Shown here: one piece after another, positions 1 to 64,000 of the stretch
Layout: each line of letters opens with the position of its first letter
Numbering within the stretch: position 1 is the first letter of the stretch
Assembly (NCBI GenBank): GCA_036494245.1
Contig: DASXOM010000051.1
Coordinates: 1,512-65,511 of the forward strand
Source: Gaiellaceae bacterium
GTDB lineage: Bacteria; Actinomycetota; Thermoleophilia; Gaiellales; Gaiellaceae
Reading direction: 5' to 3'
Length of the DNA stretch: 64,000 bases
Notes under the pieces: generated by a model
Database searches by the model: none
What the model saw: only the letters and a program-made list of their open reading frames with translations
Told to the model about the DNA's origin: nothing
Position numbers and translations under genes: made by a program

Positions 1-748
1 CGAGGAGCTGCGCATGCGTGTGGACGGCTACGACCTCGGCGACGTCGCGTGCGTCGTGGCGACGGTGGGCACGACGTCTTTTGCCTCGGTCGACCCGGTG
101 CGCGACCTCGCCGAGCGGGCGCATGCCGCCGGCGCCTGGCTCCACGTCGATGCTGCCTACGCCGGGTCGTCGTGGATCTGCGAGGAGGAGCGTTGGTCGG
201 CCGACGGCGTCGAGCTCGCCGACAGCCTGGTCGTCAATCCGCACAAATGGCTGCTCGTCCCGACCGACTGCTCGCTCGTCTGGACGGCGAGACCGGACGA
301 GTGGCGCGACGCGTTCACGCTCACGCCCGAGTACCTGCGCACCGACGACGAGGCGTTCTCCCTCGCCGACTACGGCCCGCCGCTCGGCCGCCGCTTCCGC
401 TCGCTCAAGCTGTGGGCCGTGCTGCGCTGCTACGGCGCCGAGGGGCTGCGGGCGATCGTTCGCGAGCACATCCGCCTTGCCGCGCTCTTCGCCGGCTGGG
501 TGGAAGAGAGCGACGACTGGGAGCTCGTTGCGCCGCGACGGCTCTCGCTGGTCGTCTTTCGCCGGAACGGCTCGGACGAGGAGAACGAGCGGCTGGAGTC
601 GCGCGTCAACGCGTCCGGTGAGATCTTCATCACGCACACGAAGCTCGACGGGCGCTACGTCCTGCGGCTCGCGATCGGCAACGCGCGGACGACGGAGAAC
701 GACGTGCGCCGAGCCTGGGACGTGCTCAACAGGGAGGCAGAACGATGA
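1..748 (+). CDS. PLP-dependent group II amino-acid decarboxylase (DDC/aromatic-L-amino-acid type), C-terminal part; 5' end outside window
   Basis: The frame of ORF 14..748 stays open to base 2. It carries the PLP-lysine motif SLVVNPHKWLLVP and DAAYAGS, typical of the pyridoxal_deC family. Confidence 0.85.
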   Translation, partial: EELRMRVDGYDLGDVACVVATVGTTSFASVDPVRDLAERAHAAGAWLHVDAAYAGSSWICEEERWSADGVELADSLVVNPHKWLLVPTDCSLVWTARPDEWRDAFTLTPEYLRTDDEAFSLADYGPPLGRRFRSLKLWAVLRCYGAEGLRAIVREHIRLAALFAGWVEESDDWELVAPRRLSLVVFRRNGSDEENERLESRVNASGEIFITHTKLDGRYVLRLAIGNARTTENDVRRAWDVLNREAER

Positions 749-1065
749 TCGTGACGACGATGAACGACATCCCCGGCTACGAGGTCGACGAGGTCTTCGG
801 CGAGGTGATGGGGCTGACCGTGCGCTCGCGCAACGTCGGCTCGCAGATCGGCGCAGGGCTGAAGTCGATCCTCGGCGGAGAGCTCAAGGGGATGACGAAG
901 GCGCTGGTCGCCAGCCGCGAGCAGGTCCGGGAACGGATGATCGAAGAAGCCGAGGCACACGGTGCGAACGCGATCATCGCGATGCGCTTCGACACGTCCG
1001 AGATGGGCGGCAACTGGACCGAGATCTGCGCCTACGGCACGGCTGTGCGCGTCCACAAGGCGTAA
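745..1065 (+). CDS. YbjQ/UPF0145 family protein
   Basis: 106 aa. Family-typical sequence: IPGYEV..VFGEV.G..VRSRN.G..IGAGLKSI.GGEL...T......RE....RM.EEA...GANAI...RFDT. ATGA overlap with the upstream decarboxylase. Confidence 0.85.
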   Translation: MIVTTMNDIPGYEVDEVFGEVMGLTVRSRNVGSQIGAGLKSILGGELKGMTKALVASREQVRERMIEEAEAHGANAIIAMRFDTSEMGGNWTEICAYGTAVRVHKA

Positions 1066-1233
1066 CGCCGACTGTCTCGTCGGGACACGACTCGGTGTCA
1101 GACACCGGGCCGTGTCCAGAGAGGAGGGGGTTACCGCACGGCTGCATGGCTGCCGCGGAGCGACGTCCTGTGCGGACCTGTCTCGGTGTCTGACCCCTAG
1201 AGATGTCTGGATTGGCCCTGTGCCGCTGCCGGG

Positions 1234-1959
1234 CTAGAGGCTGCGCAGTAGCGCGAGGAACTCGTCGGTCGATTCGACGACGACGTCGGCGGAGTCGAGC
1301 AGCGCGCTCGGCGCCTCCGCCGAGGCGACGGCGACGCGCACCGCGACCTCGAGCCCGTCGAGTGCGGCGAACGAGTCGAGATCGGTCGTGTCGTCGCCGG
1401 CTGCGAGGGCTCGCCGCAGTCCATGCTCCTCGAGCAGTGCGCGCACCGCCGTCCCCTTGTTCGAGCCGACGGGAGGCAGCACCTCGAGAACCTTGCGCCC
1501 GTAGCGGGTGACGAGACCCTGGCACGCCGCCGCCTCTGCGATCTCGTCGAGCTCGCGCACCGCCTCCTGCTCGTCCCGCCGGCTCCGGAAGTGGAAAGCG
1601 ACCGTGAGCCCCTTCACCTCGATCTCCTCCGGCGGCCAGGGCGCAGAGGCAGCGAAGCCCGCGAGCGCTCGGCGCCAGCGGTCGGCCTGCGGCGTGAGCT
1701 CGAGCCCGTGCGAGCCGACGCAGACGACGCCCTCCACTCCGATGCGGGCGCGCACGTCCTCGCCCGCCCGGCCGCTCACGACCGCCACGAGCGCGTAGCG
1801 CCGCACGAGCCGCTCGAGCTCGGCGCGCGTCTCCGGCGGCGGTACGGCATCCTCCGGCCGGTCGACGATCGGCGCGAGCACGCCGTCGAAGTCGAGAAAC
1901 AGGCCGGCCTCGGCCGGATCGGCGGCCAACGTCGCGAGGAGATCGCCTGAACCGGTCAC
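1234..1959 (-). CDS. otsB: Trehalose-phosphatase (HAD-IIB)
   Basis: HAD motif I LFLDFDGVLAPIV, then SGR, GSNKG and AAGDDTTD motifs in OtsB-like order. Length 241 aa. Confidence 0.75.
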   Translation of the reverse strand: MTGSGDLLATLAADPAEAGLFLDFDGVLAPIVDRPEDAVPPPETRAELERLVRRYALVAVVSGRAGEDVRARIGVEGVVCVGSHGLELTPQADRWRRALAGFAASAPWPPEEIEVKGLTVAFHFRSRRDEQEAVRELDEIAEAAACQGLVTRYGRKVLEVLPPVGSNKGTAVRALLEEHGLRRALAAGDDTTDLDSFAALDGLEVAVRVAVASAEAPSALLDSADVVVESTDEFLALLRSL

Positions 1960-1998
1960 GCAGGCCTACGCTACTTCCCCGCCGGGCATAATCCGGTC

Positions 1999-2394
1999 GT
2001 GCCCGATCTCGACGAGCTCTGGATCCCGCTGGTAGACGAGCCGATCGGCGGCATCGTCGATCAGGTCCTGCGCGAGGACCCGGCCCTTGCGGCCCGCGTC
2101 GAGACGCCGCACCGGATCCTCGCCTTCAAGACCTTCGCCTACATCCGGACCGGACTGCTGCTCGGCCAACTCCTCTTCGACCACGACGTCCCCGACTGGG
2201 ACGGCTCGGAGAACTGGGTCGACGCGCTCCTCCGCGACCCCGCCCACCGCGCCGCGATCGAGCGCGAGGTGCGGGCCGTCGCCGAGGAGATCGCTTCCGA
2301 CCCGCAGTACGCCGACGACGAGCCCATCGCGCCGGACGAGGGCGCGCGCGACCGCTTCCGCGCTTTCGCCCGGGAGCATCTGGGCCGAAGCTAG
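1999..2394 (+). CDS. Hypothetical protein
   Basis: GTG-start ORF with normal (not Arg/Pro-dominated) composition that fills the gap between flanking genes. No family recognised. Confidence 0.45.
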   Translation: MPDLDELWIPLVDEPIGGIVDQVLREDPALAARVETPHRILAFKTFAYIRTGLLLGQLLFDHDVPDWDGSENWVDALLRDPAHRAAIEREVRAVAEEIASDPQYADDEPIAPDEGARDRFRAFAREHLGRS

Positions 2395-2406
2395 CCCGCC
2401 GCGAAC

Positions 2407-2850
2407 CTACGGCTTCGTCTTGCTGCCGTTCCCCTGGTAGACGAAGTCGTTCCCGCTGCCGAACAGCTGGCGGGCTAGCATCCGCCGCAACGCCGGGCCG
2501 GTGATCGGATTGATGAGGAGGCCGACCAGGACCCCGAGCATCAAGAGCAGGCTGTTCTTCGCGGCGCGAGCCGGCTCCGGTGCGGACCGCTTCACGTTCT
2601 TGACGCGGCCCGCGGCGTTCCGGATCTCGTCGATCGCGGACCGGATCTCGTCCTGGAGATCCTTGTCGCCGGCGAGCTGCGACGCAGCGTCCGACACCTT
2701 GCGGCGGGACGAGAGCTCGTCGTAGACGGCACGGGCGGAGGTGTAGGCGTTGCGGATGTTGTCGCGCAGCTCCTGGTCGCGGAGGGCGCGCTCCACGTAC
2801 GGGCGGGCGCTCGCGGCGGCATCGGCGACGCGTTCTTTCGTATACGTCAT
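2407..2850 (-). CDS. Hypothetical protein with C-terminal membrane anchor
   Basis: Its ATG overlaps the lon stop (ATGA at 2847-2850). Helical charged N-part plus one hydrophobic segment, LLLMLGVLVGLLINPITG. Confidence 0.6.
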   Translation of the reverse strand: MTYTKERVADAAASARPYVERALRDQELRDNIRNAYTSARAVYDELSSRRKVSDAASQLAGDKDLQDEIRSAIDEIRNAAGRVKNVKRSAPEPARAAKNSLLLMLGVLVGLLINPITGPALRRMLARQLFGSGNDFVYQGNGSKTKP

Positions 2851-5282
2851 CTCCGGTCCTTTCCTTGTGGATTGAAGGGTGCTCCTATCCTTGCAGCCGC
2901 CGCCCGCCCGCGGCCATTCGCGGTCGCGCCGTTCGAGCTGAACGCGGCGTCGAACACCTCGTCGATCGAGTCGACGAGGACGAAGTGGAGGGCGTCGCGG
3001 GTCTCGGGCGGCAGCTCTTCGAGGTCGTGCTCGTTCTCGCGCGGCAGGATCACGCGGCCCAGACCCGCGCGCTGCGCGGCCAGCACCTTGTCGCGCACGC
3101 CGCCGATCGGCAGCACCTGGCCGGTGAGCGTGATCTCACCCGTCATCGCGACGTCGTCGGCCACCGGCCTCTCGCGTACGAGGGACGCGATCGCGGTCGC
3201 CATCGCGATTCCGGCCGAGGGTCCGTCCTTCGGGATCGCGCCGGCGGGGACGTGCAGATGAACGTCGTGGCGCGAGAACCAGCGTTCGTCGAGCTCCAGC
3301 TCCTCGGTGTGGGAGCGGACCCAGGACAGCGCCGCCTGCGCCGACTCCTGCATCACCTCGCCGAGCTGGCCCGTCACCGTGAGCTTGCCGCGGCCCGCGT
3401 ACGCCTGAGCCTCGATGTAGAGGACGTCGCCGCCGACCGGCGTGTACGCGAGCCCGGTCGCCACGCCGGGATCCGCCGTGCGACGCCGCGTCTCGCCCGA
3501 GAAGCGGCGCGGGCCGAGCCATTCGCGCGCGAGTTCCTCGGTGATGTCGATCGGCTCCTCGCTCCCGCGCGCGACCCGCACCGCGGCCTTGCGGCAGAGG
3601 TCGCCGATGCGCCGCTCGAGCCCGCGCACGCCGGCCTCGCGCGTGTATTCACGGGCGAGCAGCCGCAGCGCGGCCTCGCCGATCTCGATCCGGTCGCGCT
3701 CGAGGCCGTGCTCGGAGATCTGGCGCGGCACGAGGTAGCGCTCCGCGATCCCCAGCTTCTCCTCCTCGGTGTAGCCGGACAGCTGGATCACGTCCATCCG
3801 GTCGACCAGCGCCGGCGGGATCGTGTCCACGGTGTTCGCCGTGCAGATGAAGAGCGTCTTCGAGAGGTCGAACGGGAGGTCGAGGTAGTGGTCGCGGAAG
3901 GTGCAATTCTGCGCCGGATCGAGCACCTCGAGCATCGCGCTCGCCGGATCGCCGCGCACGTCGGCGCCCATCTTGTCGATCTCGTCGATCAGCAGCACCG
4001 GGTTCATCGACTCGGCGTCGCGCAGGGCGCGGATGATCGAGCCGGGCATCGCGCCGATGTACGTGCGCCGATGCCCGCGGATCTCGGCCTCGTCCCGGAC
4101 GCCGCCGACGGACAGCCGCGCGAACTTCCTCCCGAGCGTCCGCGCGATCGAGTGCCCGAGTGAGGTCTTGCCGACGCCGGGCGGCCCGACGAAGCAGAGG
4201 ATCTGGCCGGCGGGGTCCTGCTTGAGCTTCGAGACTGCGAGGTGCTCGACGATCCGCTCCTTCACCTTCTCGAGGTCGTAGTGGTCATCGTCGAGGATCT
4301 GGCGGGCGCGGTCGAGGTCGAGGACGTCGGGCGTGGTCACTCCCCAGGGGAGGGTCGCGAGCCAGTCGAGGTACGAGCGGATCACGCCGTACTCGGCCGC
4401 CGCCGAGGGGAGCCGCTCGAGCCGCGCTAGCTCGCGGTCGGCCGCCTTCCGCACATCCTCCGGCAACTCGAGCGCGTCGAGCCTCTCCCTCAGCTCGTTC
4501 GCATCGGCCTGCTCGGGATCGCCCTCGCCGAGCTCCTCCTGGATCGCCTTCAGCTGCTGGCGGAGGAAGAACTCGCGCTGTCCCTTGTCGAGCTCCGACT
4601 GCACCTGCGACTGGATCTTCGTCCCGAGCTCGAAGACCTCGAGCTCGCGGTTGAGGATCTTCGAGACCTCGCGCAATCGCTCCTCCGCGTCGGCGAGCTC
4701 GAGGATCAGTTGCTTCTCCTCGGTCTTGAGCCGGATGGTGGAGGCGACGAGGTTGCAGAGTCCGCTCGCGCCCTCGATGTTCGCGGCCGCGATCTGGAGC
4801 TCCTCGGGCAGGTACGGCGCCAGGCCGATGATCCGCCCGAAGAGGGTCTGCGCGTTGCGCAGGAGCGCCTCGAGCTCGCGGCTCTCCTCCGCCTCGTCCG
4901 GCAAGGGAGCGAAGCGCCCGACGAGGTACGGGTCGTCGGTCACCGGCTCCGCGAGCTGGATTCGGTGGAGGCCCTGGACGAGGATCCGCAGCGTCCCGTC
5001 GGGGACGCGGATCATCTTGTGCACGACGGCCGCCGTCCCGATCTCGTACAGGTCGCCCCAGCCGGGCGCCTCGACGTCGGCGTCCCGCACCGTGACGAGT
5101 GCGAGCAGGCGCTCGCCTCCCACGACGTCGTCCACCAGCCGGATCGAGCGCTCCTGTCCGATCGCGAGCGGCGTCATCGAGTCGGGGAAGACGACCGTTT
5201 CCTTGAGCGGCAGCACCGCCAGCTCGCCCGGGATCTCGTCGACCTGCGTCGCAGGCGTCTCGCCGAACTCGGTCTCGCTCAT
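2847..5282 (-). CDS. lon: ATP-dependent Lon protease
   Basis: Start set at ATG 5280-5282 (MSETEFGETPATQ), which overlaps the hsp20 stop. Walker A GPPGVGKTSLG, Walker B LLIDEIDK, protease Ser motif PKDGPSAGIAMATA. Confidence 0.95.
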   Translation of the reverse strand: MSETEFGETPATQVDEIPGELAVLPLKETVVFPDSMTPLAIGQERSIRLVDDVVGGERLLALVTVRDADVEAPGWGDLYEIGTAAVVHKMIRVPDGTLRILVQGLHRIQLAEPVTDDPYLVGRFAPLPDEAEESRELEALLRNAQTLFGRIIGLAPYLPEELQIAAANIEGASGLCNLVASTIRLKTEEKQLILELADAEERLREVSKILNRELEVFELGTKIQSQVQSELDKGQREFFLRQQLKAIQEELGEGDPEQADANELRERLDALELPEDVRKAADRELARLERLPSAAAEYGVIRSYLDWLATLPWGVTTPDVLDLDRARQILDDDHYDLEKVKERIVEHLAVSKLKQDPAGQILCFVGPPGVGKTSLGHSIARTLGRKFARLSVGGVRDEAEIRGHRRTYIGAMPGSIIRALRDAESMNPVLLIDEIDKMGADVRGDPASAMLEVLDPAQNCTFRDHYLDLPFDLSKTLFICTANTVDTIPPALVDRMDVIQLSGYTEEEKLGIAERYLVPRQISEHGLERDRIEIGEAALRLLAREYTREAGVRGLERRIGDLCRKAAVRVARGSEEPIDITEELAREWLGPRRFSGETRRRTADPGVATGLAYTPVGGDVLYIEAQAYAGRGKLTVTGQLGEVMQESAQAALSWVRSHTEELELDERWFSRHDVHLHVPAGAIPKDGPSAGIAMATAIASLVRERPVADDVAMTGEITLTGQVLPIGGVRDKVLAAQRAGLGRVILPRENEHDLEELPPETRDALHFVLVDSIDEVFDAAFSSNGATANGRGRAAAARIGAPFNPQGKDRR

Positions 5283-5626
5283 CGCAGGGGCACCTCGAGC
5301 CGCAACATTCCGGCCTCGTAGATCGCGGTCGTGGCGTCGGTGTCGACGTCCTCGGCGAGCTCGATGCGCCGCTCGAACGGGCCGTATTCGATCTCGACCT
5401 GTTGATAGTGGGCTCCCGCTGGATGCGGGCGCTCGCGGACGCCGGAGACGACGAGTGCGCTGCCGAAGGCGACGATTCGCACGGCGTCCGGGTCGACGCT
5501 GGGAAGCTCGAGCAGGACGTGCAGTGTGGGTGGATCGCCGGTGCGGTAGCAGTCGCACTGCGGCTCGAAGCCACGCCGCTGGCTCGAGAAGCGCGTCACC
5601 TCCCAGAGCTCCCTCCGCCCGGTCAT
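5279..5626 (-). CDS. Hsp20/alpha-crystallin family small heat-shock protein
   Basis: Start at ATG 5624-5626 (MTGRRELWEV). ACD-like pattern: LLELPSVDPDAVRIV, VEIEYGPFERRIELAEDVD, AGMLRLEVP. Confidence 0.75.
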   Translation of the reverse strand: MTGRRELWEVTRFSSQRRGFEPQCDCYRTGDPPTLHVLLELPSVDPDAVRIVAFGSALVVSGVRERPHPAGAHYQQVEIEYGPFERRIELAEDVDTDATTAIYEAGMLRLEVPLR

Positions 5627-5709
5627 GCCCCGGACGTACCCTCTGCGTCGTAGTGGCAAGCATCGCCAGGAGTGCGCGCCGCTCCGGAGCTGAAGTGCTG
5701 AATGAGACC

Positions 5710-6531
5710 CTAGGAGAGCAGCTCGGCGCGCCTGAGGAGCGACTCGGCGAGCTTGCGCGACGCCTCGTCCACCAGCTCGCCCTCGAAGCGGGCCGCGCCC
5801 TCGGCCGCCTCGAGGATCCGTCTCGCGCGCTCCAGGTCGGCGGGCGACGGCGTGAAGATGCGGTTGACCGGCTCGATCTGGCTGGGGTGGATCACCCACT
5901 TGCCGTCGTAACCGTGCTCGAGAGCGCGGCGCGCGGAGAGCACGAGACCGAGGTCGTCGCCGAGCCGCGCGTGCGGTCCGTCGAGCACCTGGAGGCCCGA
6001 GGCGCGAGCGGCCGCGACCACGCGCGCGAGGGCGTAGTCGGAGGCGCCGGCGCCGATCGTCAGCACCGGCACGCCGAGCGAGGCAGCGAGATCGGCCGGC
6101 CCGAAGACGAGCGCCTCGAGGCGGTGTCCGGCAGCGGCGATCCGGTCGGCCTCGACGAGGCCGCGAGCCGTCTCGATCTGGGCCTCGAGGCCGATCTCCT
6201 TCGGGAGCATCTCGGCCGCGGCGGTCACGTCTTGCGGGGACTCGACCTTGGGGAGCACGACGACGTCAGGACGCGCTTCGGTCGCCGCACGGAGATCGTC
6301 CTCCCACCACGGCGTCGAGCGTCCGTTGACGCGCAGCGCGGTCGTACGGCCAAGCGGGCCGCGCCCGAGCGCGGCGACCGCGAGCCCGCGAGCTTGCTCC
6401 TTGTCCTCGACCGCCACCGCGTCCTCGAGGTCGACGATCACCTCGTCCGCCGGTAGCGACGGCGCCTTGGCGAGCATCCGCTCGCCCGACGCCGGGACGG
6501 TGAGGCAGGAGCGGCGCGCTCGGAGTGGCAC
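5710..6531 (-). CDS. HpcH/HpaI aldolase / citrate lyase beta (CitE)-like lyase
   Basis: Track ORF trimmed to the in-frame GTG at 6529-6531, 11 nt below the upstream stop. Motifs: RRSCLTVPASG, DEVIVDLEDAV, VVLPKVESPQDV, ETARGL, FGPADLAASLG. Confidence 0.75.
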   Translation of the reverse strand: MPLRARRSCLTVPASGERMLAKAPSLPADEVIVDLEDAVAVEDKEQARGLAVAALGRGPLGRTTALRVNGRSTPWWEDDLRAATEARPDVVVLPKVESPQDVTAAAEMLPKEIGLEAQIETARGLVEADRIAAAGHRLEALVFGPADLAASLGVPVLTIGAGASDYALARVVAAARASGLQVLDGPHARLGDDLGLVLSARRALEHGYDGKWVIHPSQIEPVNRIFTPSPADLERARRILEAAEGAARFEGELVDEASRKLAESLLRRAELLS

Positions 6532-6541
6532 GGCGCGAACG

Positions 6542-7033
6542 CTAACGCTGTCGCGTGGCGGTGGGACGGCGGCGCTCCCGTGGCGGGTGGCGCTTCCGTC
6601 CTTCCGGGCGCGGCCACTCGAGCGTGAGCGAGCCGCCCACCTGGAGCGCGTGCCAACGCTCCGCGAGGTCGTCCAGCTTCTGCTGGAGCTCGGGTGGGAG
6701 CGTTTTCGCTCGCCAACCTTGCTCGAGCTCCCAGGCGAGCTCCTCCGAGCGGCGTCCATCGGGGAGGCGCGTGCGGCGGATCCTCTGCTTGCGCCACAAC
6801 TTGGCCGTCAGATCCCGGTCGAACGGCTGAAAGATCCTCGCGTTACCGCCCGCTGCCAGATCGCCGAAGACGGCGCCGTCCAGTCCGAGCTCCGCCTCGG
6901 CGACGAAGTGGAGCAGGTCGTGCGGAAGCACGTCGTCGTAGCCGATCGACCCGCACCAGAGATCGGGATAGCGGTCGCGGTGCACTTCGACCGCGTACCG
7001 CCGCTCGCCCTTCTTGACGAAGGTGACCTTCAC
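6542..7033 (-). CDS. Conserved hypothetical protein (unknown family)
   Basis: GTG start overlaps the GNAT stop (GTGA). Ordinary composition for about 120 aa (contains PHDLLHFVAEAELG), followed by an Arg-rich tail. Confidence 0.55.
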   Translation of the reverse strand: MKVTFVKKGERRYAVEVHRDRYPDLWCGSIGYDDVLPHDLLHFVAEAELGLDGAVFGDLAAGGNARIFQPFDRDLTAKLWRKQRIRRTRLPDGRRSEELAWELEQGWRAKTLPPELQQKLDDLAERWHALQVGGSLTLEWPRPEGRKRHPPRERRRPTATRQR

Positions 7034-7488
7034 TGGTCAACCCTCCTGACGAAGAACCTGTACTGGCGACCCTCGAAGGTTGTCTCTCCGCTCGGGGTGA
7101 ACCCCAGCTTCTCCAGGCTGCGCAACGCAGGCGCGTTGTCCGGATACGTCATGGCTGTGACGCGCTCGAATCCTGCGGCGAAGGCAGCGTTCAGCACAGC
7201 GGTCGACGCTTCGGTCGCGTAGCCGCGCCGCTGCGCATGAGCAGCGACAACGCAGCCGAGATCGAGCTCGCGGCGGCCGTCGATCTGCTCCCACTGCAGG
7301 CCGGTCAGGGCGACCGCCCGGCCGCTCTCCCGCTCGACCGTCGCCCAGAGGCTCATCCCGCCGTCGCGCTCGAAGCGGTCGATCTTCTCCCGGATCCACT
7401 CCTCGGGCTCGCCGAGGTCTGCGGCGTCCTCGAGTTCGAGCCGGCGGATCACGAGCCGCTCCGTCTCGATCGGGAGCTCAATCCTCAC
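7030..7488 (-). CDS. GNAT family N-acetyltransferase
   Basis: Start at GTG 7486-7488, overlapping the methyltransferase stop. RimJ/RimL-like ETERLVIRRLELEDA and acetyl-CoA motif HAQRRGYATEA. Confidence 0.8.
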   Translation of the reverse strand: MRIELPIETERLVIRRLELEDAADLGEPEEWIREKIDRFERDGGMSLWATVERESGRAVALTGLQWEQIDGRRELDLGCVVAAHAQRRGYATEASTAVLNAAFAAGFERVTAMTYPDNAPALRSLEKLGFTPSGETTFEGRQYRFFVRRVDQ

Positions 7489-8171
7489 GTCTTCTCCCAG
7501 ACGGAGACGTGCTTCGTGCTCTCGGCGGTGAATTGCGAGCGGTCCCAATCCGCCCAGCGCTCGCGCAGTTCCATCCCCGCCAGACGCGCCATGAGGTCGA
7601 GCTCGGCAGGGGAGACCGAGCGGAACGGCACCGACAGCCGCCGCCACTCGCCGTCGACGAGCGAGAAGTGATGCGAGACGAGCCGCTGGGTGTCGAAGTC
7701 GAGCTCGTCGACGCCGACGTGAGTGTCGCTCAGGTCGAAAACCTCGAGCCGTTGCGTGTTCGGGACGCCGACCTCGACCACGAAGCACCCACCCGGCCCG
7801 AGATGCGCAGCCGCGGTCGCGAACACCTCGACCTGCCCGTCCTGCGTCGTGACGTTGTTGATCGAGTTGCAGACGATGTAGGCGAGCGAGAACGTGCCCT
7901 CGACGCGGGTCGCCGTCATGTCGCCGATCGCGACCGGGATCGCATCCGTCTTCTGCCGCAGCTGCGCGACCATGTCCGGGGACAGGTCGATGCCTGCCAC
8001 CCGGACCCCGCGCTCCGCGAGCGGCACCGCGATCCGCCCGGTGCCGATCGCGAGCTCGAGCGCACCGCCAGCCGCGAACGGGACGAGGAAGTCGACGACC
8101 GGCTCGGCCGGCTTGCCGGCCGTCGACTCGTCGTAGCGCTCGGCGATCTCTCCCGCGAACCAGTCGCTCAT
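7485..8171 (-). CDS. Class I SAM-dependent methyltransferase
   Basis: Start at ATG 8169-8171 (MSDWFAGEIAERYD), overlapping the permease stop. Motif I is LELAIGTGRIAVPLAERG, then GIDLSPDMV. The upstream 284 aa of the track ORF is antisense artefact. Confidence 0.85.
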   Translation of the reverse strand: MSDWFAGEIAERYDESTAGKPAEPVVDFLVPFAAGGALELAIGTGRIAVPLAERGVRVAGIDLSPDMVAQLRQKTDAIPVAIGDMTATRVEGTFSLAYIVCNSINNVTTQDGQVEVFATAAAHLGPGGCFVVEVGVPNTQRLEVFDLSDTHVGVDELDFDTQRLVSHHFSLVDGEWRRLSVPFRSVSPAELDLMARLAGMELRERWADWDRSQFTAESTKHVSVWEKT

Positions 8172-8989
8172 CCCGACCGCTTCAGCTTCCCGTGCTTCTT
8201 CGCGTGCCGCTCGCCGACGCGGAAGACCGCGAGACCGATCGGCGTCGCCAGGACCGCGATGATCAGCAGCGGCCAGACGTCCGCCCAGACCATGCCCGTG
8301 CCAAGGATGATCGAGTGTCGGCATCCCCGCAGCGCGTACGTCGCCGGCGAGAACTTCGCGATCCACTGCATCCACTCCGGCATCACGCTCACCGGGTAGT
8401 AGACGCCCGAGACCACGAGCATCAGGCCCTGGGCGACGAACCCGAGCTGGGCGCCCTTCTCCGGCGAGATGAGCGGCAGCACAGAGGTCATGATCCCGAC
8501 GCCGATGAACGAGATCGACGCGATCGCGAGCAGCGCCAGCGCCGCGCCGTAGTTCGCGTTCGGCGTGTGGATGCCGATGAATGCGGCGACCACGAAGAAC
8601 AGGATCGTCGCCCGGATCAGCCCGTAGAGCACCGCGTACGCGCCCTGTCCGAACAGGTGGACGAGACGCGACAGCGGCGCCATAAAGGTGTACTCGATCG
8701 TCCCCTCCCAGCGCTCCCAGGCGACCGTCTCGGTCATGAACTCGAAGATGATCCCGAGGAACGCCCAGATCGTCGCGCCGACGAGCAGGACCGCCGCGAG
8801 GGTGTTCTCCTTCGCCGGCGGCAGGTTCGCCGCGCGGGCGATAAAGACGATCGTGAGCGTGTTCGCGATCGTCCAGAACATGAACGCCAGATCCCAGAGG
8901 AAGTAGCGCTTCGTGAGGTACATGTTCCGCTCGACGATCCCGAACAGGCCGACGAGCTGGTTGCGCATCTCGACTGCGTACTCGCTCAT
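8168..8989 (-). CDS. ABC-2 type transporter permease
   Basis: 273 aa with about 6 hydrophobic segments and an ABC-2 permease-like layout. ATGA overlaps on both sides. Confidence 0.85.
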   Translation of the reverse strand: MSEYAVEMRNQLVGLFGIVERNMYLTKRYFLWDLAFMFWTIANTLTIVFIARAANLPPAKENTLAAVLLVGATIWAFLGIIFEFMTETVAWERWEGTIEYTFMAPLSRLVHLFGQGAYAVLYGLIRATILFFVVAAFIGIHTPNANYGAALALLAIASISFIGVGIMTSVLPLISPEKGAQLGFVAQGLMLVVSGVYYPVSVMPEWMQWIAKFSPATYALRGCRHSIILGTGMVWADVWPLLIIAVLATPIGLAVFRVGERHAKKHGKLKRSG

Positions 8990-9861
8990 GCGAACACCTC
9001 CCTGTACTCGTCGTCCTCGTCATCGTGTTCTTCTTCGAACTCGCGGCCCGTCGCGGCGAAGAACGCCTGCTCGAGCGTCTCGACGCCGAAGCGCCGCTTC
9101 ACGTCCTCGACCGGCTCGAGGAAGAGCAGCCGGCCGCGATCGAGCAAGCCGACCCGGTCCGCGAGCGTCTCGGCCTCGGCCATGTCGTGCGTGCAGAGCA
9201 GGATCGTGGCGTCGTGCTCCGCCCGCACCCGCCGGATGAACTCCTGCACCTCGAGCTTCGAGCGCGGGTCGAGCCCGGTCGTCGGCTCGTCGAGCAGGAG
9301 CAGGACGGGTGAGGTCAGGAGCGCCCGCGCGAGGGCGACCTTCTGCTGCATGCCGCGCGACAGGTTCTCCATCGCCTCGCCGCGCCGCTCGGCCGGGAAG
9401 CCGACCTCGGCGAGGATCTCCGGGACTCCCGTGCGAGTCTGCCGCGGCGTCATCCCGTAGAAGCGCGCCGCGTACGACAGGTTCTCGGACGCCGACATCT
9501 TCTTGAAGAAGCTCGCCTCGACCGAGACGCGGTTGACGAGCCGGCGAATCGTCGACGCCTCACGGTCCACGTCGTGGCCGAAGACCCGCGCCTCGCCGCC
9601 GTCGCTGATCAGCAGCGTCGAGAGCAGGCGGACGAGCGTCGACTTTCCCGAGCCGTTCTGGCCGAGGATCGCGACGCACTCGCCACGGGCGATCGTGAAG
9701 GTGACGTCGTCGAGCGCCGGCCACGGACGCCTGCGTGTGAAGCGGCCGCCTTTGCGGTCGCGGCGCCTGAACGTTTTCCTCAGGTCGCGCACCTCGACGG
9801 CGGGTGCCTGGCGGTCTAGGCGCGAGGCGAGATCGATTGTGGATGGTGCTTCAGTGGACAT
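8986..9861 (-). CDS. ABC transporter ATP-binding protein (ABC-2 exporter partner)
   Basis: Walker A GQNGSGKST, signature LSRGMQQKV, Walker B LLLLDEPTTGLD, H-loop CTHDM. Confidence 0.9.
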   Translation of the reverse strand: MSTEAPSTIDLASRLDRQAPAVEVRDLRKTFRRRDRKGGRFTRRRPWPALDDVTFTIARGECVAILGQNGSGKSTLVRLLSTLLISDGGEARVFGHDVDREASTIRRLVNRVSVEASFFKKMSASENLSYAARFYGMTPRQTRTGVPEILAEVGFPAERRGEAMENLSRGMQQKVALARALLTSPVLLLLDEPTTGLDPRSKLEVQEFIRRVRAEHDATILLCTHDMAEAETLADRVGLLDRGRLLFLEPVEDVKRRFGVETLEQAFFAATGREFEEEHDDEDDEYREVFA

Positions 9862-10178
9862 GCTGCTCCTTCGAAAGAAGAGGGAACGGAGGACGGAAAG
9901 CCGCCGGAGAGGCGGCGCGCGGACCTAAAGAGCGCCGCGGGGTCCGGCGAGCCGCACAGTGGCGCCTCCCCGGTTCCGGTCCATCACGTTCGTAAGCAAC
10001 ATGGTCTTCGCAGGGTAGGCGCTCGAAGCACCAGCGTCAAATACTCGCCGAGCCACGTACCGTGAAGGTCGATCGTGTTTCGATCTGCAGCAGAAGCGGA
10101 AAGCCAACTGCGGATGGCGCACGGGCCGTTCCCCCTCGGCCGCGGCCATCGTTGACGACCAATCGATCGGGGGACGGT

Positions 10179-11075
10179 ATGAAGAGGTTTCTGTTCGGTG
10201 CCGTATTCGCCGTGGCTGTTGCTGTCGCGCTCTTGCCGGCGAGCGTCGCTGCGGACATCAGCCCGCTGGAGACGACGCAGGTGATCCTTTCGTGCGGCGA
10301 CGGGCACAGCGTCGCCCTCTGGGCGGATCCGGCGACGCTGTCGAGCCTGACTGCGGATGTACAGGCGATCAACGCAGGCGGCGCAACGAGCTGCGCGCTC
10401 GATACGACGGCCGCCGATCCGCCTGCGACGTCTGCGAAGTGGACGGTGTACGACTACAACCCGTCCGGGCAGGAGATCGCACCTCGCAACTCGCCCGGCT
10501 CGATGCCCGCGGCGACCAGCGGGGACACGACGACGTTCGACTTCCTCCCCGGCCACTACACAGCCCTGTTGACGACGACGGACAAGTCGCTCACCGGCGA
10601 CCAGTCGTCGACGACCCTGAGCGACACGATCCAGCTCAGTGGGACGCCAGGGACGACTTTCGAGACGCAGCATGGCGGCGGCGATTGCGTGAACAACGTT
10701 CCGGCGGCGGTCAGGTTCTACTTCGTCTCACCGGCGGCCTCCGGAGCCACTCCGCCTCCTCCGGGGCAGCATCCGGCGGGGTTCTACACGCGGTTCTGGT
10801 GGTCGCATCCAGTTCAGCTTCATGATCTTGTCAGCGACGGCCAGAGCCTCACAATCACCGCGGACATGACCAATCCGGCCGAATGGTCGGACTGGAACGG
10901 CCAGTCCGGCGCGAATCCCACGGTCACCCCCGCATTCCTGACCGCGATCAGCCACGTGCAGGAGATCGGTCTCTCGTTCGGGGGCGAGTGCTTCTTCGAG
11001 ACCGGGGTCAAGGCCAACTACACCGACAGTCCGCCACCGTACGAGATGTTCGCCAGCACCTTCGGCGAAAGCTAG
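10179..11075 (+). CDS. Secreted hypothetical protein
   Basis: ATG at 10179 is preceded by GGGGGA. Signal peptide MKRFLFGAVFAVAVAVALLPASVAA. No family recognised. Confidence 0.6.
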   Translation: MKRFLFGAVFAVAVAVALLPASVAADISPLETTQVILSCGDGHSVALWADPATLSSLTADVQAINAGGATSCALDTTAADPPATSAKWTVYDYNPSGQEIAPRNSPGSMPAATSGDTTTFDFLPGHYTALLTTTDKSLTGDQSSTTLSDTIQLSGTPGTTFETQHGGGDCVNNVPAAVRFYFVSPAASGATPPPPGQHPAGFYTRFWWSHPVQLHDLVSDGQSLTITADMTNPAEWSDWNGQSGANPTVTPAFLTAISHVQEIGLSFGGECFFETGVKANYTDSPPPYEMFASTFGES

Positions 11076-11193
11076 GAGCGATGACACAGGGGCGGTCGCC
11101 GAGGCGGCCGCCCCGCCAACTCCTGGCATCCGGGCAAGGTGCTAGCTTCGCGGCAGGCGGCGCGCCGGAGCAGGCGGCCGCCGAGGCGAAGGA

Positions 11194-11227
11194 GCCTCGT
11201 GACCCGGGTGGTCGCGGGGCTTTTTTT
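11194..11227 (+). terminator. Intrinsic terminator-type hairpin with U7 tract
   Basis: 11-bp stem (11194-11204 pairs with 11210-11220, including two G-U pairs), 5-nt loop, then TTTTTTT at 11221-11227. Confidence 0.65.
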
Positions 11228-11248
11228 GTGCTCGGAGGAGGGAGCCGG

Positions 11249-11584
11249 ATGGTCAAGGTCGAGGCGGTGGTCGTGAGGGAGAGGGTCGAGACGGTGATCG
11301 ACGCCGTCGAGGATGAGACCGGCCACGTCGGCGTCACGGTCGTCGAGGCGATCGGGCACGGACGCGAGCGCGGGGTCACGCATGAGTACCGCGGCCGCAC
11401 GTTCGAGTCGCGCTTCCTGCCCAAGGCGTTGCTCACGTTCGTTGTCGACGACGCACTCGCCGAGCGGATCGCCGCCGCGATCGTCGACGCCGCCCGCACC
11501 GGTCATGCATCCGGCGACGGTCTCTGCTGGACGTCGCCCGTCGCGAACGTCGTCCACCACCGCACAGGGGAGCGTCTCCGATGA
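11249..11584 (+). CDS. glnK: P-II family nitrogen regulatory protein (divergent, Tyr51 replaced by Phe)
   Basis: ATG at 11249 after GGAGGAGGGAG. Aligns to GlnB/GlnK through GHGRERGVTHEYRGRTFESRFLPK and TGHASGDG...HHRTGE. Stop overlaps the amt start. Confidence 0.8.
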   Translation: MVKVEAVVVRERVETVIDAVEDETGHVGVTVVEAIGHGRERGVTHEYRGRTFESRFLPKALLTFVVDDALAERIAAAIVDAARTGHASGDGLCWTSPVANVVHHRTGERLR

Positions 11585-12960
11585 CTCACCACCAGCTGCT
11601 GATCGCCGCGAACACCATCTGGGTCGTCGTCGCGGCCGTCCTCGTCATGTTCATGCAGGCGGGCTTCGCCTTCCTGGAGGCGGGCCTGACGCGGATGAAG
11701 AACGCCGCGCACATCGCGGGCAAGAACGTGCTCATCTTCGGCGTCGCATCCCTCGTCTACTGGCTGGTCGGGTTCGGGCTCGCCTTCGGGAACGGGAACG
11801 GCTTCGTCGGCACGCACGGCTTCGCACCGTCGGCAGGTGAGCTGCTCGCGGTGGGGCAGGCGCCGTTTGCCGCGTTCACCGGGATCCCGGGCGCGACCGG
11901 CTGGCTGTTCGAGGTCGTCTTCGCCGGCGTGTCGCTCGCAATCGTCTGGGGCGCGATGGCCGAGCGCGCGAAGCTCTGGGTCTATTTCGCGTTCGGCGCG
12001 ATCTTCACCGTCGTCTACTCGCTCGTCTCGCACTGGATCTGGGCGCCCGGCGGCTGGCTGCAGCGCTTCGGGATGCAGGACTTCGCGGGCTCGACGGTCG
12101 TCCACTACCAGGGAGCACTCGCGGCGCTCGCCGGCGCGATCCTGCTCGGCCCGCGCATCGGCAAGTTCGGGCACGACGGCCGCGCCAACGCGATCCCGGG
12201 CCACAACATGCCGTACGCCGTGTTGGGGACGCTCATCCTCTGGTTCGGCTGGTTCGGCTTCAACCCCGGCTCGACGCTCGGGGTCGTGACCGGCGGTCAC
12301 GTCGGCTTCTTCGGCTACGTCGCGCTGACGACGAACCTCGCGGCGGCCGCGGGCGGCGTCGGCGGGATCTGCGTCGCGTGGCTCGTTCTCCGCAAGCCGG
12401 ACGTCTCGATGATGCTGAACGGTGTCCTCGCCGCCCTCGTGGCGGTCACCGCTGCGTGCGGCTTCGTCGCGCCCTGGGCAGCGATGCTGATCGGCTTCGT
12501 CGCGGCGGCGATCGCGGTCGTGGCGGTGCCACTTGTGGAGCGGCTCGGCATCGACGACCCGATCGGCGCCGTCGCGGTGCACGGTCTCGCCGGGGTCTGG
12601 GGGACGCTGGCGACCGGGCTGCTCGCGGTTCCCGCCCTGGCGGCCACCGTCGGCGTCGGGCGCGGCGGGCTCCTCTACACCGGCTCGCCGTACCAGCTCG
12701 GCGTGCAGCTGCTCGGCCTCGCGGCAGTCGGCGTCTTCACGTTCTCCGCTTCGTTCGGCTCGCTCTGGACGCTGAACCGACTGTGGGGGATCCGCGTCGA
12801 GCAGCACGTCGAGACCGCGGGCCTCGACGTCGCCGAGCACGGCATGTGGGGCTATCCCGAGTTCTACATCCCGGTCCCCGGCGGCTATGGCACGGAGTCG
12901 CACGGGCACCTGCTCGGACACGTTCACCGGCTTCCCGAGCCGGAATCCGAAGCCGCCTAG
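11581..12960 (+). CDS. amt: Ammonium transporter
   Basis: 459 aa with about 11 TMS. Amt signatures AGFAFLEAG and DFAGSTVVH. Confidence 0.95.
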   Translation: MTHHQLLIAANTIWVVVAAVLVMFMQAGFAFLEAGLTRMKNAAHIAGKNVLIFGVASLVYWLVGFGLAFGNGNGFVGTHGFAPSAGELLAVGQAPFAAFTGIPGATGWLFEVVFAGVSLAIVWGAMAERAKLWVYFAFGAIFTVVYSLVSHWIWAPGGWLQRFGMQDFAGSTVVHYQGALAALAGAILLGPRIGKFGHDGRANAIPGHNMPYAVLGTLILWFGWFGFNPGSTLGVVTGGHVGFFGYVALTTNLAAAAGGVGGICVAWLVLRKPDVSMMLNGVLAALVAVTAACGFVAPWAAMLIGFVAAAIAVVAVPLVERLGIDDPIGAVAVHGLAGVWGTLATGLLAVPALAATVGVGRGGLLYTGSPYQLGVQLLGLAAVGVFTFSASFGSLWTLNRLWGIRVEQHVETAGLDVAEHGMWGYPEFYIPVPGGYGTESHGHLLGHVHRLPEPESEAA

Positions 12961-12974
12961 TTAGGGTCGTTCGC

Positions 12975-13613
12975 ATGCCGTCGCTCTCGACCTACTCGGT
13001 CTTCCTCGCGACCGCGATCGTGCTCTTGCTGATCCCAGGGCCGGCGGTCCTGTACGTCGTCACGAGGAGCATCGAGATGGGCCGGGCCGGAGGGCTGGCC
13101 TCGGTCGCCGGGATCACGACGGGCACGGTTGCCTACGTCACGCTTGCGGCTGTGGGCCTCTCGTCGCTGATCCTCGCGTCGACGGCCGCCTTCGACGCGG
13201 TGAAGTACGTCGGCGCCGCGTATCTCTTCGTGCTCGGTGTGCGGCGTTTGCTCGGACGTGGCCTCGAGTCGCCGGACGAGGAAGCTGTGCCACGGACCCG
13301 GCGGCGCGCGTACGCACAGGGTGTGTTTGTCAACCTCACGAACCCGAAGACCATCGTTTTCGTCTTCGCGTTCCTGCCGCAGTTCGTCGACCCGAACTCG
13401 CAGGACGCCTGGCTGCAGGTACTCGCCCTGGGGCTCAGCTTTGCGCTCCTCGGCTTCCTCAGCGACAGCATGTGGGCGCTTGCCGCCGGGACGGTGGCCG
13501 ACCGCCTGCGTGGCTCGGCGGGGATCGTCCGGGTGCAGCGCTGGGTCGGCGGCGGTGTGCTCGTCGGCCTCGGGATCCTCGCCGCGGTGTGGACGCCGAG
13601 CCGCGCGCGGTGA
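12975..13613 (+). CDS. LysE/RhtB family amino-acid translocator
   Basis: ATG at 12975. N-terminal LLIPGPAVLYVV and NLTNPKTIVFVFAFLPQFV are typical of LysE. Confidence 0.85.
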   Translation: MPSLSTYSVFLATAIVLLLIPGPAVLYVVTRSIEMGRAGGLASVAGITTGTVAYVTLAAVGLSSLILASTAAFDAVKYVGAAYLFVLGVRRLLGRGLESPDEEAVPRTRRRAYAQGVFVNLTNPKTIVFVFAFLPQFVDPNSQDAWLQVLALGLSFALLGFLSDSMWALAAGTVADRLRGSAGIVRVQRWVGGGVLVGLGILAAVWTPSRAR

Positions 13614-14092
13614 TCCGCGAGCTCCGCCCCGAGGACTGGCCGGCGGTGCGGGCGATCTACGAGGAAGGGATTCGCGGCGGGGACGCGACCTTCGAGACCG
13701 AGACTTCGTCCTGGGAGAGGTGGGATGCGGCGCATCCCGAGTTGCGGCTCGTCGCCGAGCGGGAAGGCGGGGTGGTCGGCTGGGCCGCGCTCTCGCCGGC
13801 TTCGGGGCGCCACTGCTACCGCGGCGTCGGGGAAGTGAGCGTCTACGTCGCCGCAGAGGCGCGTGGCGCCGGCCTCGGGCGAGCGCTCCTCGCAGAGCTC
13901 GTCGAGCGCTCGGAGCGGGCCGGCTACTGGACGCTGACCGCGGGCGTGTTCCCCGAGAACGAGGCGTCGTTCCGGCTCCACAAGTCGTGCGGCTTCCGCG
14001 AGGTCGGCGTCCGCGAGGGGATCGGCGAAGCCGGCGGCGTCTGGCGAGACGTGATCTGGTTGGAGCGCCGCTCTACGCTGGTCGGCACGTGA
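13610..14092 (+). CDS. GNAT acetyltransferase, phosphinothricin/methionine-sulfoximine N-acetyltransferase-like
   Basis: GTG at 13610 overlaps the LysE stop (GTGA). Motifs: IRELRPEDWPAVRAIYEEGI, YRGVGEVSVYV, GAGLGRALL, NEASFRLHKSCGF. Confidence 0.8.
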   Translation: MIRELRPEDWPAVRAIYEEGIRGGDATFETETSSWERWDAAHPELRLVAEREGGVVGWAALSPASGRHCYRGVGEVSVYVAAEARGAGLGRALLAELVERSERAGYWTLTAGVFPENEASFRLHKSCGFREVGVREGIGEAGGVWRDVIWLERRSTLVGT

Positions 14093-14799
14093 GGTACCAG
14101 TTCGTCGATTGCCGGTGGGAGCTCGGGAACCCCGCGCGCGGGCGGGAGCTCTATCTCGCCGGTCACATCCCCGGCGCGTCGTTCCTCGACATCGACACCG
14201 ACCTCTCCGACCTCTCGGTTCAGGGCGCCGGGCGGCATCCGCTGCCGTCGGCGGAGAGCTTCGCCGCCGCGGCGGGTCGGGCCGGCATTGGGAACGGCGT
14301 ATACGTCGTTGCATACGGAAGCGGCGGCGGGCCGGAGCGGCTCTGGTGGCTCCTGCGCCACTTCGGCCACGAGGACTGCGCCGTGCTGCTCGGTGGCATC
14401 GAGGACTGGGGAGGCGAGTTACGCGCGGGCGAGGAGGAGATCGAGCCGGCCGAGTTCGTCCCGCGCGAGCGGAGCGGTGACACGATCGCGGCGGAGGAGA
14501 TCGCGCGCCGGCTCGCCGATCCGTCGCTCACGCTCGTGGACGCGCGCGTCGCCAACCGCTGGCGCGGCGAGCCGAACGAGATCGACGATCCGCCGGGACG
14601 GATCCCCGGCGCGGCCAACGCCGCCTGGAACGAGCCGTTGCCCCAGCTTCCGGACGGCGAGCTGGTTGCGTACTGCGGCTCCGGCGTGACCGCGTGCGTC
14701 ACCCTCCACCGCGCGTGGCTGGCAGGCCGCGAGGGACGTCTCTATCCGGGCTCGTGGAGCGAGTGGTCGCAGCGCGGCCTGCCGCTCGAGCGCGGCTAG
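14089..14799 (+). CDS. Thiosulfate/3-mercaptopyruvate sulfurtransferase (tandem rhodanese)
   Basis: GTG at 14089 overlaps the GNAT stop. GHIPGA in domain 1, RIPGAAN and active-site loop YCGSGVTAC in domain 2, then GSWSEW. Confidence 0.85.
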   Translation: MRYQFVDCRWELGNPARGRELYLAGHIPGASFLDIDTDLSDLSVQGAGRHPLPSAESFAAAAGRAGIGNGVYVVAYGSGGGPERLWWLLRHFGHEDCAVLLGGIEDWGGELRAGEEEIEPAEFVPRERSGDTIAAEEIARRLADPSLTLVDARVANRWRGEPNEIDDPPGRIPGAANAAWNEPLPQLPDGELVAYCGSGVTACVTLHRAWLAGREGRLYPGSWSEWSQRGLPLERG

Positions 14800-16172
14800 C
14801 GGCGGATCCCGGCGCCGGCGGCCGTAAGCGCGAACTTCGTCAGTGACGGCATTCGCTGCGCGCCTCTGATCGTCTTGCGGAGCGCGTCGGCGAACTCCTC
14901 GACGTCTGCGTCCGTCACCACGAGCGGCGGCAGGATCCGGATCACCGCCATGTCGTGGCCCGCGACCTGGGTGAGGATGCGGTGCTTCGTGAAGAGCGGG
15001 ACGACGACGAGCTGCGCGAAGAGGCCGCGTTGCGCGCGCTCGATCAGGCGGTACGACCGGCGCCCCCCGTTTTTGGGCTCGGCGAACTCGATCGCCCACG
15101 CGAGCCCGAGCCCGCGCACGTCCCGCACCACCTCGAACTCGTCCACCAGCGGCCGTGTCAGCTCGAGCAGCCGCTCGCCGAGCCGGGCGCTCTGCTCAAC
15201 GAGGCGCTGCTCGCGCAGCTCGTGAAGCGTCGCCAGCCCGGCCGCCATCGCGAGCTCGCTCGGCGCGAACGTCGAGCCGTGCGACATCGAGTGCGGCATC
15301 GAGTCGAAGACCGCCTCGTGCACCGAGCGCGCCATGAGCAGCGCGCCCGAGGGGACGTAGCCGCCGGAGAGCGTCTTGGCGAGCGTCACGAGGTCCGGCT
15401 CGAGACCCCAATGCTGGAAGGCGAACATCCGGCCCGTCCGGCCGAGCCCGTTCATCACCTCGTCGACGGCGAAGAGCGTGCCGTAGCGGCGGCAGAGTTC
15501 CTGCGCGCCAGCCAGGTAGCCGTCCGGCGCGATGTTGATGCCTTTCCCCTGCACGGGCTCGACGAGGAAGAGCGCGACGTCCTCGCGCCGCAGCTGTTCC
15601 TCCAGGGCGTCGAGGTCGCCGAACGGCACCTGCTCGAACCCGGGCAGGAGCGGCCGGAAGCGATCGGTGAACTCGTTGCCGCCGTTGGCAGAGAGGGCGC
15701 CGAGCGTCAGGCCGTGGAAGGCGTGGTCGGCGGAGAGGACGCGCCCGCGCCCCGTGGCGGTGCGCCCGAGCTTGATCGCCGACTCGACCGACTCGCTGCC
15801 GGAGCTCGTAAAGAGGCAGCGCTCGATGCGACCGCCGGCGAGCCCGATGAGCTCCTCCGCGAGGAGGCCGGGAAGGAGCGTCGTCCCCATCGCGAGCATC
15901 CCTGGGGTCTCGAGTCCGAGCGCCTCGACCAACGCGGCGCGGACCCGTGGGTTGTTGCGGCCGACGCCGTACATCCCGAAGCCGCCGAGCAGGTCGAGGT
16001 AGCGCGCCCCGTCCGCGTCGTAGAGGTACGCGCCCTCGGCGCGCGCCCACGTGCGGTCGAAGCCGATCGTCCTCAAGACCCGCACGAACTGCGGGTTGAT
16101 CGTGCGCGCCCAGAGGTCGAGATCCTCGCCGCGCCGCGAGTCGAGCAGCGCCTCGAGGCTGAAGTCGCTCAT
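14796..16172 (-). CDS. Class III (omega-type) PLP aminotransferase
   Basis: SGSESVE, FAVDEVMNGLGRTG and the PLP-Lys context LVTLAKTLSGG. Length 458 aa. Confidence 0.9.
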   Translation of the reverse strand: MSDFSLEALLDSRRGEDLDLWARTINPQFVRVLRTIGFDRTWARAEGAYLYDADGARYLDLLGGFGMYGVGRNNPRVRAALVEALGLETPGMLAMGTTLLPGLLAEELIGLAGGRIERCLFTSSGSESVESAIKLGRTATGRGRVLSADHAFHGLTLGALSANGGNEFTDRFRPLLPGFEQVPFGDLDALEEQLRREDVALFLVEPVQGKGINIAPDGYLAGAQELCRRYGTLFAVDEVMNGLGRTGRMFAFQHWGLEPDLVTLAKTLSGGYVPSGALLMARSVHEAVFDSMPHSMSHGSTFAPSELAMAAGLATLHELREQRLVEQSARLGERLLELTRPLVDEFEVVRDVRGLGLAWAIEFAEPKNGGRRSYRLIERAQRGLFAQLVVVPLFTKHRILTQVAGHDMAVIRILPPLVVTDADVEEFADALRKTIRGAQRMPSLTKFALTAAGAGIRR

Positions 16173-16220
16173 CGGGCTGGACTCTAGTTTCCCTTCGCCA
16201 CGTCGGGGTAGTCGGGGGCC

Positions 16221-16769
16221 ATGGGACTCGGCAAGCTGGTGCTACGGGCAACGCTCGGCGGCTACTTCTTCGGCCACGGGATGCAGAAGCTCGCCGGCTG
16301 GTTCGGCGGCGGCGGCCCCGAAGGGACAGGAGAGATGTTCGAGCAGATCGGCCTGCGCCCGGGACGAGAGAACGCACTGCTCGCCGGTGCGGCCGAAGCG
16401 GGCGGAGGCGCGCTCCTCGCCCTCGGCCTGTTCACGCCGGCAGCAGTGAGCATGCTCAGCGGCGTGATGACGAACGCGATCCGGCACGTCCATCGCCAGA
16501 ACGGCCTCTGGGTCACGGACGGCGGGATCGAGTACCCGGCCGTGATCCTCGCCGTCCTCGCGGCGCTCGCGGACAGCGGGCCGGGGCGCTTTTCTCTCGA
16601 CGAGGCGCTGGGGATCAGGCTGCGCGGCCCGGTCGTGACGGCGGTCGCGATGGCCGCCGGCGCCGCGGGGGCCGTCTACGTCGCGCAGCACGGGGAGGAG
16701 CTCTTCGAGGGGCACGACGCCGACGACGCGTTGAGCCGCTCGACCGAGAAGGTCGGCGCCGAGAGCTAA
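16221..16769 (+). CDS. DoxX family membrane protein
   Basis: N-terminal LRATLGGYFFGHGMQKLAGWFGG is typical of DoxX. 4 TMS. Confidence 0.8.
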   Translation: MGLGKLVLRATLGGYFFGHGMQKLAGWFGGGGPEGTGEMFEQIGLRPGRENALLAGAAEAGGGALLALGLFTPAAVSMLSGVMTNAIRHVHRQNGLWVTDGGIEYPAVILAVLAALADSGPGRFSLDEALGIRLRGPVVTAVAMAAGAAGAVYVAQHGEELFEGHDADDALSRSTEKVGAES

Positions 16770-17047
16770 CTGCCGAAGCGCTCGAGGAGGCGCTCGGCGT
16801 ACCAGTCCTCGCACCGCTCGTCATGCGGCTCGGACGTGTAGCCGCGGTCGAGCCCGACGAGCTCATAGACGAGGTGGCTGCGAACCGGAGCCCCGCCGAG
16901 CAGCTGCGGCAGCTCCGAGTGGTCGAGCAGCCAGTCGGCGTACCAGGATGCCCAGTCCGGATCGTCCCCGTCGACGATGCGGTAGACGATGTGGTGAGTC
17001 TCGCCCGCCTCGTGCAGCAGGCCGGCCACAGCGCGGGCATCGCTCAT
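16766..17047 (-). CDS. Hypothetical protein
   Basis: ATG at 17045-17047 (MSDARAV) preferred over the TTG at 17083, which would lie inside the terminator hairpin. Acidic, Trp-rich 93-aa product. Confidence 0.5.
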   Translation of the reverse strand: MSDARAVAGLLHEAGETHHIVYRIVDGDDPDWASWYADWLLDHSELPQLLGGAPVRSHLVYELVGLDRGYTSEPHDERCEDWYAERLLERFGS

Positions 17048-17083
17048 GGCGCCGATCCTCGCAGGTCGAACGAGCGCGTACAA

Positions 17084-17113
17084 CTGAAGGGCCCGCTCGC
17101 GCGGGCCCTTCAG
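17084..17113 (-). terminator. Perfect 13-bp hairpin downstream of the S8 protease gene
   Basis: CTGAAGGGCCCGC-tcgc-GCGGGCCCTTCAG, 25 nt below the protease stop. Only a short T-run follows on the minus strand. Confidence 0.55.
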
Positions 17114-17137
17114 TATTCGGCTGTTGAACCGTCGGTT

Positions 17138-18757
<1,620 letters not shown>

Positions 18758-18978
18758 CTGGAGAGCCCCCTCCCAAGTCGTTTCGAGTCCCGGTCGGAAC
18801 CCTGATGGAGCCGGGAATCCTAGGCGATTCGTCACCGCGACCATTGCGTAACCGGTTGCGCCTGCAGCCCTGTCCCACGCCGCGGGCATCTACGAGCTTG
18901 CCGCAGCGGGAGCGGCGGTGCACGATGTGCCTCGCGGAACAGTCGGTACGCCGGGGGCGCGCGGCACAATGTCGCCCG

Positions 18979-19050
18979 GCCCCCGTAGCTCAGTGGATAG
19001 AGCAGCGGTTTCCTAAACCGCGTGCGCATGTTCGATTCATGCCGGGGGCA
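18979..19050 (+). tRNA. tRNA-Arg (anticodon CCT)
   Basis: Manual cloverleaf. Acceptor GCCCCCG/CGGGGGC, D-arm GCTC-AGTGGATA-GAGC, anticodon arm GCGGT-TTCCTAA-ACCGC, T-arm GCATG-TTCGATT-CATGC, discriminator A. No encoded CCA. Confidence 0.9.
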
Positions 19051-19074
19051 TCGCGAATGCGCCTGGATCGAGGG

Positions 19075-20277
<1,203 letters not shown>

Positions 20278-20281
20278 GTGG

Positions 20282-21172
20282 TCAGCCCTTGATCGCTCCG
20301 CCCAGGCCGGTGCCGCCGAGGAAGGAGCGTTGGAAGATCAGGAAGCCGGCAATCGGGACAAGACAAGCGATGAACATCGCCGCGAGGAAGACTCCGACCG
20401 ACGTCTGCAACTGGATAGAGGGCAAGCGGACCGAGAGCGGCTGCTTGTTCTGGTTCGTGAGGACGAGAAACGGCCAGAGGAAGTCTTTCCACGAGGCGAG
20501 CACGGCGAAGACCGAGACCACGCCGAGGATGGGCTTCGACATCGGCAGCACGATCCGCCAGAAGAGCTGGAACGGCCCCGCGCCGTCGATCTCTGCCGCC
20601 TCGAAGATCTCCCGTGGCAGGTTGTCGAAGAACCGCGTCACGAGGATGACGTTGAAGGCGCTCGCGCCGTACGGCAGCCACAGCGCCCAGTAGCTGTCGA
20701 TCAGCGACTTGTGCACGAGCGGGAGCCGCACGACCTCGATGTAGAGGGGCACCAGGAGCACGATCGCCGGCACGAAGAGCGTGGCCAGGAGCAGGCCCTT
20801 GATGATCGGCGCGTACCGCGGCCGCAGTACCGAGAGCGCGTAGCCGCCCGTCGTCGCGACGACGATCTGCACGGCCCAGGAGCCGAACGCGATCACTACC
20901 GTGTTCCAGAAGTAGCGGCCCACGTGCACGTCGTTCCAGGCCTGGCTGAGGTTGCTCCACGCCGCGCCGTGCGGGAAGAGCGCCATCGGATGGCTGATCG
21001 TGTCGAGCGTCGGCGTGACTGCCGACTTCGCAAGCCAGAGGATCGGGCCGAGGCCGATCACGACGAGCCCGACGAGCAGGAGCGCGTGCAGCGTCCGCAT
21101 CCGCCAGCGTGTGCCCGGCTTTGTCCACTCGAGCTCCGAGATGAGGCCGCCGCCGCTGCCAGGCTTGCTCAT
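20282..21172 (-). CDS. Carbohydrate ABC transporter permease (CUT1, MalG-like)
   Basis: ATG at 21170-21172 overlaps the upstream permease stop. EAA loop [20 protein letters not shown]. Confidence 0.9.
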
Positions 21173-22149
21173 CGCGTGCTCCAGGTCCGCGTCGCGCGCA
21201 GGTAGACGAGCGAGAAGACGACGAGGAAGCCGGCGAGCATGAGACTGAGCGCCGTCGCCATGCCGTAGTCGCCCCCGAGCGAGTTCCCGAACGCGTAGTT
21301 GTAGATCAGGAGCAGCACCGTCAGGGTCGCGTTGTTCGGCCCGCCCGAGGTGAAGAGATAGGGCTCGAGGAACACCTGCGCGGTCCCGATGATCTGCAGG
21401 ATCAGGGTCACGAGGAGGACGCCGCGAATCTGCGGCAGGGTGATGTGCCAGACCTTGCGCAGCACCCCGGCGCCGTCGACTGATGCCGCCTCGTACAGCT
21501 CCGGGTTCACGCCGATCAGCGCCGCGAGATAGATGATGATCGTCGCGCCGGCGTTGGCCCAGGTCGAGTACAGCACGAGCGACGGCATCGCCCACTGCTG
21601 CGACTGCAGCCACGGGTACGGGCCGAGACCGACCCAGTGCAGGACGGTGTTGAAGACGCCGAGCGAGCTGGCGTCGTAGAACACCTTCCACAGGAGCACG
21701 CCGACGACGGGCGGGATCACGACCGGCAGGAACGCGAGCACGGCGTAGATGCCGCGCCGCTTCCGCACCTCGCTCATCAGGACCGCGGCAATGAGCGGGA
21801 TCGGGTAGCCAATGATCAGCGCGAGGAGCGCGAAGTAGGCCGTGTTCTTGACCGCGACCGGGAAGAGCGGGTCGTGCCAGACGGCGGCGAAGTTCTGGAA
21901 TCCCACCCACGTCGGCGCCTCGACGAGGTTCGTGTGCTGGAACGCCATGATCGCCGTGCGGACGATCGGATACCACGAGAACGCGCCGAACACGAAGAGG
22001 AGCGGGAGGAGGAACAGAAGTGACGCGAGCCCGCCGCCACGAATCCAGTTGAGCGGCGTCCGCCGAGGCCGTGCGTAGGAGCGAGAGAGCCCGCGCTCGC
22101 TCGAAAGCGCGGGCTCTCTCGTCTGATCGACGGCGGTGGTCAACGTCAC
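21169..22149 (-). CDS. Carbohydrate ABC transporter permease (CUT1, MalF-like)
   Basis: EAA loop EAASVDGAGVLRKVWHITLP. 6 TMS. Confidence 0.9.
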   Translation of the reverse strand: MTLTTAVDQTREPALSSERGLSRSYARPRRTPLNWIRGGGLASLLFLLPLLFVFGAFSWYPIVRTAIMAFQHTNLVEAPTWVGFQNFAAVWHDPLFPVAVKNTAYFALLALIIGYPIPLIAAVLMSEVRKRRGIYAVLAFLPVVIPPVVGVLLWKVFYDASSLGVFNTVLHWVGLGPYPWLQSQQWAMPSLVLYSTWANAGATIIIYLAALIGVNPELYEAASVDGAGVLRKVWHITLPQIRGVLLVTLILQIIGTAQVFLEPYLFTSGGPNNATLTVLLLIYNYAFGNSLGGDYGMATALSLMLAGFLVVFSLVYLRATRTWSTR

Positions 22150-22166
22150 TCCACTATCACGCGCTG

Positions 22167-23534
22167 TTAGTTACCCGCCTTGATCGCGGCCTGCGCCTGA
22201 GCGTTCGCTTGCTGGAGCATCTGCCCGATGTTCGTACTCTGGTTCGTCAGCACCGCCTCGACGACGGCGTTGAGGGCGTTGTAGACGCTCTGCGTCGATG
22301 CCTCGGGCTCCGGGATGAGCTTCTGCTCGAAGATCCCGTTCAGGAACGGCTTCATGTGGCCGAGCGGGACGTTGATGTAGGGCTTGATCCACTTGTTCGC
22401 CAGGTTGTATTGCTTCTTGTTGAAGAGCGGGAGCGCGGGCACGCCGACCGGCTGATGGTTCGCAACCAGCGTCTTCGCGTTCCGGATCGCCTGCGTCTTC
22501 GAGACGAGCGGCGACTCGTAGAAGAAGCTGATCCACTTCATGGCCGCGGAGAGCTGGGCCTTGTTCACCTTCGGGCGGACGGCTGCGAGCGTGCCGCCGC
22601 CGAGCACGCCGGCGTTCTTGTTCTTGGCGAGCGGGACCGTCGTGAGGCCGTAGATGGAAGGATTGACGCTGTAGGCCTGCACGAGGTTGGTGTACACGTC
22701 CGAGCCGCTGATGTACATGCCGACCTGGCCGGCGGCGAAGGCCTGGTTGATGTCGCTCCAGCCGAGGTCGAAGTTGGAGCCCATCGAGTTGTCGGTCCAG
22801 CGCATCGCCTTGAGCATGTTCAGCGCCTGGACGGTGTACTTGTTGTTGAGGGTCGCCTTGGCATGGGTGCCCGTGCCCTTCTCCATCCGCCCGCCGAGCG
22901 AGTAGACGACCGAGGTCAGGATCCAGCCGGCGGTGTTGTCGTTCTTCGCCATCTCGACATAGCCGGGCTTGCCGGTCTTCTGGGTGATGATCCGCGCGTC
23001 TTTACGGATCTCCGCCCAGGTGGTGGGCGGCTTGCTCGGGTTGAGGCCGGCCTGCTTGAAGAGTGCACGGTTGTAGTGCAGGGCCTGCGCGTAGGCGCCC
23101 TTCGGCAAGGCGATGACCTGTCCCTTCGCGTCGGTGCCCTCCGCGAGGACGGCCTTGTTGTACTTCTTGTGGTACGGCAGCTGTTTGAAGTAGGGCGTGA
23201 GGTTTGCCAGCTGGCCGTTGTCGCCGAGCGTGCGAGCGTCGGTGAACGGCACCTCGAACACCGTCGGCAGCGTCCCGGCGGCGAGCTTGGCCGCGAACGT
23301 GGGAGCTGTCCACTGGTACTCGACCGGCTTGACCTTGATGGTCGGGTTCTTTTTCTCGAACTCCGCCACCTGGGCGTTGAACTGCTTGACTGCCGCCGGC
23401 GTGCTTCCGGGGATGAGCGAGGCGACGCTGATCGAGACCTTCTGCGCCGCGCGCGTCGAGCCGGCGGCCGAGCTCGCGCCGACGCCGAGCACTACGACCG
23501 CGGCGACGATCATCGCTAAACGAGTGGACTTCAT
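22167..23534 (-). CDS. Extracellular sugar-binding protein (ABC, family 1)
   Basis: Signal peptide MKSTRLAMIVAAVVVLGVGASSAAG. Lys/Asn-rich SBP_bac_1-like body. First gene after the GH13 gene in the operon. Confidence 0.85.
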   Translation of the reverse strand: MKSTRLAMIVAAVVVLGVGASSAAGSTRAAQKVSISVASLIPGSTPAAVKQFNAQVAEFEKKNPTIKVKPVEYQWTAPTFAAKLAAGTLPTVFEVPFTDARTLGDNGQLANLTPYFKQLPYHKKYNKAVLAEGTDAKGQVIALPKGAYAQALHYNRALFKQAGLNPSKPPTTWAEIRKDARIITQKTGKPGYVEMAKNDNTAGWILTSVVYSLGGRMEKGTGTHAKATLNNKYTVQALNMLKAMRWTDNSMGSNFDLGWSDINQAFAAGQVGMYISGSDVYTNLVQAYSVNPSIYGLTTVPLAKNKNAGVLGGGTLAAVRPKVNKAQLSAAMKWISFFYESPLVSKTQAIRNAKTLVANHQPVGVPALPLFNKKQYNLANKWIKPYINVPLGHMKPFLNGIFEQKLIPEPEASTQSVYNALNAVVEAVLTNQSTNIGQMLQQANAQAQAAIKAGN

Positions 23535-23562
23535 GTCCTTCCCTTTCCTGAACTAGTCGCTG

Positions 23563-25272
23563 CTATGACGTAGAAGTGGGTTCCCAGTTAGAAGGCCCGT
23601 CTCCACCGTTCTCCTGGTAGAGCCAGACCGTGGTGTCCTGCGGAAGCGCACCTCCTTCGAGCTCGTTGCTTGCGATGAGGACCACCGCGCCGGCCGGAAG
23701 CGCGACCGGTTCGGGGCCGAAGTTGACGACACAGGAGAAGGCGTCGCCGCGCGCAAACGAGAGCGACGTGACGCCGAAGAGAGTCCCGAGCGGGCCAAGC
23801 CACTGGAACGGGCCTGCGCCCCACGGTCGGCTCCGGCGGATACGCAGGCCTTCGCGGTAGAGCAAGAGCATCGAGGCCGGGTCGTCTGTCTGGGCCTCGA
23901 CCGTGAGAGACGTCCAGTCGTCCGGCTGGTCGAGCCACGGCCGCCTGGCGCCCTCGGGGCTGAAGCCGTACGGTGGTCCGGTGCCCGACCAGGGCATCGG
24001 CACGCGGCAGCCGTCGCGGCCCGGGTCGGCGCCTCCCGAGCGCAGCCATATCGGGTCGCGGCGGAGCTCGGACGGGATGTCCTCGACCTCGGGCAGGCCG
24101 AGCTCCTCGCCCTGGTAGACGTACATCGAGCCCGGCAGAGCCATCGTGAGCAGCGCCGCCGCACGCGCCCGCCGTGTGCCGCGTTCGAGGTCGGTCGGAA
24201 TGTCGGGACGCCTCGTGGCGAAGGCGAACGAGCTGTCGGCCCGCCCGTAGCGGGTGACCGGCCGCGTGACGTCGTGGTTCGAGAGCACCCACGTAGGGGG
24301 CGCTCCGACCGGCTCGTGGACGGCGAGCGACGCGTCGATCGAGGCACGAATGCGCCGTGCCTCCCAGGGACAACCGAGGAAGTCGAAGTTGAACGCGGTG
24401 TGCAGCTCGTCCGGCCGCAGGTACCGAGCGAGCCGGTCGGCATCCGGGAGCCAGATCTCCCCGACGAGCACGCGCGGGTCCTCGTAGGAATCGGCGATCG
24501 CTCGCCAGCGGCGGTAGACGTCGTGGGTCTCGTCCCGATCGGAGAAGGGATGTTCGCCGGGCCCGGCGTCGGGGCGCTCGTCGCGAAGCTCCGGGTCCTT
24601 CATCAGCAAGGCCGCCGAATCGATGCGGACGCCGGCCGCTCCCCGGTTGAACCAGAAGCGCAGCACGCTCTCGAACTCCGCCGAGACGTCGGGATGCGTC
24701 CAGTTCAGGTCCGGCTGCTCCGGCGCGAAGAGATGGAGGTACCACTCGCCGTCGGCGACGCGGGTCCAGGCGTCGCCGCCGAAGATCGACTGCCACTGGT
24801 TCGGAGGCTCGTCGCCGTGGGCGCCGCGTCCGGGTCGGAACCAGAAGCGCGCGCGCTCGGGGGAGCCCGGCGTCGAGGCGAGCGCCTCCCGGAACCACGG
24901 GTGCTGGTCTGAGACGTGGTTCGGAACGACGTCGACGATCGTCCGGATGCCGAGCGCGCGCGCATCGGCGATCAGACCTTCCGCCTCAGGGAGGGTGCCG
25001 AAGGCGGGGTCGATCGATCGGTAGTCCGAGATGTCGTACCCGTTGTCGGCGCCGGGCGACGGGTACCAGGGGTTGAACCAGAGCCCGTCGATCCCGAGGT
25101 CGCGTAGATACGGAAGGCGGGCGCGGACTCCGGCGAGGTCACCGATGCCGTCGCCGGTCGCGTCGGCAAAGCTCCGCGTGTAGACCTGGTAGATGACCCC
25201 TTCGCGCCACCACTCTGTAACCGGCGCGTGAACGTCTTCCTCGAGCGGTGCCGCTACGGCGCGAACATCCAC
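23563..25272 (-). CDS. GH13 alpha-glucosidase / oligo-1,6-glucosidase
   Basis: GTG start. GH13 regions DVVPNHVS, GVRIDSA, GEIW, SNHD, plus N-terminal WWREGVIYQVYTRSFAD. Confidence 0.9.
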   Translation of the reverse strand: MDVRAVAAPLEEDVHAPVTEWWREGVIYQVYTRSFADATGDGIGDLAGVRARLPYLRDLGIDGLWFNPWYPSPGADNGYDISDYRSIDPAFGTLPEAEGLIADARALGIRTIVDVVPNHVSDQHPWFREALASTPGSPERARFWFRPGRGAHGDEPPNQWQSIFGGDAWTRVADGEWYLHLFAPEQPDLNWTHPDVSAEFESVLRFWFNRGAAGVRIDSAALLMKDPELRDERPDAGPGEHPFSDRDETHDVYRRWRAIADSYEDPRVLVGEIWLPDADRLARYLRPDELHTAFNFDFLGCPWEARRIRASIDASLAVHEPVGAPPTWVLSNHDVTRPVTRYGRADSSFAFATRRPDIPTDLERGTRRARAAALLTMALPGSMYVYQGEELGLPEVEDIPSELRRDPIWLRSGGADPGRDGCRVPMPWSGTGPPYGFSPEGARRPWLDQPDDWTSLTVEAQTDDPASMLLLYREGLRIRRSRPWGAGPFQWLGPLGTLFGVTSLSFARGDAFSCVVNFGPEPVALPAGAVVLIASNELEGGALPQDTTVWLYQENGGDGPSNWEPTSTS

Positions 25273-25323
25273 GCCGGCGAGAATGACACATTTCGCAGAT
25301 CATTGCAAGATCACGCGCTAAAT

Positions 25324-25340
25324 TTGCAAGCGACTTGCAA
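25324..25340. promoter_or_regulatory. LacI-type operator candidate (inverted repeat TTGCAAG-cga-CTTGCAA)
   Basis: Perfect 7-bp arms, 52-68 nt upstream of the GH13 GTG and just below the lacI-family stop. An extra TTGCAA half-site lies at 25303-25308. Confidence 0.45.
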
Positions 25341-25354
25341 TAGCCCTGGCAGTA

Positions 25355-26374
25355 CTAGTTCGCGGCGGCCACGGGAACCGGACGCGCCATCGCCGCAGGC
25401 CCGGTCGAACCGCGTACGACGAGCTCCGGCGCGAACAGCAGCTCCTCCGATGAAACCGCTTCGCCGCCCACCAGCGAGAGGAGCGTTGCTACCGCACTCC
25501 GCCCCATCGACTCGATCGGCTGTCTCACGGTGGTCAGCGGCGGGTCGGTGCTTGCCATCAGCGTCGAGTCGTCGAAGCCGACGACCGAGAAAGCGTCGGG
25601 AACGCGCAGCCCCTCGCGGTGGATGCCCCGGATGACGCCGAGCGCGAGGACGTCGCTCGCACAGACGGCAGCGGTCGCGCCGTGCCGGAGCAGCTTCGTG
25701 CCGGCCGCCTGGCCGCCCTCCGTCGAGAACATCGTTCGCTCCACGAGCTCGGATGGGCCGTTGAGCTCCTCGAACGCCGCCAGCTTCCGCGCAGACGGAA
25801 CGTGATCGGCGGGGCCGAGCACGATCCCGATCCGCTCGTGACCGAGAGAACGCAGATGCGCGACGGCCTGCCCGACTGCACTCCGGTCGTCGGTCGAGAC
25901 GCGCGGAAACCCGAGGTCCTCGTAGGCCGCGTTCACCAGCACGGCCGGCAGGCCACGCTCGCGAAGCCGCAGATAGTGCTCGTGGTCGGCGGACGCCTGC
26001 GCATACAGGCCGCCCGAGAAGATCACCCCGGAAACCTGGTGCTCGAGCAGCATCTCCACATACGCAGCCTCCGAGATCCCGGCCGACGTCCGGGTGCACA
26101 GGACCGGCGTAAACCCGCGCTTCGCGAGCGCGTCGGCCACGACCTCGGCGAACGCAGGAAAGATCGGGTTTTGCAGCTCCGGGAGCACAAGCCCGACGAG
26201 CCGCGCACGGGCGCCGCGCAGCCCGGTCGGACGCTCGTAGCCGAGGACGTCGAGCGCCGTCAGGACGAGCTCCTGCGTCGCTTTCGCCACGCCGGGCCGC
26301 TGGTTGAGCACGCGACTCACCGTCGCCTCGCTCACTCCCGCATACTGAGCCACCTCGGCAAGCCGCCGCCGCAT
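25355..26374 (-). CDS. LacI family transcriptional regulator
   Basis: HTH LAEVAQYAGVSEATVSRVLN followed by a periplasmic-binding-protein-like effector domain. Confidence 0.9.
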   Translation of the reverse strand: MRRRLAEVAQYAGVSEATVSRVLNQRPGVAKATQELVLTALDVLGYERPTGLRGARARLVGLVLPELQNPIFPAFAEVVADALAKRGFTPVLCTRTSAGISEAAYVEMLLEHQVSGVIFSGGLYAQASADHEHYLRLRERGLPAVLVNAAYEDLGFPRVSTDDRSAVGQAVAHLRSLGHERIGIVLGPADHVPSARKLAAFEELNGPSELVERTMFSTEGGQAAGTKLLRHGATAAVCASDVLALGVIRGIHREGLRVPDAFSVVGFDDSTLMASTDPPLTTVRQPIESMGRSAVATLLSLVGGEAVSSEELLFAPELVVRGSTGPAAMARPVPVAAAN

Positions 26375-26434
26375 AGGCGTCAGGCTAGCGCAAGAAACCG
26401 ACAGACAGGAATGGCGCCTCCGCCGGGGAGCCGG

Positions 26435-28369
26435 TCAGCGCTGGCAGACGAAGCTGTCGCGCTCGTCGTTCAACGGCGCGGCGGTCACCCACACGCCTCC
26501 GTCGGCGATCGTGATGGAGCTGAGGCATGGGCCGCCCTGCGTCGGCAGGACGCGCGTAACCTGAGTCGTTTGTTCGGGCCCGTTCTGCTCGGCTTCTCGG
26601 ACAACCGTGCCGTTCGGCGAGTCGTACCGCCAGAGAACGCTGTTCCCCCACACGTTCTCGGCACTCGTGGGTGGTCCGTCGAACGTCTGGAACTTGGCCA
26701 GCGAGGCTGGATCTATCCAGAGGGTCATCCCCTTGTGGCCCTCCACGCGGACCCACACCTGTCCGTCGATGAGCTCGGGTCGCGTGGCGCGGGAGTCCGA
26801 TACCTGGACTTTCGTGGGCGATCGCCTGAATTGGGGGTCGATCCGGTACAGCGTCGACCTCATCGAGCTCACGACCCACGCCTTGCCGTAGCCGAAGGCG
26901 ATGGAGTCGATCCGCGCCGAGGCGGGGAAGCGCGTTCGTCCCGTTACGCGCCCGTCTGCCGGATCGACGCGCAGTACTTCGTCGTCTCGCGAAGTGCGGC
27001 CGACGACCCAGACGGAGCCGCCGCCCACCGCGACCCCGGTGGGAACGATGTCGAGCGGATACGCGTGCGATCTCCGCTTTTGGTTTCCGGCCGGAAGATG
27101 CACGAGGTATGGCGGGCTGACCAGCCCTCCCTTTACGAACCACGCGCCGGACGCATCGGCGGCGAGCACCGGCCCGGAGTAGAGGCCGCAGCACTCGGCG
27201 GGTGGAAGAAGCGAGACCAATGTCCGCTCGATCACGCCGCTCGTTCGCGTGTCGATCTCGGAGATCTTGCCGCTTCCTTCGCTGTAGACCCAGACCCGCC
27301 GGCCGCTGCCGGCGGACACGACCGGGTTCAGCCCCACGTTGACCACCGCGTCCACCTTCCTGGTCGTCGGGTCGATTCGTGCAAGCTCGTTCGGTGCGGC
27401 GAAGAGAGGGGGGCTCTTGCGAGCCCCGTGGGCCAGCGACGTCGCGATCACCGCGGCTGTGGCGGCGATTGCAAGCGCGGCGGCACCGGCGAGAAGCACG
27501 GTTCGGCGGCGGCGCGAGGCCCGCGGCGTTCCGAGTCCGAGTGCCTGTCCAGCCGCGGCGACCAATGCCCCACAGCTCGGATAGCGCTGTTCGGGCTCCT
27601 TCGCCAGCGCCCGCCCGAGGACCGCGTCGATCGCGTCCGGCAGTTCCGGCCGCGTCCTGCTCGGTTGCGGCGCCTCCTCCTCGAGGTGTGCCCAGGCGAC
27701 TGCGAGCCGGGAGGAGCGCGGGAATACGGGCTCACCGGTCAGGCACTCGTAGAGCAAGCAGCCGAGCGAGTAGACGTCCGCGCTGCCGTCGATGGGCGCG
27801 CCGTTGAGCTGCTCGGGCGCGAGGTAGGCGGGTGTGCCGATGGACGAACCCTCGCCGGCCATGCCTTCGTCGTCGTCGAGGCGCCGCGTGAGCCCGAAGT
27901 CGGCGAGATAGACGTGCTCCGAGCCGTCGAGCAGGACGTTCGACGGCTTGACGTCGCGGTGTACGAGCCCCCGGTGGTGTGCTGCGTCGAGCGCGGCGGC
28001 GATCTGCGCAGAGATCGCGATCGCTCGCGCCGGCTCGAGCGCTCCCTCCGATCTGAGCAGCGAGCGAAGATCGATGCCGTCCACGAGCCGCATCGCGAGA
28101 TAGACACGGCCGTCGACGTCACCCGCGTCGTAGATCGGAACGACGTTCGGGTGCTCCAGCGACATCACGAGCTCCGACTCGCGCGCGAATCGCTCGCGGA
28201 AGCGCTCGTCGCGCGCCAGGGGCGGCGCGACGAGCTTGAGCGCGACCGGCCGCTTAAGGCGCAGGTCGTAGGCGCGGTACACGACGCCCATTCCGCCGCG
28301 GCCGATCAGCTCCTCGATCCGGTACCCGAGGAAGTCGGTGCCGATGTCAACGGGCGCGGAGACGTCCAT
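26435..28369 (-). CDS. Transmembrane Ser/Thr protein kinase with extracytoplasmic repeat (beta-propeller-like) domain
   Basis: G-loop GRGGMGVVYRA, VALK, HRDVKPSNVLL, DFG, GTPAYLAPE. TM segment LLAGAAALAIAATAAVIATSLA. About 330-aa C-terminal domain with repeated G.VWV / RIDP-like strands. Confidence 0.9.
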   Translation of the reverse strand: MDVSAPVDIGTDFLGYRIEELIGRGGMGVVYRAYDLRLKRPVALKLVAPPLARDERFRERFARESELVMSLEHPNVVPIYDAGDVDGRVYLAMRLVDGIDLRSLLRSEGALEPARAIAISAQIAAALDAAHHRGLVHRDVKPSNVLLDGSEHVYLADFGLTRRLDDDEGMAGEGSSIGTPAYLAPEQLNGAPIDGSADVYSLGCLLYECLTGEPVFPRSSRLAVAWAHLEEEAPQPSRTRPELPDAIDAVLGRALAKEPEQRYPSCGALVAAAGQALGLGTPRASRRRRTVLLAGAAALAIAATAAVIATSLAHGARKSPPLFAAPNELARIDPTTRKVDAVVNVGLNPVVSAGSGRRVWVYSEGSGKISEIDTRTSGVIERTLVSLLPPAECCGLYSGPVLAADASGAWFVKGGLVSPPYLVHLPAGNQKRRSHAYPLDIVPTGVAVGGGSVWVVGRTSRDDEVLRVDPADGRVTGRTRFPASARIDSIAFGYGKAWVVSSMRSTLYRIDPQFRRSPTKVQVSDSRATRPELIDGQVWVRVEGHKGMTLWIDPASLAKFQTFDGPPTSAENVWGNSVLWRYDSPNGTVVREAEQNGPEQTTQVTRVLPTQGGPCLSSITIADGGVWVTAAPLNDERDSFVCQR

Positions 28370-28398
28370 GCCTCTGCCTTGGAAGCCTACGCCTGCCG

Positions 28399-28426
28399 CT
28401 GAGGTGCGACTGAGCCTTTCCTGAGG
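28399..28426. promoter_or_regulatory. Three direct repeats CTGAG[G/C] at exact 11-bp phasing (candidate SARP box)
   Basis: Copies at 28399-28404, 28410-28415 and 28421-28426, in the kinase/SARP divergent intergenic region. Confidence 0.45.
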
Positions 28427-28464
28427 CCGGGCGCACGTTCATAGTGGGTGGCGGAGGGCAAGCG

Positions 28465-30066
28465 ATGGAGTTTCGGATCCTGGGGCCGCTCGAAGTCGTG
28501 GACGCAGGCGGCGCCGTGCCGTTGGGCGGCGAGAAGCAACGAATGCTGCTCGCCCTGCTCCTCGTGACGCCCAACCGCCCCGTCTCGGTCGACCGCCTGA
28601 TCGACGCGTTGTGGTCGGACGACCCTCCGGCGGCTGCGTCGAACGCTCTCCAGTTCCACGTCTCTCAGGTGCGGAAGGTGCTCGGGGAGGGCGCGTCGAT
28701 CGTCACCCAGGAGCCCGGCTACCTGATCCGGATCGACCCCGACCAGCTCGACCTGCTGCGCTTCGAGCGCCTGGCGACCGAGGCGGAACGCGCGGAAGAC
28801 CCCGCGACTGCGAGCCGGCTCCTCGGCGAGGCGCTCGGACTCTGGCGCGGGGAGGCCCTCGCCGAGCTGGCGGACGACGTGCTCTCACAGCCGGAAGCCC
28901 AGCGCCTCGAAGCCGCCCGCCTCGCGGCACTCGAGCTGCGCATCGATGCAGACCTCGCGCTAGGCCGCTACGCACAACTCGTTCCCGAGCTCGAGGCGCT
29001 CGTCCGTGCGCATCCGCTCCACGAGGGTCTCGTGGGCGCGCTCATGCGGGCGCTGTATGGCGCCGGCCGGCAGGCGGAAGCGCTCGACGTCTACCGCACG
29101 ACGCGCGAGACGTTCGACTCCGAGCTCGGGATCGAGCCGTCGCCGTTGCTGCGTGAGCTCGAGCGCGCGATCCTGCAGCAGGACCCGGAGCTCGCACTCG
29201 AGCAGCCCGCCGGCGGGAGCCTGCGCTCCATCCTCGTGCTCGTCGGTGACGAGGGCCGGATGCCCGACCTGCTCGCGATCGCCGAGGCTCTGGCCGTCGG
29301 CTCGGGACGCGAGCTGATCCTCGTCCGCTTCACCGCCGGCTCCGAGGAGCTCGCCGCCGCGACGGCCGCGCTCGCCGCGCAGCGTGAAACGCTTGCTGTG
29401 CGAGGCGTTCGGTGCCGCGTCGCCTCGTACACCGCCGCCGAGGCCGGTGCGGAGGCGGCAGTGCTCGCGACCGAGCAGGCGGTCGACCTCGTCCTGGCCG
29501 AGGCGCCTCAGGAGCTCCTCGGCGACGTCGCGCTCGCTGAGCCGTTCTCCTCCCTCCTGGAGCAGGCGCCGTGCGACGTCGGTCTGCTCACTGCTGGAAC
29601 GGGAGCAGCGGTCGGTCCGGTGGTGACGCCGTTCGGAGGAGCGGAGCACGACTGGTCGGCGATCGAGCTTGCCGCCTGGCTGGCGTCGGCGCTCGATACG
29701 ACACTCCGCCTGCTGGGCACCGAGGCCGACCCGGCGCTCGGTCGGCGTGACGCAAGCAGGCTGCTGGCCCGCGCCTCGCTCCTGGTGCAGCAGATCGTCG
29801 GGATCGTCACGGAGCCGCGTTTGATCGAACCGGGCGATGCCGGTGTCGTCGAGGCGGCAGAGGACGCGCGCGTGCTCGTGGTCGGCCTCTCGGATCGCTG
29901 GCGCGAGGAGGGAATCGGCACGGTCCGCGCCGCGGTGGCGAACGCTGCGCCGGCTCCGATCCTGTTCGTTCGCTCCGGGCTCAAGGCACGCGGTTTGGCT
30001 CCGTCGCAGACGATGACGCGATTCACCTGGACGCAGGCTGCGACGAGGGCCCCCGCCTCTCAGTAG
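28465..30066 (+). CDS. SARP family regulator (wHTH + BTAD) fused to tandem USP-like domains
   Basis: ATG at 28465 after GGAGGG. MEFRILGPLEV, LW.GEALAE, ALYGAGRQAEALDVYRTTRETFDSELGIEPSPLLRELE. The C-terminal 290 aa is two USP-like halves ending ...APCDVGLL and ...LVVGLSDRW..GIGTV...APAPILFVR. Confidence 0.8.
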   Translation: MEFRILGPLEVVDAGGAVPLGGEKQRMLLALLLVTPNRPVSVDRLIDALWSDDPPAAASNALQFHVSQVRKVLGEGASIVTQEPGYLIRIDPDQLDLLRFERLATEAERAEDPATASRLLGEALGLWRGEALAELADDVLSQPEAQRLEAARLAALELRIDADLALGRYAQLVPELEALVRAHPLHEGLVGALMRALYGAGRQAEALDVYRTTRETFDSELGIEPSPLLRELERAILQQDPELALEQPAGGSLRSILVLVGDEGRMPDLLAIAEALAVGSGRELILVRFTAGSEELAAATAALAAQRETLAVRGVRCRVASYTAAEAGAEAAVLATEQAVDLVLAEAPQELLGDVALAEPFSSLLEQAPCDVGLLTAGTGAAVGPVVTPFGGAEHDWSAIELAAWLASALDTTLRLLGTEADPALGRRDASRLLARASLLVQQIVGIVTEPRLIEPGDAGVVEAAEDARVLVVGLSDRWREEGIGTVRAAVANAAPAPILFVRSGLKARGLAPSQTMTRFTWTQAATRAPASQ

Positions 30067-30068
30067 GG

Positions 30069-30085
30069 CCTCAGCCTCGCCTCAG
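30069..30085. promoter_or_regulatory. Two CCTCAG repeats at 11-bp phasing (reverse complement of the 28399-28426 motif)
   Basis: Copies at 30069-30074 and 30080-30085, 56-72 nt upstream of the ATG at 30141. Confidence 0.35.
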
Positions 30086-30140
30086 CGTCAGTAGCCACGC
30101 TCCTCGCCGACCGAGTACTCCTCGCGTGAAAGGAGTAGCG

Positions 30141-30797
30141 ATGCGCGCGAAGCTCATGCTGGCGGCAGCCTTCCTTTTGGCTGCGGCAGCTGTGACGGAG
30201 GTGGCGGCGGCCGGGAGCGGACCAGTGCAGGTGGTGCTGAGCGCACCGGCGATCGACCTCTATCACTCCGCTTCGGTTCGGGTGAGCGGGATCACCGCTC
30301 ACTCGGCACAGGTGCGCCCGGTCGGGGCGATCGACCGCGCCGGATTGGCGTACAAGTGGAAGCCGTATCGTTGGCGGGCGCTCCGGGCCCGGGACGGCAC
30401 CTGGCACGGCCAGCTGCCGGCCCCACCGCTCTTCGGCATCTACCGACTGCAGCTGCGCTTCGACCGCGGCCGGAAGGTTCTCTCGTCCCCTAGTTGGCTG
30501 CTGCGTGTGTTTCCCCACGGAACGATGGCTCGCCGGCCATCTCCGACGGGCCTCGCCGCCGTCCGCGGCTACGTAGCCCATCTCCCGGGCCACCAGACTC
30601 TGGTCGCGTTGAGACGGTGGCCTCTGGCGAGCTTCGACCACCGGGACCCGCGGCTGAACCGGCTCTTCGTGATCGCGTACGCACCGCGAGGCGACAAGCG
30701 GCGGAGCTCACGGCTCGGCCGGTTCGTCACCACGGTTCGCGACGGCTACCACGGCCGCTGGCGCATCCTCCAGGCCACGACGCAGCCATACGACTGA
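30141..30797 (+). CDS. Secreted hypothetical protein
   Basis: ATG at 30141 with AGGAG 5-9 nt upstream. Signal peptide MRAKLMLAAAFLLAAAAVTEVAAA. Confidence 0.55.
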   Translation: MRAKLMLAAAFLLAAAAVTEVAAAGSGPVQVVLSAPAIDLYHSASVRVSGITAHSAQVRPVGAIDRAGLAYKWKPYRWRALRARDGTWHGQLPAPPLFGIYRLQLRFDRGRKVLSSPSWLLRVFPHGTMARRPSPTGLAAVRGYVAHLPGHQTLVALRRWPLASFDHRDPRLNRLFVIAYAPRGDKRRSSRLGRFVTTVRDGYHGRWRILQATTQPYD

Positions 30798-30805
30798 GGA
30801 GCGGG

Positions 30806-30839
30806 CGGTGAGGCGGGCACTGGTATGCCCGCCTCACCG
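30806..30839. terminator. Bidirectional terminator hairpin between convergent genes
   Basis: Perfect 14-bp stem CGGTGAGGCGGGCA / TGCCCGCCTCACCG with a 6-nt loop. Confidence 0.6.
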
Positions 30840-30854
30840 GTGTGCGGTCGTGGG

Positions 30855-32045
30855 CTAGTTGACGACGATGCCGGAGGGGTGAGCGCCGCCGGGGCCGGCG
30901 ATGGCTACGAGCGGCGTGAGCGTGCCGCCGTCGACGTTGAAGCCGGTGACGGCGTTGGTGCCCGACTCGACGACCCAGAGGGTGTGGCCGTCGGGGGAGA
31001 GCCGTGCGTCCTCGGCGCCGGCGCCGATCTGGCCGGGACCCGTGCTCTGGAGGAAGGTGAGGTTGCCGCCGGCGTCGATCGAGTAGCTGGAGACCGAGGC
31101 TGAGGCGGTGTTGACGGCGAAGAGGAAGCGGCCGTCGTGGCTGATCTCGACCCAGCAGGCTGCACCGCCGTCGTTGGCGACCGGGGCTCCCACCGCGGTC
31201 AGAGTGCCGTCGGCGCCGTCAAGGAAGCTGGAGACGAGGCCCGGGAAGGCGCCGCCTCCTCCTGCGGTGTGCGCGTCTGAGACGAACAGCTGATCCGGGC
31301 TCGTCGGGCTGAACTCGGCCCCGAACTGGCCGTAGCCCTGCGGCGGCGAGAACGACTGCGCGTCGAACGGCGAGCCGGCGGCCGGAGTCAGCAGCCCGTC
31401 GTGGCCGACGGTGAAGCTGTCGATCTTGGACGTCGCGATGCGCGTGCCGGCGACCTTTGTGCCGTCCCGGTTGAACAGCACCTGGCCCGGCTGCGAGTTG
31501 TTCGGAAGCGCATAGGTCGAGTCGGGAATCGCCAGCAGGTGGCCGCCGTCGTTGAGCCGGAAGCCGGTGTAGTTCGTGTCTCCGGCGTTGCTGCCGGGGC
31601 CTGCGTTCGCGACGTAGACGAGGTCGCGGTGGACTCCGATGCTGACCGGATTGATGCCGTTCGAGGCGACCGGCGAGCCGGCGGCGGCTTGGAGCGAGCC
31701 GTCGGGCTTGACCTTCAGCACCGAGATCTGGTTGCTGCCGGCGTCGACGGCGAGCAGGTAGCGGCCGTCGGCGCTCAGCTCCAGCGAGCCCTGCGATGCG
31801 TCCGCATGGCCGGCGCCCGAGCCGCCGGCCGCGAATGGCGACCCAGGGATCGCGGTCAGGCTTCCGTCGGCGTGACGGTCGAAACCGGCGACGGTGTTGA
31901 TCGGTGCTGTGTTGTCGTTGACGTAGACGTGTCCGACGACGCTGGATCCGTGCGGCGCGGCCGGCGAGGCGGCAGCGCCGCTCGCCACCACGACCGAGCC
32001 CACGACCGCGGCCGCGAGTAGACCACCGAGGCGAAACGCTCTCAT
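30855..32045 (-). CDS. Secreted lactonase-type 7-bladed beta-propeller protein
   Basis: ATG at 32043-32045 after GGAGG. Signal peptide MRAFRLGGLLAAAVVGSVVVASGAAA. Repeated blades (S.DGR.L.A.., NQISV, DG.L). Resembles 6-phosphogluconolactonase/YVTN-type proteins. Confidence 0.65.
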   Translation of the reverse strand: MRAFRLGGLLAAAVVGSVVVASGAAASPAAPHGSSVVGHVYVNDNTAPINTVAGFDRHADGSLTAIPGSPFAAGGSGAGHADASQGSLELSADGRYLLAVDAGSNQISVLKVKPDGSLQAAAGSPVASNGINPVSIGVHRDLVYVANAGPGSNAGDTNYTGFRLNDGGHLLAIPDSTYALPNNSQPGQVLFNRDGTKVAGTRIATSKIDSFTVGHDGLLTPAAGSPFDAQSFSPPQGYGQFGAEFSPTSPDQLFVSDAHTAGGGGAFPGLVSSFLDGADGTLTAVGAPVANDGGAACWVEISHDGRFLFAVNTASASVSSYSIDAGGNLTFLQSTGPGQIGAGAEDARLSPDGHTLWVVESGTNAVTGFNVDGGTLTPLVAIAGPGGAHPSGIVVN

Positions 32046-32166
32046 CCTTGGACCTCCTGGAGACTGGCACGGGGCCGATTCCCCGCGCACCACCCGACGG
32101 TCGCAGCCGTCCCTCTCGCGGCGCTTACGCGCCGATTAACGATTGGTTAAACGTCCGCCGTGGGCA

Positions 32167-32994
32167 TCAGTGCGACCATTGGGTCTCGGGGCGCTCCTGT
32201 GCCAGGTCGTCGATCTCGAGATCGACGCGCTCGTTGAAGAAGCAGATCAGGTCGCGGATCGCCTCGCCGTCGCGGTCCGGCTCGGGATAGGCCCAGGCCA
32301 GGTCCTCGTGGCGCCTGTCGCCGGTCCGCACATGCCAGTAGGACGCGAGTCCCTTGTACGCGCAGCGCGTCTTCTTCTCGCTCGGCTCGAGGAGCTCGAT
32401 CCGCACGTCCTCGGCAGGGAAGTAGAAGCGCGGCGGGAGGCCGGACTCGAAGAGCGCGATCGCCCGGGTGCTCTCGGCGATCGGCTCGCCGTCGACCGAG
32501 ACGCGCACCGCGCGGCTCGTGCGGTACGTATCGATGCGGTGGTAGGGATCGCGTGGGTGCCCGAACACCTGCTCGTCCTCGACCCACCACTCGTCGAGCT
32601 TCCCCCAGTAGAACGCAGCGTGCCCGGCGAGGAACGCCGCCGGCGCGATCGGCTCCGGATAGGTCCAGACCGCGTCCGGCTCGAGGCGGTCACCGACGCG
32701 AAGCGAGCGGTACGACGCCTCCCCCTTGTGCGGGCACCGCGTGTGCTTGTCGCTCGGCTCGAGCAGGTCGTCTCGGAGGTCTTGCTCTGGGATGTAGTAC
32801 ACAGCCAGGTGCGCGGTCTCGTACAGGAGCTTCGCCTGGAGCGTGTCGAAGACCGTCTCGCCCGCGAAGAGGCCGCGCAGCCGGTACGGCACCGGGTCGA
32901 AGTAGAGAACGGCGCCCGTCGGCGGGTCGGGCGTGAAGTTGAAGCTGCCTGCGGGCCGGTGGCCGAACGGCCCGGTGCCGGACGTGAGCCCCAT
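32167..32994 (-). CDS. Tandem DUF427 domain protein
   Basis: Two internally similar halves, each ending in a ...T.C..KG.ASY... motif (HTRCPHKGEASY and KTRCAYKGLASYW) followed by AW.YPEP. Confidence 0.7.
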   Translation of the reverse strand: MGLTSGTGPFGHRPAGSFNFTPDPPTGAVLYFDPVPYRLRGLFAGETVFDTLQAKLLYETAHLAVYYIPEQDLRDDLLEPSDKHTRCPHKGEASYRSLRVGDRLEPDAVWTYPEPIAPAAFLAGHAAFYWGKLDEWWVEDEQVFGHPRDPYHRIDTYRTSRAVRVSVDGEPIAESTRAIALFESGLPPRFYFPAEDVRIELLEPSEKKTRCAYKGLASYWHVRTGDRRHEDLAWAYPEPDRDGEAIRDLICFFNERVDLEIDDLAQERPETQWSH

Positions 32995-33022
32995 CGCGAA
33001 ACCCTGCCAGTCGCAACCAGGG

Positions 33023-34174
33023 CTATGCGGTGCCGCGTGAGCTCAGGATGCGATTCCAGAGCTGGTCGCCGCCGACGGCCAGGCAGCCGTCCACCACCGC
33101 ATCTTCGCCGAGGGCGCTGGGTCTGACTTCGGGAACGATCGGCGAGAGCTCCGCGAGCCGGGCGCGCACTGCCTCGGCGAAGCCGGGCGCCCGGCCGATG
33201 CCGCCGCCGAGCACGACCAACTCCGGGTCGACGACCGCGACGATCGCCATCAGCGCGCGCGCCACGATCGCCGCTTCCGCTGCGACGACTTCGCGCGCGC
33301 TGCGGTCGCCTGCCGCTGCCGCGGCGAAGACGGCGCGAGCGCTGCGCAGCAGCGACCCGGCTTGCCGTGCGGCAGCGACGACGGCGGCTGCCGACGCGGC
33401 AGACTCGAGCGAGTCGTCGTCGAGCGGCAGGAACGCGATCTCCCCGGCCGCGCCGTGGGCACCGCGGTGGAGCTCGCCGTTCAGGACGAGCCCCATCCCG
33501 ATTCCGGTACCGACGGAGACGAACGCGAAGGTTGAGAAGTCACGGCCGTGACCGTGGTCGCGTTCGGCGACCGCGGCGGCGTCGACGTCGTTCTCGATCG
33601 TCGTCTCGCCGAGCAGACGGCGGAGGTCGCGCAGAACTGCCGGCTTTTCCCACCCCGGCAGGTTGGGCGCGAGCTCGAGGGCGCGGCCGTCGGGCTCGAC
33701 GATTCCCGGGCTGCCCACCACCGTGTGCAGGAGGCCGCCGTCGCCGCCGACGCCCGCCTCCTCCAGCAGCTCGCGGGCAAGCTTGCCGAGCTCGCGCACG
33801 CGCGACGGGCCGCTCGAGGACCGCGCGGCCTGGCTCCGGCGTGCGCGCACGGTACCCGCCAGATCCGCGACGGCGCCGCGGACGAACTCCCGCCCGACGT
33901 CGAGCCCCAGCACAAATCCTGCGTCGCTGCGGATCTCGTATAACGACGCGCTTCGCCCCCGTCCGCCCACCCGACGGCCGGCGTGCTGCACGAGCTCGTC
34001 ACGCTCGAGGTTCGTCAGGGTGAGGGCGACGGTCGGCTTCGAGAGCCCGGACACGCTCACGAGCTCGGCTCTGGACACCGGCCCGTTGCCACGCATCTGT
34101 TCGAGCAGCAGCTGCTCGTTGAGCGTGCGCATCAACCTGGGGCGGGCCGCCCCGGTGGCCGTGGTCGTCGTCAC
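33023..34174 (-). CDS. ROK family transcriptional regulator
   Basis: GTG start. N-terminal wHTH (VSRAELVSVSGLSKPTVALTLTNLERDELV) plus ROK sugar-kinase fold (LGLDVG, GIGMGLVLNGELHRGAHGAAGEI). Confidence 0.85.
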   Translation of the reverse strand: MTTTTATGAARPRLMRTLNEQLLLEQMRGNGPVSRAELVSVSGLSKPTVALTLTNLERDELVQHAGRRVGGRGRSASLYEIRSDAGFVLGLDVGREFVRGAVADLAGTVRARRSQAARSSSGPSRVRELGKLARELLEEAGVGGDGGLLHTVVGSPGIVEPDGRALELAPNLPGWEKPAVLRDLRRLLGETTIENDVDAAAVAERDHGHGRDFSTFAFVSVGTGIGMGLVLNGELHRGAHGAAGEIAFLPLDDDSLESAASAAAVVAAARQAGSLLRSARAVFAAAAAGDRSAREVVAAEAAIVARALMAIVAVVDPELVVLGGGIGRAPGFAEAVRARLAELSPIVPEVRPSALGEDAVVDGCLAVGGDQLWNRILSSRGTA

Positions 34175-34197
34175 AGGCTTGTCACGAGGATAAAGAT

Positions 34198-34210
34198 AGG
34201 TTAGTTTCCT
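34198..34210. promoter_or_regulatory. Operator-like AT-rich box AGGTTAGTTTCCT
   Basis: Sits in the 124-bp divergent ROK/SBP intergenic region, 24 nt from the ROK GTG. Lies in the only AT-rich patch of the region. Confidence 0.3.
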
Positions 34211-34298
34211 AATTCATGGAAGGGGCTTGGTTGCGCGGCCTGCTCCGCGCATCGCTCAACGCGAGGACCGCCGACCGGCGGCCGGGGAGGAATCTGAG

Positions 34299-35966
34299 AT
34301 GAGACGAGGGCTCGTCGTTCTGCTGCTCGCCGGAATCACGGCGGCCGCCTGGACCGCAGTTGGCAGCGAGGCCGGCACGAAAAGCTCGGCCGGCGGGACG
34401 TCGGTCACGATTGCGAACGTGGCCGGCATGAGCTGGACCTGCAACTTCAACCCGTTCAACAGCACCGTCCAGTTCCTCTCGTTCGGGTCGGTGTACGAGG
34501 AGCTCGTGTTCGTGAACGAGCTCAAGAGCGGCGCGCCGACACCCTGGCTCGCGTCGAAGTTCGTGTGGTCGAACCACGCCAAGACACTCACCTTCACGAT
34601 CAGGAACGGCGTCAAGTGGTCGGACGGAAAACCGCTCACGGCGGCCGACGTCCTCTTCACCTTCCAGCTCCTCAAGAAGCACAAGGCGCTCGACCTCCAG
34701 GCCGTGTGGTCCGTGCTGAAGAGCGTGAGCCGGAAGGGAAGCAACCAGGTCGTCTTCAAGTTCAAGTCCCCGGCTGCGCCCTACTTCTACTACGTCGCCG
34801 GCCAGACCCCGATCGTGCCGAAGCACGTCTGGTCGAAGGGCGCGGCGGCGAAGGATCCGGTCCGGTACACGGACAAGAACCCGATCGGCAGCGGCCCGTA
34901 CACGGTGACCTCGAGCACCTGCAACGCGCAGCGGATCATCTACGCGAAGAACGCGCACTACTGGCAGAAGGGCAAGCCGAAGATCGACACCGTCGTCTAC
35001 CCGGCCTACACCGACAACCCGCCCGCCAACCTCGACCTCGCCACCGGGCAGGACCAGTGGGGCGGCCAGTTCATCCCGAACATCAAGACGTACTACACCT
35101 CGAAGAGCAAGGACAACCACTACTGGTTCCCGCCGGTCGCGAACGTCTCGATCTTCATCAACCTCAAGAATCCGATCCTCAAGAACGTTGCCGTTCGCCG
35201 TGCCATGGCATATGCGATCAATCGGCCGCACGTCGCCAAGCTCGGCGAGTCCGGCTACGAGCCTCCGGGAAACCAGACGGGGATCGTCTCGCCCACGTTC
35301 AAGAGCTGGCAGAGCAAGAAGCTCGCGAAGAAGATCACCTACGACCCGAAGAAGGCGAAGCAGATCCTCACGCAGGCGGGCTTCAAGCTGAAGAACGGCG
35401 TCTTCCAGACGACGTCCGGCAAGCCCCTCTCCTTCACGATGATCAATATCAGCGGCTACACCGACTGGATCCAGTCGGCCAGCATCGTCCAGGACGAGCT
35501 GAAGGCCATCGGAATCAAGGTCACGCCCCAGAACATCTCCGGCAACGCGTATGACGACGCGACCTTCAACGGGCACTTCCAGCTCGCCTACGACGGCAAC
35601 GAGGCAGGCGGTCCGAGCCCGTACTACGAGATGCGGCAGGAGCTCTACTCGAAGAACTCCGCGCCGATCGGACAGCAGGCGTCCTCGAACTGGGAGCGCT
35701 ACTACAACAAGAAGGCCGACAAGCTCATCGAGTCGTACGCGAAGACGACGAGCCTCTCTAAGCAGCGCTCGGTCGTGAACCAGCTCGAGGGGCTGATGGT
35801 GCAGGACGTTCCGATCATCCCGGTCACCGAGGCCGTCGACTTCTACCAGTACAACACGAAGTCGATGACCGGCTGGGTCACTCCCGGGAACCCGTATGCG
35901 AAACCGTCGCCCTACGAGGTCCCGGACTGGGGCGTCGTCCTCACCCACCTGAAGCCCAAGGGATGA
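34299..35966 (+). CDS. ABC substrate-binding protein, family 5 (Dpp/Opp type)
   Basis: ATG at 34299 after GGAGG. Signal peptide MRRGLVVLLLAGITAAAWTAVG. Family-5 body (SWTCNFNPF, PVGSGPYT-like PIGSGPYTV). Confidence 0.9.
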   Translation: MRRGLVVLLLAGITAAAWTAVGSEAGTKSSAGGTSVTIANVAGMSWTCNFNPFNSTVQFLSFGSVYEELVFVNELKSGAPTPWLASKFVWSNHAKTLTFTIRNGVKWSDGKPLTAADVLFTFQLLKKHKALDLQAVWSVLKSVSRKGSNQVVFKFKSPAAPYFYYVAGQTPIVPKHVWSKGAAAKDPVRYTDKNPIGSGPYTVTSSTCNAQRIIYAKNAHYWQKGKPKIDTVVYPAYTDNPPANLDLATGQDQWGGQFIPNIKTYYTSKSKDNHYWFPPVANVSIFINLKNPILKNVAVRRAMAYAINRPHVAKLGESGYEPPGNQTGIVSPTFKSWQSKKLAKKITYDPKKAKQILTQAGFKLKNGVFQTTSGKPLSFTMINISGYTDWIQSASIVQDELKAIGIKVTPQNISGNAYDDATFNGHFQLAYDGNEAGGPSPYYEMRQELYSKNSAPIGQQASSNWERYYNKKADKLIESYAKTTSLSKQRSVVNQLEGLMVQDVPIIPVTEAVDFYQYNTKSMTGWVTPGNPYAKPSPYEVPDWGVVLTHLKPKG

Positions 35967-36004
35967 GGGACTGAGGCAGAGTTCACCGGCATGAGGCGCG
36001 GGTC

Positions 36005-36988
36005 GTGAGGTTCATCCTTCGCAGGCTCGGGTTCTTCGTGGTCACGCTCTGGGCGGCGATCACGCTGAACTTCTTCATCCCGCGCCTGATGCCGGGCAAC
36101 GCGGCGGAGGCGATGATGACCCGCTTCCACGGGCACATCAATCCGCAGGCTCTGCACGCCCTCGAGGTCGCGTTCGGCGTCAAGGCGCACCAGAGCCTCG
36201 TCAGCCAGTACTTCAGCTACCTCGGCAACACCTTCCGCGGCCGCTTCGGGATCTCGCTCACGTTCTTCCCGGATCCGGTGATGAAGGACGTGCTCCAGGC
36301 GCTGCCCTGGACGCTCGTGCTCGTAGGCGTGACGACGATCCTCGCCTTCGTGCTCGGGACGATGATCGGGCTCGTGGGAGCCTGGCGGCGCGGAGGGCTC
36401 ATGGACAGCGCCATGCCGCCGATCTTCGTCATCACGTCGGCGTTCCCGTACTTCTGGATCGCCGGCATTGCGATCTGGCTCTTCTCGCTCAAGCTCAACT
36501 GGCTGCCGCACGGCGGTGGCTACGACCCCATCGACACCCCGGCCTGGACGTGGCACTTCGCGCACGACGCGCTTGTGCACGCGATCCTGCCGGCGCTCAC
36601 GATCCTCGTCACCGCGATCGGCGGCTGGATCCTGACCATGCGTAACAACACGATCTCGGTGCTGACCGAGGACTACGTGCGCATGGCGCGCGCGAAGGGT
36701 CTAAGGCCCTGGCGGATCATGTGGACCTACGCGGGGCGGAACGCGATTCTGCCGAACCTCACCGGGTTCGCGATGTCGCTCGGCTTCGTCGTCGCCGGCG
36801 CGATTTTGGTCGAGTACGTCTTCAACTATCCGGGTGTGGGCTACTACTTCCTCGACGCGGTGACGAACGAGGACTACCCGCTCATGCAGGGCCTCTTCCT
36901 GCTGATCACGGTCGCGGTGTTGACCGCGATCCTCGCCGCCGATGTGGCGACAGCCTTCCTCGATCCGCGGACGCGGGACGTTTCATGA
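36005..36988 (+). CDS. ABC permease (DppB/OppB type)
   Basis: N-terminal FILRRLGFFVVTLWAAITLNFFIPRLMPG is typical of this family. 6 TMS. Confidence 0.9.
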   Translation: MRFILRRLGFFVVTLWAAITLNFFIPRLMPGNAAEAMMTRFHGHINPQALHALEVAFGVKAHQSLVSQYFSYLGNTFRGRFGISLTFFPDPVMKDVLQALPWTLVLVGVTTILAFVLGTMIGLVGAWRRGGLMDSAMPPIFVITSAFPYFWIAGIAIWLFSLKLNWLPHGGGYDPIDTPAWTWHFAHDALVHAILPALTILVTAIGGWILTMRNNTISVLTEDYVRMARAKGLRPWRIMWTYAGRNAILPNLTGFAMSLGFVVAGAILVEYVFNYPGVGYYFLDAVTNEDYPLMQGLFLLITVAVLTAILAADVATAFLDPRTRDVS

Positions 36989-38949
36989 GTGCCTCCTCGG
37001 TCGGGGCGACGGACCAGCTCGCCACTCCTCCGGCCGGGCCTGCGCCGATGGTCGCCGAGGGTCGGCAAGGCCGCTGGGGCGACCTCTGGCGTGCGGTCAG
37101 CCGCAGCAAGAAGGCGGTCGTCGGCATGCTCATCCTGCTCTTCTTCACGGTCCTCGCCGTCTTCCCGGGCCAGATCGCCCCGTACAGCCCGACCGCGAAG
37201 ATCTTCCCGCCGGCGCTCGGCCCGTCCTCGCAGCACTGGCTCGGCACCACCACCGTCGGGGAAGACATCTTCTCGCAGCTCATCTGGGGCACCCGGCTCT
37301 CGCTCGTGATCGCACTGGCCGTCGGCGCGGTCGCCACGATCCTCGCGGTCCTCGTGGGCGTCTCGGCGGGATACCTCGGTGGAGCGACCGACGGCTTCCT
37401 CTCGCTCGTCACCGACGTGATTCTCGTCCTACCGATCTTCCCGCTCATCATCGTGATCGCCGCCTACGAGAAGAACGCCGGCCTGCTCACGCTGATCGTC
37501 GTGCTGGGGGTGCTCGGCTGGTCGTACGGGGCGCGCCAGCTCCGCTCGCAGACCCTGTCGCTGCGGAGGCGCGACTTCCTCGAGTCGGCGCGCGTGCGAG
37601 GGGAGCGGAGGTCGTACGTGATCCTGCACGAGATCTTGCCGACGATGACGTCGCTCATCGTGGCGACCTTCCTCGGCTCGGCGGTCTACGCCGTCCTCAC
37701 CGCGGCGGGGCTGCAGTTCATCGGGCTGGGCGACTCGAGCAGTCAGAGCTGGGGGACGATGCTGTATTGGGCGCAGACCAACGAGGCGCTGATTGCGGGC
37801 ATGCCGCTCTGGGCGATCGCACCCGGCGTCTGCGTGGCGCTCCTCGGCGCGGCTTTCGCGCTCCTCAACTACGCGTTCGACGAGATCAGCAGCCCGGCCC
37901 TGCGCGTCCGCAAGCTGGACCGGACGCGGCTGCCGAAGCTCGAGCCGCCACACGAGCTCGCGGAGCCGGTCTCGTCAGAGGAGGGGACGATCCTCAGGGT
38001 CGAGGACCTCACCGTGGCCTACGCCGCGGATGCGGGCCCGGTCGTCGCGGTCGACCATGTCGATCTCGAGCTGGCCCGCGGCGAGTTCCTCGCCGTCGTC
38101 GGCGAGTCGGGGTGCGGGAAGTCGACGCTCCTGTACGCGATCGCGCGCCTGCTCGGGGCGCCGATGGCCGGCGAGATCGTCGGTGGGCGCGTCCTCTTCC
38201 AGGGCCGTGATCTCGTTCTGCTCGAGGAGAAGGAGCTTCGCGCCGTGCGCTGGCGCGACCTCTCCGTCGTGATGCAGAGCGCGATGAACGCACTCAACCC
38301 GGTGCTGACCGTGGCCGAGCAGATGCGCGACGCCTGCCGGGCCCACTCCAATTGGTCGAACGCGGAGATCGAGGTCCGCTCGCGCGAGGTGTTGCGGCTC
38401 GTCTCCATCGATCCGCTGCACCTGCACAGCTATCCGCACCAGCTCTCGGGAGGGATGCGGCAGCGCGCGATGATCGCGATGGCGCTGCTCTTCACCCCCG
38501 AGCTCATCATTATGGACGAGCCGACCTCGGCGCTCGACGTCGTCGCGCAGCGCTCGCTGATGATGCAGATCAAGGAGCTCCAAGAGGAGCTGGGGTTTGC
38601 GGTGATCTTCGTGACGCACGACATGTCGCTAGTGAGCCACTTCTCGGACCGGCTGCTCGTGATGTACGCAGGGCAGGTCGCGGAGCTGTCCAAGACGAGC
38701 GAGCTGTTCGACCGGCCGCTCCATCCCTACTCGCAGGGGCTGCTCGCGGCGTTCCCCTCGCTCCGCGGCCCCAGGGTGCAGCTGACGGGCATTCCCGGCT
38801 CGCCGCCGAACCTGGCAAAACCGCCGCGTGGCTGCCGGTTCGCGCCGCGCTGCCCGAGCGCCGAGTCGCGCTGTACCGCCGCCGAGGTACCCCTCTACTC
38901 CGTCAGCGGGAGCCTCGTGCGTTGCGTCCTGATGGAGGACGCCTCGTGA
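36985..38949 (+). CDS. Fused ABC permease (DppC type) / ATP-binding protein (DppD type)
   Basis: ATG at 36985 overlaps the upstream stop. One uninterrupted 654-aa frame holds the permease (HWLGTTTVGEDIFSQ, EAA-like ESARVRGERR), then Walker A GESGCGKST, LSGGMRQRAMIA, IIMDEPTSALD and an oligopeptide-type C-terminal CRFAPRC. Confidence 0.9.
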   Translation: MSASSVGATDQLATPPAGPAPMVAEGRQGRWGDLWRAVSRSKKAVVGMLILLFFTVLAVFPGQIAPYSPTAKIFPPALGPSSQHWLGTTTVGEDIFSQLIWGTRLSLVIALAVGAVATILAVLVGVSAGYLGGATDGFLSLVTDVILVLPIFPLIIVIAAYEKNAGLLTLIVVLGVLGWSYGARQLRSQTLSLRRRDFLESARVRGERRSYVILHEILPTMTSLIVATFLGSAVYAVLTAAGLQFIGLGDSSSQSWGTMLYWAQTNEALIAGMPLWAIAPGVCVALLGAAFALLNYAFDEISSPALRVRKLDRTRLPKLEPPHELAEPVSSEEGTILRVEDLTVAYAADAGPVVAVDHVDLELARGEFLAVVGESGCGKSTLLYAIARLLGAPMAGEIVGGRVLFQGRDLVLLEEKELRAVRWRDLSVVMQSAMNALNPVLTVAEQMRDACRAHSNWSNAEIEVRSREVLRLVSIDPLHLHSYPHQLSGGMRQRAMIAMALLFTPELIIMDEPTSALDVVAQRSLMMQIKELQEELGFAVIFVTHDMSLVSHFSDRLLVMYAGQVAELSKTSELFDRPLHPYSQGLLAAFPSLRGPRVQLTGIPGSPPNLAKPPRGCRFAPRCPSAESRCTAAEVPLYSVSGSLVRCVLMEDAS

Positions 38950-39917
38950 CCGAGACGCTGCTGCGCACCGAAGGGCTGACGCGCCACTTCCGCGTGGGCA
39001 AGCTCATGTCGCGGCAGACCTTGCACGCCGTCGACGGCGTAGACGTGAGCATCGGGCGCGGCGAGATCGTCGCCCTCGTGGGCGAGAGCGGAAGCGGCAA
39101 GAGCACGATCGCGCGGCTCCTCGCGCTCGTCTACCAGCCGACGCGCGGCGAGATCTGGTTCGAGGGCCTGCCGCTCAGCCGCCTGCGGGGGCGGCGGAGC
39201 CGGCTCGCGTACAGCGCTGCGGTGCCGATGGTGTTCCAGGATCCGTACAGCTCGCTCAATCCGGCGTACCGGGTCTCACACGGGATCCTGCGTGGGCTGA
39301 AGCTCCACCGCGCCGAGCTCTCGGCTGCGCAGCGCCGTGCGGAGATGAATCGCGTGTTGGAGGCGGTCGGGCTCGTGCCTGCCGCGGACACACGGAACCG
39401 CTTCCCCTTCGAGCTGAGCGGCGGCCAGCGCCAGCGGGTCGGTTTCGCGCAGGCGCTCGCGCTGCGGCCGAAGCTGATCGTCGCCGACGAGCCCGTCTCG
39501 ATGCTCGACGTCTCGATCCGGGTCGGCGTGCTCAATCTGATGGGCGAGCTGCGCGAGCGGGAAGGCGTTTCGTTCCTCTACATCACCCATGACGTCGCGA
39601 GCGCCAGGTACCTCGCCGATCGCGTCCTCGTCATGTACGCGGGCCATCTCGTCGAGGAAGGGGCGACCGAGGACGTGCTGCAGCAACCGAAGCATCCGTA
39701 TACGCAGCTGCTCGTGTCGGCAGTGCCCGATCCTCGCGCCGAGCTGCGTCTCGCCGACGCGCGCGACGTCGGCGAGCCGCCGAAGGTCGTCGACCCGAAG
39801 CCGGGTTGTCGCTTCCGGCGGCGCTGCCCTCTCGCGATCGCGAGGTGCGAGAGCGAGACGCCGCAGCTACGGGTGCTCGGGGACGGCCGTCGGGTTGCCT
39901 GCCACGTTGCCGACTGA
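38946..39917 (+). CDS. ABC ATP-binding protein (DppF/OppF type)
   Basis: GTG at 38946 overlaps the upstream stop. [39 protein letters not shown]. Confidence 0.9.
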   Translation: MTETLLRTEGLTRHFRVGKLMSRQTLHAVDGVDVSIGRGEIVALVGESGSGKSTIARLLALVYQPTRGEIWFEGLPLSRLRGRRSRLAYSAAVPMVFQDPYSSLNPAYRVSHGILRGLKLHRAELSAAQRRAEMNRVLEAVGLVPAADTRNRFPFELSGGQRQRVGFAQALALRPKLIVADEPVSMLDVSIRVGVLNLMGELREREGVSFLYITHDVASARYLADRVLVMYAGHLVEEGATEDVLQQPKHPYTQLLVSAVPDPRAELRLADARDVGEPPKVVDPKPGCRFRRRCPLAIARCESETPQLRVLGDGRRVACHVAD

Positions 39918-40871
39918 CGCGGTCGCGCGGTCGAGCTCCTCGCGCGCGCGCTCGTAGGCGTCCGGCCCGGCGCCCATGCGGTCGAGCCCGGTCAGCACCG
40001 CGCCGACGATGGGGCGTGAGCGGGCCACCACGGGCGAGAGCCGGGGACTGACCTCGCGCAGCCCGGCCTCGACTCCGGCGAGAAGGCGCCGGTTCCCGGA
40101 CTGGAGCACGCTGCCGCCGAGCACGATCTCGATGTCTTCGCCGGCGAGATCGAGCCGGTTGACCGCGGCGCGCACGAACGCGACGACCTCCGCCGCCTGG
40201 CGGTCGACGATCTCGCCCGCGACCGCGTCCAGATCGGCGGCAGCGAAAACGAGGGGCGAGAGCTCGCCCAGGCGGCGCCACGGGACGCTGCCCGCCTCAA
40301 TGGCGCGTGCGAGCTCGACCGGTGAGCCCAGCTCGAAGTGAGCCGGGACAAGACGCTCGAGCTCCGTCTTCGGGCCACGGCCGTCCTCGCTCCGCGCCGC
40401 GGCCGAGACGGACGCGAGTCCGACCGCTCCGGCTCCGTCCATCACGTCGCCGCTGACCGCGCCGAGGGAGGGGAAGCGCACCTGGCGACCGTCCGGCCCC
40501 ACGCCCACGCAGTTCATCCCTGTGCCGCAGGTCACCGCGATGCCCCAGCCGCGCTCGGTTCCTGCGCGAAGAACGGCATACGTGTCGTTCCCGACGACGA
40601 CCTCGGTCGCCCACCCCCGCTGCTCTGCCTCGGCCTGGTAGGCGGCCTCCTCGTCGGGAAAGTCGAGACCGGCGATTAGGAGGACGGCGAGATCGGCGGG
40701 CGTTCCGACTTCGACGGCCAACGGCTCGAGCGCGTTCACGCTCGCCTCGACGCCGATGTAGTCGGGCTGGCAGAGCGGGCCGCGGGCGAAGCCGAGCAGC
40801 GTGCCGTCCTCCTGGACGAGCGCCGCGTCGGTCTTCGAGCCTCCGCCGTCGACCGCGAAGACGGTCTTCAG
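39867..40871 (-). CDS. BadF/BadG/BcrA/BcrD-type ATPase, N-acetylglucosamine-kinase-like sugar kinase
   Basis: The phosphate-1 motif FAVDGGGSKTDAAL lies upstream of the first canonical start (GTG at 40739). Start proposed at CTG 40869-40871, overlapping the GH4 stop. Also CGTGMNCVG and LGGSV motifs. Confidence 0.65.
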   Translation of the reverse strand: MKTVFAVDGGGSKTDAALVQEDGTLLGFARGPLCQPDYIGVEASVNALEPLAVEVGTPADLAVLLIAGLDFPDEEAAYQAEAEQRGWATEVVVGNDTYAVLRAGTERGWGIAVTCGTGMNCVGVGPDGRQVRFPSLGAVSGDVMDGAGAVGLASVSAAARSEDGRGPKTELERLVPAHFELGSPVELARAIEAGSVPWRRLGELSPLVFAAADLDAVAGEIVDRQAAEVVAFVRAAVNRLDLAGEDIEIVLGGSVLQSGNRRLLAGVEAGLREVSPRLSPVVARSRPIVGAVLTGLDRMGAGPDAYERAREELDRATASVGNVAGNPTAVPEHP

Positions 40872-42097
40872 TGGACCGCCTCGGCGACGAGCCGGTCGAG
40901 CAGGCCGTCCACTAGCTCGACCTGGCCGATCAGCGGATGCGCGAGCAGCGCCTTCCGCGCATCGACCGGATCCCGGCTGAGCGCGGCGCGGACCGTCAGT
41001 CGCTCGTAGGCCGCGACGTGCTGGACGAGCCCGAGCAGCTCGGGTGCGAGCGGTGGCTGCGCCAGGGGCTTCGGCCCTTCGCGGCCGACGCGCGCCGGAA
41101 CCTCGACGACGTCGTCGTAGGCGAGGCCCGCGAGCGTTCCCTCGTTCCGCACGTCCACCTCGTGCACGGCGCCGTCATCCGTCGAGAGCGAGGTGATCAG
41201 CCCCAGCGCGGCCTCGCTGTAGTAGGCCCCCCCGCGCTGCATGAGGAGAGCCGGCCGCTCGTCGACTGCCGGGTCGCGGTAGAGATCGAGGAGGCTTCGC
41301 TCGATCTCCTGCACTACCGCCGCGCGCGGCTCGCCCTCGAGCTGCTCGCGCAGGACGGCGTCGTGGGCGTAGAAGTAGCGGAGGTAATAGGACGGCACGG
41401 CGCAGAGCTCGTCGAGTAGCCGTCGGGGCAGCTCGATGTCCTCCGCGATCTCATCGCCGTGGTGTGAGAGCAGTTGTGGCAGCACGTCCTCGCCGTCGAG
41501 CAGGACGCGCCGCACCCACGTGAGGTGGTTGAGCCCGACCTGGTCGACGACGGCCCGCGCCGGCTCGACCCCGAGCCAGTCGGCAAAGCGGCGCTGAAAT
41601 CCGATCGCGACGTTGCAGAGGCCGACGGCCCTGTGGCCGCCGTCGAGCAGCGCGCGGGTGACGATGCCGACCGGATTCGTGAAGTTGACGATCCAGGCCT
41701 CGGGCGCGCCGAGCGCGCGCACTCGTTCCGCGATCCCGAGCACGATCGGGACGGTGCGCATCGCCTTGGCAAAGCCGCCCGCGCCGGTGGTCTCCTGCCC
41801 GATGCAGCCGCAGGCGAGCGGAGCCGTCTCGTCGTGCAGCCTCGCCTCCTGACCACCCACCCGGATCTGGATCAGGACGTAGTCAGCGTCCGCCACCGCA
41901 ACATCGAGGTCACCTGTCACCTCGAGCCGGCCGGCGAATCCCTGGCGCGCCAGCATGCGCCGCGCCATGCCCCCGACGACCTCGCGTCGCCCAGGATCAA
42001 TGTCCTGGAGCACGAATTCGTCCACGTCGAGGCGCGTCAGTCCGGAAACGAGCTCCGGCGTGTAGGTGGATCCGCCGCCGACAACCGCAATCTTCAT
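40868..42097 (-). CDS. GH4 family glycosidase (6-phospho-beta-glucosidase / ChbF-like)
   Basis: NAD-binding N-terminus MKIAVVGGGSTYTPEL. GH4 motifs NFTNPVGIVT, GLCNVAIG, GLNHLTW. Confidence 0.9.
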   Translation of the reverse strand: MKIAVVGGGSTYTPELVSGLTRLDVDEFVLQDIDPGRREVVGGMARRMLARQGFAGRLEVTGDLDVAVADADYVLIQIRVGGQEARLHDETAPLACGCIGQETTGAGGFAKAMRTVPIVLGIAERVRALGAPEAWIVNFTNPVGIVTRALLDGGHRAVGLCNVAIGFQRRFADWLGVEPARAVVDQVGLNHLTWVRRVLLDGEDVLPQLLSHHGDEIAEDIELPRRLLDELCAVPSYYLRYFYAHDAVLREQLEGEPRAAVVQEIERSLLDLYRDPAVDERPALLMQRGGAYYSEAALGLITSLSTDDGAVHEVDVRNEGTLAGLAYDDVVEVPARVGREGPKPLAQPPLAPELLGLVQHVAAYERLTVRAALSRDPVDARKALLAHPLIGQVELVDGLLDRLVAEAVH

Positions 42098-42119
42098 TCT
42101 GGTTAATCTTACTTACGAG

Positions 42120-43280
42120 ATGACGGAAACCAAGGCCGTACCGGCCCTTCTGCGGACTTTGAACGAGCGGGCAGTGCTCGACACCGTTCGCACGACCGGG
42201 CCGATCTCGCGTGCCGAGGTTGCGCGCCAGACCGGAATCTCGAGACCGACGGTGTCGCTCGTCCTGCGTTCGCTGCTCGAGGACGGGCTGGTACGAGAGA
42301 CGGCGCACGATGCGGAGGGACCGCACTACGGCGCCGTCTACTACGAAGCCGATCGGGAAGCGGCCGTGGTCCTCGGTGTCGACTTCGGGTCACGCGCCGT
42401 GCGCACTGCGCTCTGCGATCTCTCCAGCGGGGTTCGCGCGAAGGAGGAGATCCGCAGCCGCGGCTCCGTCGAGGAACGCATCGACGCGCTTGCGAGCTCC
42501 GTCCGTTCGTTGCTGCGGACGAGCAGGCTGCCCGGCGACCTGCTCGAGAACGCCGTGGTCGCCTTGCCGGCAGTCGTCCATCCCACCGAGTTGCGCGTTT
42601 CCGAAGCCGACCTGCCGGGCCTTGGAGCCTCCGACTTGCACGAGCAGCTCGAGCGAGCGCTTCGCGTGCCCGTGACGCTCGAGAACGACGTCAACCTCGC
42701 GGCGGTCGCCGAGCAACGGCGCGGAGTTGCCGCCGACGTCGCGGACTTCGCCTTCCTGCTCGTAGGGGCCGGACTCGGGGCAGCGGTTGTGCTCGACCGG
42801 AAGCTGCACCGCGGCCACAACGGAAACGCCGGCGAGCTCGACGCCGTTCGCAACGGTCGTGCCGACCACGTCGATCCGTGCGCTGCCTCGCTGTCCCAGC
42901 TCGCCGGGGAGCTGGCAGCGACGAGGCCGACGGAGCTCGAGGCGCCGTTCGACGTGCGGGAACTCTTCGCGGCCGCCGAAGCCGGCGACGCGGTAGGGAC
43001 CGCGGTGGTCGAGGAGGCGGCCCGACGTATCGCGCTTCACATCCTCTCGCTCGCGGCGACGCTCGATCTCCCGCTCGTCGTGCTCGGCGGCAGCGTCGCC
43101 GCCAACCCGGCTCTGCTCGAACCGGTCCGCCGTCATCTCGACGCGTTGCTGCCCTTCCCGGCTCCGCGCGTCGAGGTTTCCGCACTCGGAGAGGCTGCTG
43201 TGCTCGAAGGCGCGCTCGCCGCCGGTGTCGACACGGCGCTCGAACGCCTCTTTCAGAGGCGCGTCCGCCGCGGGGCCTAG
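42120..43280 (+). CDS. ROK family transcriptional regulator
   Basis: ATG at 42120 (MTETKAVPALLRTLNERAVL). wHTH ISRAEVARQTGISRPTVSLVLRSLLEDGLV plus ROK fold (LGVDFG, GAGLGAAVVLDRKLHRGHNGNAGEL). Confidence 0.85.
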   Translation: MTETKAVPALLRTLNERAVLDTVRTTGPISRAEVARQTGISRPTVSLVLRSLLEDGLVRETAHDAEGPHYGAVYYEADREAAVVLGVDFGSRAVRTALCDLSSGVRAKEEIRSRGSVEERIDALASSVRSLLRTSRLPGDLLENAVVALPAVVHPTELRVSEADLPGLGASDLHEQLERALRVPVTLENDVNLAAVAEQRRGVAADVADFAFLLVGAGLGAAVVLDRKLHRGHNGNAGELDAVRNGRADHVDPCAASLSQLAGELAATRPTELEAPFDVRELFAAAEAGDAVGTAVVEEAARRIALHILSLAATLDLPLVVLGGSVAANPALLEPVRRHLDALLPFPAPRVEVSALGEAAVLEGALAAGVDTALERLFQRRVRRGA

Positions 43281-43292
43281 CTCGGCACCGCT

Positions 43293-45506
43293 CTAGGTGG
43301 CTCTGGCGACTTCGAGTGCCAGAGCGCCCCACACGTTGGCCGTGCCGAGGGTGACGGTCCCGCTGGCCGTGCTGGCGCCGAAGAAGCTGCCGTAGTTGCA
43401 ACCGGTGCCACCCATGACGCGGGCCCAGAACATCGTCGTCGCCCAGCTGGTCGAGGACATGGAAGCACCACTGTTCGCCGCCTCGCCGACGAGGACGACT
43501 TCCTTGCTGCCGGTCGAGAGTGAGCCTGGCAGCGTGACGGTTGCGGTCGTGGTGCAGCCGGTGGTGCACTTGTTCGTGTTATTGCTCTGGGCGATCGGAG
43601 CCTTGGTGTTCTCTCCGGAGAGAACGATCACCTGGACGAGGGTGGCGATGTTGTCGCTCTTGTTGAACGTCACAGTCACTGCGGGGCTGGCGGTCGTACC
43701 TGTCCCCTGCGCCCGGTAGACCCAAAGGTTCGTGAAGGCTCCGGCGTTGCTGGACAGGTTGCCGGTGAGCGAGGTGACGAGCGTCGGGCTGCTGATTGCG
43801 CTTCCGCTGACGCCGGAGACCGCGTCGCCGCTCTGTGAGCCGTTGCGAGCGATCAGGATCAGGACCGTCGAGCCCGACGGCGGCGTATTGCCGGCCGAGA
43901 GCGAGGCGGTGCTCGAGCTGGTCCCGGCGGTCGTGTCCGTGAACGCGCTCGCGCTCGTCAGGGTCGTCTCGCAGACCGTGGCGGCGGCGCAGTTCTGGGA
44001 GAGAGTGATGGCGCTCTCGACGTTCGAGGCTGGGGCGTACGAGTAGCCGGTCAGGGTCAGGTTGGAGACTGTCCAGGTCTCGGTGAGCTGGCCGCTCGGG
44101 AAGGAGCCTGCGGCAGGCGTGATCGTGCACTGGCCGGAGGAGTTGGTGGTGCAGCCACTGGGGGAAGCCGCCGAGGTTGGGCTCCAGGCGCCGGTCACCG
44201 AGACGCCGTTGATGGCCGTGCCCGCGGAATTGGTGACCGTGACGGTGACGGAACCTGTCCAGGTCGTGGCACCGCTCGTCGAGCCCGTGGCGAGCGAGCT
44301 GACGTGAAGCAGGCCGATGTTGGTCTCGCTGAAGTTGACCGACGGGTTCGACCCGCCGCTCGCGGTGGCGCTGACGTTGTACGTGCCGGCGCCGGCGCCG
44401 GCAGTGAAGGCCGAGGAGGTGGCGACTCCGCTCGCGTTGGTGGTCGCGACACACTGGTAGGCCTGCGGGTTGCTCGTGCAGTTTCCGCCGGAGGCGAAAG
44501 TCGCGCTAGCTCCACTCGACGGCCCACTGAAGGTCACGGAGACGCCGGACTTGAGATTTCCATAGCTGTCGCTGACCGTCGCGACGAGGGGGTTCGTGAA
44601 TGCGGAGCCAGCCGTCGCAGACTGACCTCCGCCGCTGGTGGCCGTGATGCTGCCGGCCGCCGCCGGGCTCACCGTGACGGAGAGACTGCCCGTGTGCGTG
44701 CCGTCGCTGACGGTCACGCTCGCGGTCTCAGCCTTGTACAGAGTCATCACGCCGTTGCTCGAGCCGGACACGGTCGCGACACCGTTGGTGAAGGTGATCG
44801 TTTCGCCGGTGCCGAAGGCGACGGCGGCGCCTGTCTTGGCGGTGACGGTGGGCTGGTTCGCGCCGATGGTGCTTGCGCCGCCGAACGTCAGCGTCTGGTC
44901 GCCGCCGTAGGAGATGACGGTGTTGCCGGCGGTGTCCTGCGCCGTGATCGTGAGGTTGTCGCCCGCACCCGCAGTCGGCGTTGTCGTGGCTGCTGCGAGG
45001 GAGAAGTGGTCGAGCGAGCCTGTGACCGTCACGGGCGTCGAACTGCTCGTAGCCGACCAGCTACGCCAGACAGCGGTCACGGTGTAGTTGTAGGTGCCGG
45101 GCGAAAGACCCGAATCGGTGCAGCTCGTTGCCGTGGAGGGCGACGCCTGTGTGGGGCAGTTGCCGCCCGCACTCGCTCCGTCCCGCCGAACGTAGTAGCT
45201 GACCGTGCCGCTTCCGGTCGGCGGCGACACGCTCGACCAGCTCAGGGCGACTGTGCCCGCGCCGGGCGTCGCGGTCGGCGCTGCGGGTGCGGTCAGTGTG
45301 CCGAGAGCCGCCGTCGCATGCCCCGAGCCGGGGGATCCGAAGTAGCCGACCGCGACGGGCACGCCGAGCACGAACGCGAGCGGGATGCCCGCCAGGCCGA
45401 GCCAGATCCTCGACCGGAAGGCAAGGCTCATTGCGCGTCTCATCTTCGAGAAGGACGCCGCGACCGCGGCGTCCTGGGAAGTTCCTATGGAGGGCCGACG
45501 GAACAT
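43293..45506 (-). CDS. Large secreted Ser/Thr/Gly-rich surface protein with FN3-like and Big_1/invasin-like Ig repeats
   Basis: ATG at 45504-45506 with GGAG 5 nt upstream. N-terminal hydrophobic segment ending AVGYFGSPGSG. Repeats of the type QSATAGSAFTNPLVATVSDSYGNLKSGVSVTF. Confidence 0.75.
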   Translation of the reverse strand: MFRRPSIGTSQDAAVAASFSKMRRAMSLAFRSRIWLGLAGIPLAFVLGVPVAVGYFGSPGSGHATAALGTLTAPAAPTATPGAGTVALSWSSVSPPTGSGTVSYYVRRDGASAGGNCPTQASPSTATSCTDSGLSPGTYNYTVTAVWRSWSATSSSTPVTVTGSLDHFSLAAATTTPTAGAGDNLTITAQDTAGNTVISYGGDQTLTFGGASTIGANQPTVTAKTGAAVAFGTGETITFTNGVATVSGSSNGVMTLYKAETASVTVSDGTHTGSLSVTVSPAAAGSITATSGGGQSATAGSAFTNPLVATVSDSYGNLKSGVSVTFSGPSSGASATFASGGNCTSNPQAYQCVATTNASGVATSSAFTAGAGAGTYNVSATASGGSNPSVNFSETNIGLLHVSSLATGSTSGATTWTGSVTVTVTNSAGTAINGVSVTGAWSPTSAASPSGCTTNSSGQCTITPAAGSFPSGQLTETWTVSNLTLTGYSYAPASNVESAITLSQNCAAATVCETTLTSASAFTDTTAGTSSSTASLSAGNTPPSGSTVLILIARNGSQSGDAVSGVSGSAISSPTLVTSLTGNLSSNAGAFTNLWVYRAQGTGTTASPAVTVTFNKSDNIATLVQVIVLSGENTKAPIAQSNNTNKCTTGCTTTATVTLPGSLSTGSKEVVLVGEAANSGASMSSTSWATTMFWARVMGGTGCNYGSFFGASTASGTVTLGTANVWGALALEVARAT

Positions 45507-45566
45507 TCGGGCTCCAGGCGCAGAGGCGCGGCCCGGCCTGGGCGCGCCTCCGCGACTGTCATCTCG

Positions 45567-46121
45567 CTAGCGCGTGGCCAGCTGCAGGTAGAGGTTGGCG
45601 TTCTTGCAGCTGTCCTGCGACGAGCTGAGGTTGTTCATCTTCAGCGTGCCGCCGTTGGTGGCGCTCACGCCGGTCGCGTTGCCGGCGAGATCCTGGTTCT
45701 CGGTTACGTCGCCGATGTAGAAGTTGCTCAGGTTGGCGTTGCTCGCGTTGCCGGGGTCGACCGACTCGCAGCTCGTCTGCTCGGTGCCGCTGTTCGAGCA
45801 GCCGCCGGCGCCACTGTTCAGCGACGGATCCCAGGCCGAGCTGGCTCCGGTGCACGCCTTCACGCCGGCGAGGTAGATCGTCCCCAGCTGCTGATGGCCG
45901 CTCGAGGGATTGTCCACCGTGAAGCTGATGGGCACGGTCGCCCCGGGGTACAGGGTCCCGACCGTCGCACCGTGGAGCGTGAGAGTTGAGCTGGTGCCGA
46001 CGGTCGCCGTGCCGCTGCCGGAGCCGTTGGCCGTGAAGTACGCCCAGCCGCCGACCGCCGCAATGGCAGCAACCAACAGTGAGGCGAGAACCGCGATCCG
46101 TCTCTTCGTGAAGAACGTCAT
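45567..46121 (-). CDS. Small secreted protein with TasA/camelysin-like (SipW-type) signal region
   Basis: ATG at 46119-46121. MTFFTKRRIAVLASLLVAAIAAVGGWAYFTANGSGSG resembles the ..GGT.AYF.D class of signal peptides. Confidence 0.55.
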   Translation of the reverse strand: MTFFTKRRIAVLASLLVAAIAAVGGWAYFTANGSGSGTATVGTSSTLTLHGATVGTLYPGATVPISFTVDNPSSGHQQLGTIYLAGVKACTGASSAWDPSLNSGAGGCSNSGTEQTSCESVDPGNASNANLSNFYIGDVTENQDLAGNATGVSATNGGTLKMNNLSSSQDSCKNANLYLQLATR

Positions 46122-46394
46122 GTTTGCCGCCTTGGGTCGAGTGATGGGGCTGGAAAGCAGCTCCACGCTCAACTTCGTCGCGGCAGCGCACGAAGGCATG
46201 CCCCGTTCGGGGATCCAGAGATCCCTCTGCCGGGGGGAATCCGACCGGGGCGTGCAGGTGATGCGACCCTTGTCGAATCCAATGATCGGCCGATGGAGGC
46301 CTCAGGCCATCCCCGTTTCGAGTGATATTCACACCGGGTTCCAACCACTTTCCTACCGACCGCTTGGCACACTCGGCGACGTAGTAAGGTCACC

Positions 46395-46784
46395 TTGATG
46401 GCAGAATCAAGCGCTTTGCGGCTTCCGGCCACCCTCGCGGACGCCATCCGGTACTTCTCGGATCTCGATGTCGCCAACGAGTACGTTGTTTCGTTGCGGT
46501 GGCCCGGTGGGCCGGTCTGCCCGCGCTGCGGGGCGGCCGAGCACTCGTATGTCTCGACGCGTCGCCTCTGGAAGTGCAAAGCGTGTAAGCGACAGTTCTC
46601 GGTCAAGGCCGGCACGATCTTCGAGGGCTCTCCGCTGGGACTCGACAAGTGGCTGCCGGCGATCTGGGTGGCTGCCAACTCTCGGAGCGGGATCAGTTCT
46701 CGCGAGCTCGGACGTGCCGTCGGCGTGACTCAGAAGTCGGCGTGGTTCATGCTGCACCGGATCCGGGTGGGCGGCGCCCGCTGA
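46395..46784 (+). mobile_element. IS1595-family transposase remnant (N-terminal zinc-ribbon/HTH region only, DDE domain absent)
   Basis: LRWPGGPVCPRCGAAEHSYVSTRRLWKCKACKRQFSVKAGTIFEGSPLGLDKWLPAIW....SGISSRELGRAVGVTQKSAWFMLHRIR matches the conserved N-terminus of IS1595 transposases. The ORF stops right after it. Confidence 0.65.
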
Positions 46785-47163
46785 CGAGCTGACGGGTCAA
46801 CTCCTCGAACCGGCCGTACTCGTCCGAAGGCAGATGGCGAGGCGGCGGGTCGAGGACGAGATCCTTGCCCGCAGTGATGCCTTTGATGAGGCGCTCGATC
46901 TCCGGTGGTGGCGCGAGCCCCGCGATGCCGGGCTCCCATGCGTCGACCTGCTCCCCGTGCGGCAACTCGAGCCGCCACTCGACCCCCGCCTCCGAGGGAT
47001 GCCGCGACAGAGCCATGCCCGCCCGCTCGAGGTCCCGTTCGGCCGTGTCGTACTCGTGCGTCACGGCGACTAGTGCTCGCCGCTCCGCCGCGGCGGCCCG
47101 CGCCGGCCCGAACGCCCGCCGAGGCGGCGGAAGTACAGGATCAGCGTCACGAGCAGGACCCAC
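46747..47163 (-). pseudogene. CYTH-like domain fragment (probable gene remnant)
   Basis: VAVTHEYDTAERDLERAGMALSRH..GVEWRLELPHGE parallels FTSVYYDVPGESLAAVGITLRRR..GVWQLKLPADD of the CYTH-CHAD gene at 59953. There is no ExExK N-terminus. The 5' part overlaps the DUF1707 gene and the 3' end runs antisense into the IS remnant. Confidence 0.4.
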
Positions 47164-47477
47164 CTTGGCCAGAAGTCGTTGGTCTGCGCTCCCGAGAAGG
47201 CCCAGATGAGGATGGCGACAAGGTTGATGAGCGCGTACTGGAGCGCGAGCGAGCTCCAGCGGCGGTCCCGTAGGCGGAGGCTCACGGGCGGCTCGGTCCG
47301 CGGCAGCTGGCGGAACGCGTGCTCAAGATCCCCGCGAGTGCGGGCGGCGTGCACCTCGTCGAGTCGGCTTTCGAACTCGTCGAGCGTCAGCCGGCCGCTG
47401 TCGTAGTGCTGGCGTATCTCTTCGGCCGCCGTCGCGCGGTCGGCATCCGCGACCAGCGTGTCGAGGCTCTCGGCCAT
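47070..47477 (-). CDS. DUF1707 (SHOCT-like) domain membrane protein
   Basis: ADRATAAEEIRQHYDSGRLTLDEFESRLDEVHAARTRGDLEHAFRQLP followed by two hydrophobic helices. Confidence 0.8.
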   Translation of the reverse strand: MAESLDTLVADADRATAAEEIRQHYDSGRLTLDEFESRLDEVHAARTRGDLEHAFRQLPRTEPPVSLRLRDRRWSSLALQYALINLVAILIWAFSGAQTNDFWPRWVLLVTLILYFRRLGGRSGRRGPPRRSGEH

Positions 47478-47507
47478 CGTGGAAAGCCTAAAGCGCTTAC
47501 GCTGCGT

Positions 47508-48177
47508 TCAGGTCCGGCACTTCGGGTCGCCCCAGCTCCGCTCCAGGCCCTGCTGCCCGGCCTGGGCGCTCGCGTCGTAGGGGCCGACGTCGTCGGCCGC
47601 CCACATCACGTCCGGCGTCACTCCCGGCCCTTCCGCGGTCGCACGGTACTTCGTTCCCTTGCCCGGTGGATGACTGCCGTGTGGGAAGAAGCCGTAGCAG
47701 AAGTCGCCCAGCGTCTTGCCTCGATGGTGTGTGAGGAAGCTGTTCTCGCGATGCCAGCCCTTCCCGTAGCGGGAGTCGAAGGTGTCGACGTAGATGTTCC
47801 GGCCGTAGCTGTCGAGCGGAGCGCCGTGGCCGGTCGCCTTGAAGCCGTACACGCCGCGACCGTTGTAGGTGAGGCGGCCAAACAGGTGGCGGTACTGCCG
47901 CTCGGCCCAGTTCTGATAGATGGTCAAGCTGGCGAGCGGGCCGCGCGAGTGAGAGAGATGGAGCTCGGTGGCTCCCGTCGTCCCGCCGTTGGGCTTGAGG
48001 CGGACCCACGACTGGAGCGCCCGGTAGCTGCCGTCTGGAGCCTTGCAAGCCTCGAGCAGCCAGGCGAGCGGCGGTCCGTCATATCGAAGGCAGACGCCAT
48101 ATCGCGCCGCCGAAAGCAGGGCCTGCCGTAAAGGCTGTGATCAAGAGCAGAGCGAGGAGAAGAAAGCCCCTGCGCAT
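47508..48177 (-). pseudogene. Secreted protein gene interrupted by a 1-nt frameshift
   Basis: ATG at 48175-48177 encodes signal peptide MRRGFLLLALLLITAFTAGPAFGGA and hits a stop at 48079-48081. The offset frame, open from 48140, encodes ...RYGVCLRYDGPPLAWLLEACKAPDGSYRALQSW... continuous with track ORF 47508..47927. Confidence 0.55.
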
Positions 48178-48277
48178 CGCGGTGCGAAGGGTACAGCGCA
48201 AAAGTGACGAAGTTCAAAAGCCTGGTCAGGAACCGAGCTCCGCGCTACGGTTTGCCCACGCCTGAACGTCCCCGGCG

Positions 48278-50179
48278 TTGCGGCCGTTGGAGGTGGCGCC
48301 AAGGATGATGCCGCAAGCTGCCCCTACACACGCTCCCGCCCCACCAAGGCGGAGAACGAGCACCCGGCCCGGCGGATTCAGGCTTCCTGCTGCGCTCCTG
48401 CTGCTCGCGATTCCGCTGGCCGTAGCCGCGTGGGGGCTCGGCGGCTACTCGGCGCAGCGCGAGCGGAACAATGCCGACAACCGGCTCATCGACAGCCTGA
48501 ACTCCGCCGGCGTCGTCTACCGCGGCGTGGTGTCGAAGGTCGACTCGACCGCCAGCCGGCTGGCCGGCGAGCGGCGCGTGCAACACGAGCTTCTCCACGG
48601 CGGCCACCGCACGGTTGTCTGGAGGATGCGAGTGAACAGACGCCACCCGCACGGCCAGGTCGCGCCCTGGCGCGGCTCGATCCCTGCGGCTGCGGCCGTC
48701 CGGCGGATCGACTTCCTGTCGAAAGGACACACGATCGGTCAGGTCGTCGTCTTTGTGCCGCTCGACCACCTGCTCGCCGGCTGGCTGACCTCGCACGTCG
48801 ATCTCGGTAGTCACCGGCAGATCGGCTTTGCCCGTGACGGCAGGCTCGTGGGCACAGAACGGACGGTGCGGATCGAGGCCGGCACGCTCGTCGGCCGAGC
48901 GGGCGACATCCGCGCAGATGGCAACGGCTACCGGACGGTTGCCGAGAATCTCGGCTCCGGCGCCAACGGGACCCGGCTCGCAGTCCTGGAGCCCAGCTCC
49001 TACATCGACTCGAGGGCGGATCTGGCGCGCTGGCGCGTGTTCGGTCTCGGCTTCGCCGTCATCCTCGCGTTGCTCGCCATGGCCTATGCGGTGTCCCCGT
49101 CGATCGCGCGGAGCCGGGTCTCGAGACAGGAGCGCGAGCGCGCCGAGCGTGTGCTCGCGCACGTCGGCGACGGCGTCTTCCTCGTCGACCACGACGGCGT
49201 GGTTCGTCTCTGGAACCAGGCGGCCGAGGCGATCACGGGCCTACGCTCGGACGCCGTCTGCGATCACACGGTCGCCGAGGCCGTGCCGGGCTGGCCGGCG
49301 GTCGCCGCCAGGGTTCCCGTGGCACGACGGCCGGGCGAGTTCGACGACGAGTCGAGCGCCGAGACCGTGCCGCTGGAGATCGACGGGCGGGAGATCTGGC
49401 TCTCGATCGCCGGCGTCACCCTGCCCGACGGCATCGTCTACGCCTTCCGCGACGTCACCCGCGAGCGGCGGCTCGAGGAGCTCCGCGCCCAGTTCGTGGC
49501 CACGATCTCGCACGAGCTGCGCACGCCGCTCGCGTCGTTGCACGGCGCCGCGATGACGCTGCTCGAGCGAGAGCACGAGCTGACCGACCAGACCCGGCAC
49601 GACCTCCTCGACATGATCGGCGCCCAGTCTAAGCGGCTCGCCGAGCTGGTGGAGGAGATCCTGCTCACCGGCCAGCTCGACAGCGGCTCCCTCCGGGTCG
49701 TCACCGAGCCCTTCGATCCAGAGGAGCTCGTGTGGTCGGTGGCCGCGGCGGCACGCCTCCGGGTGGGCGACGACACGACGATCGACGTGTCGATTCCAGC
49801 CGTGCTCCCGAAAGTGGTCGGCGATCCGGCGCGCACGCGCCAGGTGCTGACCAATCTCATGGACAACGCGATCAAGTACTCGCCAGAGGGCGGACGCATG
49901 CAGCTCGAGGTCGACGCCGGCGACGGCTACGCGCGTTTCACCGTCCGCGACGAGGGCCTGGGCATCCCGCTGAGCGAGCAGAAGCGGATCTTCGAGAAGT
50001 TCTATCGCCTCGATCCGGACCAGCGCCGCGGCATCGGGGGAAGCGGCCTGGGCCTCTACATCAGCCGGGAGCTCGTGCGCTCGATGAACGGCAGGATCTG
50101 GGTCGAGTCCGATCCGGGAAAGGGCGCGACCTTCACGTTCGAGCTGCCGCTGGCCGAGCGCGTCATCGTTCCGGCCTGA
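48278..50179 (+). CDS. Sensor histidine kinase (2 TM + extracytoplasmic domain + PAS + HisKA + HATPase_c)
   Basis: TTG at 48278, with an alternative ATG at 48305. PAS (VGDGVFLVDHDGVVRLWNQAAEAITG), H-box FVATISHELRTPL, N-box NLMDNAIKYSP, G-boxes DEGLGI and GSGLGLYI. Confidence 0.85.
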   Translation: MRPLEVAPRMMPQAAPTHAPAPPRRRTSTRPGGFRLPAALLLLAIPLAVAAWGLGGYSAQRERNNADNRLIDSLNSAGVVYRGVVSKVDSTASRLAGERRVQHELLHGGHRTVVWRMRVNRRHPHGQVAPWRGSIPAAAAVRRIDFLSKGHTIGQVVVFVPLDHLLAGWLTSHVDLGSHRQIGFARDGRLVGTERTVRIEAGTLVGRAGDIRADGNGYRTVAENLGSGANGTRLAVLEPSSYIDSRADLARWRVFGLGFAVILALLAMAYAVSPSIARSRVSRQERERAERVLAHVGDGVFLVDHDGVVRLWNQAAEAITGLRSDAVCDHTVAEAVPGWPAVAARVPVARRPGEFDDESSAETVPLEIDGREIWLSIAGVTLPDGIVYAFRDVTRERRLEELRAQFVATISHELRTPLASLHGAAMTLLEREHELTDQTRHDLLDMIGAQSKRLAELVEEILLTGQLDSGSLRVVTEPFDPEELVWSVAAAARLRVGDDTTIDVSIPAVLPKVVGDPARTRQVLTNLMDNAIKYSPEGGRMQLEVDAGDGYARFTVRDEGLGIPLSEQKRIFEKFYRLDPDQRRGIGGSGLGLYISRELVRSMNGRIWVESDPGKGATFTFELPLAERVIVPA

Positions 50180-51359
50180 CGGCGGGTACGAGCGCGTAGA
50201 TCCGGCCGAGCCCGACGAGGTAGAGCACGCCGTTGCCGGCCACCGCGGGCGAGTACTCGCCGTCCGGCCACTCGGCACGCAGGTGGCCGCTCGAGGCGAG
50301 TAGCCCGTACGTGCGGTGATCGAAGCTCGAGAAGTAGACGATGCCGTCGACGACGGAGGCGGCGCCGGAGATCGAGGCCTGCGCGTGATACGTCCAGCGG
50401 AGTGAGCCGTTGCCACCGTCGAGCGCGTAGAACGTGTGGTCGTACGAGCCGGCGAGGACGAGGCCGTGCCAGACCGCCGGTGAGGCGTAGACGTAGCTCC
50501 CGGCCCCGAAGCTCCAGAGGACGGCCCCGCTCCGGGCCGAGAACGCGTAGACGCGGCCGTCGAGCGAGCCGACGTAGACGCGTCCGGCGTTGACCGCTGC
50601 GGTCGAATAGAAGTTGCCGTAACCGGAGCTGCGCCAGACCAGCCGGCCGGTGCTCGCGCCGAGCGCGAGCATCTCGCCGGCGTAGTTGCCGATGTAGATC
50701 CGGCCGTAGGCGAACGAGGGCGACGCCTTGATCGGCGCCCCGGTGTCGAAGCGCCAACGCAGTCGTCCGGTGCGGGCGTCGAGGGCGTAGACGTATCCGT
50801 CCTGGTCGGCGACGTACACCGTGCCGTCCTCGACGAGCGGCGACGACTCCGACGGGCCGATCGCACGGCGCCAGCGGATGCGGCCCGTCTCGGGTGAGAG
50901 GGCTACGAGCTCACCGCCCTGCAACGTCGCGTTGCACTCGTGGTTGCCGATGAAGGTGGCGAAGAGGAGGTGGCCGGCGAGCGCCGGCGACGACCAGCCG
51001 CAGCCGTGGGAGGTGTAGCGCCAGCGGATCCGGCCGTTCGCGGAGTCGATCGAGTACAGCCGGCCGTCGAACGCCTCCTCGAAGACGCTGCCGTAGCCGA
51101 CGACCGGCGGGAACTCGAGCAGGTGCCTGCCGTGGAACGTCCAGAGTCGCCGGAACGGAGGCCGAAGCCCCCTCGCGGCGACTACCCGTCGGCGCGCGTT
51201 GTCCGCCCCGTACGTCGGCCACGGCAGCGCGGCGCTCTGCGGGGGCCGCTTCGTCACCGTCGCGAGGGGGACCGAGGGCGGCGGTATCAGCGTCGTCGAC
51301 CGCGGCCGGCTGCTCCCGCCCGAGGCGAGAGCGCCGGCCGCCGCGAGCAGCCCGATCAC
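50163..51359 (-). CDS. PQQ-like beta-propeller repeat protein
   Basis: Repeated blades of the type DG.VYA.D..TGR.RW... (for example DGYVYALDARTGRLRWRF, DGRVYAFSARSGAVLWSF). Confidence 0.8.
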   Translation of the reverse strand: MIGLLAAAGALASGGSSRPRSTTLIPPPSVPLATVTKRPPQSAALPWPTYGADNARRRVVAARGLRPPFRRLWTFHGRHLLEFPPVVGYGSVFEEAFDGRLYSIDSANGRIRWRYTSHGCGWSSPALAGHLLFATFIGNHECNATLQGGELVALSPETGRIRWRRAIGPSESSPLVEDGTVYVADQDGYVYALDARTGRLRWRFDTGAPIKASPSFAYGRIYIGNYAGEMLALGASTGRLVWRSSGYGNFYSTAAVNAGRVYVGSLDGRVYAFSARSGAVLWSFGAGSYVYASPAVWHGLVLAGSYDHTFYALDGGNGSLRWTYHAQASISGAASVVDGIVYFSSFDHRTYGLLASSGHLRAEWPDGEYSPAVAGNGVLYLVGLGRIYALVPAVRPER

Positions 51360-51369
51360 CGCGAGGCTT

Positions 51370-52680
51370 CTAGGTGTCGGTATCGCTCGTCTCTCCGCTC
51401 AGATGACTCCAGAGATTGGAGAAGAAGCGTGACAGGACGGGCCAGTGGGCGCTCGCCTCGAAGTTGATGGCGCCCGCGTCGAACACCGTCGAGTGGCCGC
51501 GCGTGTAGATGGTCATCTCGGCCGGCTTGCCTGGCCCGAGCTCGTTCGGGATCACGGCGAGGACGTGCGCGTGCGGGGGCGACGCGGAGCTCGGCTCATC
51601 GACCTCGATCCCGTAGTTGCCGACGCTGCTGCCGTCGTGCAGGCCCGTGCCCTCGAATAACCAGGGCGCGGCAGCGGTGTCGGTGATGCGGTAGGGCCGG
51701 TTCGGATAGTTCCCCTCGTTCCAGCCGGCGTACTGCGCGCCGACGAGCGTGGCCTCGGACCGACCGACGTTGCGCCACGGGATGCGGCCGGTCATCGTGT
51801 TCCCCGAAACTCTCACCTTGTAGAAGAAGTTGTTGGCCGACAGGAACGCGAGGTTGCCCCCGGCGTTGCGGTAGGCGGTGATCAGGTCGAAGGTGTGCGA
51901 GGTGACGTACTCCTCGTGGCCGGCGAAGACGATGAGCCGATAGCGGCTGAGCTGCCCGGAGCTCGAGAGGCGCTCGAGGTCGTCGTCGGAGACGAAGTCC
52001 GCCTGGTAGCCGCTGTGCCAGTACCAGCGCAGGAAACCGACGTCGAAGCGCTGGAACTGCTCCGGCAGCCCGGCCGGCACCCGCTTGCCGTTCACCCTGG
52101 AGGCGGCGAACGGATGGGTCAGGTCGATGAAGTGGACGGCAGGGTCGAGGTACCAGCTGTCGCCGTCGAAGTCGTCGTACGCGTGCCACGTGTTGGTCGG
52201 CTCCACGACGAGCACCGGCTCGCTGCCGAGCCGGCTCGGGCGGAGGATGAAGGGGGCGTAGTCGGCTTGAGCGCCCCAGCTCAGGCGGGCGACGTACGCC
52301 CCGCTCGGCCAGTCCGAGCCGAGGCGGACGTGTACAAGCCAGCGTCCGCTTCCCGCCGGGCGAAGCACCTGTTGCGGTGCGGTTACCGGCTTGCCGAACG
52401 TGTGCCTGTCCCACCCGGGGGCGGCTGCCGGGCCCGGTGTGCCCGAAGCGCCGGCCTGGAAGATCTGGAGCGTGGCACGGTTCGTGTCGCCCCCGCCGAC
52501 GGCCAGAACGGCGACCTGACCGGGCGCGTAGCTGCGGGCCAGGAAGCCTGCCAGCAGCGGCGAAGTGCCCGCCTGGCCGGTGCCCAGCACGAACCCGAAC
52601 ACGACTGCGACGGCAGCGACTACGGCTACGCCGGAGGCGAGGCTTGCGGCCGGACGGAGGCGGTACGGCGAGACGTTCAT
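51370..52680 (-). CDS. Membrane-anchored N,N-dimethylformamidase beta-subunit-like domain protein
   Basis: N-terminal TM (VAVVAAVAVVFGFVL). PVLVVEPTNTWHAYDDFDG, AGGNLAFLSANNFFYKVRV and GIEVDE resemble the DMFase large-subunit-like family. Assignment is from memory of the family pattern. Confidence 0.55.
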   Translation of the reverse strand: MNVSPYRLRPAASLASGVAVVAAVAVVFGFVLGTGQAGTSPLLAGFLARSYAPGQVAVLAVGGGDTNRATLQIFQAGASGTPGPAAAPGWDRHTFGKPVTAPQQVLRPAGSGRWLVHVRLGSDWPSGAYVARLSWGAQADYAPFILRPSRLGSEPVLVVEPTNTWHAYDDFDGDSWYLDPAVHFIDLTHPFAASRVNGKRVPAGLPEQFQRFDVGFLRWYWHSGYQADFVSDDDLERLSSSGQLSRYRLIVFAGHEEYVTSHTFDLITAYRNAGGNLAFLSANNFFYKVRVSGNTMTGRIPWRNVGRSEATLVGAQYAGWNEGNYPNRPYRITDTAAAPWLFEGTGLHDGSSVGNYGIEVDEPSSASPPHAHVLAVIPNELGPGKPAEMTIYTRGHSTVFDAGAINFEASAHWPVLSRFFSNLWSHLSGETSDTDT

Positions 52681-52711
52681 GGCGCCACCGTCGGCGCCGT
52701 CGCCAACCGCG

Positions 52712-52733
52712 CTCTAATGACCTGCTAACGGCC
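52712..52733. promoter_or_regulatory. Imperfect 11-nt tandem direct repeat (CTCTAATGACC / TGCTAACGGCC)
   Basis: AT-rich patch in the 94-bp divergent intergenic region upstream of the SARP-SIR2 gene. A weaker third phased unit, CGCCAACCGCG, lies at 52701-52711. Confidence 0.3.
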
Positions 52734-52774
52734 GTTGGGAAGCGGCATCCGCACGGTGCTACAACCTTCGCGCG

Positions 52775-54379
52775 TTGGTCGAATTCGCCATCCTCGGACC
52801 GCTCGAGGCTCAGCAAGACGGAGAGCCGATCCAGCTCGGCGGCCCGAAACAGCGGGCGCTGCTGGCGATGCTGCTCCTCGAAGCGGGCCGGGTCGTCTCC
52901 CTCGACCGTCTGCTCGAGGCGCTGTGGGAGGACAACCCACCCGCGACGGCCACGGCGTCGCTCCAGAACTTCGTCGCCCAGCTGAGAAAGGCGCTCGGCC
53001 CGGATGCGATCGAGACGCGGCCGCCGGGCTATCTCGTGCGGATCGGGCCCGAGCAGCTCGACCTGGCCCGCGTCCGCAGCCTCGTCGACGCTGCCCGCGC
53101 GAGCGAGCCCGTGCGGCGGGCGGCGCTGCTCGACGAGGCGCTCGCCCTGTGGCAAGGCGAGGCGCTGGCGGAGTTCCGCTACGAGGCGTTCGCGCGCGAG
53201 GAGATCGCGCGGCTCGAAGAGTTCCACCTCACGCTGGTCGAGGAGCGGGCCGAGGCGAAGCTTGCGATCGGAGCGCACGCGGAGGTCGTAAGCGAGCTCG
53301 AGAGGCTCGCCGGCACGCACCCGCTGCGCGAACGACTACGCGCCCAGCTCATGCTCGCTCTCTACCGCTCCGGCCGGCAGGCGCAGGCGCTCGAGGCCTA
53401 TCGCGAGGGCCGCGAGCTGCTCGTCGAGGAGCTCGGCCTGGAGCCCAGCCCGCTGCTACGCGGCGTGCATGCGTCGATTCTCCGCCAGGAGACGTTCGCG
53501 GTCGACCGCGGCGCGATCCCCGAGGTAGAGCACTTCGAGGAGGTCGCCGCGGCCCTGCTCGCCGGCAAGGTCACGGTCGTGGTCGGCTCCGACTCGGAAC
53601 CGCTCGCCTCGGAGCTCGCGCGGCGGTTCGGCCTCGACGCGGACACCCGGGAGCTCGCGCGCGTCTCGCAGGCCGTCGCGGTGCTCAACGGTTCGGGGCC
53701 TCTGTACGACACGCTTCACGCGCTCGTCGAGGGAGACGGGGAGCCGTCTCCCGTGCACCGTTTCCTCGCTCGGCTGCCGGCCCTGCTGCGCGACCGGGAG
53801 ACCGGGCAGCCGCTGCTCGTCACGACCGGCTACGAGCTCGCGCTGGAGCGGGCGCTCGAGGAGCTCGAGGAGCCGTACGAGACGGTCTGCTACCTCGCCG
53901 CCGGAGAGATGCGCGGCAGCTTCTGTCACATCGCCCCGAGCGGTGTGGCGAACGTGATCGAGCGGCCGAACGCATACACCGGCGGGCTCGCCCTCGACGA
54001 GCGCACGGTGCTACTCCACCTGCAGGGGCGAATCGACCGGTCGACCGGACGTGCCTGGGAGAGCTTTGCCGTCACGGAGGACGACTTCATCCACTACGGC
54101 GACGTCGCGCGCCGCCTGCCCGTGTCGCTCGCCGCGCGCCTGCGTCGTACCCATCTGCTGCTGCTCGGGTACACACTCTCGACCTGGACGCTGCGCGTCG
54201 TCCTCGAGCGCTTCTGGGGCAGTGAGCCGCTGCCGTACCGCTCCTGGTCGGTGCATCCCGGGCCGCAGCCGCTCGAGCGGGAGTTCTGGCGGCGCCGCGA
54301 CGTCGAGGTGGTCGACCTGGCGCCCGCGGCGTACGTCGCCGAGCTCGAGCGGGCGCTGGAGAAGGCGGCGGTCTCCTGA
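52775..54379 (+). CDS. SARP (wHTH + BTAD) regulator fused to a SIR2-like (SIR2_2-type) domain
   Basis: TTG start. VEFAILGPLEA, LW.GEALAEF, ALYRSGRQAQALEAYREGRELLVEELGLEPSPLL. The C-terminal about 285 aa carries the SIR2_2 order of motifs: VVVGSDS, PVHRFLARL, LLVTTGYELALERAL, LLHLQGRI, FAVTEDDF, HLLLLGYTLSTW. Confidence 0.8.
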   Translation: MVEFAILGPLEAQQDGEPIQLGGPKQRALLAMLLLEAGRVVSLDRLLEALWEDNPPATATASLQNFVAQLRKALGPDAIETRPPGYLVRIGPEQLDLARVRSLVDAARASEPVRRAALLDEALALWQGEALAEFRYEAFAREEIARLEEFHLTLVEERAEAKLAIGAHAEVVSELERLAGTHPLRERLRAQLMLALYRSGRQAQALEAYREGRELLVEELGLEPSPLLRGVHASILRQETFAVDRGAIPEVEHFEEVAAALLAGKVTVVVGSDSEPLASELARRFGLDADTRELARVSQAVAVLNGSGPLYDTLHALVEGDGEPSPVHRFLARLPALLRDRETGQPLLVTTGYELALERALEELEEPYETVCYLAAGEMRGSFCHIAPSGVANVIERPNAYTGGLALDERTVLLHLQGRIDRSTGRAWESFAVTEDDFIHYGDVARRLPVSLAARLRRTHLLLLGYTLSTWTLRVVLERFWGSEPLPYRSWSVHPGPQPLEREFWRRRDVEVVDLAPAAYVAELERALEKAAVS

Positions 54380-57300
54380 GCGAAGTCCCGCAGAGCCCGT
54401 ACAAGGGCCTCGCCTCGTTCGAGGACTCCGAGCTCGACGCCCTTCTCTTCTTCGGCCGTGAGCGTGAGATCGCGGCGGTGGCGGCAAACGTGCTGGCGAA
54501 CCGGCTCACCATCCTCTACGGGCCGAGCGGGGTCGGCAAGAGCTCGCTCCTCGGTGCCGGCGTTGCGCGCAGGCTGCGGGAGCTGAGCGGCGCGCCGGTC
54601 GTCGTGCACGACGCGTGGGCCGAGGATCCCGCGGCTCGCATGATGGCTTCGGTGGAAGCGGAGTGCGGCGAGCTCGGTGCCACAGCCGGTCTCGTCGACA
54701 CGGTCGCAGCGGCGGCTCAGCAGAGCGGCGAGCTCCACCTCCTGCTCGACAACTTCGAGGAGTACGTCCTCTACCACGGTCTCGAAGGGCCTCTGAGCGA
54801 CTCGCTGCCCGAGCTCCTGCGCCGGCCCGGGCTGCGCGTCAACGTCTTGCTCGCGCTGCGCGACGACGCACTCGCGGATCTCGACGAGTTCGCCGGCCGG
54901 ATTCCCGACCTGTTCTCGAACCTGCTTCGCCTCGACCTGCTCGATCGGGAGGCCGGCAAGGCGGCGATCCTCGGCCCGCTCGACCGCTACAGCGAGCTGA
55001 CCGGAGAGCAGTTCACCGCGGAAGACGCGCTCGTCGAGGCCGTGCTCGACGAGGCGTCGACCGACACCGGCGTCGAGGCGCCGTACCTCCAGCTCGTGCT
55101 CGAGCGCCTGTGGGAGCGCGAGCGGGAGCTGGGCTCGCACGAGTTGCGCCTCGCGACCCTCCGAGCGATCGGCGGGGCGCGTGCCGTGGTGCGCGAGCAC
55201 GTGCGGGGAGCGCTCGATGCCTTGCCGCTCGCCGAGCAGGAGGCGGCGGCGCGGGTCGTGCGGCAGCTCGTGACGCCCTCGGGACGCAAGGTCTCGCACG
55301 AGCCGTCCGACCTCGCCGAGTACGCCCACGTCGAGGACAACGAGCTGCGGCGCCTGCTCGACCGGCTCGGGCGCGAGCGAATCGTCCGCGGCGTCAACGG
55401 CATGCAGGGCGCGCCGACGCGTTACGAGATCTTCCACGACGTCCTCGGACCGCCCATCCTGGCGTGGCAGGCCGAGCACCAGCTGCAGCGCGAGCGGATT
55501 CGCGGGCGGCAGCAGCGCCGCCGCCTGCTTGCGATCATCGGCGTGAGTCTCGTTGCCCTGGCGATCGTCGCCGGCGTCGCCATCTTCGCCCTCGTCCAGC
55601 GCAGCAACGCGCGGACGCAGGCACGGCGCGCGCATGGCGGCGAGCTCGCCGGCCGCGCGCTCGCGGACATACCGACCAATCCGCAGGTCAGCGTCCAGCT
55701 GGCGCTGCAGGCCGCGGACCTCGACCCGGGACGGCAGACCGCCGGCGTTCTCCGCTCGAGCCTCGCCGCGATGCGCGAGACACGGGTCCTGCGTCTCGGC
55801 GGGAACATCGTCGTGGCCTCGTTCCAACCGAGGGGACGCTTGTTGCTCGTAGGGAGCAACAACGGCCGGGTTGCGACCTACGACACAGCCGGCCGGCGGC
55901 TCAGGTCTCACAGCATCCCCCGACTTGCCATGGCGGCCTGGAGCCCCGACGGCCGCTTCTTCGCGACGGGCACCGATGGCGGCCAAGTCGCCGTCTGGCT
56001 GCCGCACCGCATGAAGCCGCTGCACACCTTGGCGACAGGCTCGCCCATCACGGCTCTGTCCTTCAGCTCGAAGACGTTGCTCGTGGGCAGCGGTACGCAC
56101 GTCCACGTGCTTAATCTCGCAACCGGGCATGTGCGGGCAATCGACCTGGGCAGCGGTGTCCTAGCAAGCGCTCTCGATCCGAACGGGGACGTGTTCGCCG
56201 TCGCCACTCGGCTTGGGAAGTCGACGAGCGCGGAGATCCTCAGCGCCCACACGGGTCGCGTGATCAGGCGTCTGCCCGAGGCCGGAATCCGCTCGTTCGC
56301 CTTCAGCCCGGACGGGAGGCTGCTCGCGAGCGGCAGCCGCGACCGGACAGCGCGGATCTGGAACGCTCGCACGGGCCGGCTCCTCCACGTGCTACAGCAC
56401 CAGGGCTACGTCCTGGACGAGCAGTTCTCCCGTGACGGCCGCTCGCTCGTGACCGCGAGCCAGGACGGCGCCGCCTACGTCTGGGACGTTGTCACCGGCC
56501 GGCGCGAGCTCCTCCTCGTCGGCGCGACCGGAGCGATCAACGCAGCCGCCTTCAGCCCGGACGGAAGTCGGATCGCCACCGCCTCCGACGATCTGCTCGC
56601 GCGCATCTACTACGCCGCGGACGGCCGCCTGCTCGCCCCACTCGCGGGACACGGCAAGGCAGTGACGAGCGTGGAGTTCGACCCGAGCGGGCGCACGATC
56701 GTCACCGGCTCGAGCGATGGCACGGCACGGCTCTGGGAAGCACTGCCGCTCGGGACTCTCGTGCCGATCGACAGACGCAGCTCGCCGGTGGATGCGCTCT
56801 GGGCGGGTGAGCACGCGGTCAGTGTCGCGGGACGACGTGCGCGGATCCTCACGACGTCCGGTCGCCTCGTGAAGCAGCTGACGATGCCCTCGCCAATCGT
56901 TGCCACTGCGGTCTCCGGGAGCTCGATCTTCCTGGCCGACCGCGCCAGCAACTTGCTCTCGGATCGTCGCGGGATCGTGAAGCTGACCCCCGGCGTCGGC
57001 GCGACCTCGCTCGCTCCGAGGCCGGGCGGGTCGGTTCTCCTCGGCCGAGGGGACACCGTCGGCTGGTCGAACGGGCACCCGGTCCTCGTTCGGGCGGGCG
57101 GGCGAGTCCTCGGGCTCTCGACCGGCGGCGGGCGGTTCCTCGTCCGGCTACCGAGCTCGGTCCGCGTCTACACCGACGGCGGCAGCCTCGTCAGCACGAT
57201 CCACACGACGGCGCAGCACGCAGTCCTCTCGCCGGGCGGCCTCGGCGTGGCAACGACCAAGGGCACCATCGCGCAGCTCTGGGACGCCTCGACCGGCCAG

Positions 57301-57729
57301 CTCCTCCATACGCTCAAAGGGCATACGCAACTCATCAACGACGCCGAGTATTCGCCGAGCGGTCGCGAGCTGGTCACGGTCAGCTCCGATCACAGCGGTC
57401 GCATCTGGGCTACCGGGACCGGACACGTGCTCCACGTCCTCCTGGGCCACTTCTTCGCGGTCAACACCGGCAGCTTCAGCCCCGACGGCCGCTGGATCGT
57501 GACAACGAGCCAGTTCACCGCCGGTCTCTGGAACGCACGCACGGGCCAGCTCCTCTTCTACCTCGGCCGCGACACCAAGCCGCTCATCGGGGCGAGCTTC
57601 AGCCCGAGCCGCAACTGGGTCCTCACCAGCAGCGAGGACGGGACGGCTCGCATCTACCACTGCGTGATCTGCCAGCCGCTGACCGGGCTGGAGACCACTG
57701 CGGAAGCGCGTCTCCGCGCGCTGCGTTAG
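54376..57729 (+). CDS. STAND-type P-loop NTPase (nSTAND/NACHT-like) - TM helix - WD40 repeat protein
   Basis: The conserved N-terminus SPYKGLASFEDSELDALLFFGRE lies upstream of the first canonical start (GTG at 54478). Start proposed at CTG 54376, overlapping the upstream TGA. Walker A GPSGVGKSS, Walker B LHLLLDNFEE, TM LLAIIGVSLVALAIVAGVAIFALV, many WD40 blades (FSPDGR..ASGS.D.TARIWN). Confidence 0.8.
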   Translation: MSEVPQSPYKGLASFEDSELDALLFFGREREIAAVAANVLANRLTILYGPSGVGKSSLLGAGVARRLRELSGAPVVVHDAWAEDPAARMMASVEAECGELGATAGLVDTVAAAAQQSGELHLLLDNFEEYVLYHGLEGPLSDSLPELLRRPGLRVNVLLALRDDALADLDEFAGRIPDLFSNLLRLDLLDREAGKAAILGPLDRYSELTGEQFTAEDALVEAVLDEASTDTGVEAPYLQLVLERLWERERELGSHELRLATLRAIGGARAVVREHVRGALDALPLAEQEAAARVVRQLVTPSGRKVSHEPSDLAEYAHVEDNELRRLLDRLGRERIVRGVNGMQGAPTRYEIFHDVLGPPILAWQAEHQLQRERIRGRQQRRRLLAIIGVSLVALAIVAGVAIFALVQRSNARTQARRAHGGELAGRALADIPTNPQVSVQLALQAADLDPGRQTAGVLRSSLAAMRETRVLRLGGNIVVASFQPRGRLLLVGSNNGRVATYDTAGRRLRSHSIPRLAMAAWSPDGRFFATGTDGGQVAVWLPHRMKPLHTLATGSPITALSFSSKTLLVGSGTHVHVLNLATGHVRAIDLGSGVLASALDPNGDVFAVATRLGKSTSAEILSAHTGRVIRRLPEAGIRSFAFSPDGRLLASGSRDRTARIWNARTGRLLHVLQHQGYVLDEQFSRDGRSLVTASQDGAAYVWDVVTGRRELLLVGATGAINAAAFSPDGSRIATASDDLLARIYYAADGRLLAPLAGHGKAVTSVEFDPSGRTIVTGSSDGTARLWEALPLGTLVPIDRRSSPVDALWAGEHAVSVAGRRARILTTSGRLVKQLTMPSPIVATAVSGSSIFLADRASNLLSDRRGIVKLTPGVGATSLAPRPGGSVLLGRGDTVGWSNGHPVLVRAGGRVLGLSTGGGRFLVRLPSSVRVYTDGGSLVSTIHTTAQHAVLSPGGLGVATTKGTIAQLWDASTGQLLHTLKGHTQLINDAEYSPSGRELVTVSSDHSGRIWATGTGHVLHVLLGHFFAVNTGSFSPDGRWIVTTSQFTAGLWNARTGQLLFYLGRDTKPLIGASFSPSRNWVLTSSEDGTARIYHCVICQPLTGLETTAEARLRALR

Positions 57730-58214
57730 CCGTCCACCGACGGAGGAGCGCACCGCGGCTCGTGCCGCGCGGCGAGCACGAGCAGCAGTGTGTGCAGCTG
57801 CTCTCGCTGCTCGGCGTCGAGCGGCGCGAGGAACTCGTCTTCGAGGCGCCGCGCGAGCGCGCGGAGCTTCGCGAGCGTGCGCTTGCCGTCGGTTGTGATC
57901 CGGACGATCTGCCGGCGCCGGTCCTCGGGATCGCGCTTGCGCTCGACGAGCGCCTGCTCCTCGAGCTCGTCGAGGAGCCCGACGAGCGTGCCTCGGTCGT
58001 AACCGAGCGCGTCCGCGATCTCGGCCTGCGTCTCGGGAGCGCTTCCCTCGAGCAGGGCGAGGATCGCGTGGTGGTACGGGCTGAGCCCGAAGCGTTCGTA
58101 CTCGTCGAGCGACCGGCTCTTCGCGGCAAAGCCGAGCCGCTTGAGCAGGAAGAGGCTCGAGGCGACGAGCTCCGCGGGCATACCGGTGGTCTGGGTTTTC
58201 AAATCAGTCTTCAT
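57726..58214 (-). CDS. MarR family transcriptional regulator
   Basis: ATG at 58212-58214, with an alternative ATG at 58224-58226. wHTH QAEIADALGYDRGTLVGLLDELEEQALVERKRDPEDRRRQIVRIT. Confidence 0.85.
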   Translation of the reverse strand: MKTDLKTQTTGMPAELVASSLFLLKRLGFAAKSRSLDEYERFGLSPYHHAILALLEGSAPETQAEIADALGYDRGTLVGLLDELEEQALVERKRDPEDRRRQIVRITTDGKRTLAKLRALARRLEDEFLAPLDAEQREQLHTLLLVLAARHEPRCAPPSVDG

Positions 58215-58270
58215 ATCGATTCCCATCTCGTGGAATAGTGTAGCGCGGCCAAGCGTTCCCCTCATGTATA

Positions 58271-58285
58271 GTTGGTAGTACCAAC
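58271..58285. promoter_or_regulatory. Perfect 15-bp palindrome GTTGGTA-g-TACCAAC (MarR operator candidate)
   Basis: Lies in the MarR/MFS divergent intergenic region, 16 nt upstream of the MFS TTG start, just before the GGAGGA SD. Confidence 0.5.
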
Positions 58286-58300
58286 GATTGGAGGATCTGC

Positions 58301-59767
58301 TTGCTTCCCACGCTTCATCCCCTTGCTTCCCGGCGGCGCTGGAGTGCACTTGCTCTTATCGTCACCGCTCAGTTCATGGTCATTCTCGACGTGGCGATCG
58401 TGAACGTTGCGCTCCCGTCGATCAAGTCGGACCTCGGGTTCTCGGCCACGGGGATCCAGTGGGTGATCACCGCGTACGCCATCCTCTTCGGCGGGACGCT
58501 GCTGCTCGGCGGCCGCCTCGCCGACCTGCTCGGCCGACGGCGCATGTTCGTCGCGGGCCTCGCTCTTTTTGCCGCGAGCTCCCTGCTCTGCGGCTTCGCC
58601 TGGTCGTCGGGCTCGCTCGTCGCGTTCCGTGCGCTGCAAGGGCTGGGAGGCGCGCTGCTCGCTCCGGCTGCGCTCTCGCTCCTGATGACGACGTTCGCCG
58701 AAGGCCCTGAGCGCAACCGCGCGCTCGGGATCTACGGCGCCGCTTCGGGTAGCGGCGCGGCGGCAGGCGTCCTGCTCGGCGGCGTGATCACCTCCTATCT
58801 CGGCTGGTCGTGGATCTTCTTCGTCAACGTCCCGGTCGGCCTCGCCGCGATCGCGCTCACGCCCTTCCTGCTGCGCGACAGCCGCGCGGAGCTGCCGCAT
58901 CGCCACTTCGACCTGGCCGGCGCCGCCTCGGTCACGAGCGGCTTGATGCTGTTCGTCTACGGGCTGACTCGGGCGGCAACGGACGGCTGGAGCTCGCCGG
59001 TCACGCTGGGGCTGCTCGGTGGAGCCGTGGCGCTCATCGCGTCGTTCGTCGCGATCGAGCTGCACTCACGCTCGCCGCTGCTGCCGCTGCGGATCTTCCG
59101 CCTGCGCGCGCTCTCGGGCGCGAACGCGACGATGGCGCTCGTCGGGGCCGTGACCTTCTCGGAGTTCTTCGTCCTTACGCTCTACGCGCAGGACGTCCTC
59201 CACTACTCGGCGGTTCAGACCGGCGTCGCGTTCGTCGCGTTCGCCCTTTCCGTCGTCGTGGCCTCGAACCTCGCGCAAGCCGTGGTCGGCCGGATCGGCG
59301 TCCGGGCGACCCTCATGATCGGCCTCGCGCTCGCCGTCCTCTCTCTCGGCCTGCTCACGCAGCTGCCGGTGGACGGCCACTACTTCTGGGATCTCTTCCC
59401 GGCCTTCGTGCTCGGCGGGACAGGCCTGGGCTTCTCCTTCGTGCCGGTCACGATCGCAAGCCTGACCGGTGTGGAGCGTGCCGACGCCGGTGTCGCCTCC
59501 GGCCTCGTGAACACGAGCCGCCAGATCGGCGGCGCCGTCGGGCTCGCGGCGATCAGCACCATCGCGGCGAGCGCGGCATCGAGCTACGCCCATGCTCACG
59601 GCGTCTCGGCCGCGAGCGCGGCCGCAACGGTCAGCGGTTTCCAGACGTCCTTCGTCGTCCTCGGCGGCCTGCTCGTCGCGGCATTCGTCGTCGCGGCGGT
59701 CTTCCTCCGGCCGGCGCGCGAGCGCGTCGAGGAGATCGACGCGGTCGAGCTGCAGGAGGCCGCATGA
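58301..59767 (+). CDS. MFS transporter, DHA2 (EmrB/QacA, 14-TMS) family
   Basis: LIVTAQFMVILDVAIVNVALPSI, motif A-like GRLADLLGRRRMF, about 14 hydrophobic segments. Confidence 0.9.
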   Translation: MLPTLHPLASRRRWSALALIVTAQFMVILDVAIVNVALPSIKSDLGFSATGIQWVITAYAILFGGTLLLGGRLADLLGRRRMFVAGLALFAASSLLCGFAWSSGSLVAFRALQGLGGALLAPAALSLLMTTFAEGPERNRALGIYGAASGSGAAAGVLLGGVITSYLGWSWIFFVNVPVGLAAIALTPFLLRDSRAELPHRHFDLAGAASVTSGLMLFVYGLTRAATDGWSSPVTLGLLGGAVALIASFVAIELHSRSPLLPLRIFRLRALSGANATMALVGAVTFSEFFVLTLYAQDVLHYSAVQTGVAFVAFALSVVVASNLAQAVVGRIGVRATLMIGLALAVLSLGLLTQLPVDGHYFWDLFPAFVLGGTGLGFSFVPVTIASLTGVERADAGVASGLVNTSRQIGGAVGLAAISTIAASAASSYAHAHGVSAASAAATVSGFQTSFVVLGGLLVAAFVVAAVFLRPARERVEEIDAVELQEAA

Positions 59768-59937
59768 GCCCGCGAGAGGACCCGGCTGCCCGCCGGCAGC
59801 GGATCGACGAGCTCCTGAGCGAGATCGACGCCCAGCGTCGCCAACAACTTCTGCTCGAGGCCGCAGGGGCGTACGCGCCCGGCCTCGAGCAGGAGGCCAG
59901 GCAGACGCGGGAGGCGCTGGCAGAGCTCGTTCGCTAG
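59764..59937 (+). CDS. Small hypothetical coiled-coil protein (57 aa)
   Basis: ATG overlaps the MFS stop (ATGA) and the ORF fills the gap to the next gene. No family recognised. Confidence 0.35.
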   Translation: MSPREDPAARRQRIDELLSEIDAQRRQQLLLEAAGAYAPGLEQEARQTREALAELVR

Positions 59938-59952
59938 CCCTATCGTGGGCGT

Positions 59953-61332
59953 ATGCGGGGAACTGATGAGCATGAGCTCAAGCTCGACGCTCCTGCCGGC
60001 TTTCGGCTGCCGCCGCTCGGCGGCCGCCCGCTTGCGCCGCGGGTCTTCACCTCCGTCTACTACGACGTGCCCGGCGAGTCGCTGGCGGCGGTGGGCATCA
60101 CGCTGCGGCGCCGCACCGAGGACGGCCACGGCGTCTGGCAGCTCAAGCTCCCTGCCGACGACTCGCGGCTCGAGCTCGAGGCTGATGGAGCGCCGGGGCA
60201 GCCGCCCGAGGAGCTGCTCGCCCTCCTTCACGCTCACTTGCGCCGCGGCCCGCTCGAGCGCGTAGCGGAGCTGCGAACGCGACGGAGCGGCGAGCTCGTC
60301 GCGCGCAACGGCACGACCGCCGAGGTGACCGCGGACGAGGTCACGGTGCTCGACTCCCCGGAGGAGTGCGACCAGTTCGTCGAGGTCGAGATCGAGCTTC
60401 GAGACGGCAGCCCCGACGACCTCGACGAGATCGCTGACGAGCTCGTCTCGGCGGGCGCAGAACAGGGGCACGGGCTGCCCAAGCTGTTCCGTGCGCTCGG
60501 CCGCCTGCCTGCGTATGGGCCGGCTCCTCGTTCGTTCGAGGAGCTGCGGGGCCGCTTGCGCGAGCAGCTGCGCGAGATCGAGCGACATGACCCGGGCACA
60601 CGTCTCGGCCGCGATCCCGAGAGCCTCCACGACATGCGCGTCGGCGTCCGCCGCCTGCGCGCCCTGCTCCGCGCGGGTAGCGAGCTCGTCGCGACCGACA
60701 CCGCGGAGCTCGACGGGCGGCTGAAGCAGCTGGGCCAGGTGCTCGGCGAGGTCCGCGACCTCGACGTGCTGCTCGCGCGGCTCGAAGCCGAGGCGGCTGA
60801 GCTCGGGGGAGAGGACGCGAGGCGCGCCGGGCCGCTGCTCGCTGTGCTGCGCACCGAGCGCTCCTGTAGCCGTAGCCGCCTGCTCGCAGCCCTGCGCTCG
60901 GACGAGTACCTGGCCCTCCTCGACGACACCGCCCGCACGCTCGACGAGCTCGAGCCGAGCGGCTCCACGGTAACGCTCGACGAGCTCGTCGGCGAGGCGT
61001 CCGCCAAGGTGCGCAAGGCCGTTCGGAAGCTGTCGGACGAGCCGACGAACGACGAGCTGCACGCGGTGCGGAAGAAGGGCAAGCGAGCGAGGTACGCGGC
61101 CGAGCTTGCGGGCAGGAAGAAGCTCGTGAAGCGCGCCAAGAAGTTGCAGGACGTCCTCGGGGACCATCAGGACGCTGTCGTCGCCGCGAGGCGGCTGCGG
61201 GCACTCGCCGCGGGGTCGACCCCCGAGCTTGCGCTCGTCGCCGGGCGCCTCGTCGAGCGCGAGGAGGAGCGTCGCCTGGAGGCGAGAGCGGCGTGGCCGA
61301 AGGCGTGGCAGAAGTTCCGCAAGGCGATCTGA
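59953..61332 (+). CDS. CYTH and CHAD domain-containing protein
   Basis: CYTH N-terminus HELKLDAP, VYYDVPGESLAAVGITLRRR, VWQLKLP. CHAD helices HDMRVGVRRLRALLR and ELHAVRKKGKRARYAAE. Confidence 0.9.
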   Translation: MRGTDEHELKLDAPAGFRLPPLGGRPLAPRVFTSVYYDVPGESLAAVGITLRRRTEDGHGVWQLKLPADDSRLELEADGAPGQPPEELLALLHAHLRRGPLERVAELRTRRSGELVARNGTTAEVTADEVTVLDSPEECDQFVEVEIELRDGSPDDLDEIADELVSAGAEQGHGLPKLFRALGRLPAYGPAPRSFEELRGRLREQLREIERHDPGTRLGRDPESLHDMRVGVRRLRALLRAGSELVATDTAELDGRLKQLGQVLGEVRDLDVLLARLEAEAAELGGEDARRAGPLLAVLRTERSCSRSRLLAALRSDEYLALLDDTARTLDELEPSGSTVTLDELVGEASAKVRKAVRKLSDEPTNDELHAVRKKGKRARYAAELAGRKKLVKRAKKLQDVLGDHQDAVVAARRLRALAAGSTPELALVAGRLVEREEERRLEARAAWPKAWQKFRKAI

Positions 61333-61700
61333 CGGTCGTTCGCGCCGCGGGCGGACTCGTCGTGCGCGACGGCGAGGTCCTGCTCGTGCACCGGCCGAAG
61401 TACGATGACTGGAGTTTCCCGAAGGGCAAGTGTGACCCGGGCGAGTCCGACGAGGCCTGTGCGCTGCGCGAGGTCGAGGAGGAGACGGGGTTGCGCTGCG
61501 AGCTCCTGGAGGAGATCGGCGAGACGAGCTACGTCGACGGCAGGGGCCGGCCGAAGGTCGTCCGCTACTGGCGGATGCGTGCCCTGGACGGGGAGTTCGC
61601 CCCCGACGACGAGGTGGACGAGATCCGCTGGGAGACGCCGGAGCGCGCCGCGGCCGTGCTCAGCTGGTCGCGAGACCTCCCACTGCTGGAGCGGTTGTGA
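61293..61700 (+). CDS. NUDIX hydrolase
   Basis: Nudix box GKCDPGESDEACALREVEEETGL. Start is GTG at 61293 (40-nt overlap with the CHAD gene) or CTG at 61329 (CTGA overlap). Confidence 0.85.
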   Translation: MAEGVAEVPQGDLTVVRAAGGLVVRDGEVLLVHRPKYDDWSFPKGKCDPGESDEACALREVEEETGLRCELLEEIGETSYVDGRGRPKVVRYWRMRALDGEFAPDDEVDEIRWETPERAAAVLSWSRDLPLLERL

Positions 61701-62095
61701 CGAGCGTCCTGCTGCGCCATGCCTCGGCCGGCGACCGCCACGACTTCGAGCACGACGACCGCCGCCGTCCCCTCGACAAGAGAGGCGGGCGCCAGTCGGG
61801 CGAGCTCGTCGAGCTGCTGCGGCCGTTCGGGGTGCGGCGCATCGTCTCGAGCCCCTATGTCCGCTGCGTCCAGACGGTAGAGCCGCTGGCCGCCGCGCTC
61901 GGGGTGGAGCTCGAGGAGGACGTCCGTCTAGCGGAAGGCGCAGGGGCGGCCGCAGCCGCCTTGCTTCGGGAGGACGGCGTCGTCTGCTGCACGCACGGTG
62001 ACATCGTCGAGGCGCTCGTGGGCCGCGGCTTGAAGAAGGGTGCCGCTTTCGTTCTCGAGGACGGCGAGGTCGTGCGCGAGCTTCCCGCGCCGTAG
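61697..62095 (+). CDS. Histidine phosphatase family protein (SixA-like)
   Basis: GTG overlaps the Nudix stop (GTGA). LLRHASAG catalytic-His motif, SSPYVRCVQT, CCTHGD. Confidence 0.75.
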   Translation: MTSVLLRHASAGDRHDFEHDDRRRPLDKRGGRQSGELVELLRPFGVRRIVSSPYVRCVQTVEPLAAALGVELEEDVRLAEGAGAAAAALLREDGVVCCTHGDIVEALVGRGLKKGAAFVLEDGEVVRELPAP

Positions 62096-62097
62096 AG

Positions 62098-62952
62098 CTA
62101 CGCGGCGAGCGCCTCGAGCGAGGCCAGGACGGCCCCCTCGCGGATGCCGCCGCTACAGACGTGCAGCGTGACGGCGAGCTTCCGCTGCACCTCGGCGAGC
62201 AGGATCACGCCGGCCGGCAGGATCTCGGCCCGCGCGCGGTCGACCCCGAAACGGCGGGCCACCTCGCGCGGCGCTGTCGTCTCGACGATCTGCAGCGCCT
62301 CGGCCAACTCGCTCTCGCCGAGCTCGGCGCCCACCAGCCGGCGTGCGGCGCGGGCGCTCCCACCGACGGCGAGGGCGGCTTCGACGAGGGGCGGGTCGAG
62401 GTGAGCGAGCGCGTCCTCGGCCTCGGAGTGCATGTCCGCGGCGCGAGCGGTCAGCCGGACGGAGCCGAGATCGACGGACTCGACCCAGTCGGGGTCGCGG
62501 CCCGGGCTGCCGACGGCGATTTCCGTCGAGGCTCCACCGATGTCGCAGACGGCGATGCGCTGCGGCAGCGCAATGCTCGCGGTGAGGACGGCGCCGCGGT
62601 AGGCCAGCGTGCCTTCCTCCTCCTTCGTGAGCACACGCGCCTGGACTCCTGCCGCCCGCGACAGCGCCGCGACGAGCTCGGCGGAGTTGCCCGCCTGGCG
62701 GCCGGGAGCCGTGAGAAAGACGTCGAGCGAGTCGACGCGCTCGCGTCTCGCGGCTCTGGCCATCTCGGCGACTGCCTTCGCCGCGGCCGCAACGTGAACG
62801 TCCGAGACGACCCCGTGCCGCTCGATCTCCTCACCGAGCGACAGCCGCAGCTTCTCGGTCTCGAGCGGATCGAGACCGTCGGCCGCGGCGCTCGCCACCA
62901 GCAGCCGTGTCGTGTTGGAACCGACGTCGATCACTCCGATCCGCATCTCCAC
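62098..62952 (-). CDS. Ppx/GppA family phosphatase (short, two-domain form)
   Basis: IGVIDVGSNTTRLLV (phosphate-1), EEEGTLAYRG, CDIGGASTEIAV. Confidence 0.85.
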   Translation of the reverse strand: MEMRIGVIDVGSNTTRLLVASAAADGLDPLETEKLRLSLGEEIERHGVVSDVHVAAAAKAVAEMARAARRERVDSLDVFLTAPGRQAGNSAELVAALSRAAGVQARVLTKEEEGTLAYRGAVLTASIALPQRIAVCDIGGASTEIAVGSPGRDPDWVESVDLGSVRLTARAADMHSEAEDALAHLDPPLVEAALAVGGSARAARRLVGAELGESELAEALQIVETTAPREVARRFGVDRARAEILPAGVILLAEVQRKLAVTLHVCSGGIREGAVLASLEALAA

Positions 62953-63033
62953 TCATCGTAGGTCCGCCATCGGAGGACGGATAAACGTTCAGGTAACGGT
63001 CCTGTGACGGACCTGAGACGGTGGTGGAACGGT

Positions 63034-64000
63034 TCAGTGAGCGCGGGCGAGCGAGATCCGTCGCCGTGCGCGCCGCATCAGCGTCTGCTGCCCGGAGCGT
63101 GGGCGCTCGTCCTTCTTCGGCTCGACGCGGCGCCAGATTCCGCCCGCGTCTAGCTCGAACGAGGTCGCGGTGTCGCGCCACAGCGCCTCGAACGTGTTCG
63201 CCAGCTCGGCCTGGACGGCGGGGTCCTCGATCGGGGTCACAACCTCGACGCGGTGGTCGAGATTGCGCGGCATCAGGTCGGCGCTGCCCATGAACCAGAC
63301 GCTGCGATCGGCGGCGTCGAACGAGAAGAGCCTGCTGTGCTCGAGAAAGCGGCCGATCACGCTGCGCACGCGAATGTTCTCGCTCAGCCCCGGAACGCCG
63401 GGTCGCAGCGAGCACACCCCGCGCACGAGAAGATCGATCCGCGCACCGGCGGCGGACGCCGCATAGAGCTCGTCGATCACCTGCGGGTGCGTCAGGCCGT
63501 TGACCTTGATCCGGATCCGCGCCTTCTTGCCCGCAGCCGCTGCTTCGGCGACCAGCCGGATCTCCTCGACCAGCCGCTCGCGGAGGGTGAACGGCGCCAC
63601 GAGCAGCTTGCGGAACTCGCCGGGCCGCCCGAAGCCGGTCAGGTGGTTGAAAAGGTCGGCGACGTCGGCGGCGATGTCCTCGTCGGCGGTGAAGAGCCCG
63701 AAGTCCTCGTAGCTGCGGGCGGTGACGGCGTTGTAGTTGCCGGTGCCGAGATGGACGTAACGGCGGAGCCCTCCCGCCTCCCGCCGTACGACCAGCGTCG
63801 TCTTCGCGTGGATCTTGAGGCCCGGGAAGCCGTAGACGATGTGGACGCCGGCCTGCTCGAGCGAACGCGACCACTCGATGTTGCGGCGCTCGTCTCCGCG
63901 CGCCTTGATCTCGACGAGACAGACCGTCTGCTTGCCGCGCTCCGAGGCGTCGATCAGCGCAGGCACGAGCGGCGTGTCGTCGCTCGTGCGGTACACCGTC
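63034..64000 (-). CDS. ppk: Polyphosphate kinase 1, C-terminal part; 5' end outside window
   Basis: PPK1 C-terminal PLD-like domains: GLKIHAKTTLVVRRE, LGTGNYN, VRSVIGRFLEHSRLF, GSADLMPRNLDHRVEV. The ORF runs to the window edge. Confidence 0.95.
   Translation of the reverse strand, partial: TVYRTSDDTPLVPALIDASERGKQTVCLVEIKARGDERRNIEWSRSLEQAGVHIVYGFPGLKIHAKTTLVVRREAGGLRRYVHLGTGNYNAVTARSYEDFGLFTADEDIAADVADLFNHLTGFGRPGEFRKLLVAPFTLRERLVEEIRLVAEAAAAGKKARIRIKVNGLTHPQVIDELYAASAAGARIDLLVRGVCSLRPGVPGLSENIRVRSVIGRFLEHSRLFSFDAADRSVWFMGSADLMPRNLDHRVEVVTPIEDPAVQAELANTFEALWRDTATSFELDAGGIWRRVEPKKDERPRSGQQTLMRRARRRISLARAH

Follow-up and report, generated by a model that had tools for sequence, protein, structure and literature searches.

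The window, by which we mean the whole 64,000-nt stretch of Gaiellaceae DNA that was analysed, carries two overlapping plus-strand genes, A and B, a divergent minus-strand unit, and a set of phased repeats in the interval between them. The features are, in order of position:

50163..51359, minus strand: second gene of the divergent unit, encoding a 398-aa PQQ_2/BamB-like beta-propeller protein whose N-terminus is hydrophobic (Pfam PQQ_2, E = 7e-52)
51370..52680, minus strand: DMFA2_C-family protein of 436 aa with an N-terminal hydrophobic signal/anchor (Pfam, E = 2.2e-53)
52703..52738, plus strand: candidate SARP operator of three direct repeats in exact 11-nt phasing (CCAACCG at 52703, CTAATGA at 52714, CTAACGG at 52725)
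52732-52738: inverted copy CCGTTGG within the candidate operator, after the CTAACGG repeat
52757..52765, plus strand: TGCTACAAC, resembling an extended -10 element, 9 nt ahead of the gene A start
52775-54379, plus strand: gene A, 534 aa from a TTG start, a SARP (wHTH plus BTAD) fused to a degenerate SIR2-like domain
52829..53020, plus strand: OmpR-type winged-helix DNA-binding domain of gene A, aa 19-82 (Pfam Trans_reg_C, 43.4 bits against a cut-off of 26.2)
53057..53482, plus strand: BTAD helical domain of gene A, aa 95-236 (Pfam BTAD, 139.8 bits, E = 1.1e-40, full-length model match)
53558..54376, plus strand: SIR2_2-fold domain of gene A, about aa 262-534, with substituted active-site positions (Pfam, profile against PDB, AF2, Foldseek)
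54376..57729, plus strand: gene B, 1117 aa, an nSTAND1 NTPase with a single TM helix and WD40 propellers (open frame, Pfam)
54397..55527, plus strand: nSTAND1 NTPase module of gene B, aa 8-384 (Pfam PF20703, 149 bits, E = 3.2e-43, model positions 1-364 of 379)
Within the nSTAND1 module, plus strand: N-terminal motif SPYKGL...FFGRE, aa 7-29, of the PYxGL...FFGRE type
54520-54546, plus strand: Walker A, GPSGVGKSS, aa 49-57
54733-54762, plus strand: Walker B, LHLLLDNFEE, aa 120-129
55525..55596, plus strand: single TM helix of gene B, aa 384-407 (hydropathy scan), with the more positive flank, RERIRGRQQRRR, on its N-side
55597..57726, plus strand: WD40 beta-propeller(s) of gene B, about 710 aa (Pfam WD40, E = 4e-60, 8 stretches)

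Gene A begins as a SARP. The Pfam matches place an N-terminal OmpR-type winged helix ahead of a BTAD domain, as the original prediction had it. The NCBIfam AfsR model aligns to aa 3-285 with 216 bits, far under its 1430-bit cut-off, and Pfam detects neither NB-ARC nor TPR in the gene A protein; the nSTAND1 NTPase is a separate protein. The prediction that a SIR2_2-type tail takes the place of NB-ARC and TPR is borne out by three methods, each of which makes the fold assignment significant. Pfam SIR2_2 matches aa 347-512 with 42.5 bits against a cut-off of 24.5. A profile compared with the PDB retrieves KomC (7e-12), DSR2 (1e-10) and ThsA (4e-9). The AF2 model of aa 245-534 has a pLDDT of 89.5 and an intact Rossmann fold, and Foldseek searches with this model recover the defence SIR2 NADases KomBC, ThsA, DSR2, Avs5 and SIR2-HerA at E values of 1e-11 to 1e-9, with TM scores of 0.6-0.68 and a probability of 1.0.

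The fold is kept and the active site is changed. Every SIR2 motif string quoted in the original prediction occurs in gene A in the order given, but the catalytic-type residues within the strings are substituted (TTGYE for TTNYD and HLQG for KxHG). The signature residues N, D, K and H are replaced by G352, E354, H415 and Q417, so gene A lacks both the catalytic Asn of TTNYD and the His of KxHG. A census of the SIR2 family finds Asn in 89/115, Asp in 111/115, Lys in 108/115 and His in 96/115 members, where the window protein has G, E, H and Q. The printed profile alignment pairs the KxHG His with KomC H146, and its position in the matched range pairs it with DSR2 H171; deposited structures carry mutations at these residues (H146N and H171A). 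The Gly-rich dinucleotide-binding loop (GAGxS/N) is also missing; the Rossmann loop reads VVVGSDS, with GSD for GAG where the family has FLGAGVN..., and after it some 25 residues of the family sequence are deleted. The four substitutions are fixed in 106-115 of 115 gene A orthologues, with H415 present in all 115 and Q417 in 113. NADase activity is unlikely in gene A because these signature-residue changes are fixed in about 115 orthologues, and the assignment of an NADase effector role to the domain is not upheld. From its sequence the domain is probably an inactive copy of an immune NAD-destroying domain. H415 may be a relocated catalytic His, since it is invariant and lies two residues ahead of Q417 on the same strand.

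Asn and His are both kept in 52/59 stand-alone proteins of the SIR2 subfamily. Asn is lost in seven of nine SARP-fusion representatives and in both XRE-HTH fusions checked (P0137 and P0156). Among 80 paralogous SARP-SIR2 genes, N, D, K and H are all kept in 18 and the only change is Asn to Ser in 41, so catalysis may persist in sister modules of the gene A protein.

Gene B has the predicted parts. The Pfam match, the N-terminal motif, both Walker motifs and a C-terminal repeat region identify an nSTAND1 NTPase, the hydropathy scan finds one TM helix, and the WD40 region, with at least eight repeats, comes after this helix. The helix is kept at the same place in 69/79 gene B homologues, and the others are truncated. 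A topology with the N-terminus inside, the nSTAND1 module in the cytoplasm and the WD40 region outside it is predicted because the N-side flank of the helix is the more positive one. This placement draws on hydropathy and charge only, and WD40 export would need a signal-anchor located 384 aa from the N-terminus. The WD40 region is the fastest-diverging part of the pair: its identity is 47-52% in one orthologous locus (L004), compared with 69-73% for parts of gene A and 64% for the nSTAND1 module.

The gene A stop and gene B start codons overlap. Gene B had been described as about 1117 aa starting at this overlap, and the length and position stand, but the codon at 54376 is a non-canonical CTG (cCTGa, overlapping the TGA stop). 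In close relatives the codon at this very position is GTG or ATG, giving a GTGA or ATGA overlap with the gene A stop. Starting instead at GTG 54478, the first canonical codon in frame, would cut off the N-terminal nSTAND1 motif, which is conserved. For this reason, and because relatives start at the 54376 position, the reading of 1117 aa is correct, and it requires a CTG start or reinitiation.

Comparative data confirm that the two genes are coupled and conserved neighbors. In 80 related, paralogous Thermoleophilia loci the SARP-SIR2 fusion is present in 80/80, with an nSTAND1 gene directly downstream in 79/80. The pair is present in all orthologues examined, and orthologous loci L001-L004 keep it down to 71% identity while their outer flanks differ. 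In 17/90 SIR2 family representatives nSTAND1 and this SIR2 domain are joined in one protein, a fusion of the Rosetta-stone type. We infer that A and B make physical contact and that the signal passes from B to A.

SARP is only one of the many heads carried by a constant SIR2 module whose partner is always nSTAND1. The gene A-type SIR2 module is always C-terminal, and its heads are none, TIR, CHAT, Pkinase, cyclase, HTH_3 (XRE-HTH), caspase, EAD7 or SARP. An nSTAND1 gene lies next to the module in all seven non-SARP contexts that were examined. The family would comprise 1970 clusters at 50% identity, and it has a cultured member in Nonomuraea gerenzanensis. Head swapping and the constant nSTAND1 partner are absent from the earlier reading of the locus. 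The literature search found no description of this two-gene SIR2 and nSTAND1 family or of the SARP-SIR2/nSTAND1 layout, and the partners of canonical SIR2 relatives have no match in PADLOC-DB 2.0. The statement that no characterized system has this layout agrees with the lack of both a PADLOC model and a paper describing one.

SARP targets are known to bear direct repeats 11 or 22 bp apart (PMC10936776), and repeats with this spacing lie upstream of gene A. The pattern CTAAYS-N5-CTAAYS occurs once in the window, compared with 0.01 expected. The CTAAYS site is also present in the four orthologous loci and, in 27 paralogue loci, ahead of the module. Across 73 upstream regions, exact 6-mer self-matches number 121 at a lag of 11 and at most 11 at neighboring lags, and 63 exact 7-mer phased repeats were counted compared with 4.1 ± 2.6 in shuffles. 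The lag-11 peak, the enrichment, the uniqueness in the window and the conservation point to the 11-bp-phased CTAAYS repeats as a candidate operator in the divergent promoter, and the repeats could instead belong to another regulator. Canonically the 3' repeat of a SARP target lies 8 bp from the -10 element; at that distance from the repeats here no -10 element was recognizable on either strand, TGCTACAAC lying 25 nt downstream of CTAACGG, and a sigma-70 scan found no promoter. TGnTA(C/G)AA occurs within 40 nt of the start in 40/75 homologous loci and only 47 times over about 1 Mb of locus sequence. The position of TGCTACAAC suggests a leaderless or near-leaderless gene A mRNA.

The DMFA2_C protein is a likely regulatory target or partner of the module. 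Its gene adjoins the module in the four orthologous loci and in 29/80 paralogue loci. Homologues of the PQQ propeller were found by tblastn in 15 fetched loci, the four orthologous ones among them, and flank clustering placed a provisional 'PQQ?' family in 25/80 paralogue loci. A divergent gene starts within 400 nt in 55/73 loci and encodes Peptidase_M23 in 40, DMFA2_C in 14 and a PQQ propeller in 1. The DMFA2_C and PQQ proteins of the window and the M23 cluster representative have hydrophobic N-terminal signals. Neither the operator-like repeats nor the divergent exported-protein genes were mentioned in the original prediction.

Our proposal, made with moderate confidence, is that a SIR2/STAND conflict module supplied the parts of this locus and that it now works as a transmembrane transcription switch running from STAND to SARP. 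The mechanism that we infer, with its WD40 topology, ligand and controlled promoters, would run as follows. Gene B would be a membrane-anchored STAND ATPase with a cytoplasmic nSTAND1 module and WD40 propellers that face the cell envelope as the sensor. Ligand sensing would lead the NTPase to exchange nucleotide and oligomerize, and gene A would dock on it through the C-terminal SIR2-fold domain. This domain would serve in adaptor or assembly functions and not in catalysis, because the fold and the family-specific surface are kept and the NADase active site is lost. An assembly role fits with the helical filaments that several of the KomC-, ThsA- and DSR2-type SIR2 enzymes form according to their PDB titles. 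Docking or clustering would release or juxtapose the SARP heads, which would then bind the phased CTAAYS repeats and activate the module itself, the divergent exported-protein genes, or both. The divergent targets would be the DMFA2_C and PQQ propeller genes here and M23 peptidases in most paralogous loci. A fuller version is advanced only tentatively: an NLR-like (STAND) receptor with an outward WD40 sensor would relay an extracellular or envelope cue through a dead SIR2 docking domain to a SARP that controls secreted cell-wall hydrolases, and the parent pair would represent a large, undescribed family.

The original prediction compared the pair to AfsR logic split over two genes, and this analogy is reasonable. 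AfsR, a large SARP of Streptomyces coelicolor, likewise combines a SARP head with a STAND ATPase that has a repeat sensor, and its STAND module gates the SARP head via ATP binding (PMC10936776). Its target DNA carries 11-bp-phased direct repeats, as found upstream of gene A (PMC10936776). AfsR holds SARP, NB-ARC/NOD and TPR in one chain, whereas here the STAND protein is separate and of the nSTAND1 clade, gene B is membrane-anchored with a WD40 sensor predicted outside the cell, and a SIR2-fold domain connects head and ATPase. The gene order resembles that of Mycobacterium tuberculosis EmbR (SARP plus FHA adaptor), whose gene precedes that of the membrane kinase PknH in a shared operon (PMC9239209). 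Both loci place a SARP with a C-terminal adaptor directly upstream of a single-pass membrane sensor that has a cytoplasmic signaling domain. The adaptor here is SIR2-fold and not FHA, the partner is a STAND NTPase and not a Ser/Thr kinase, and no phosphorylation is implied; the likeness is an analogy, with homology confined to the SARP part.

Gene A might instead be an NAD- or nucleotide-linked transcription factor in which the degenerate SIR2 domain binds NAD+, ADP-ribose or a related compound and gates the SARP, with B as a second input or scaffold. No region of the gene A protein is more conserved than its SIR2 part (84% mean identity in 115 orthologues), the near-invariance of H415 and Q417 and the intact Rossmann fold fit a bound ligand, and the conservation of the four substitutions themselves suggests a remodeled rather than a decayed pocket. 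PDB titles also place the ThsA SIR2 enzyme under the control of a nucleotide signal. We consider this explanation unlikely: the dinucleotide loop is GSD with the 25-residue deletion, G271 varies among orthologues, and the constant adjacency or fusion to nSTAND1, whatever the head, is left unexplained.

Abortive infection or defence is less probable still. On this account B senses an invader, the SIR2 domain of A depletes NAD+, and the SARP head does no more than regulate its own operon or anchor the protein to DNA. ThsA, DSR2, KomC (Kongming), SIR2-HerA and Avs5 share the SIR2_2 fold and family-level sequence similarity with gene A, the closest solved relatives of its SIR2 part are all defence NADases, and Avs5 (SIR2-STAND) also pairs a SIR2 domain with a STAND NTPase. 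Stand-alone, TIR- and CHAT-headed members lie beside nSTAND1 in mobile or defence-like contexts (transposases, DruA, caspase and toxin-antitoxin genes), the definition of nSTAND1 comes from predicted conflict systems (PMC8195603), and some paralogous SARP-SIR2 genes retain all four signature residues. These residues are replaced and fixed in the gene A orthologue group, however, where the GAG loop is degenerate, and the domain forms the C-terminal part of a transcription factor rather than the N-terminal part of a STAND protein. No PADLOC-DB 2.0 model (Thoeris, DSR, SIR2-HerA, SIR2-STAND and others) matches the pair; gene A has only a weak TPR-model match, on its SARP part, and gene B matches only mad8 (E = 0.011). 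The context is not a defence island. The G+C content and composition are native, gene A is found at 70-96% identity across many Gaiellaceae assemblies in a vertical-looking pattern, the setting is chromosomal with one paralogue group beside uvrB, and no plasmid or phage homologues were found. The predicted location of the sensor is outside the cytoplasm, which sets gene B apart from known antiphage STANDs. These properties disfavor the originally suggested defence system with a DNA-binding head.

The nSTAND1 conflict systems (Kaur, Burroughs, Iyer, Aravind 2020/2021) share the NTPase clade, a constant core with a swappable effector head, and WD40 or FGE sensors with the gene A-type family. Their effectors are EAD-coupled or fused, whereas the head here is a DNA-binding domain and the locus has its own operator-like repeats. 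Within the searchable text of those papers, no SIR2_2 module is described as a constant nSTAND1 partner, and no SARP or XRE head.

That an orphan SARP and an unrelated membrane WD40 protein are ordinary neighbors with an incidental SIR2 likeness is scarcely credible, as the codon overlap, the 79/80 synteny, the same-protein fusions, the adjacency in every other head class examined and the three-method fold assignment already contradict it.

The locus has the look of an immune-type gene pair that was put to new use as a switch for the transcription of secreted-protein genes nearby. If the proposed switch is correct, it documents a route from an immune-type STAND/SIR2 module to an ordinary regulatory pathway and provides a clear case of a SIR2 NADase turned pseudoenzyme. 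A transmembrane STAND with an outside sensor and an output in trans to a SARP would be a wiring undescribed for AfsR, MalT or the antiviral STANDs. The broad two-gene SIR2_2 and nSTAND1 family with swappable heads has been missed by defence-system catalogues such as PADLOC 2.0. For the Gaiellaceae, a little-studied soil lineage, the analysis supplies a predicted operator, CTAAYS phased at 11 bp, together with a candidate regulon whose products are exported M23 peptidases and DMFA2_C proteins.

Gene A, a SARP fused to an SIR2_2-fold domain, and gene B, which follows it, contain these features:

52775-54379, + strand: gene A, 534 aa, start codon TTG
Gene A aa 19-82: Trans_reg_C (Pfam)
Gene A aa 95-236: BTAD (Pfam)
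Gene A aa 347-512: SIR2_2 (Pfam, 42.5 bits; gathering threshold 24.5)
54376-57729, + strand: gene B, 1117 aa in frame
Gene B aa 8-384: nSTAND1 (Pfam, E = 3e-43)
Gene B aa 49-57: Walker A, GPSGVGKSS
Gene B aa 120-129: Walker B, LHLLLDNFEE
Gene B aa 384-407: single hydrophobic helix
Gene B, ~710 aa: WD40 repeats

The Pfam matches and motif positions bear out the domain description in the original prediction with one correction, the start codon of gene B. Gene A is a SARP family member by its domains, and gene B is an nSTAND1 member. The G+C content of the window is ~0.70, and the region of interest matches the surrounding composition. Homologues whose source is named assign the window to Gaiellaceae (Thermoleophilia). 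Gene B had been predicted to start 1 nt before the gene A stop. The position, 54376, and the 1117-aa frame stand; the codon at 54376-54378, which overlaps the gene A TGA, is a non-canonical CTG. The same overlap reads GTGA in the closest relatives (orthologous loci L001 and L003) and ATGA in the 71%-identical orthologue L004. The next canonical start, at 54478, would delete the conserved SPYKGL...FFGRE N-terminus, which argues that the 1117-aa reading is right. The long form would then need a non-canonical start or reinitiation. The CTG itself could be a rare start codon or mark termination-reinitiation; alternatively, this assembly may carry a point difference or a mistake here. The frame of 1117 codons is otherwise intact.

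A single-sequence search of the PDB with the C-terminal domain of gene A was marginal (best E = 0.13), so a profile was needed. Relatives of gene A aa 245-534 were drawn from a 50%-identity representative library (1970 clusters at E ≤ 1e-3), and a profile of 20 sequences from these relatives matched KomC (8zsf, 7e-12), DSR2 (8k98, 1e-10) and ThsA (6lhx, 4e-9). The AF2 model of the domain, built with the profile alignment, was confident (pLDDT 89.5), and the top Foldseek matches were all defence SIR2 enzymes: KomBC, BcThsA, DSR2, SeThsA (TM 0.68), the EfAvs5 SIR2-STAND and SIR2-HerA. Pfam, the profile search of the PDB, and AF2 with Foldseek thus show that the proposed SIR2-like domain is real.

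A role as an NADase effector is made unlikely by its active site. The family consensus, from 115 aligned domains, contains TTNYD and KxHG; of the 115, 89 have the signature Asn, 111 the Asp, 108 the Lys and 96 the His. The KxHG His lines up with KomC H146 in the profile alignment and, by position within the matched range, with DSR2 H171; several deposited PDB structures carry H146N (KomC) or H171A (DSR2). ThsA activity requires the Asn and the His, as is known from work on Thoeris. The window protein has G352, E354, H415 and Q417 at the four positions, and its degenerate Gly-rich loop is GSD followed by a ~25-residue deletion. Gene A orthologues at 70-96% identity retain G352 in 108/115, E354 in 106/115, H415 in 115/115 and Q417 in 113/115 cases, and the SIR2 part is the most conserved segment of gene A (84% mean identity over the 115 orthologues). 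Fixation of the substitutions within the most conserved segment argues against random decay. Gene A belongs to the SIR2_2 family by fold and sequence, yet lacks the catalytic residues. We conclude that the domain is functional but very probably no NADase, and gene A should not be filed as one. H415 lies two residues ahead of Q417 on the same strand, so it may be a relocated catalytic His.

The SIR2 module belongs to a larger family. A Pfam scan of 90 representatives identified SIR2_2 in 88. The best-matching stretch is C-terminal in the listed relatives, and the N-terminal part, or head, is variable: nSTAND1 in the same protein (17 representatives), BTAD/SARP (16), TIR_2 (11), CHAT (8), Pkinase (4), HTH_31/HTH_3 (4), EAD7 (3), class III cyclase (3) or caspase (1). 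Many members are headless proteins of ~320 aa. An nSTAND1 gene lies directly downstream in every non-SARP context retrieved.

nSTAND1 partners of the SIR2 module in non-SARP contexts
Kinase head: nSTAND1 with a 4-nt overlap, N-terminus SPYKGLMPF...FFGRE
TIR head: nSTAND1-TM-WD40, 1426 aa
CHAT head: adjacent nSTAND1 gene
XRE-HTH head: nSTAND1-TM-WD40
Stand-alone SIR2: nSTAND1-FGE-sulfatase; neighbours are transposases, DruA and a caspase
Stand-alone SIR2_2 (330 aa; locus L091, 4885-9237): followed by an nSTAND1-HEAT-SIR2_2 fusion, 1078 aa
Stand-alone SIR2: a pair in cultured Nonomuraea gerenzanensis

The SIR2 module is therefore the invariant nSTAND1 partner, and SARP is one head of many. The L091 pair lies among BrnT/BrnA, HicB and IS110 genes, and the fusion's own SIR2 copy has its His changed to Asn; this arrangement hints at homotypic SIR2-SIR2 recruitment by the STAND protein. 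In N. gerenzanensis (NZ_LT559118.1, ~7.49 Mb) a canonical stand-alone SIR2 occupies 5039-5998 (HMM E = 4e-53) and an nSTAND1 gene follows directly from 6001 onward, where the record is unannotated. Plasmid and phage collections contained no match to the SIR2 C-terminal domain and no relative of the whole module; for the nSTAND1 part the sole match was a Nonomuraea replicon. Equating the constant SIR2 module with Aravind's EACC1 was rejected, since EACC1 denotes a small TM domain whose partner is a caspase. Several variants also occur. In a TIR-SIR2 locus (L086), the SIR2/nSTAND1-WD40 pair comes after a second TIR_2 gene (215 aa), and a 105-aa ORF with no family match (3923-4240) lies between the two genes of the pair. 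Two 737-aa proteins 88-89% identical to gene A (P0014, P0019) have an extra class III adenylate/guanylate cyclase before the SARP-SIR2 body, and P0144 is a cyclase-SIR2 protein without SARP.

Catalytic-type residues track architecture across these proteins. Both Asn and His are kept in 52/59 stand-alone SIR2 proteins; Asn is lost in 7/9 SARP-fusion representatives and in both XRE-HTH fusions checked (P0137, P0156), and Asn or His is lost in 6/9 nSTAND1-SIR2 fusions. Among 80 paralogous SARP-SIR2 genes the four positions read SDKH in 41 and NDKH in 18, the remainder having other combinations. The most degenerate state of all is that of the window's orthologue group.

The original prediction required A and B to be conserved neighbours, and comparative data agree. 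A scan of genome contigs found 569 relatives; its pattern ended in [YH], and the window's own orthologues (...EDDF) were thereby missed. The best 80 of the 569 loci are paralogue groups at ~50% identity, all from Gaiellaceae, Thermoleophilia or unclassified Actinomycetota MAGs. In tblastn searches of these 80, the SARP region was fused upstream of SIR2 in every locus, nSTAND1 followed immediately in 79 (the exception is a contig end), and nearly all ran on into WD40. The conserved B N-terminal motif begins 11-41 nt past the stop of A in most loci, and in 69/79 homologues one TM helix comes after the NTPase, the remainder being truncated or frameshifted. The module is multi-copy in some Thermoleophilia genomes: two loci (L028 and L029) come from one MAG, and a single contig (L056) carries copies at 5-4662 and 6248-10383. 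The true orthologues (L001-L003, 96% identity; L004, 71%) keep A, B and two divergent upstream genes, and their outer flanks differ. Between the window and L004, identity is 69-73% for parts of A, 64% for nSTAND1 and 47-52% for the WD40 region; by this comparison the propellers evolve fastest, yet are far from hypervariable. The domain identities, the genomic coupling of A and B, and the family-wide SIR2-nSTAND1 partnership, same-chain fusions included, are established.

A generic repeat search of the window's intergenic region alone gave nothing convincing, and a signal emerged only from comparing 56-73 homologous upstream regions. Exact 7-mers recurred at 10-12 or 21-23 nt 63 times, compared to 4.1 ± 2.6 in shuffles. 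When 150 nt in front of each of 73 loci were compared, the lag spectrum of exact 6-mers rose to a sharp peak of 121 matches at 11 nt against ≤11 at adjacent lags, with a second peak of 21 matches at 22 nt; coding controls gave codon periodicity only. The core is CTAAC(G/C) or CTAATG, and a common arrangement is a pair of copies on one strand with a second pair after it on the opposite strand. The promoter region of the window contains:

52703: CCAACCG
52714: CTAATGA
52725: CTAACGG
52732: CCGTTGG, inverted
52757-52765: TGnTA(C/G)AA element, TGCTACAAC, ~10 nt before the gene A start

CTAAYS-N5-CTAAYS occurs once in the 64-kb window (52714-52730; 0.01 expected), at the same place in L001-L004, and before the module in 27 paralogue loci. 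Published work characterises SARP target sites by direct repeats spaced at 11 or 22 bp (PMC10936776). On neither strand could the repeats in the window be fitted to the canonical distance of 8 bp from a -10 element. TGnTA(C/G)AA lies ~10 nt before the start codon in 40/75 homologous loci, with the variant TCTAAGGT in 10 more, and hardly occurs in the rest of the ~1 Mb of locus DNA. It resembles an extended -10 element for an mRNA with a short leader or none. The gene A codon following it is the TTG. A sigma-70 scan of 51-59 kb returned no promoters, and terminator-like sites there were at chance level.

The genes around the module, and a second SARP gene, are:

50163-51359, - strand: PQQ_2/BamB-like propeller gene, divergent, upstream of A
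51370-52680, - strand: DMFA2_C-family gene, divergent, upstream of A, with a hydrophobic N-terminal signal or anchor
57726-58349, - strand: MarR gene, with an MFS transporter also present before the next cluster
59953-64000: polyphosphate-related cluster (CYTH-CHAD, NUDIX, His_Phos_1, Ppx-GppA, polyphosphate kinase), syntenic with L001 17182-21605
28444-30066, + strand: second SARP gene, 540 aa, Trans_reg_C and BTAD

A divergent gene starts within 400 nt in 55 of the 73 paralogue loci with enough upstream sequence. Peptidase_M23 (with Big_13) is divergent in 40 of the 73 and is often duplicated or triplicated in tandem; the divergent gene is DMFA2_C in 14 and PQQ in 1. One paralogue group adjoins uvrB. 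Antisense "shadow" ORF clusters, which naive clustering of the flanks produced in this high-GC DNA, were discarded after Pfam checks. L001 shares the polyphosphate cluster and the more distant L004 does not, which makes a link between the cluster and the module improbable. The head of the second SARP gene is 52% identical to that of gene A. This gene was rejected as an SIR2 fusion: its ~290-aa C-terminal region is not SIR2-like (hhalign probability 0.4) and has no Pfam match, and no nSTAND1/module partner lies downstream.

Fixed non-catalytic residues, a conserved TM helix and phased repeats specific to the promoter region are likewise established. We propose that a membrane STAND sensor signals through an SIR2-fold adaptor to a SARP at the repeats, a chain to which, taken whole, we give about an even chance. 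Gene B would sit in the membrane with its ATPase inside the cell and its propellers in the wall zone: the nucleotide that the ATPase requires is cytoplasmic, and of the two flanks of the helix the N-side one, RERIRGRQQRRR, is more positive. Actinobacterial sensor kinases of the PknB/PknD type have this topology. Ligand binding would drive STAND activation, and gene A would be recruited or released via its SIR2-fold domain, now an adaptor or assembly module; PDB titles describe helical filaments of defence SIR2 domains. Finally, SARP heads would bind the phased repeats, switching on the module itself, the divergent genes for exported proteins, or both.

An unlikely variant, compatible with this model, is that the remodelled SIR2 pocket senses a small molecule. 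Such a pocket would account for the conservation of the substitutions, but leaves the invariant nSTAND1 partnership and the degenerate dinucleotide loop unexplained. We consider it quite improbable that the pair is an NAD-depleting defence system with a DNA-binding head: family ancestry fits this view, as do the mobile, defence-like surroundings in which stand-alone members lie, whereas the residue losses in the window's orthologue group, the chromosomal, vertical pattern and the predicted external sensor do not. That A and B are mere neighbours is contradicted by the comparative data and can hardly be sustained.

The closest functional precedents are EmbR-PknH, whose SARP carries a C-terminal FHA adaptor and has its gene immediately before that of the membrane sensor kinase (PMC9239209), and AfsR, whose SARP head is gated through ATP by a STAND module. 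The locus is not AfsR-type because its proteins are split, its NTPase falls in another clade and gene A scores well short of the NCBIfam AfsR cut-off; nor is it Avs5-type, as SIR2 is not N-terminal on the STAND protein. No PADLOC 2.0 system matched, and the original prediction likewise knew of no characterised system of such a layout. Open-access text on SIR2+BTAD, SIR2+STAND+SARP, nSTAND1 and SIR2+STAND NTPase+WD40 yielded no account of this architecture, whether as a fusion of SARP with SIR2 or as a pairing of SIR2_2 with nSTAND1; such an absence does not prove novelty. Every component is already known, and so is the general logic (STAND gating SARP; SIR2 paired with STAND), so the locus varies known kinds and is not categorically new. 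Its interest lies in the idea of a pseudoenzyme adaptor, in a STAND sensor that would face outward, and in the size of the undescribed parent family of SIR2 + nSTAND1 pairs, for which N. gerenzanensis could be a tractable strain.
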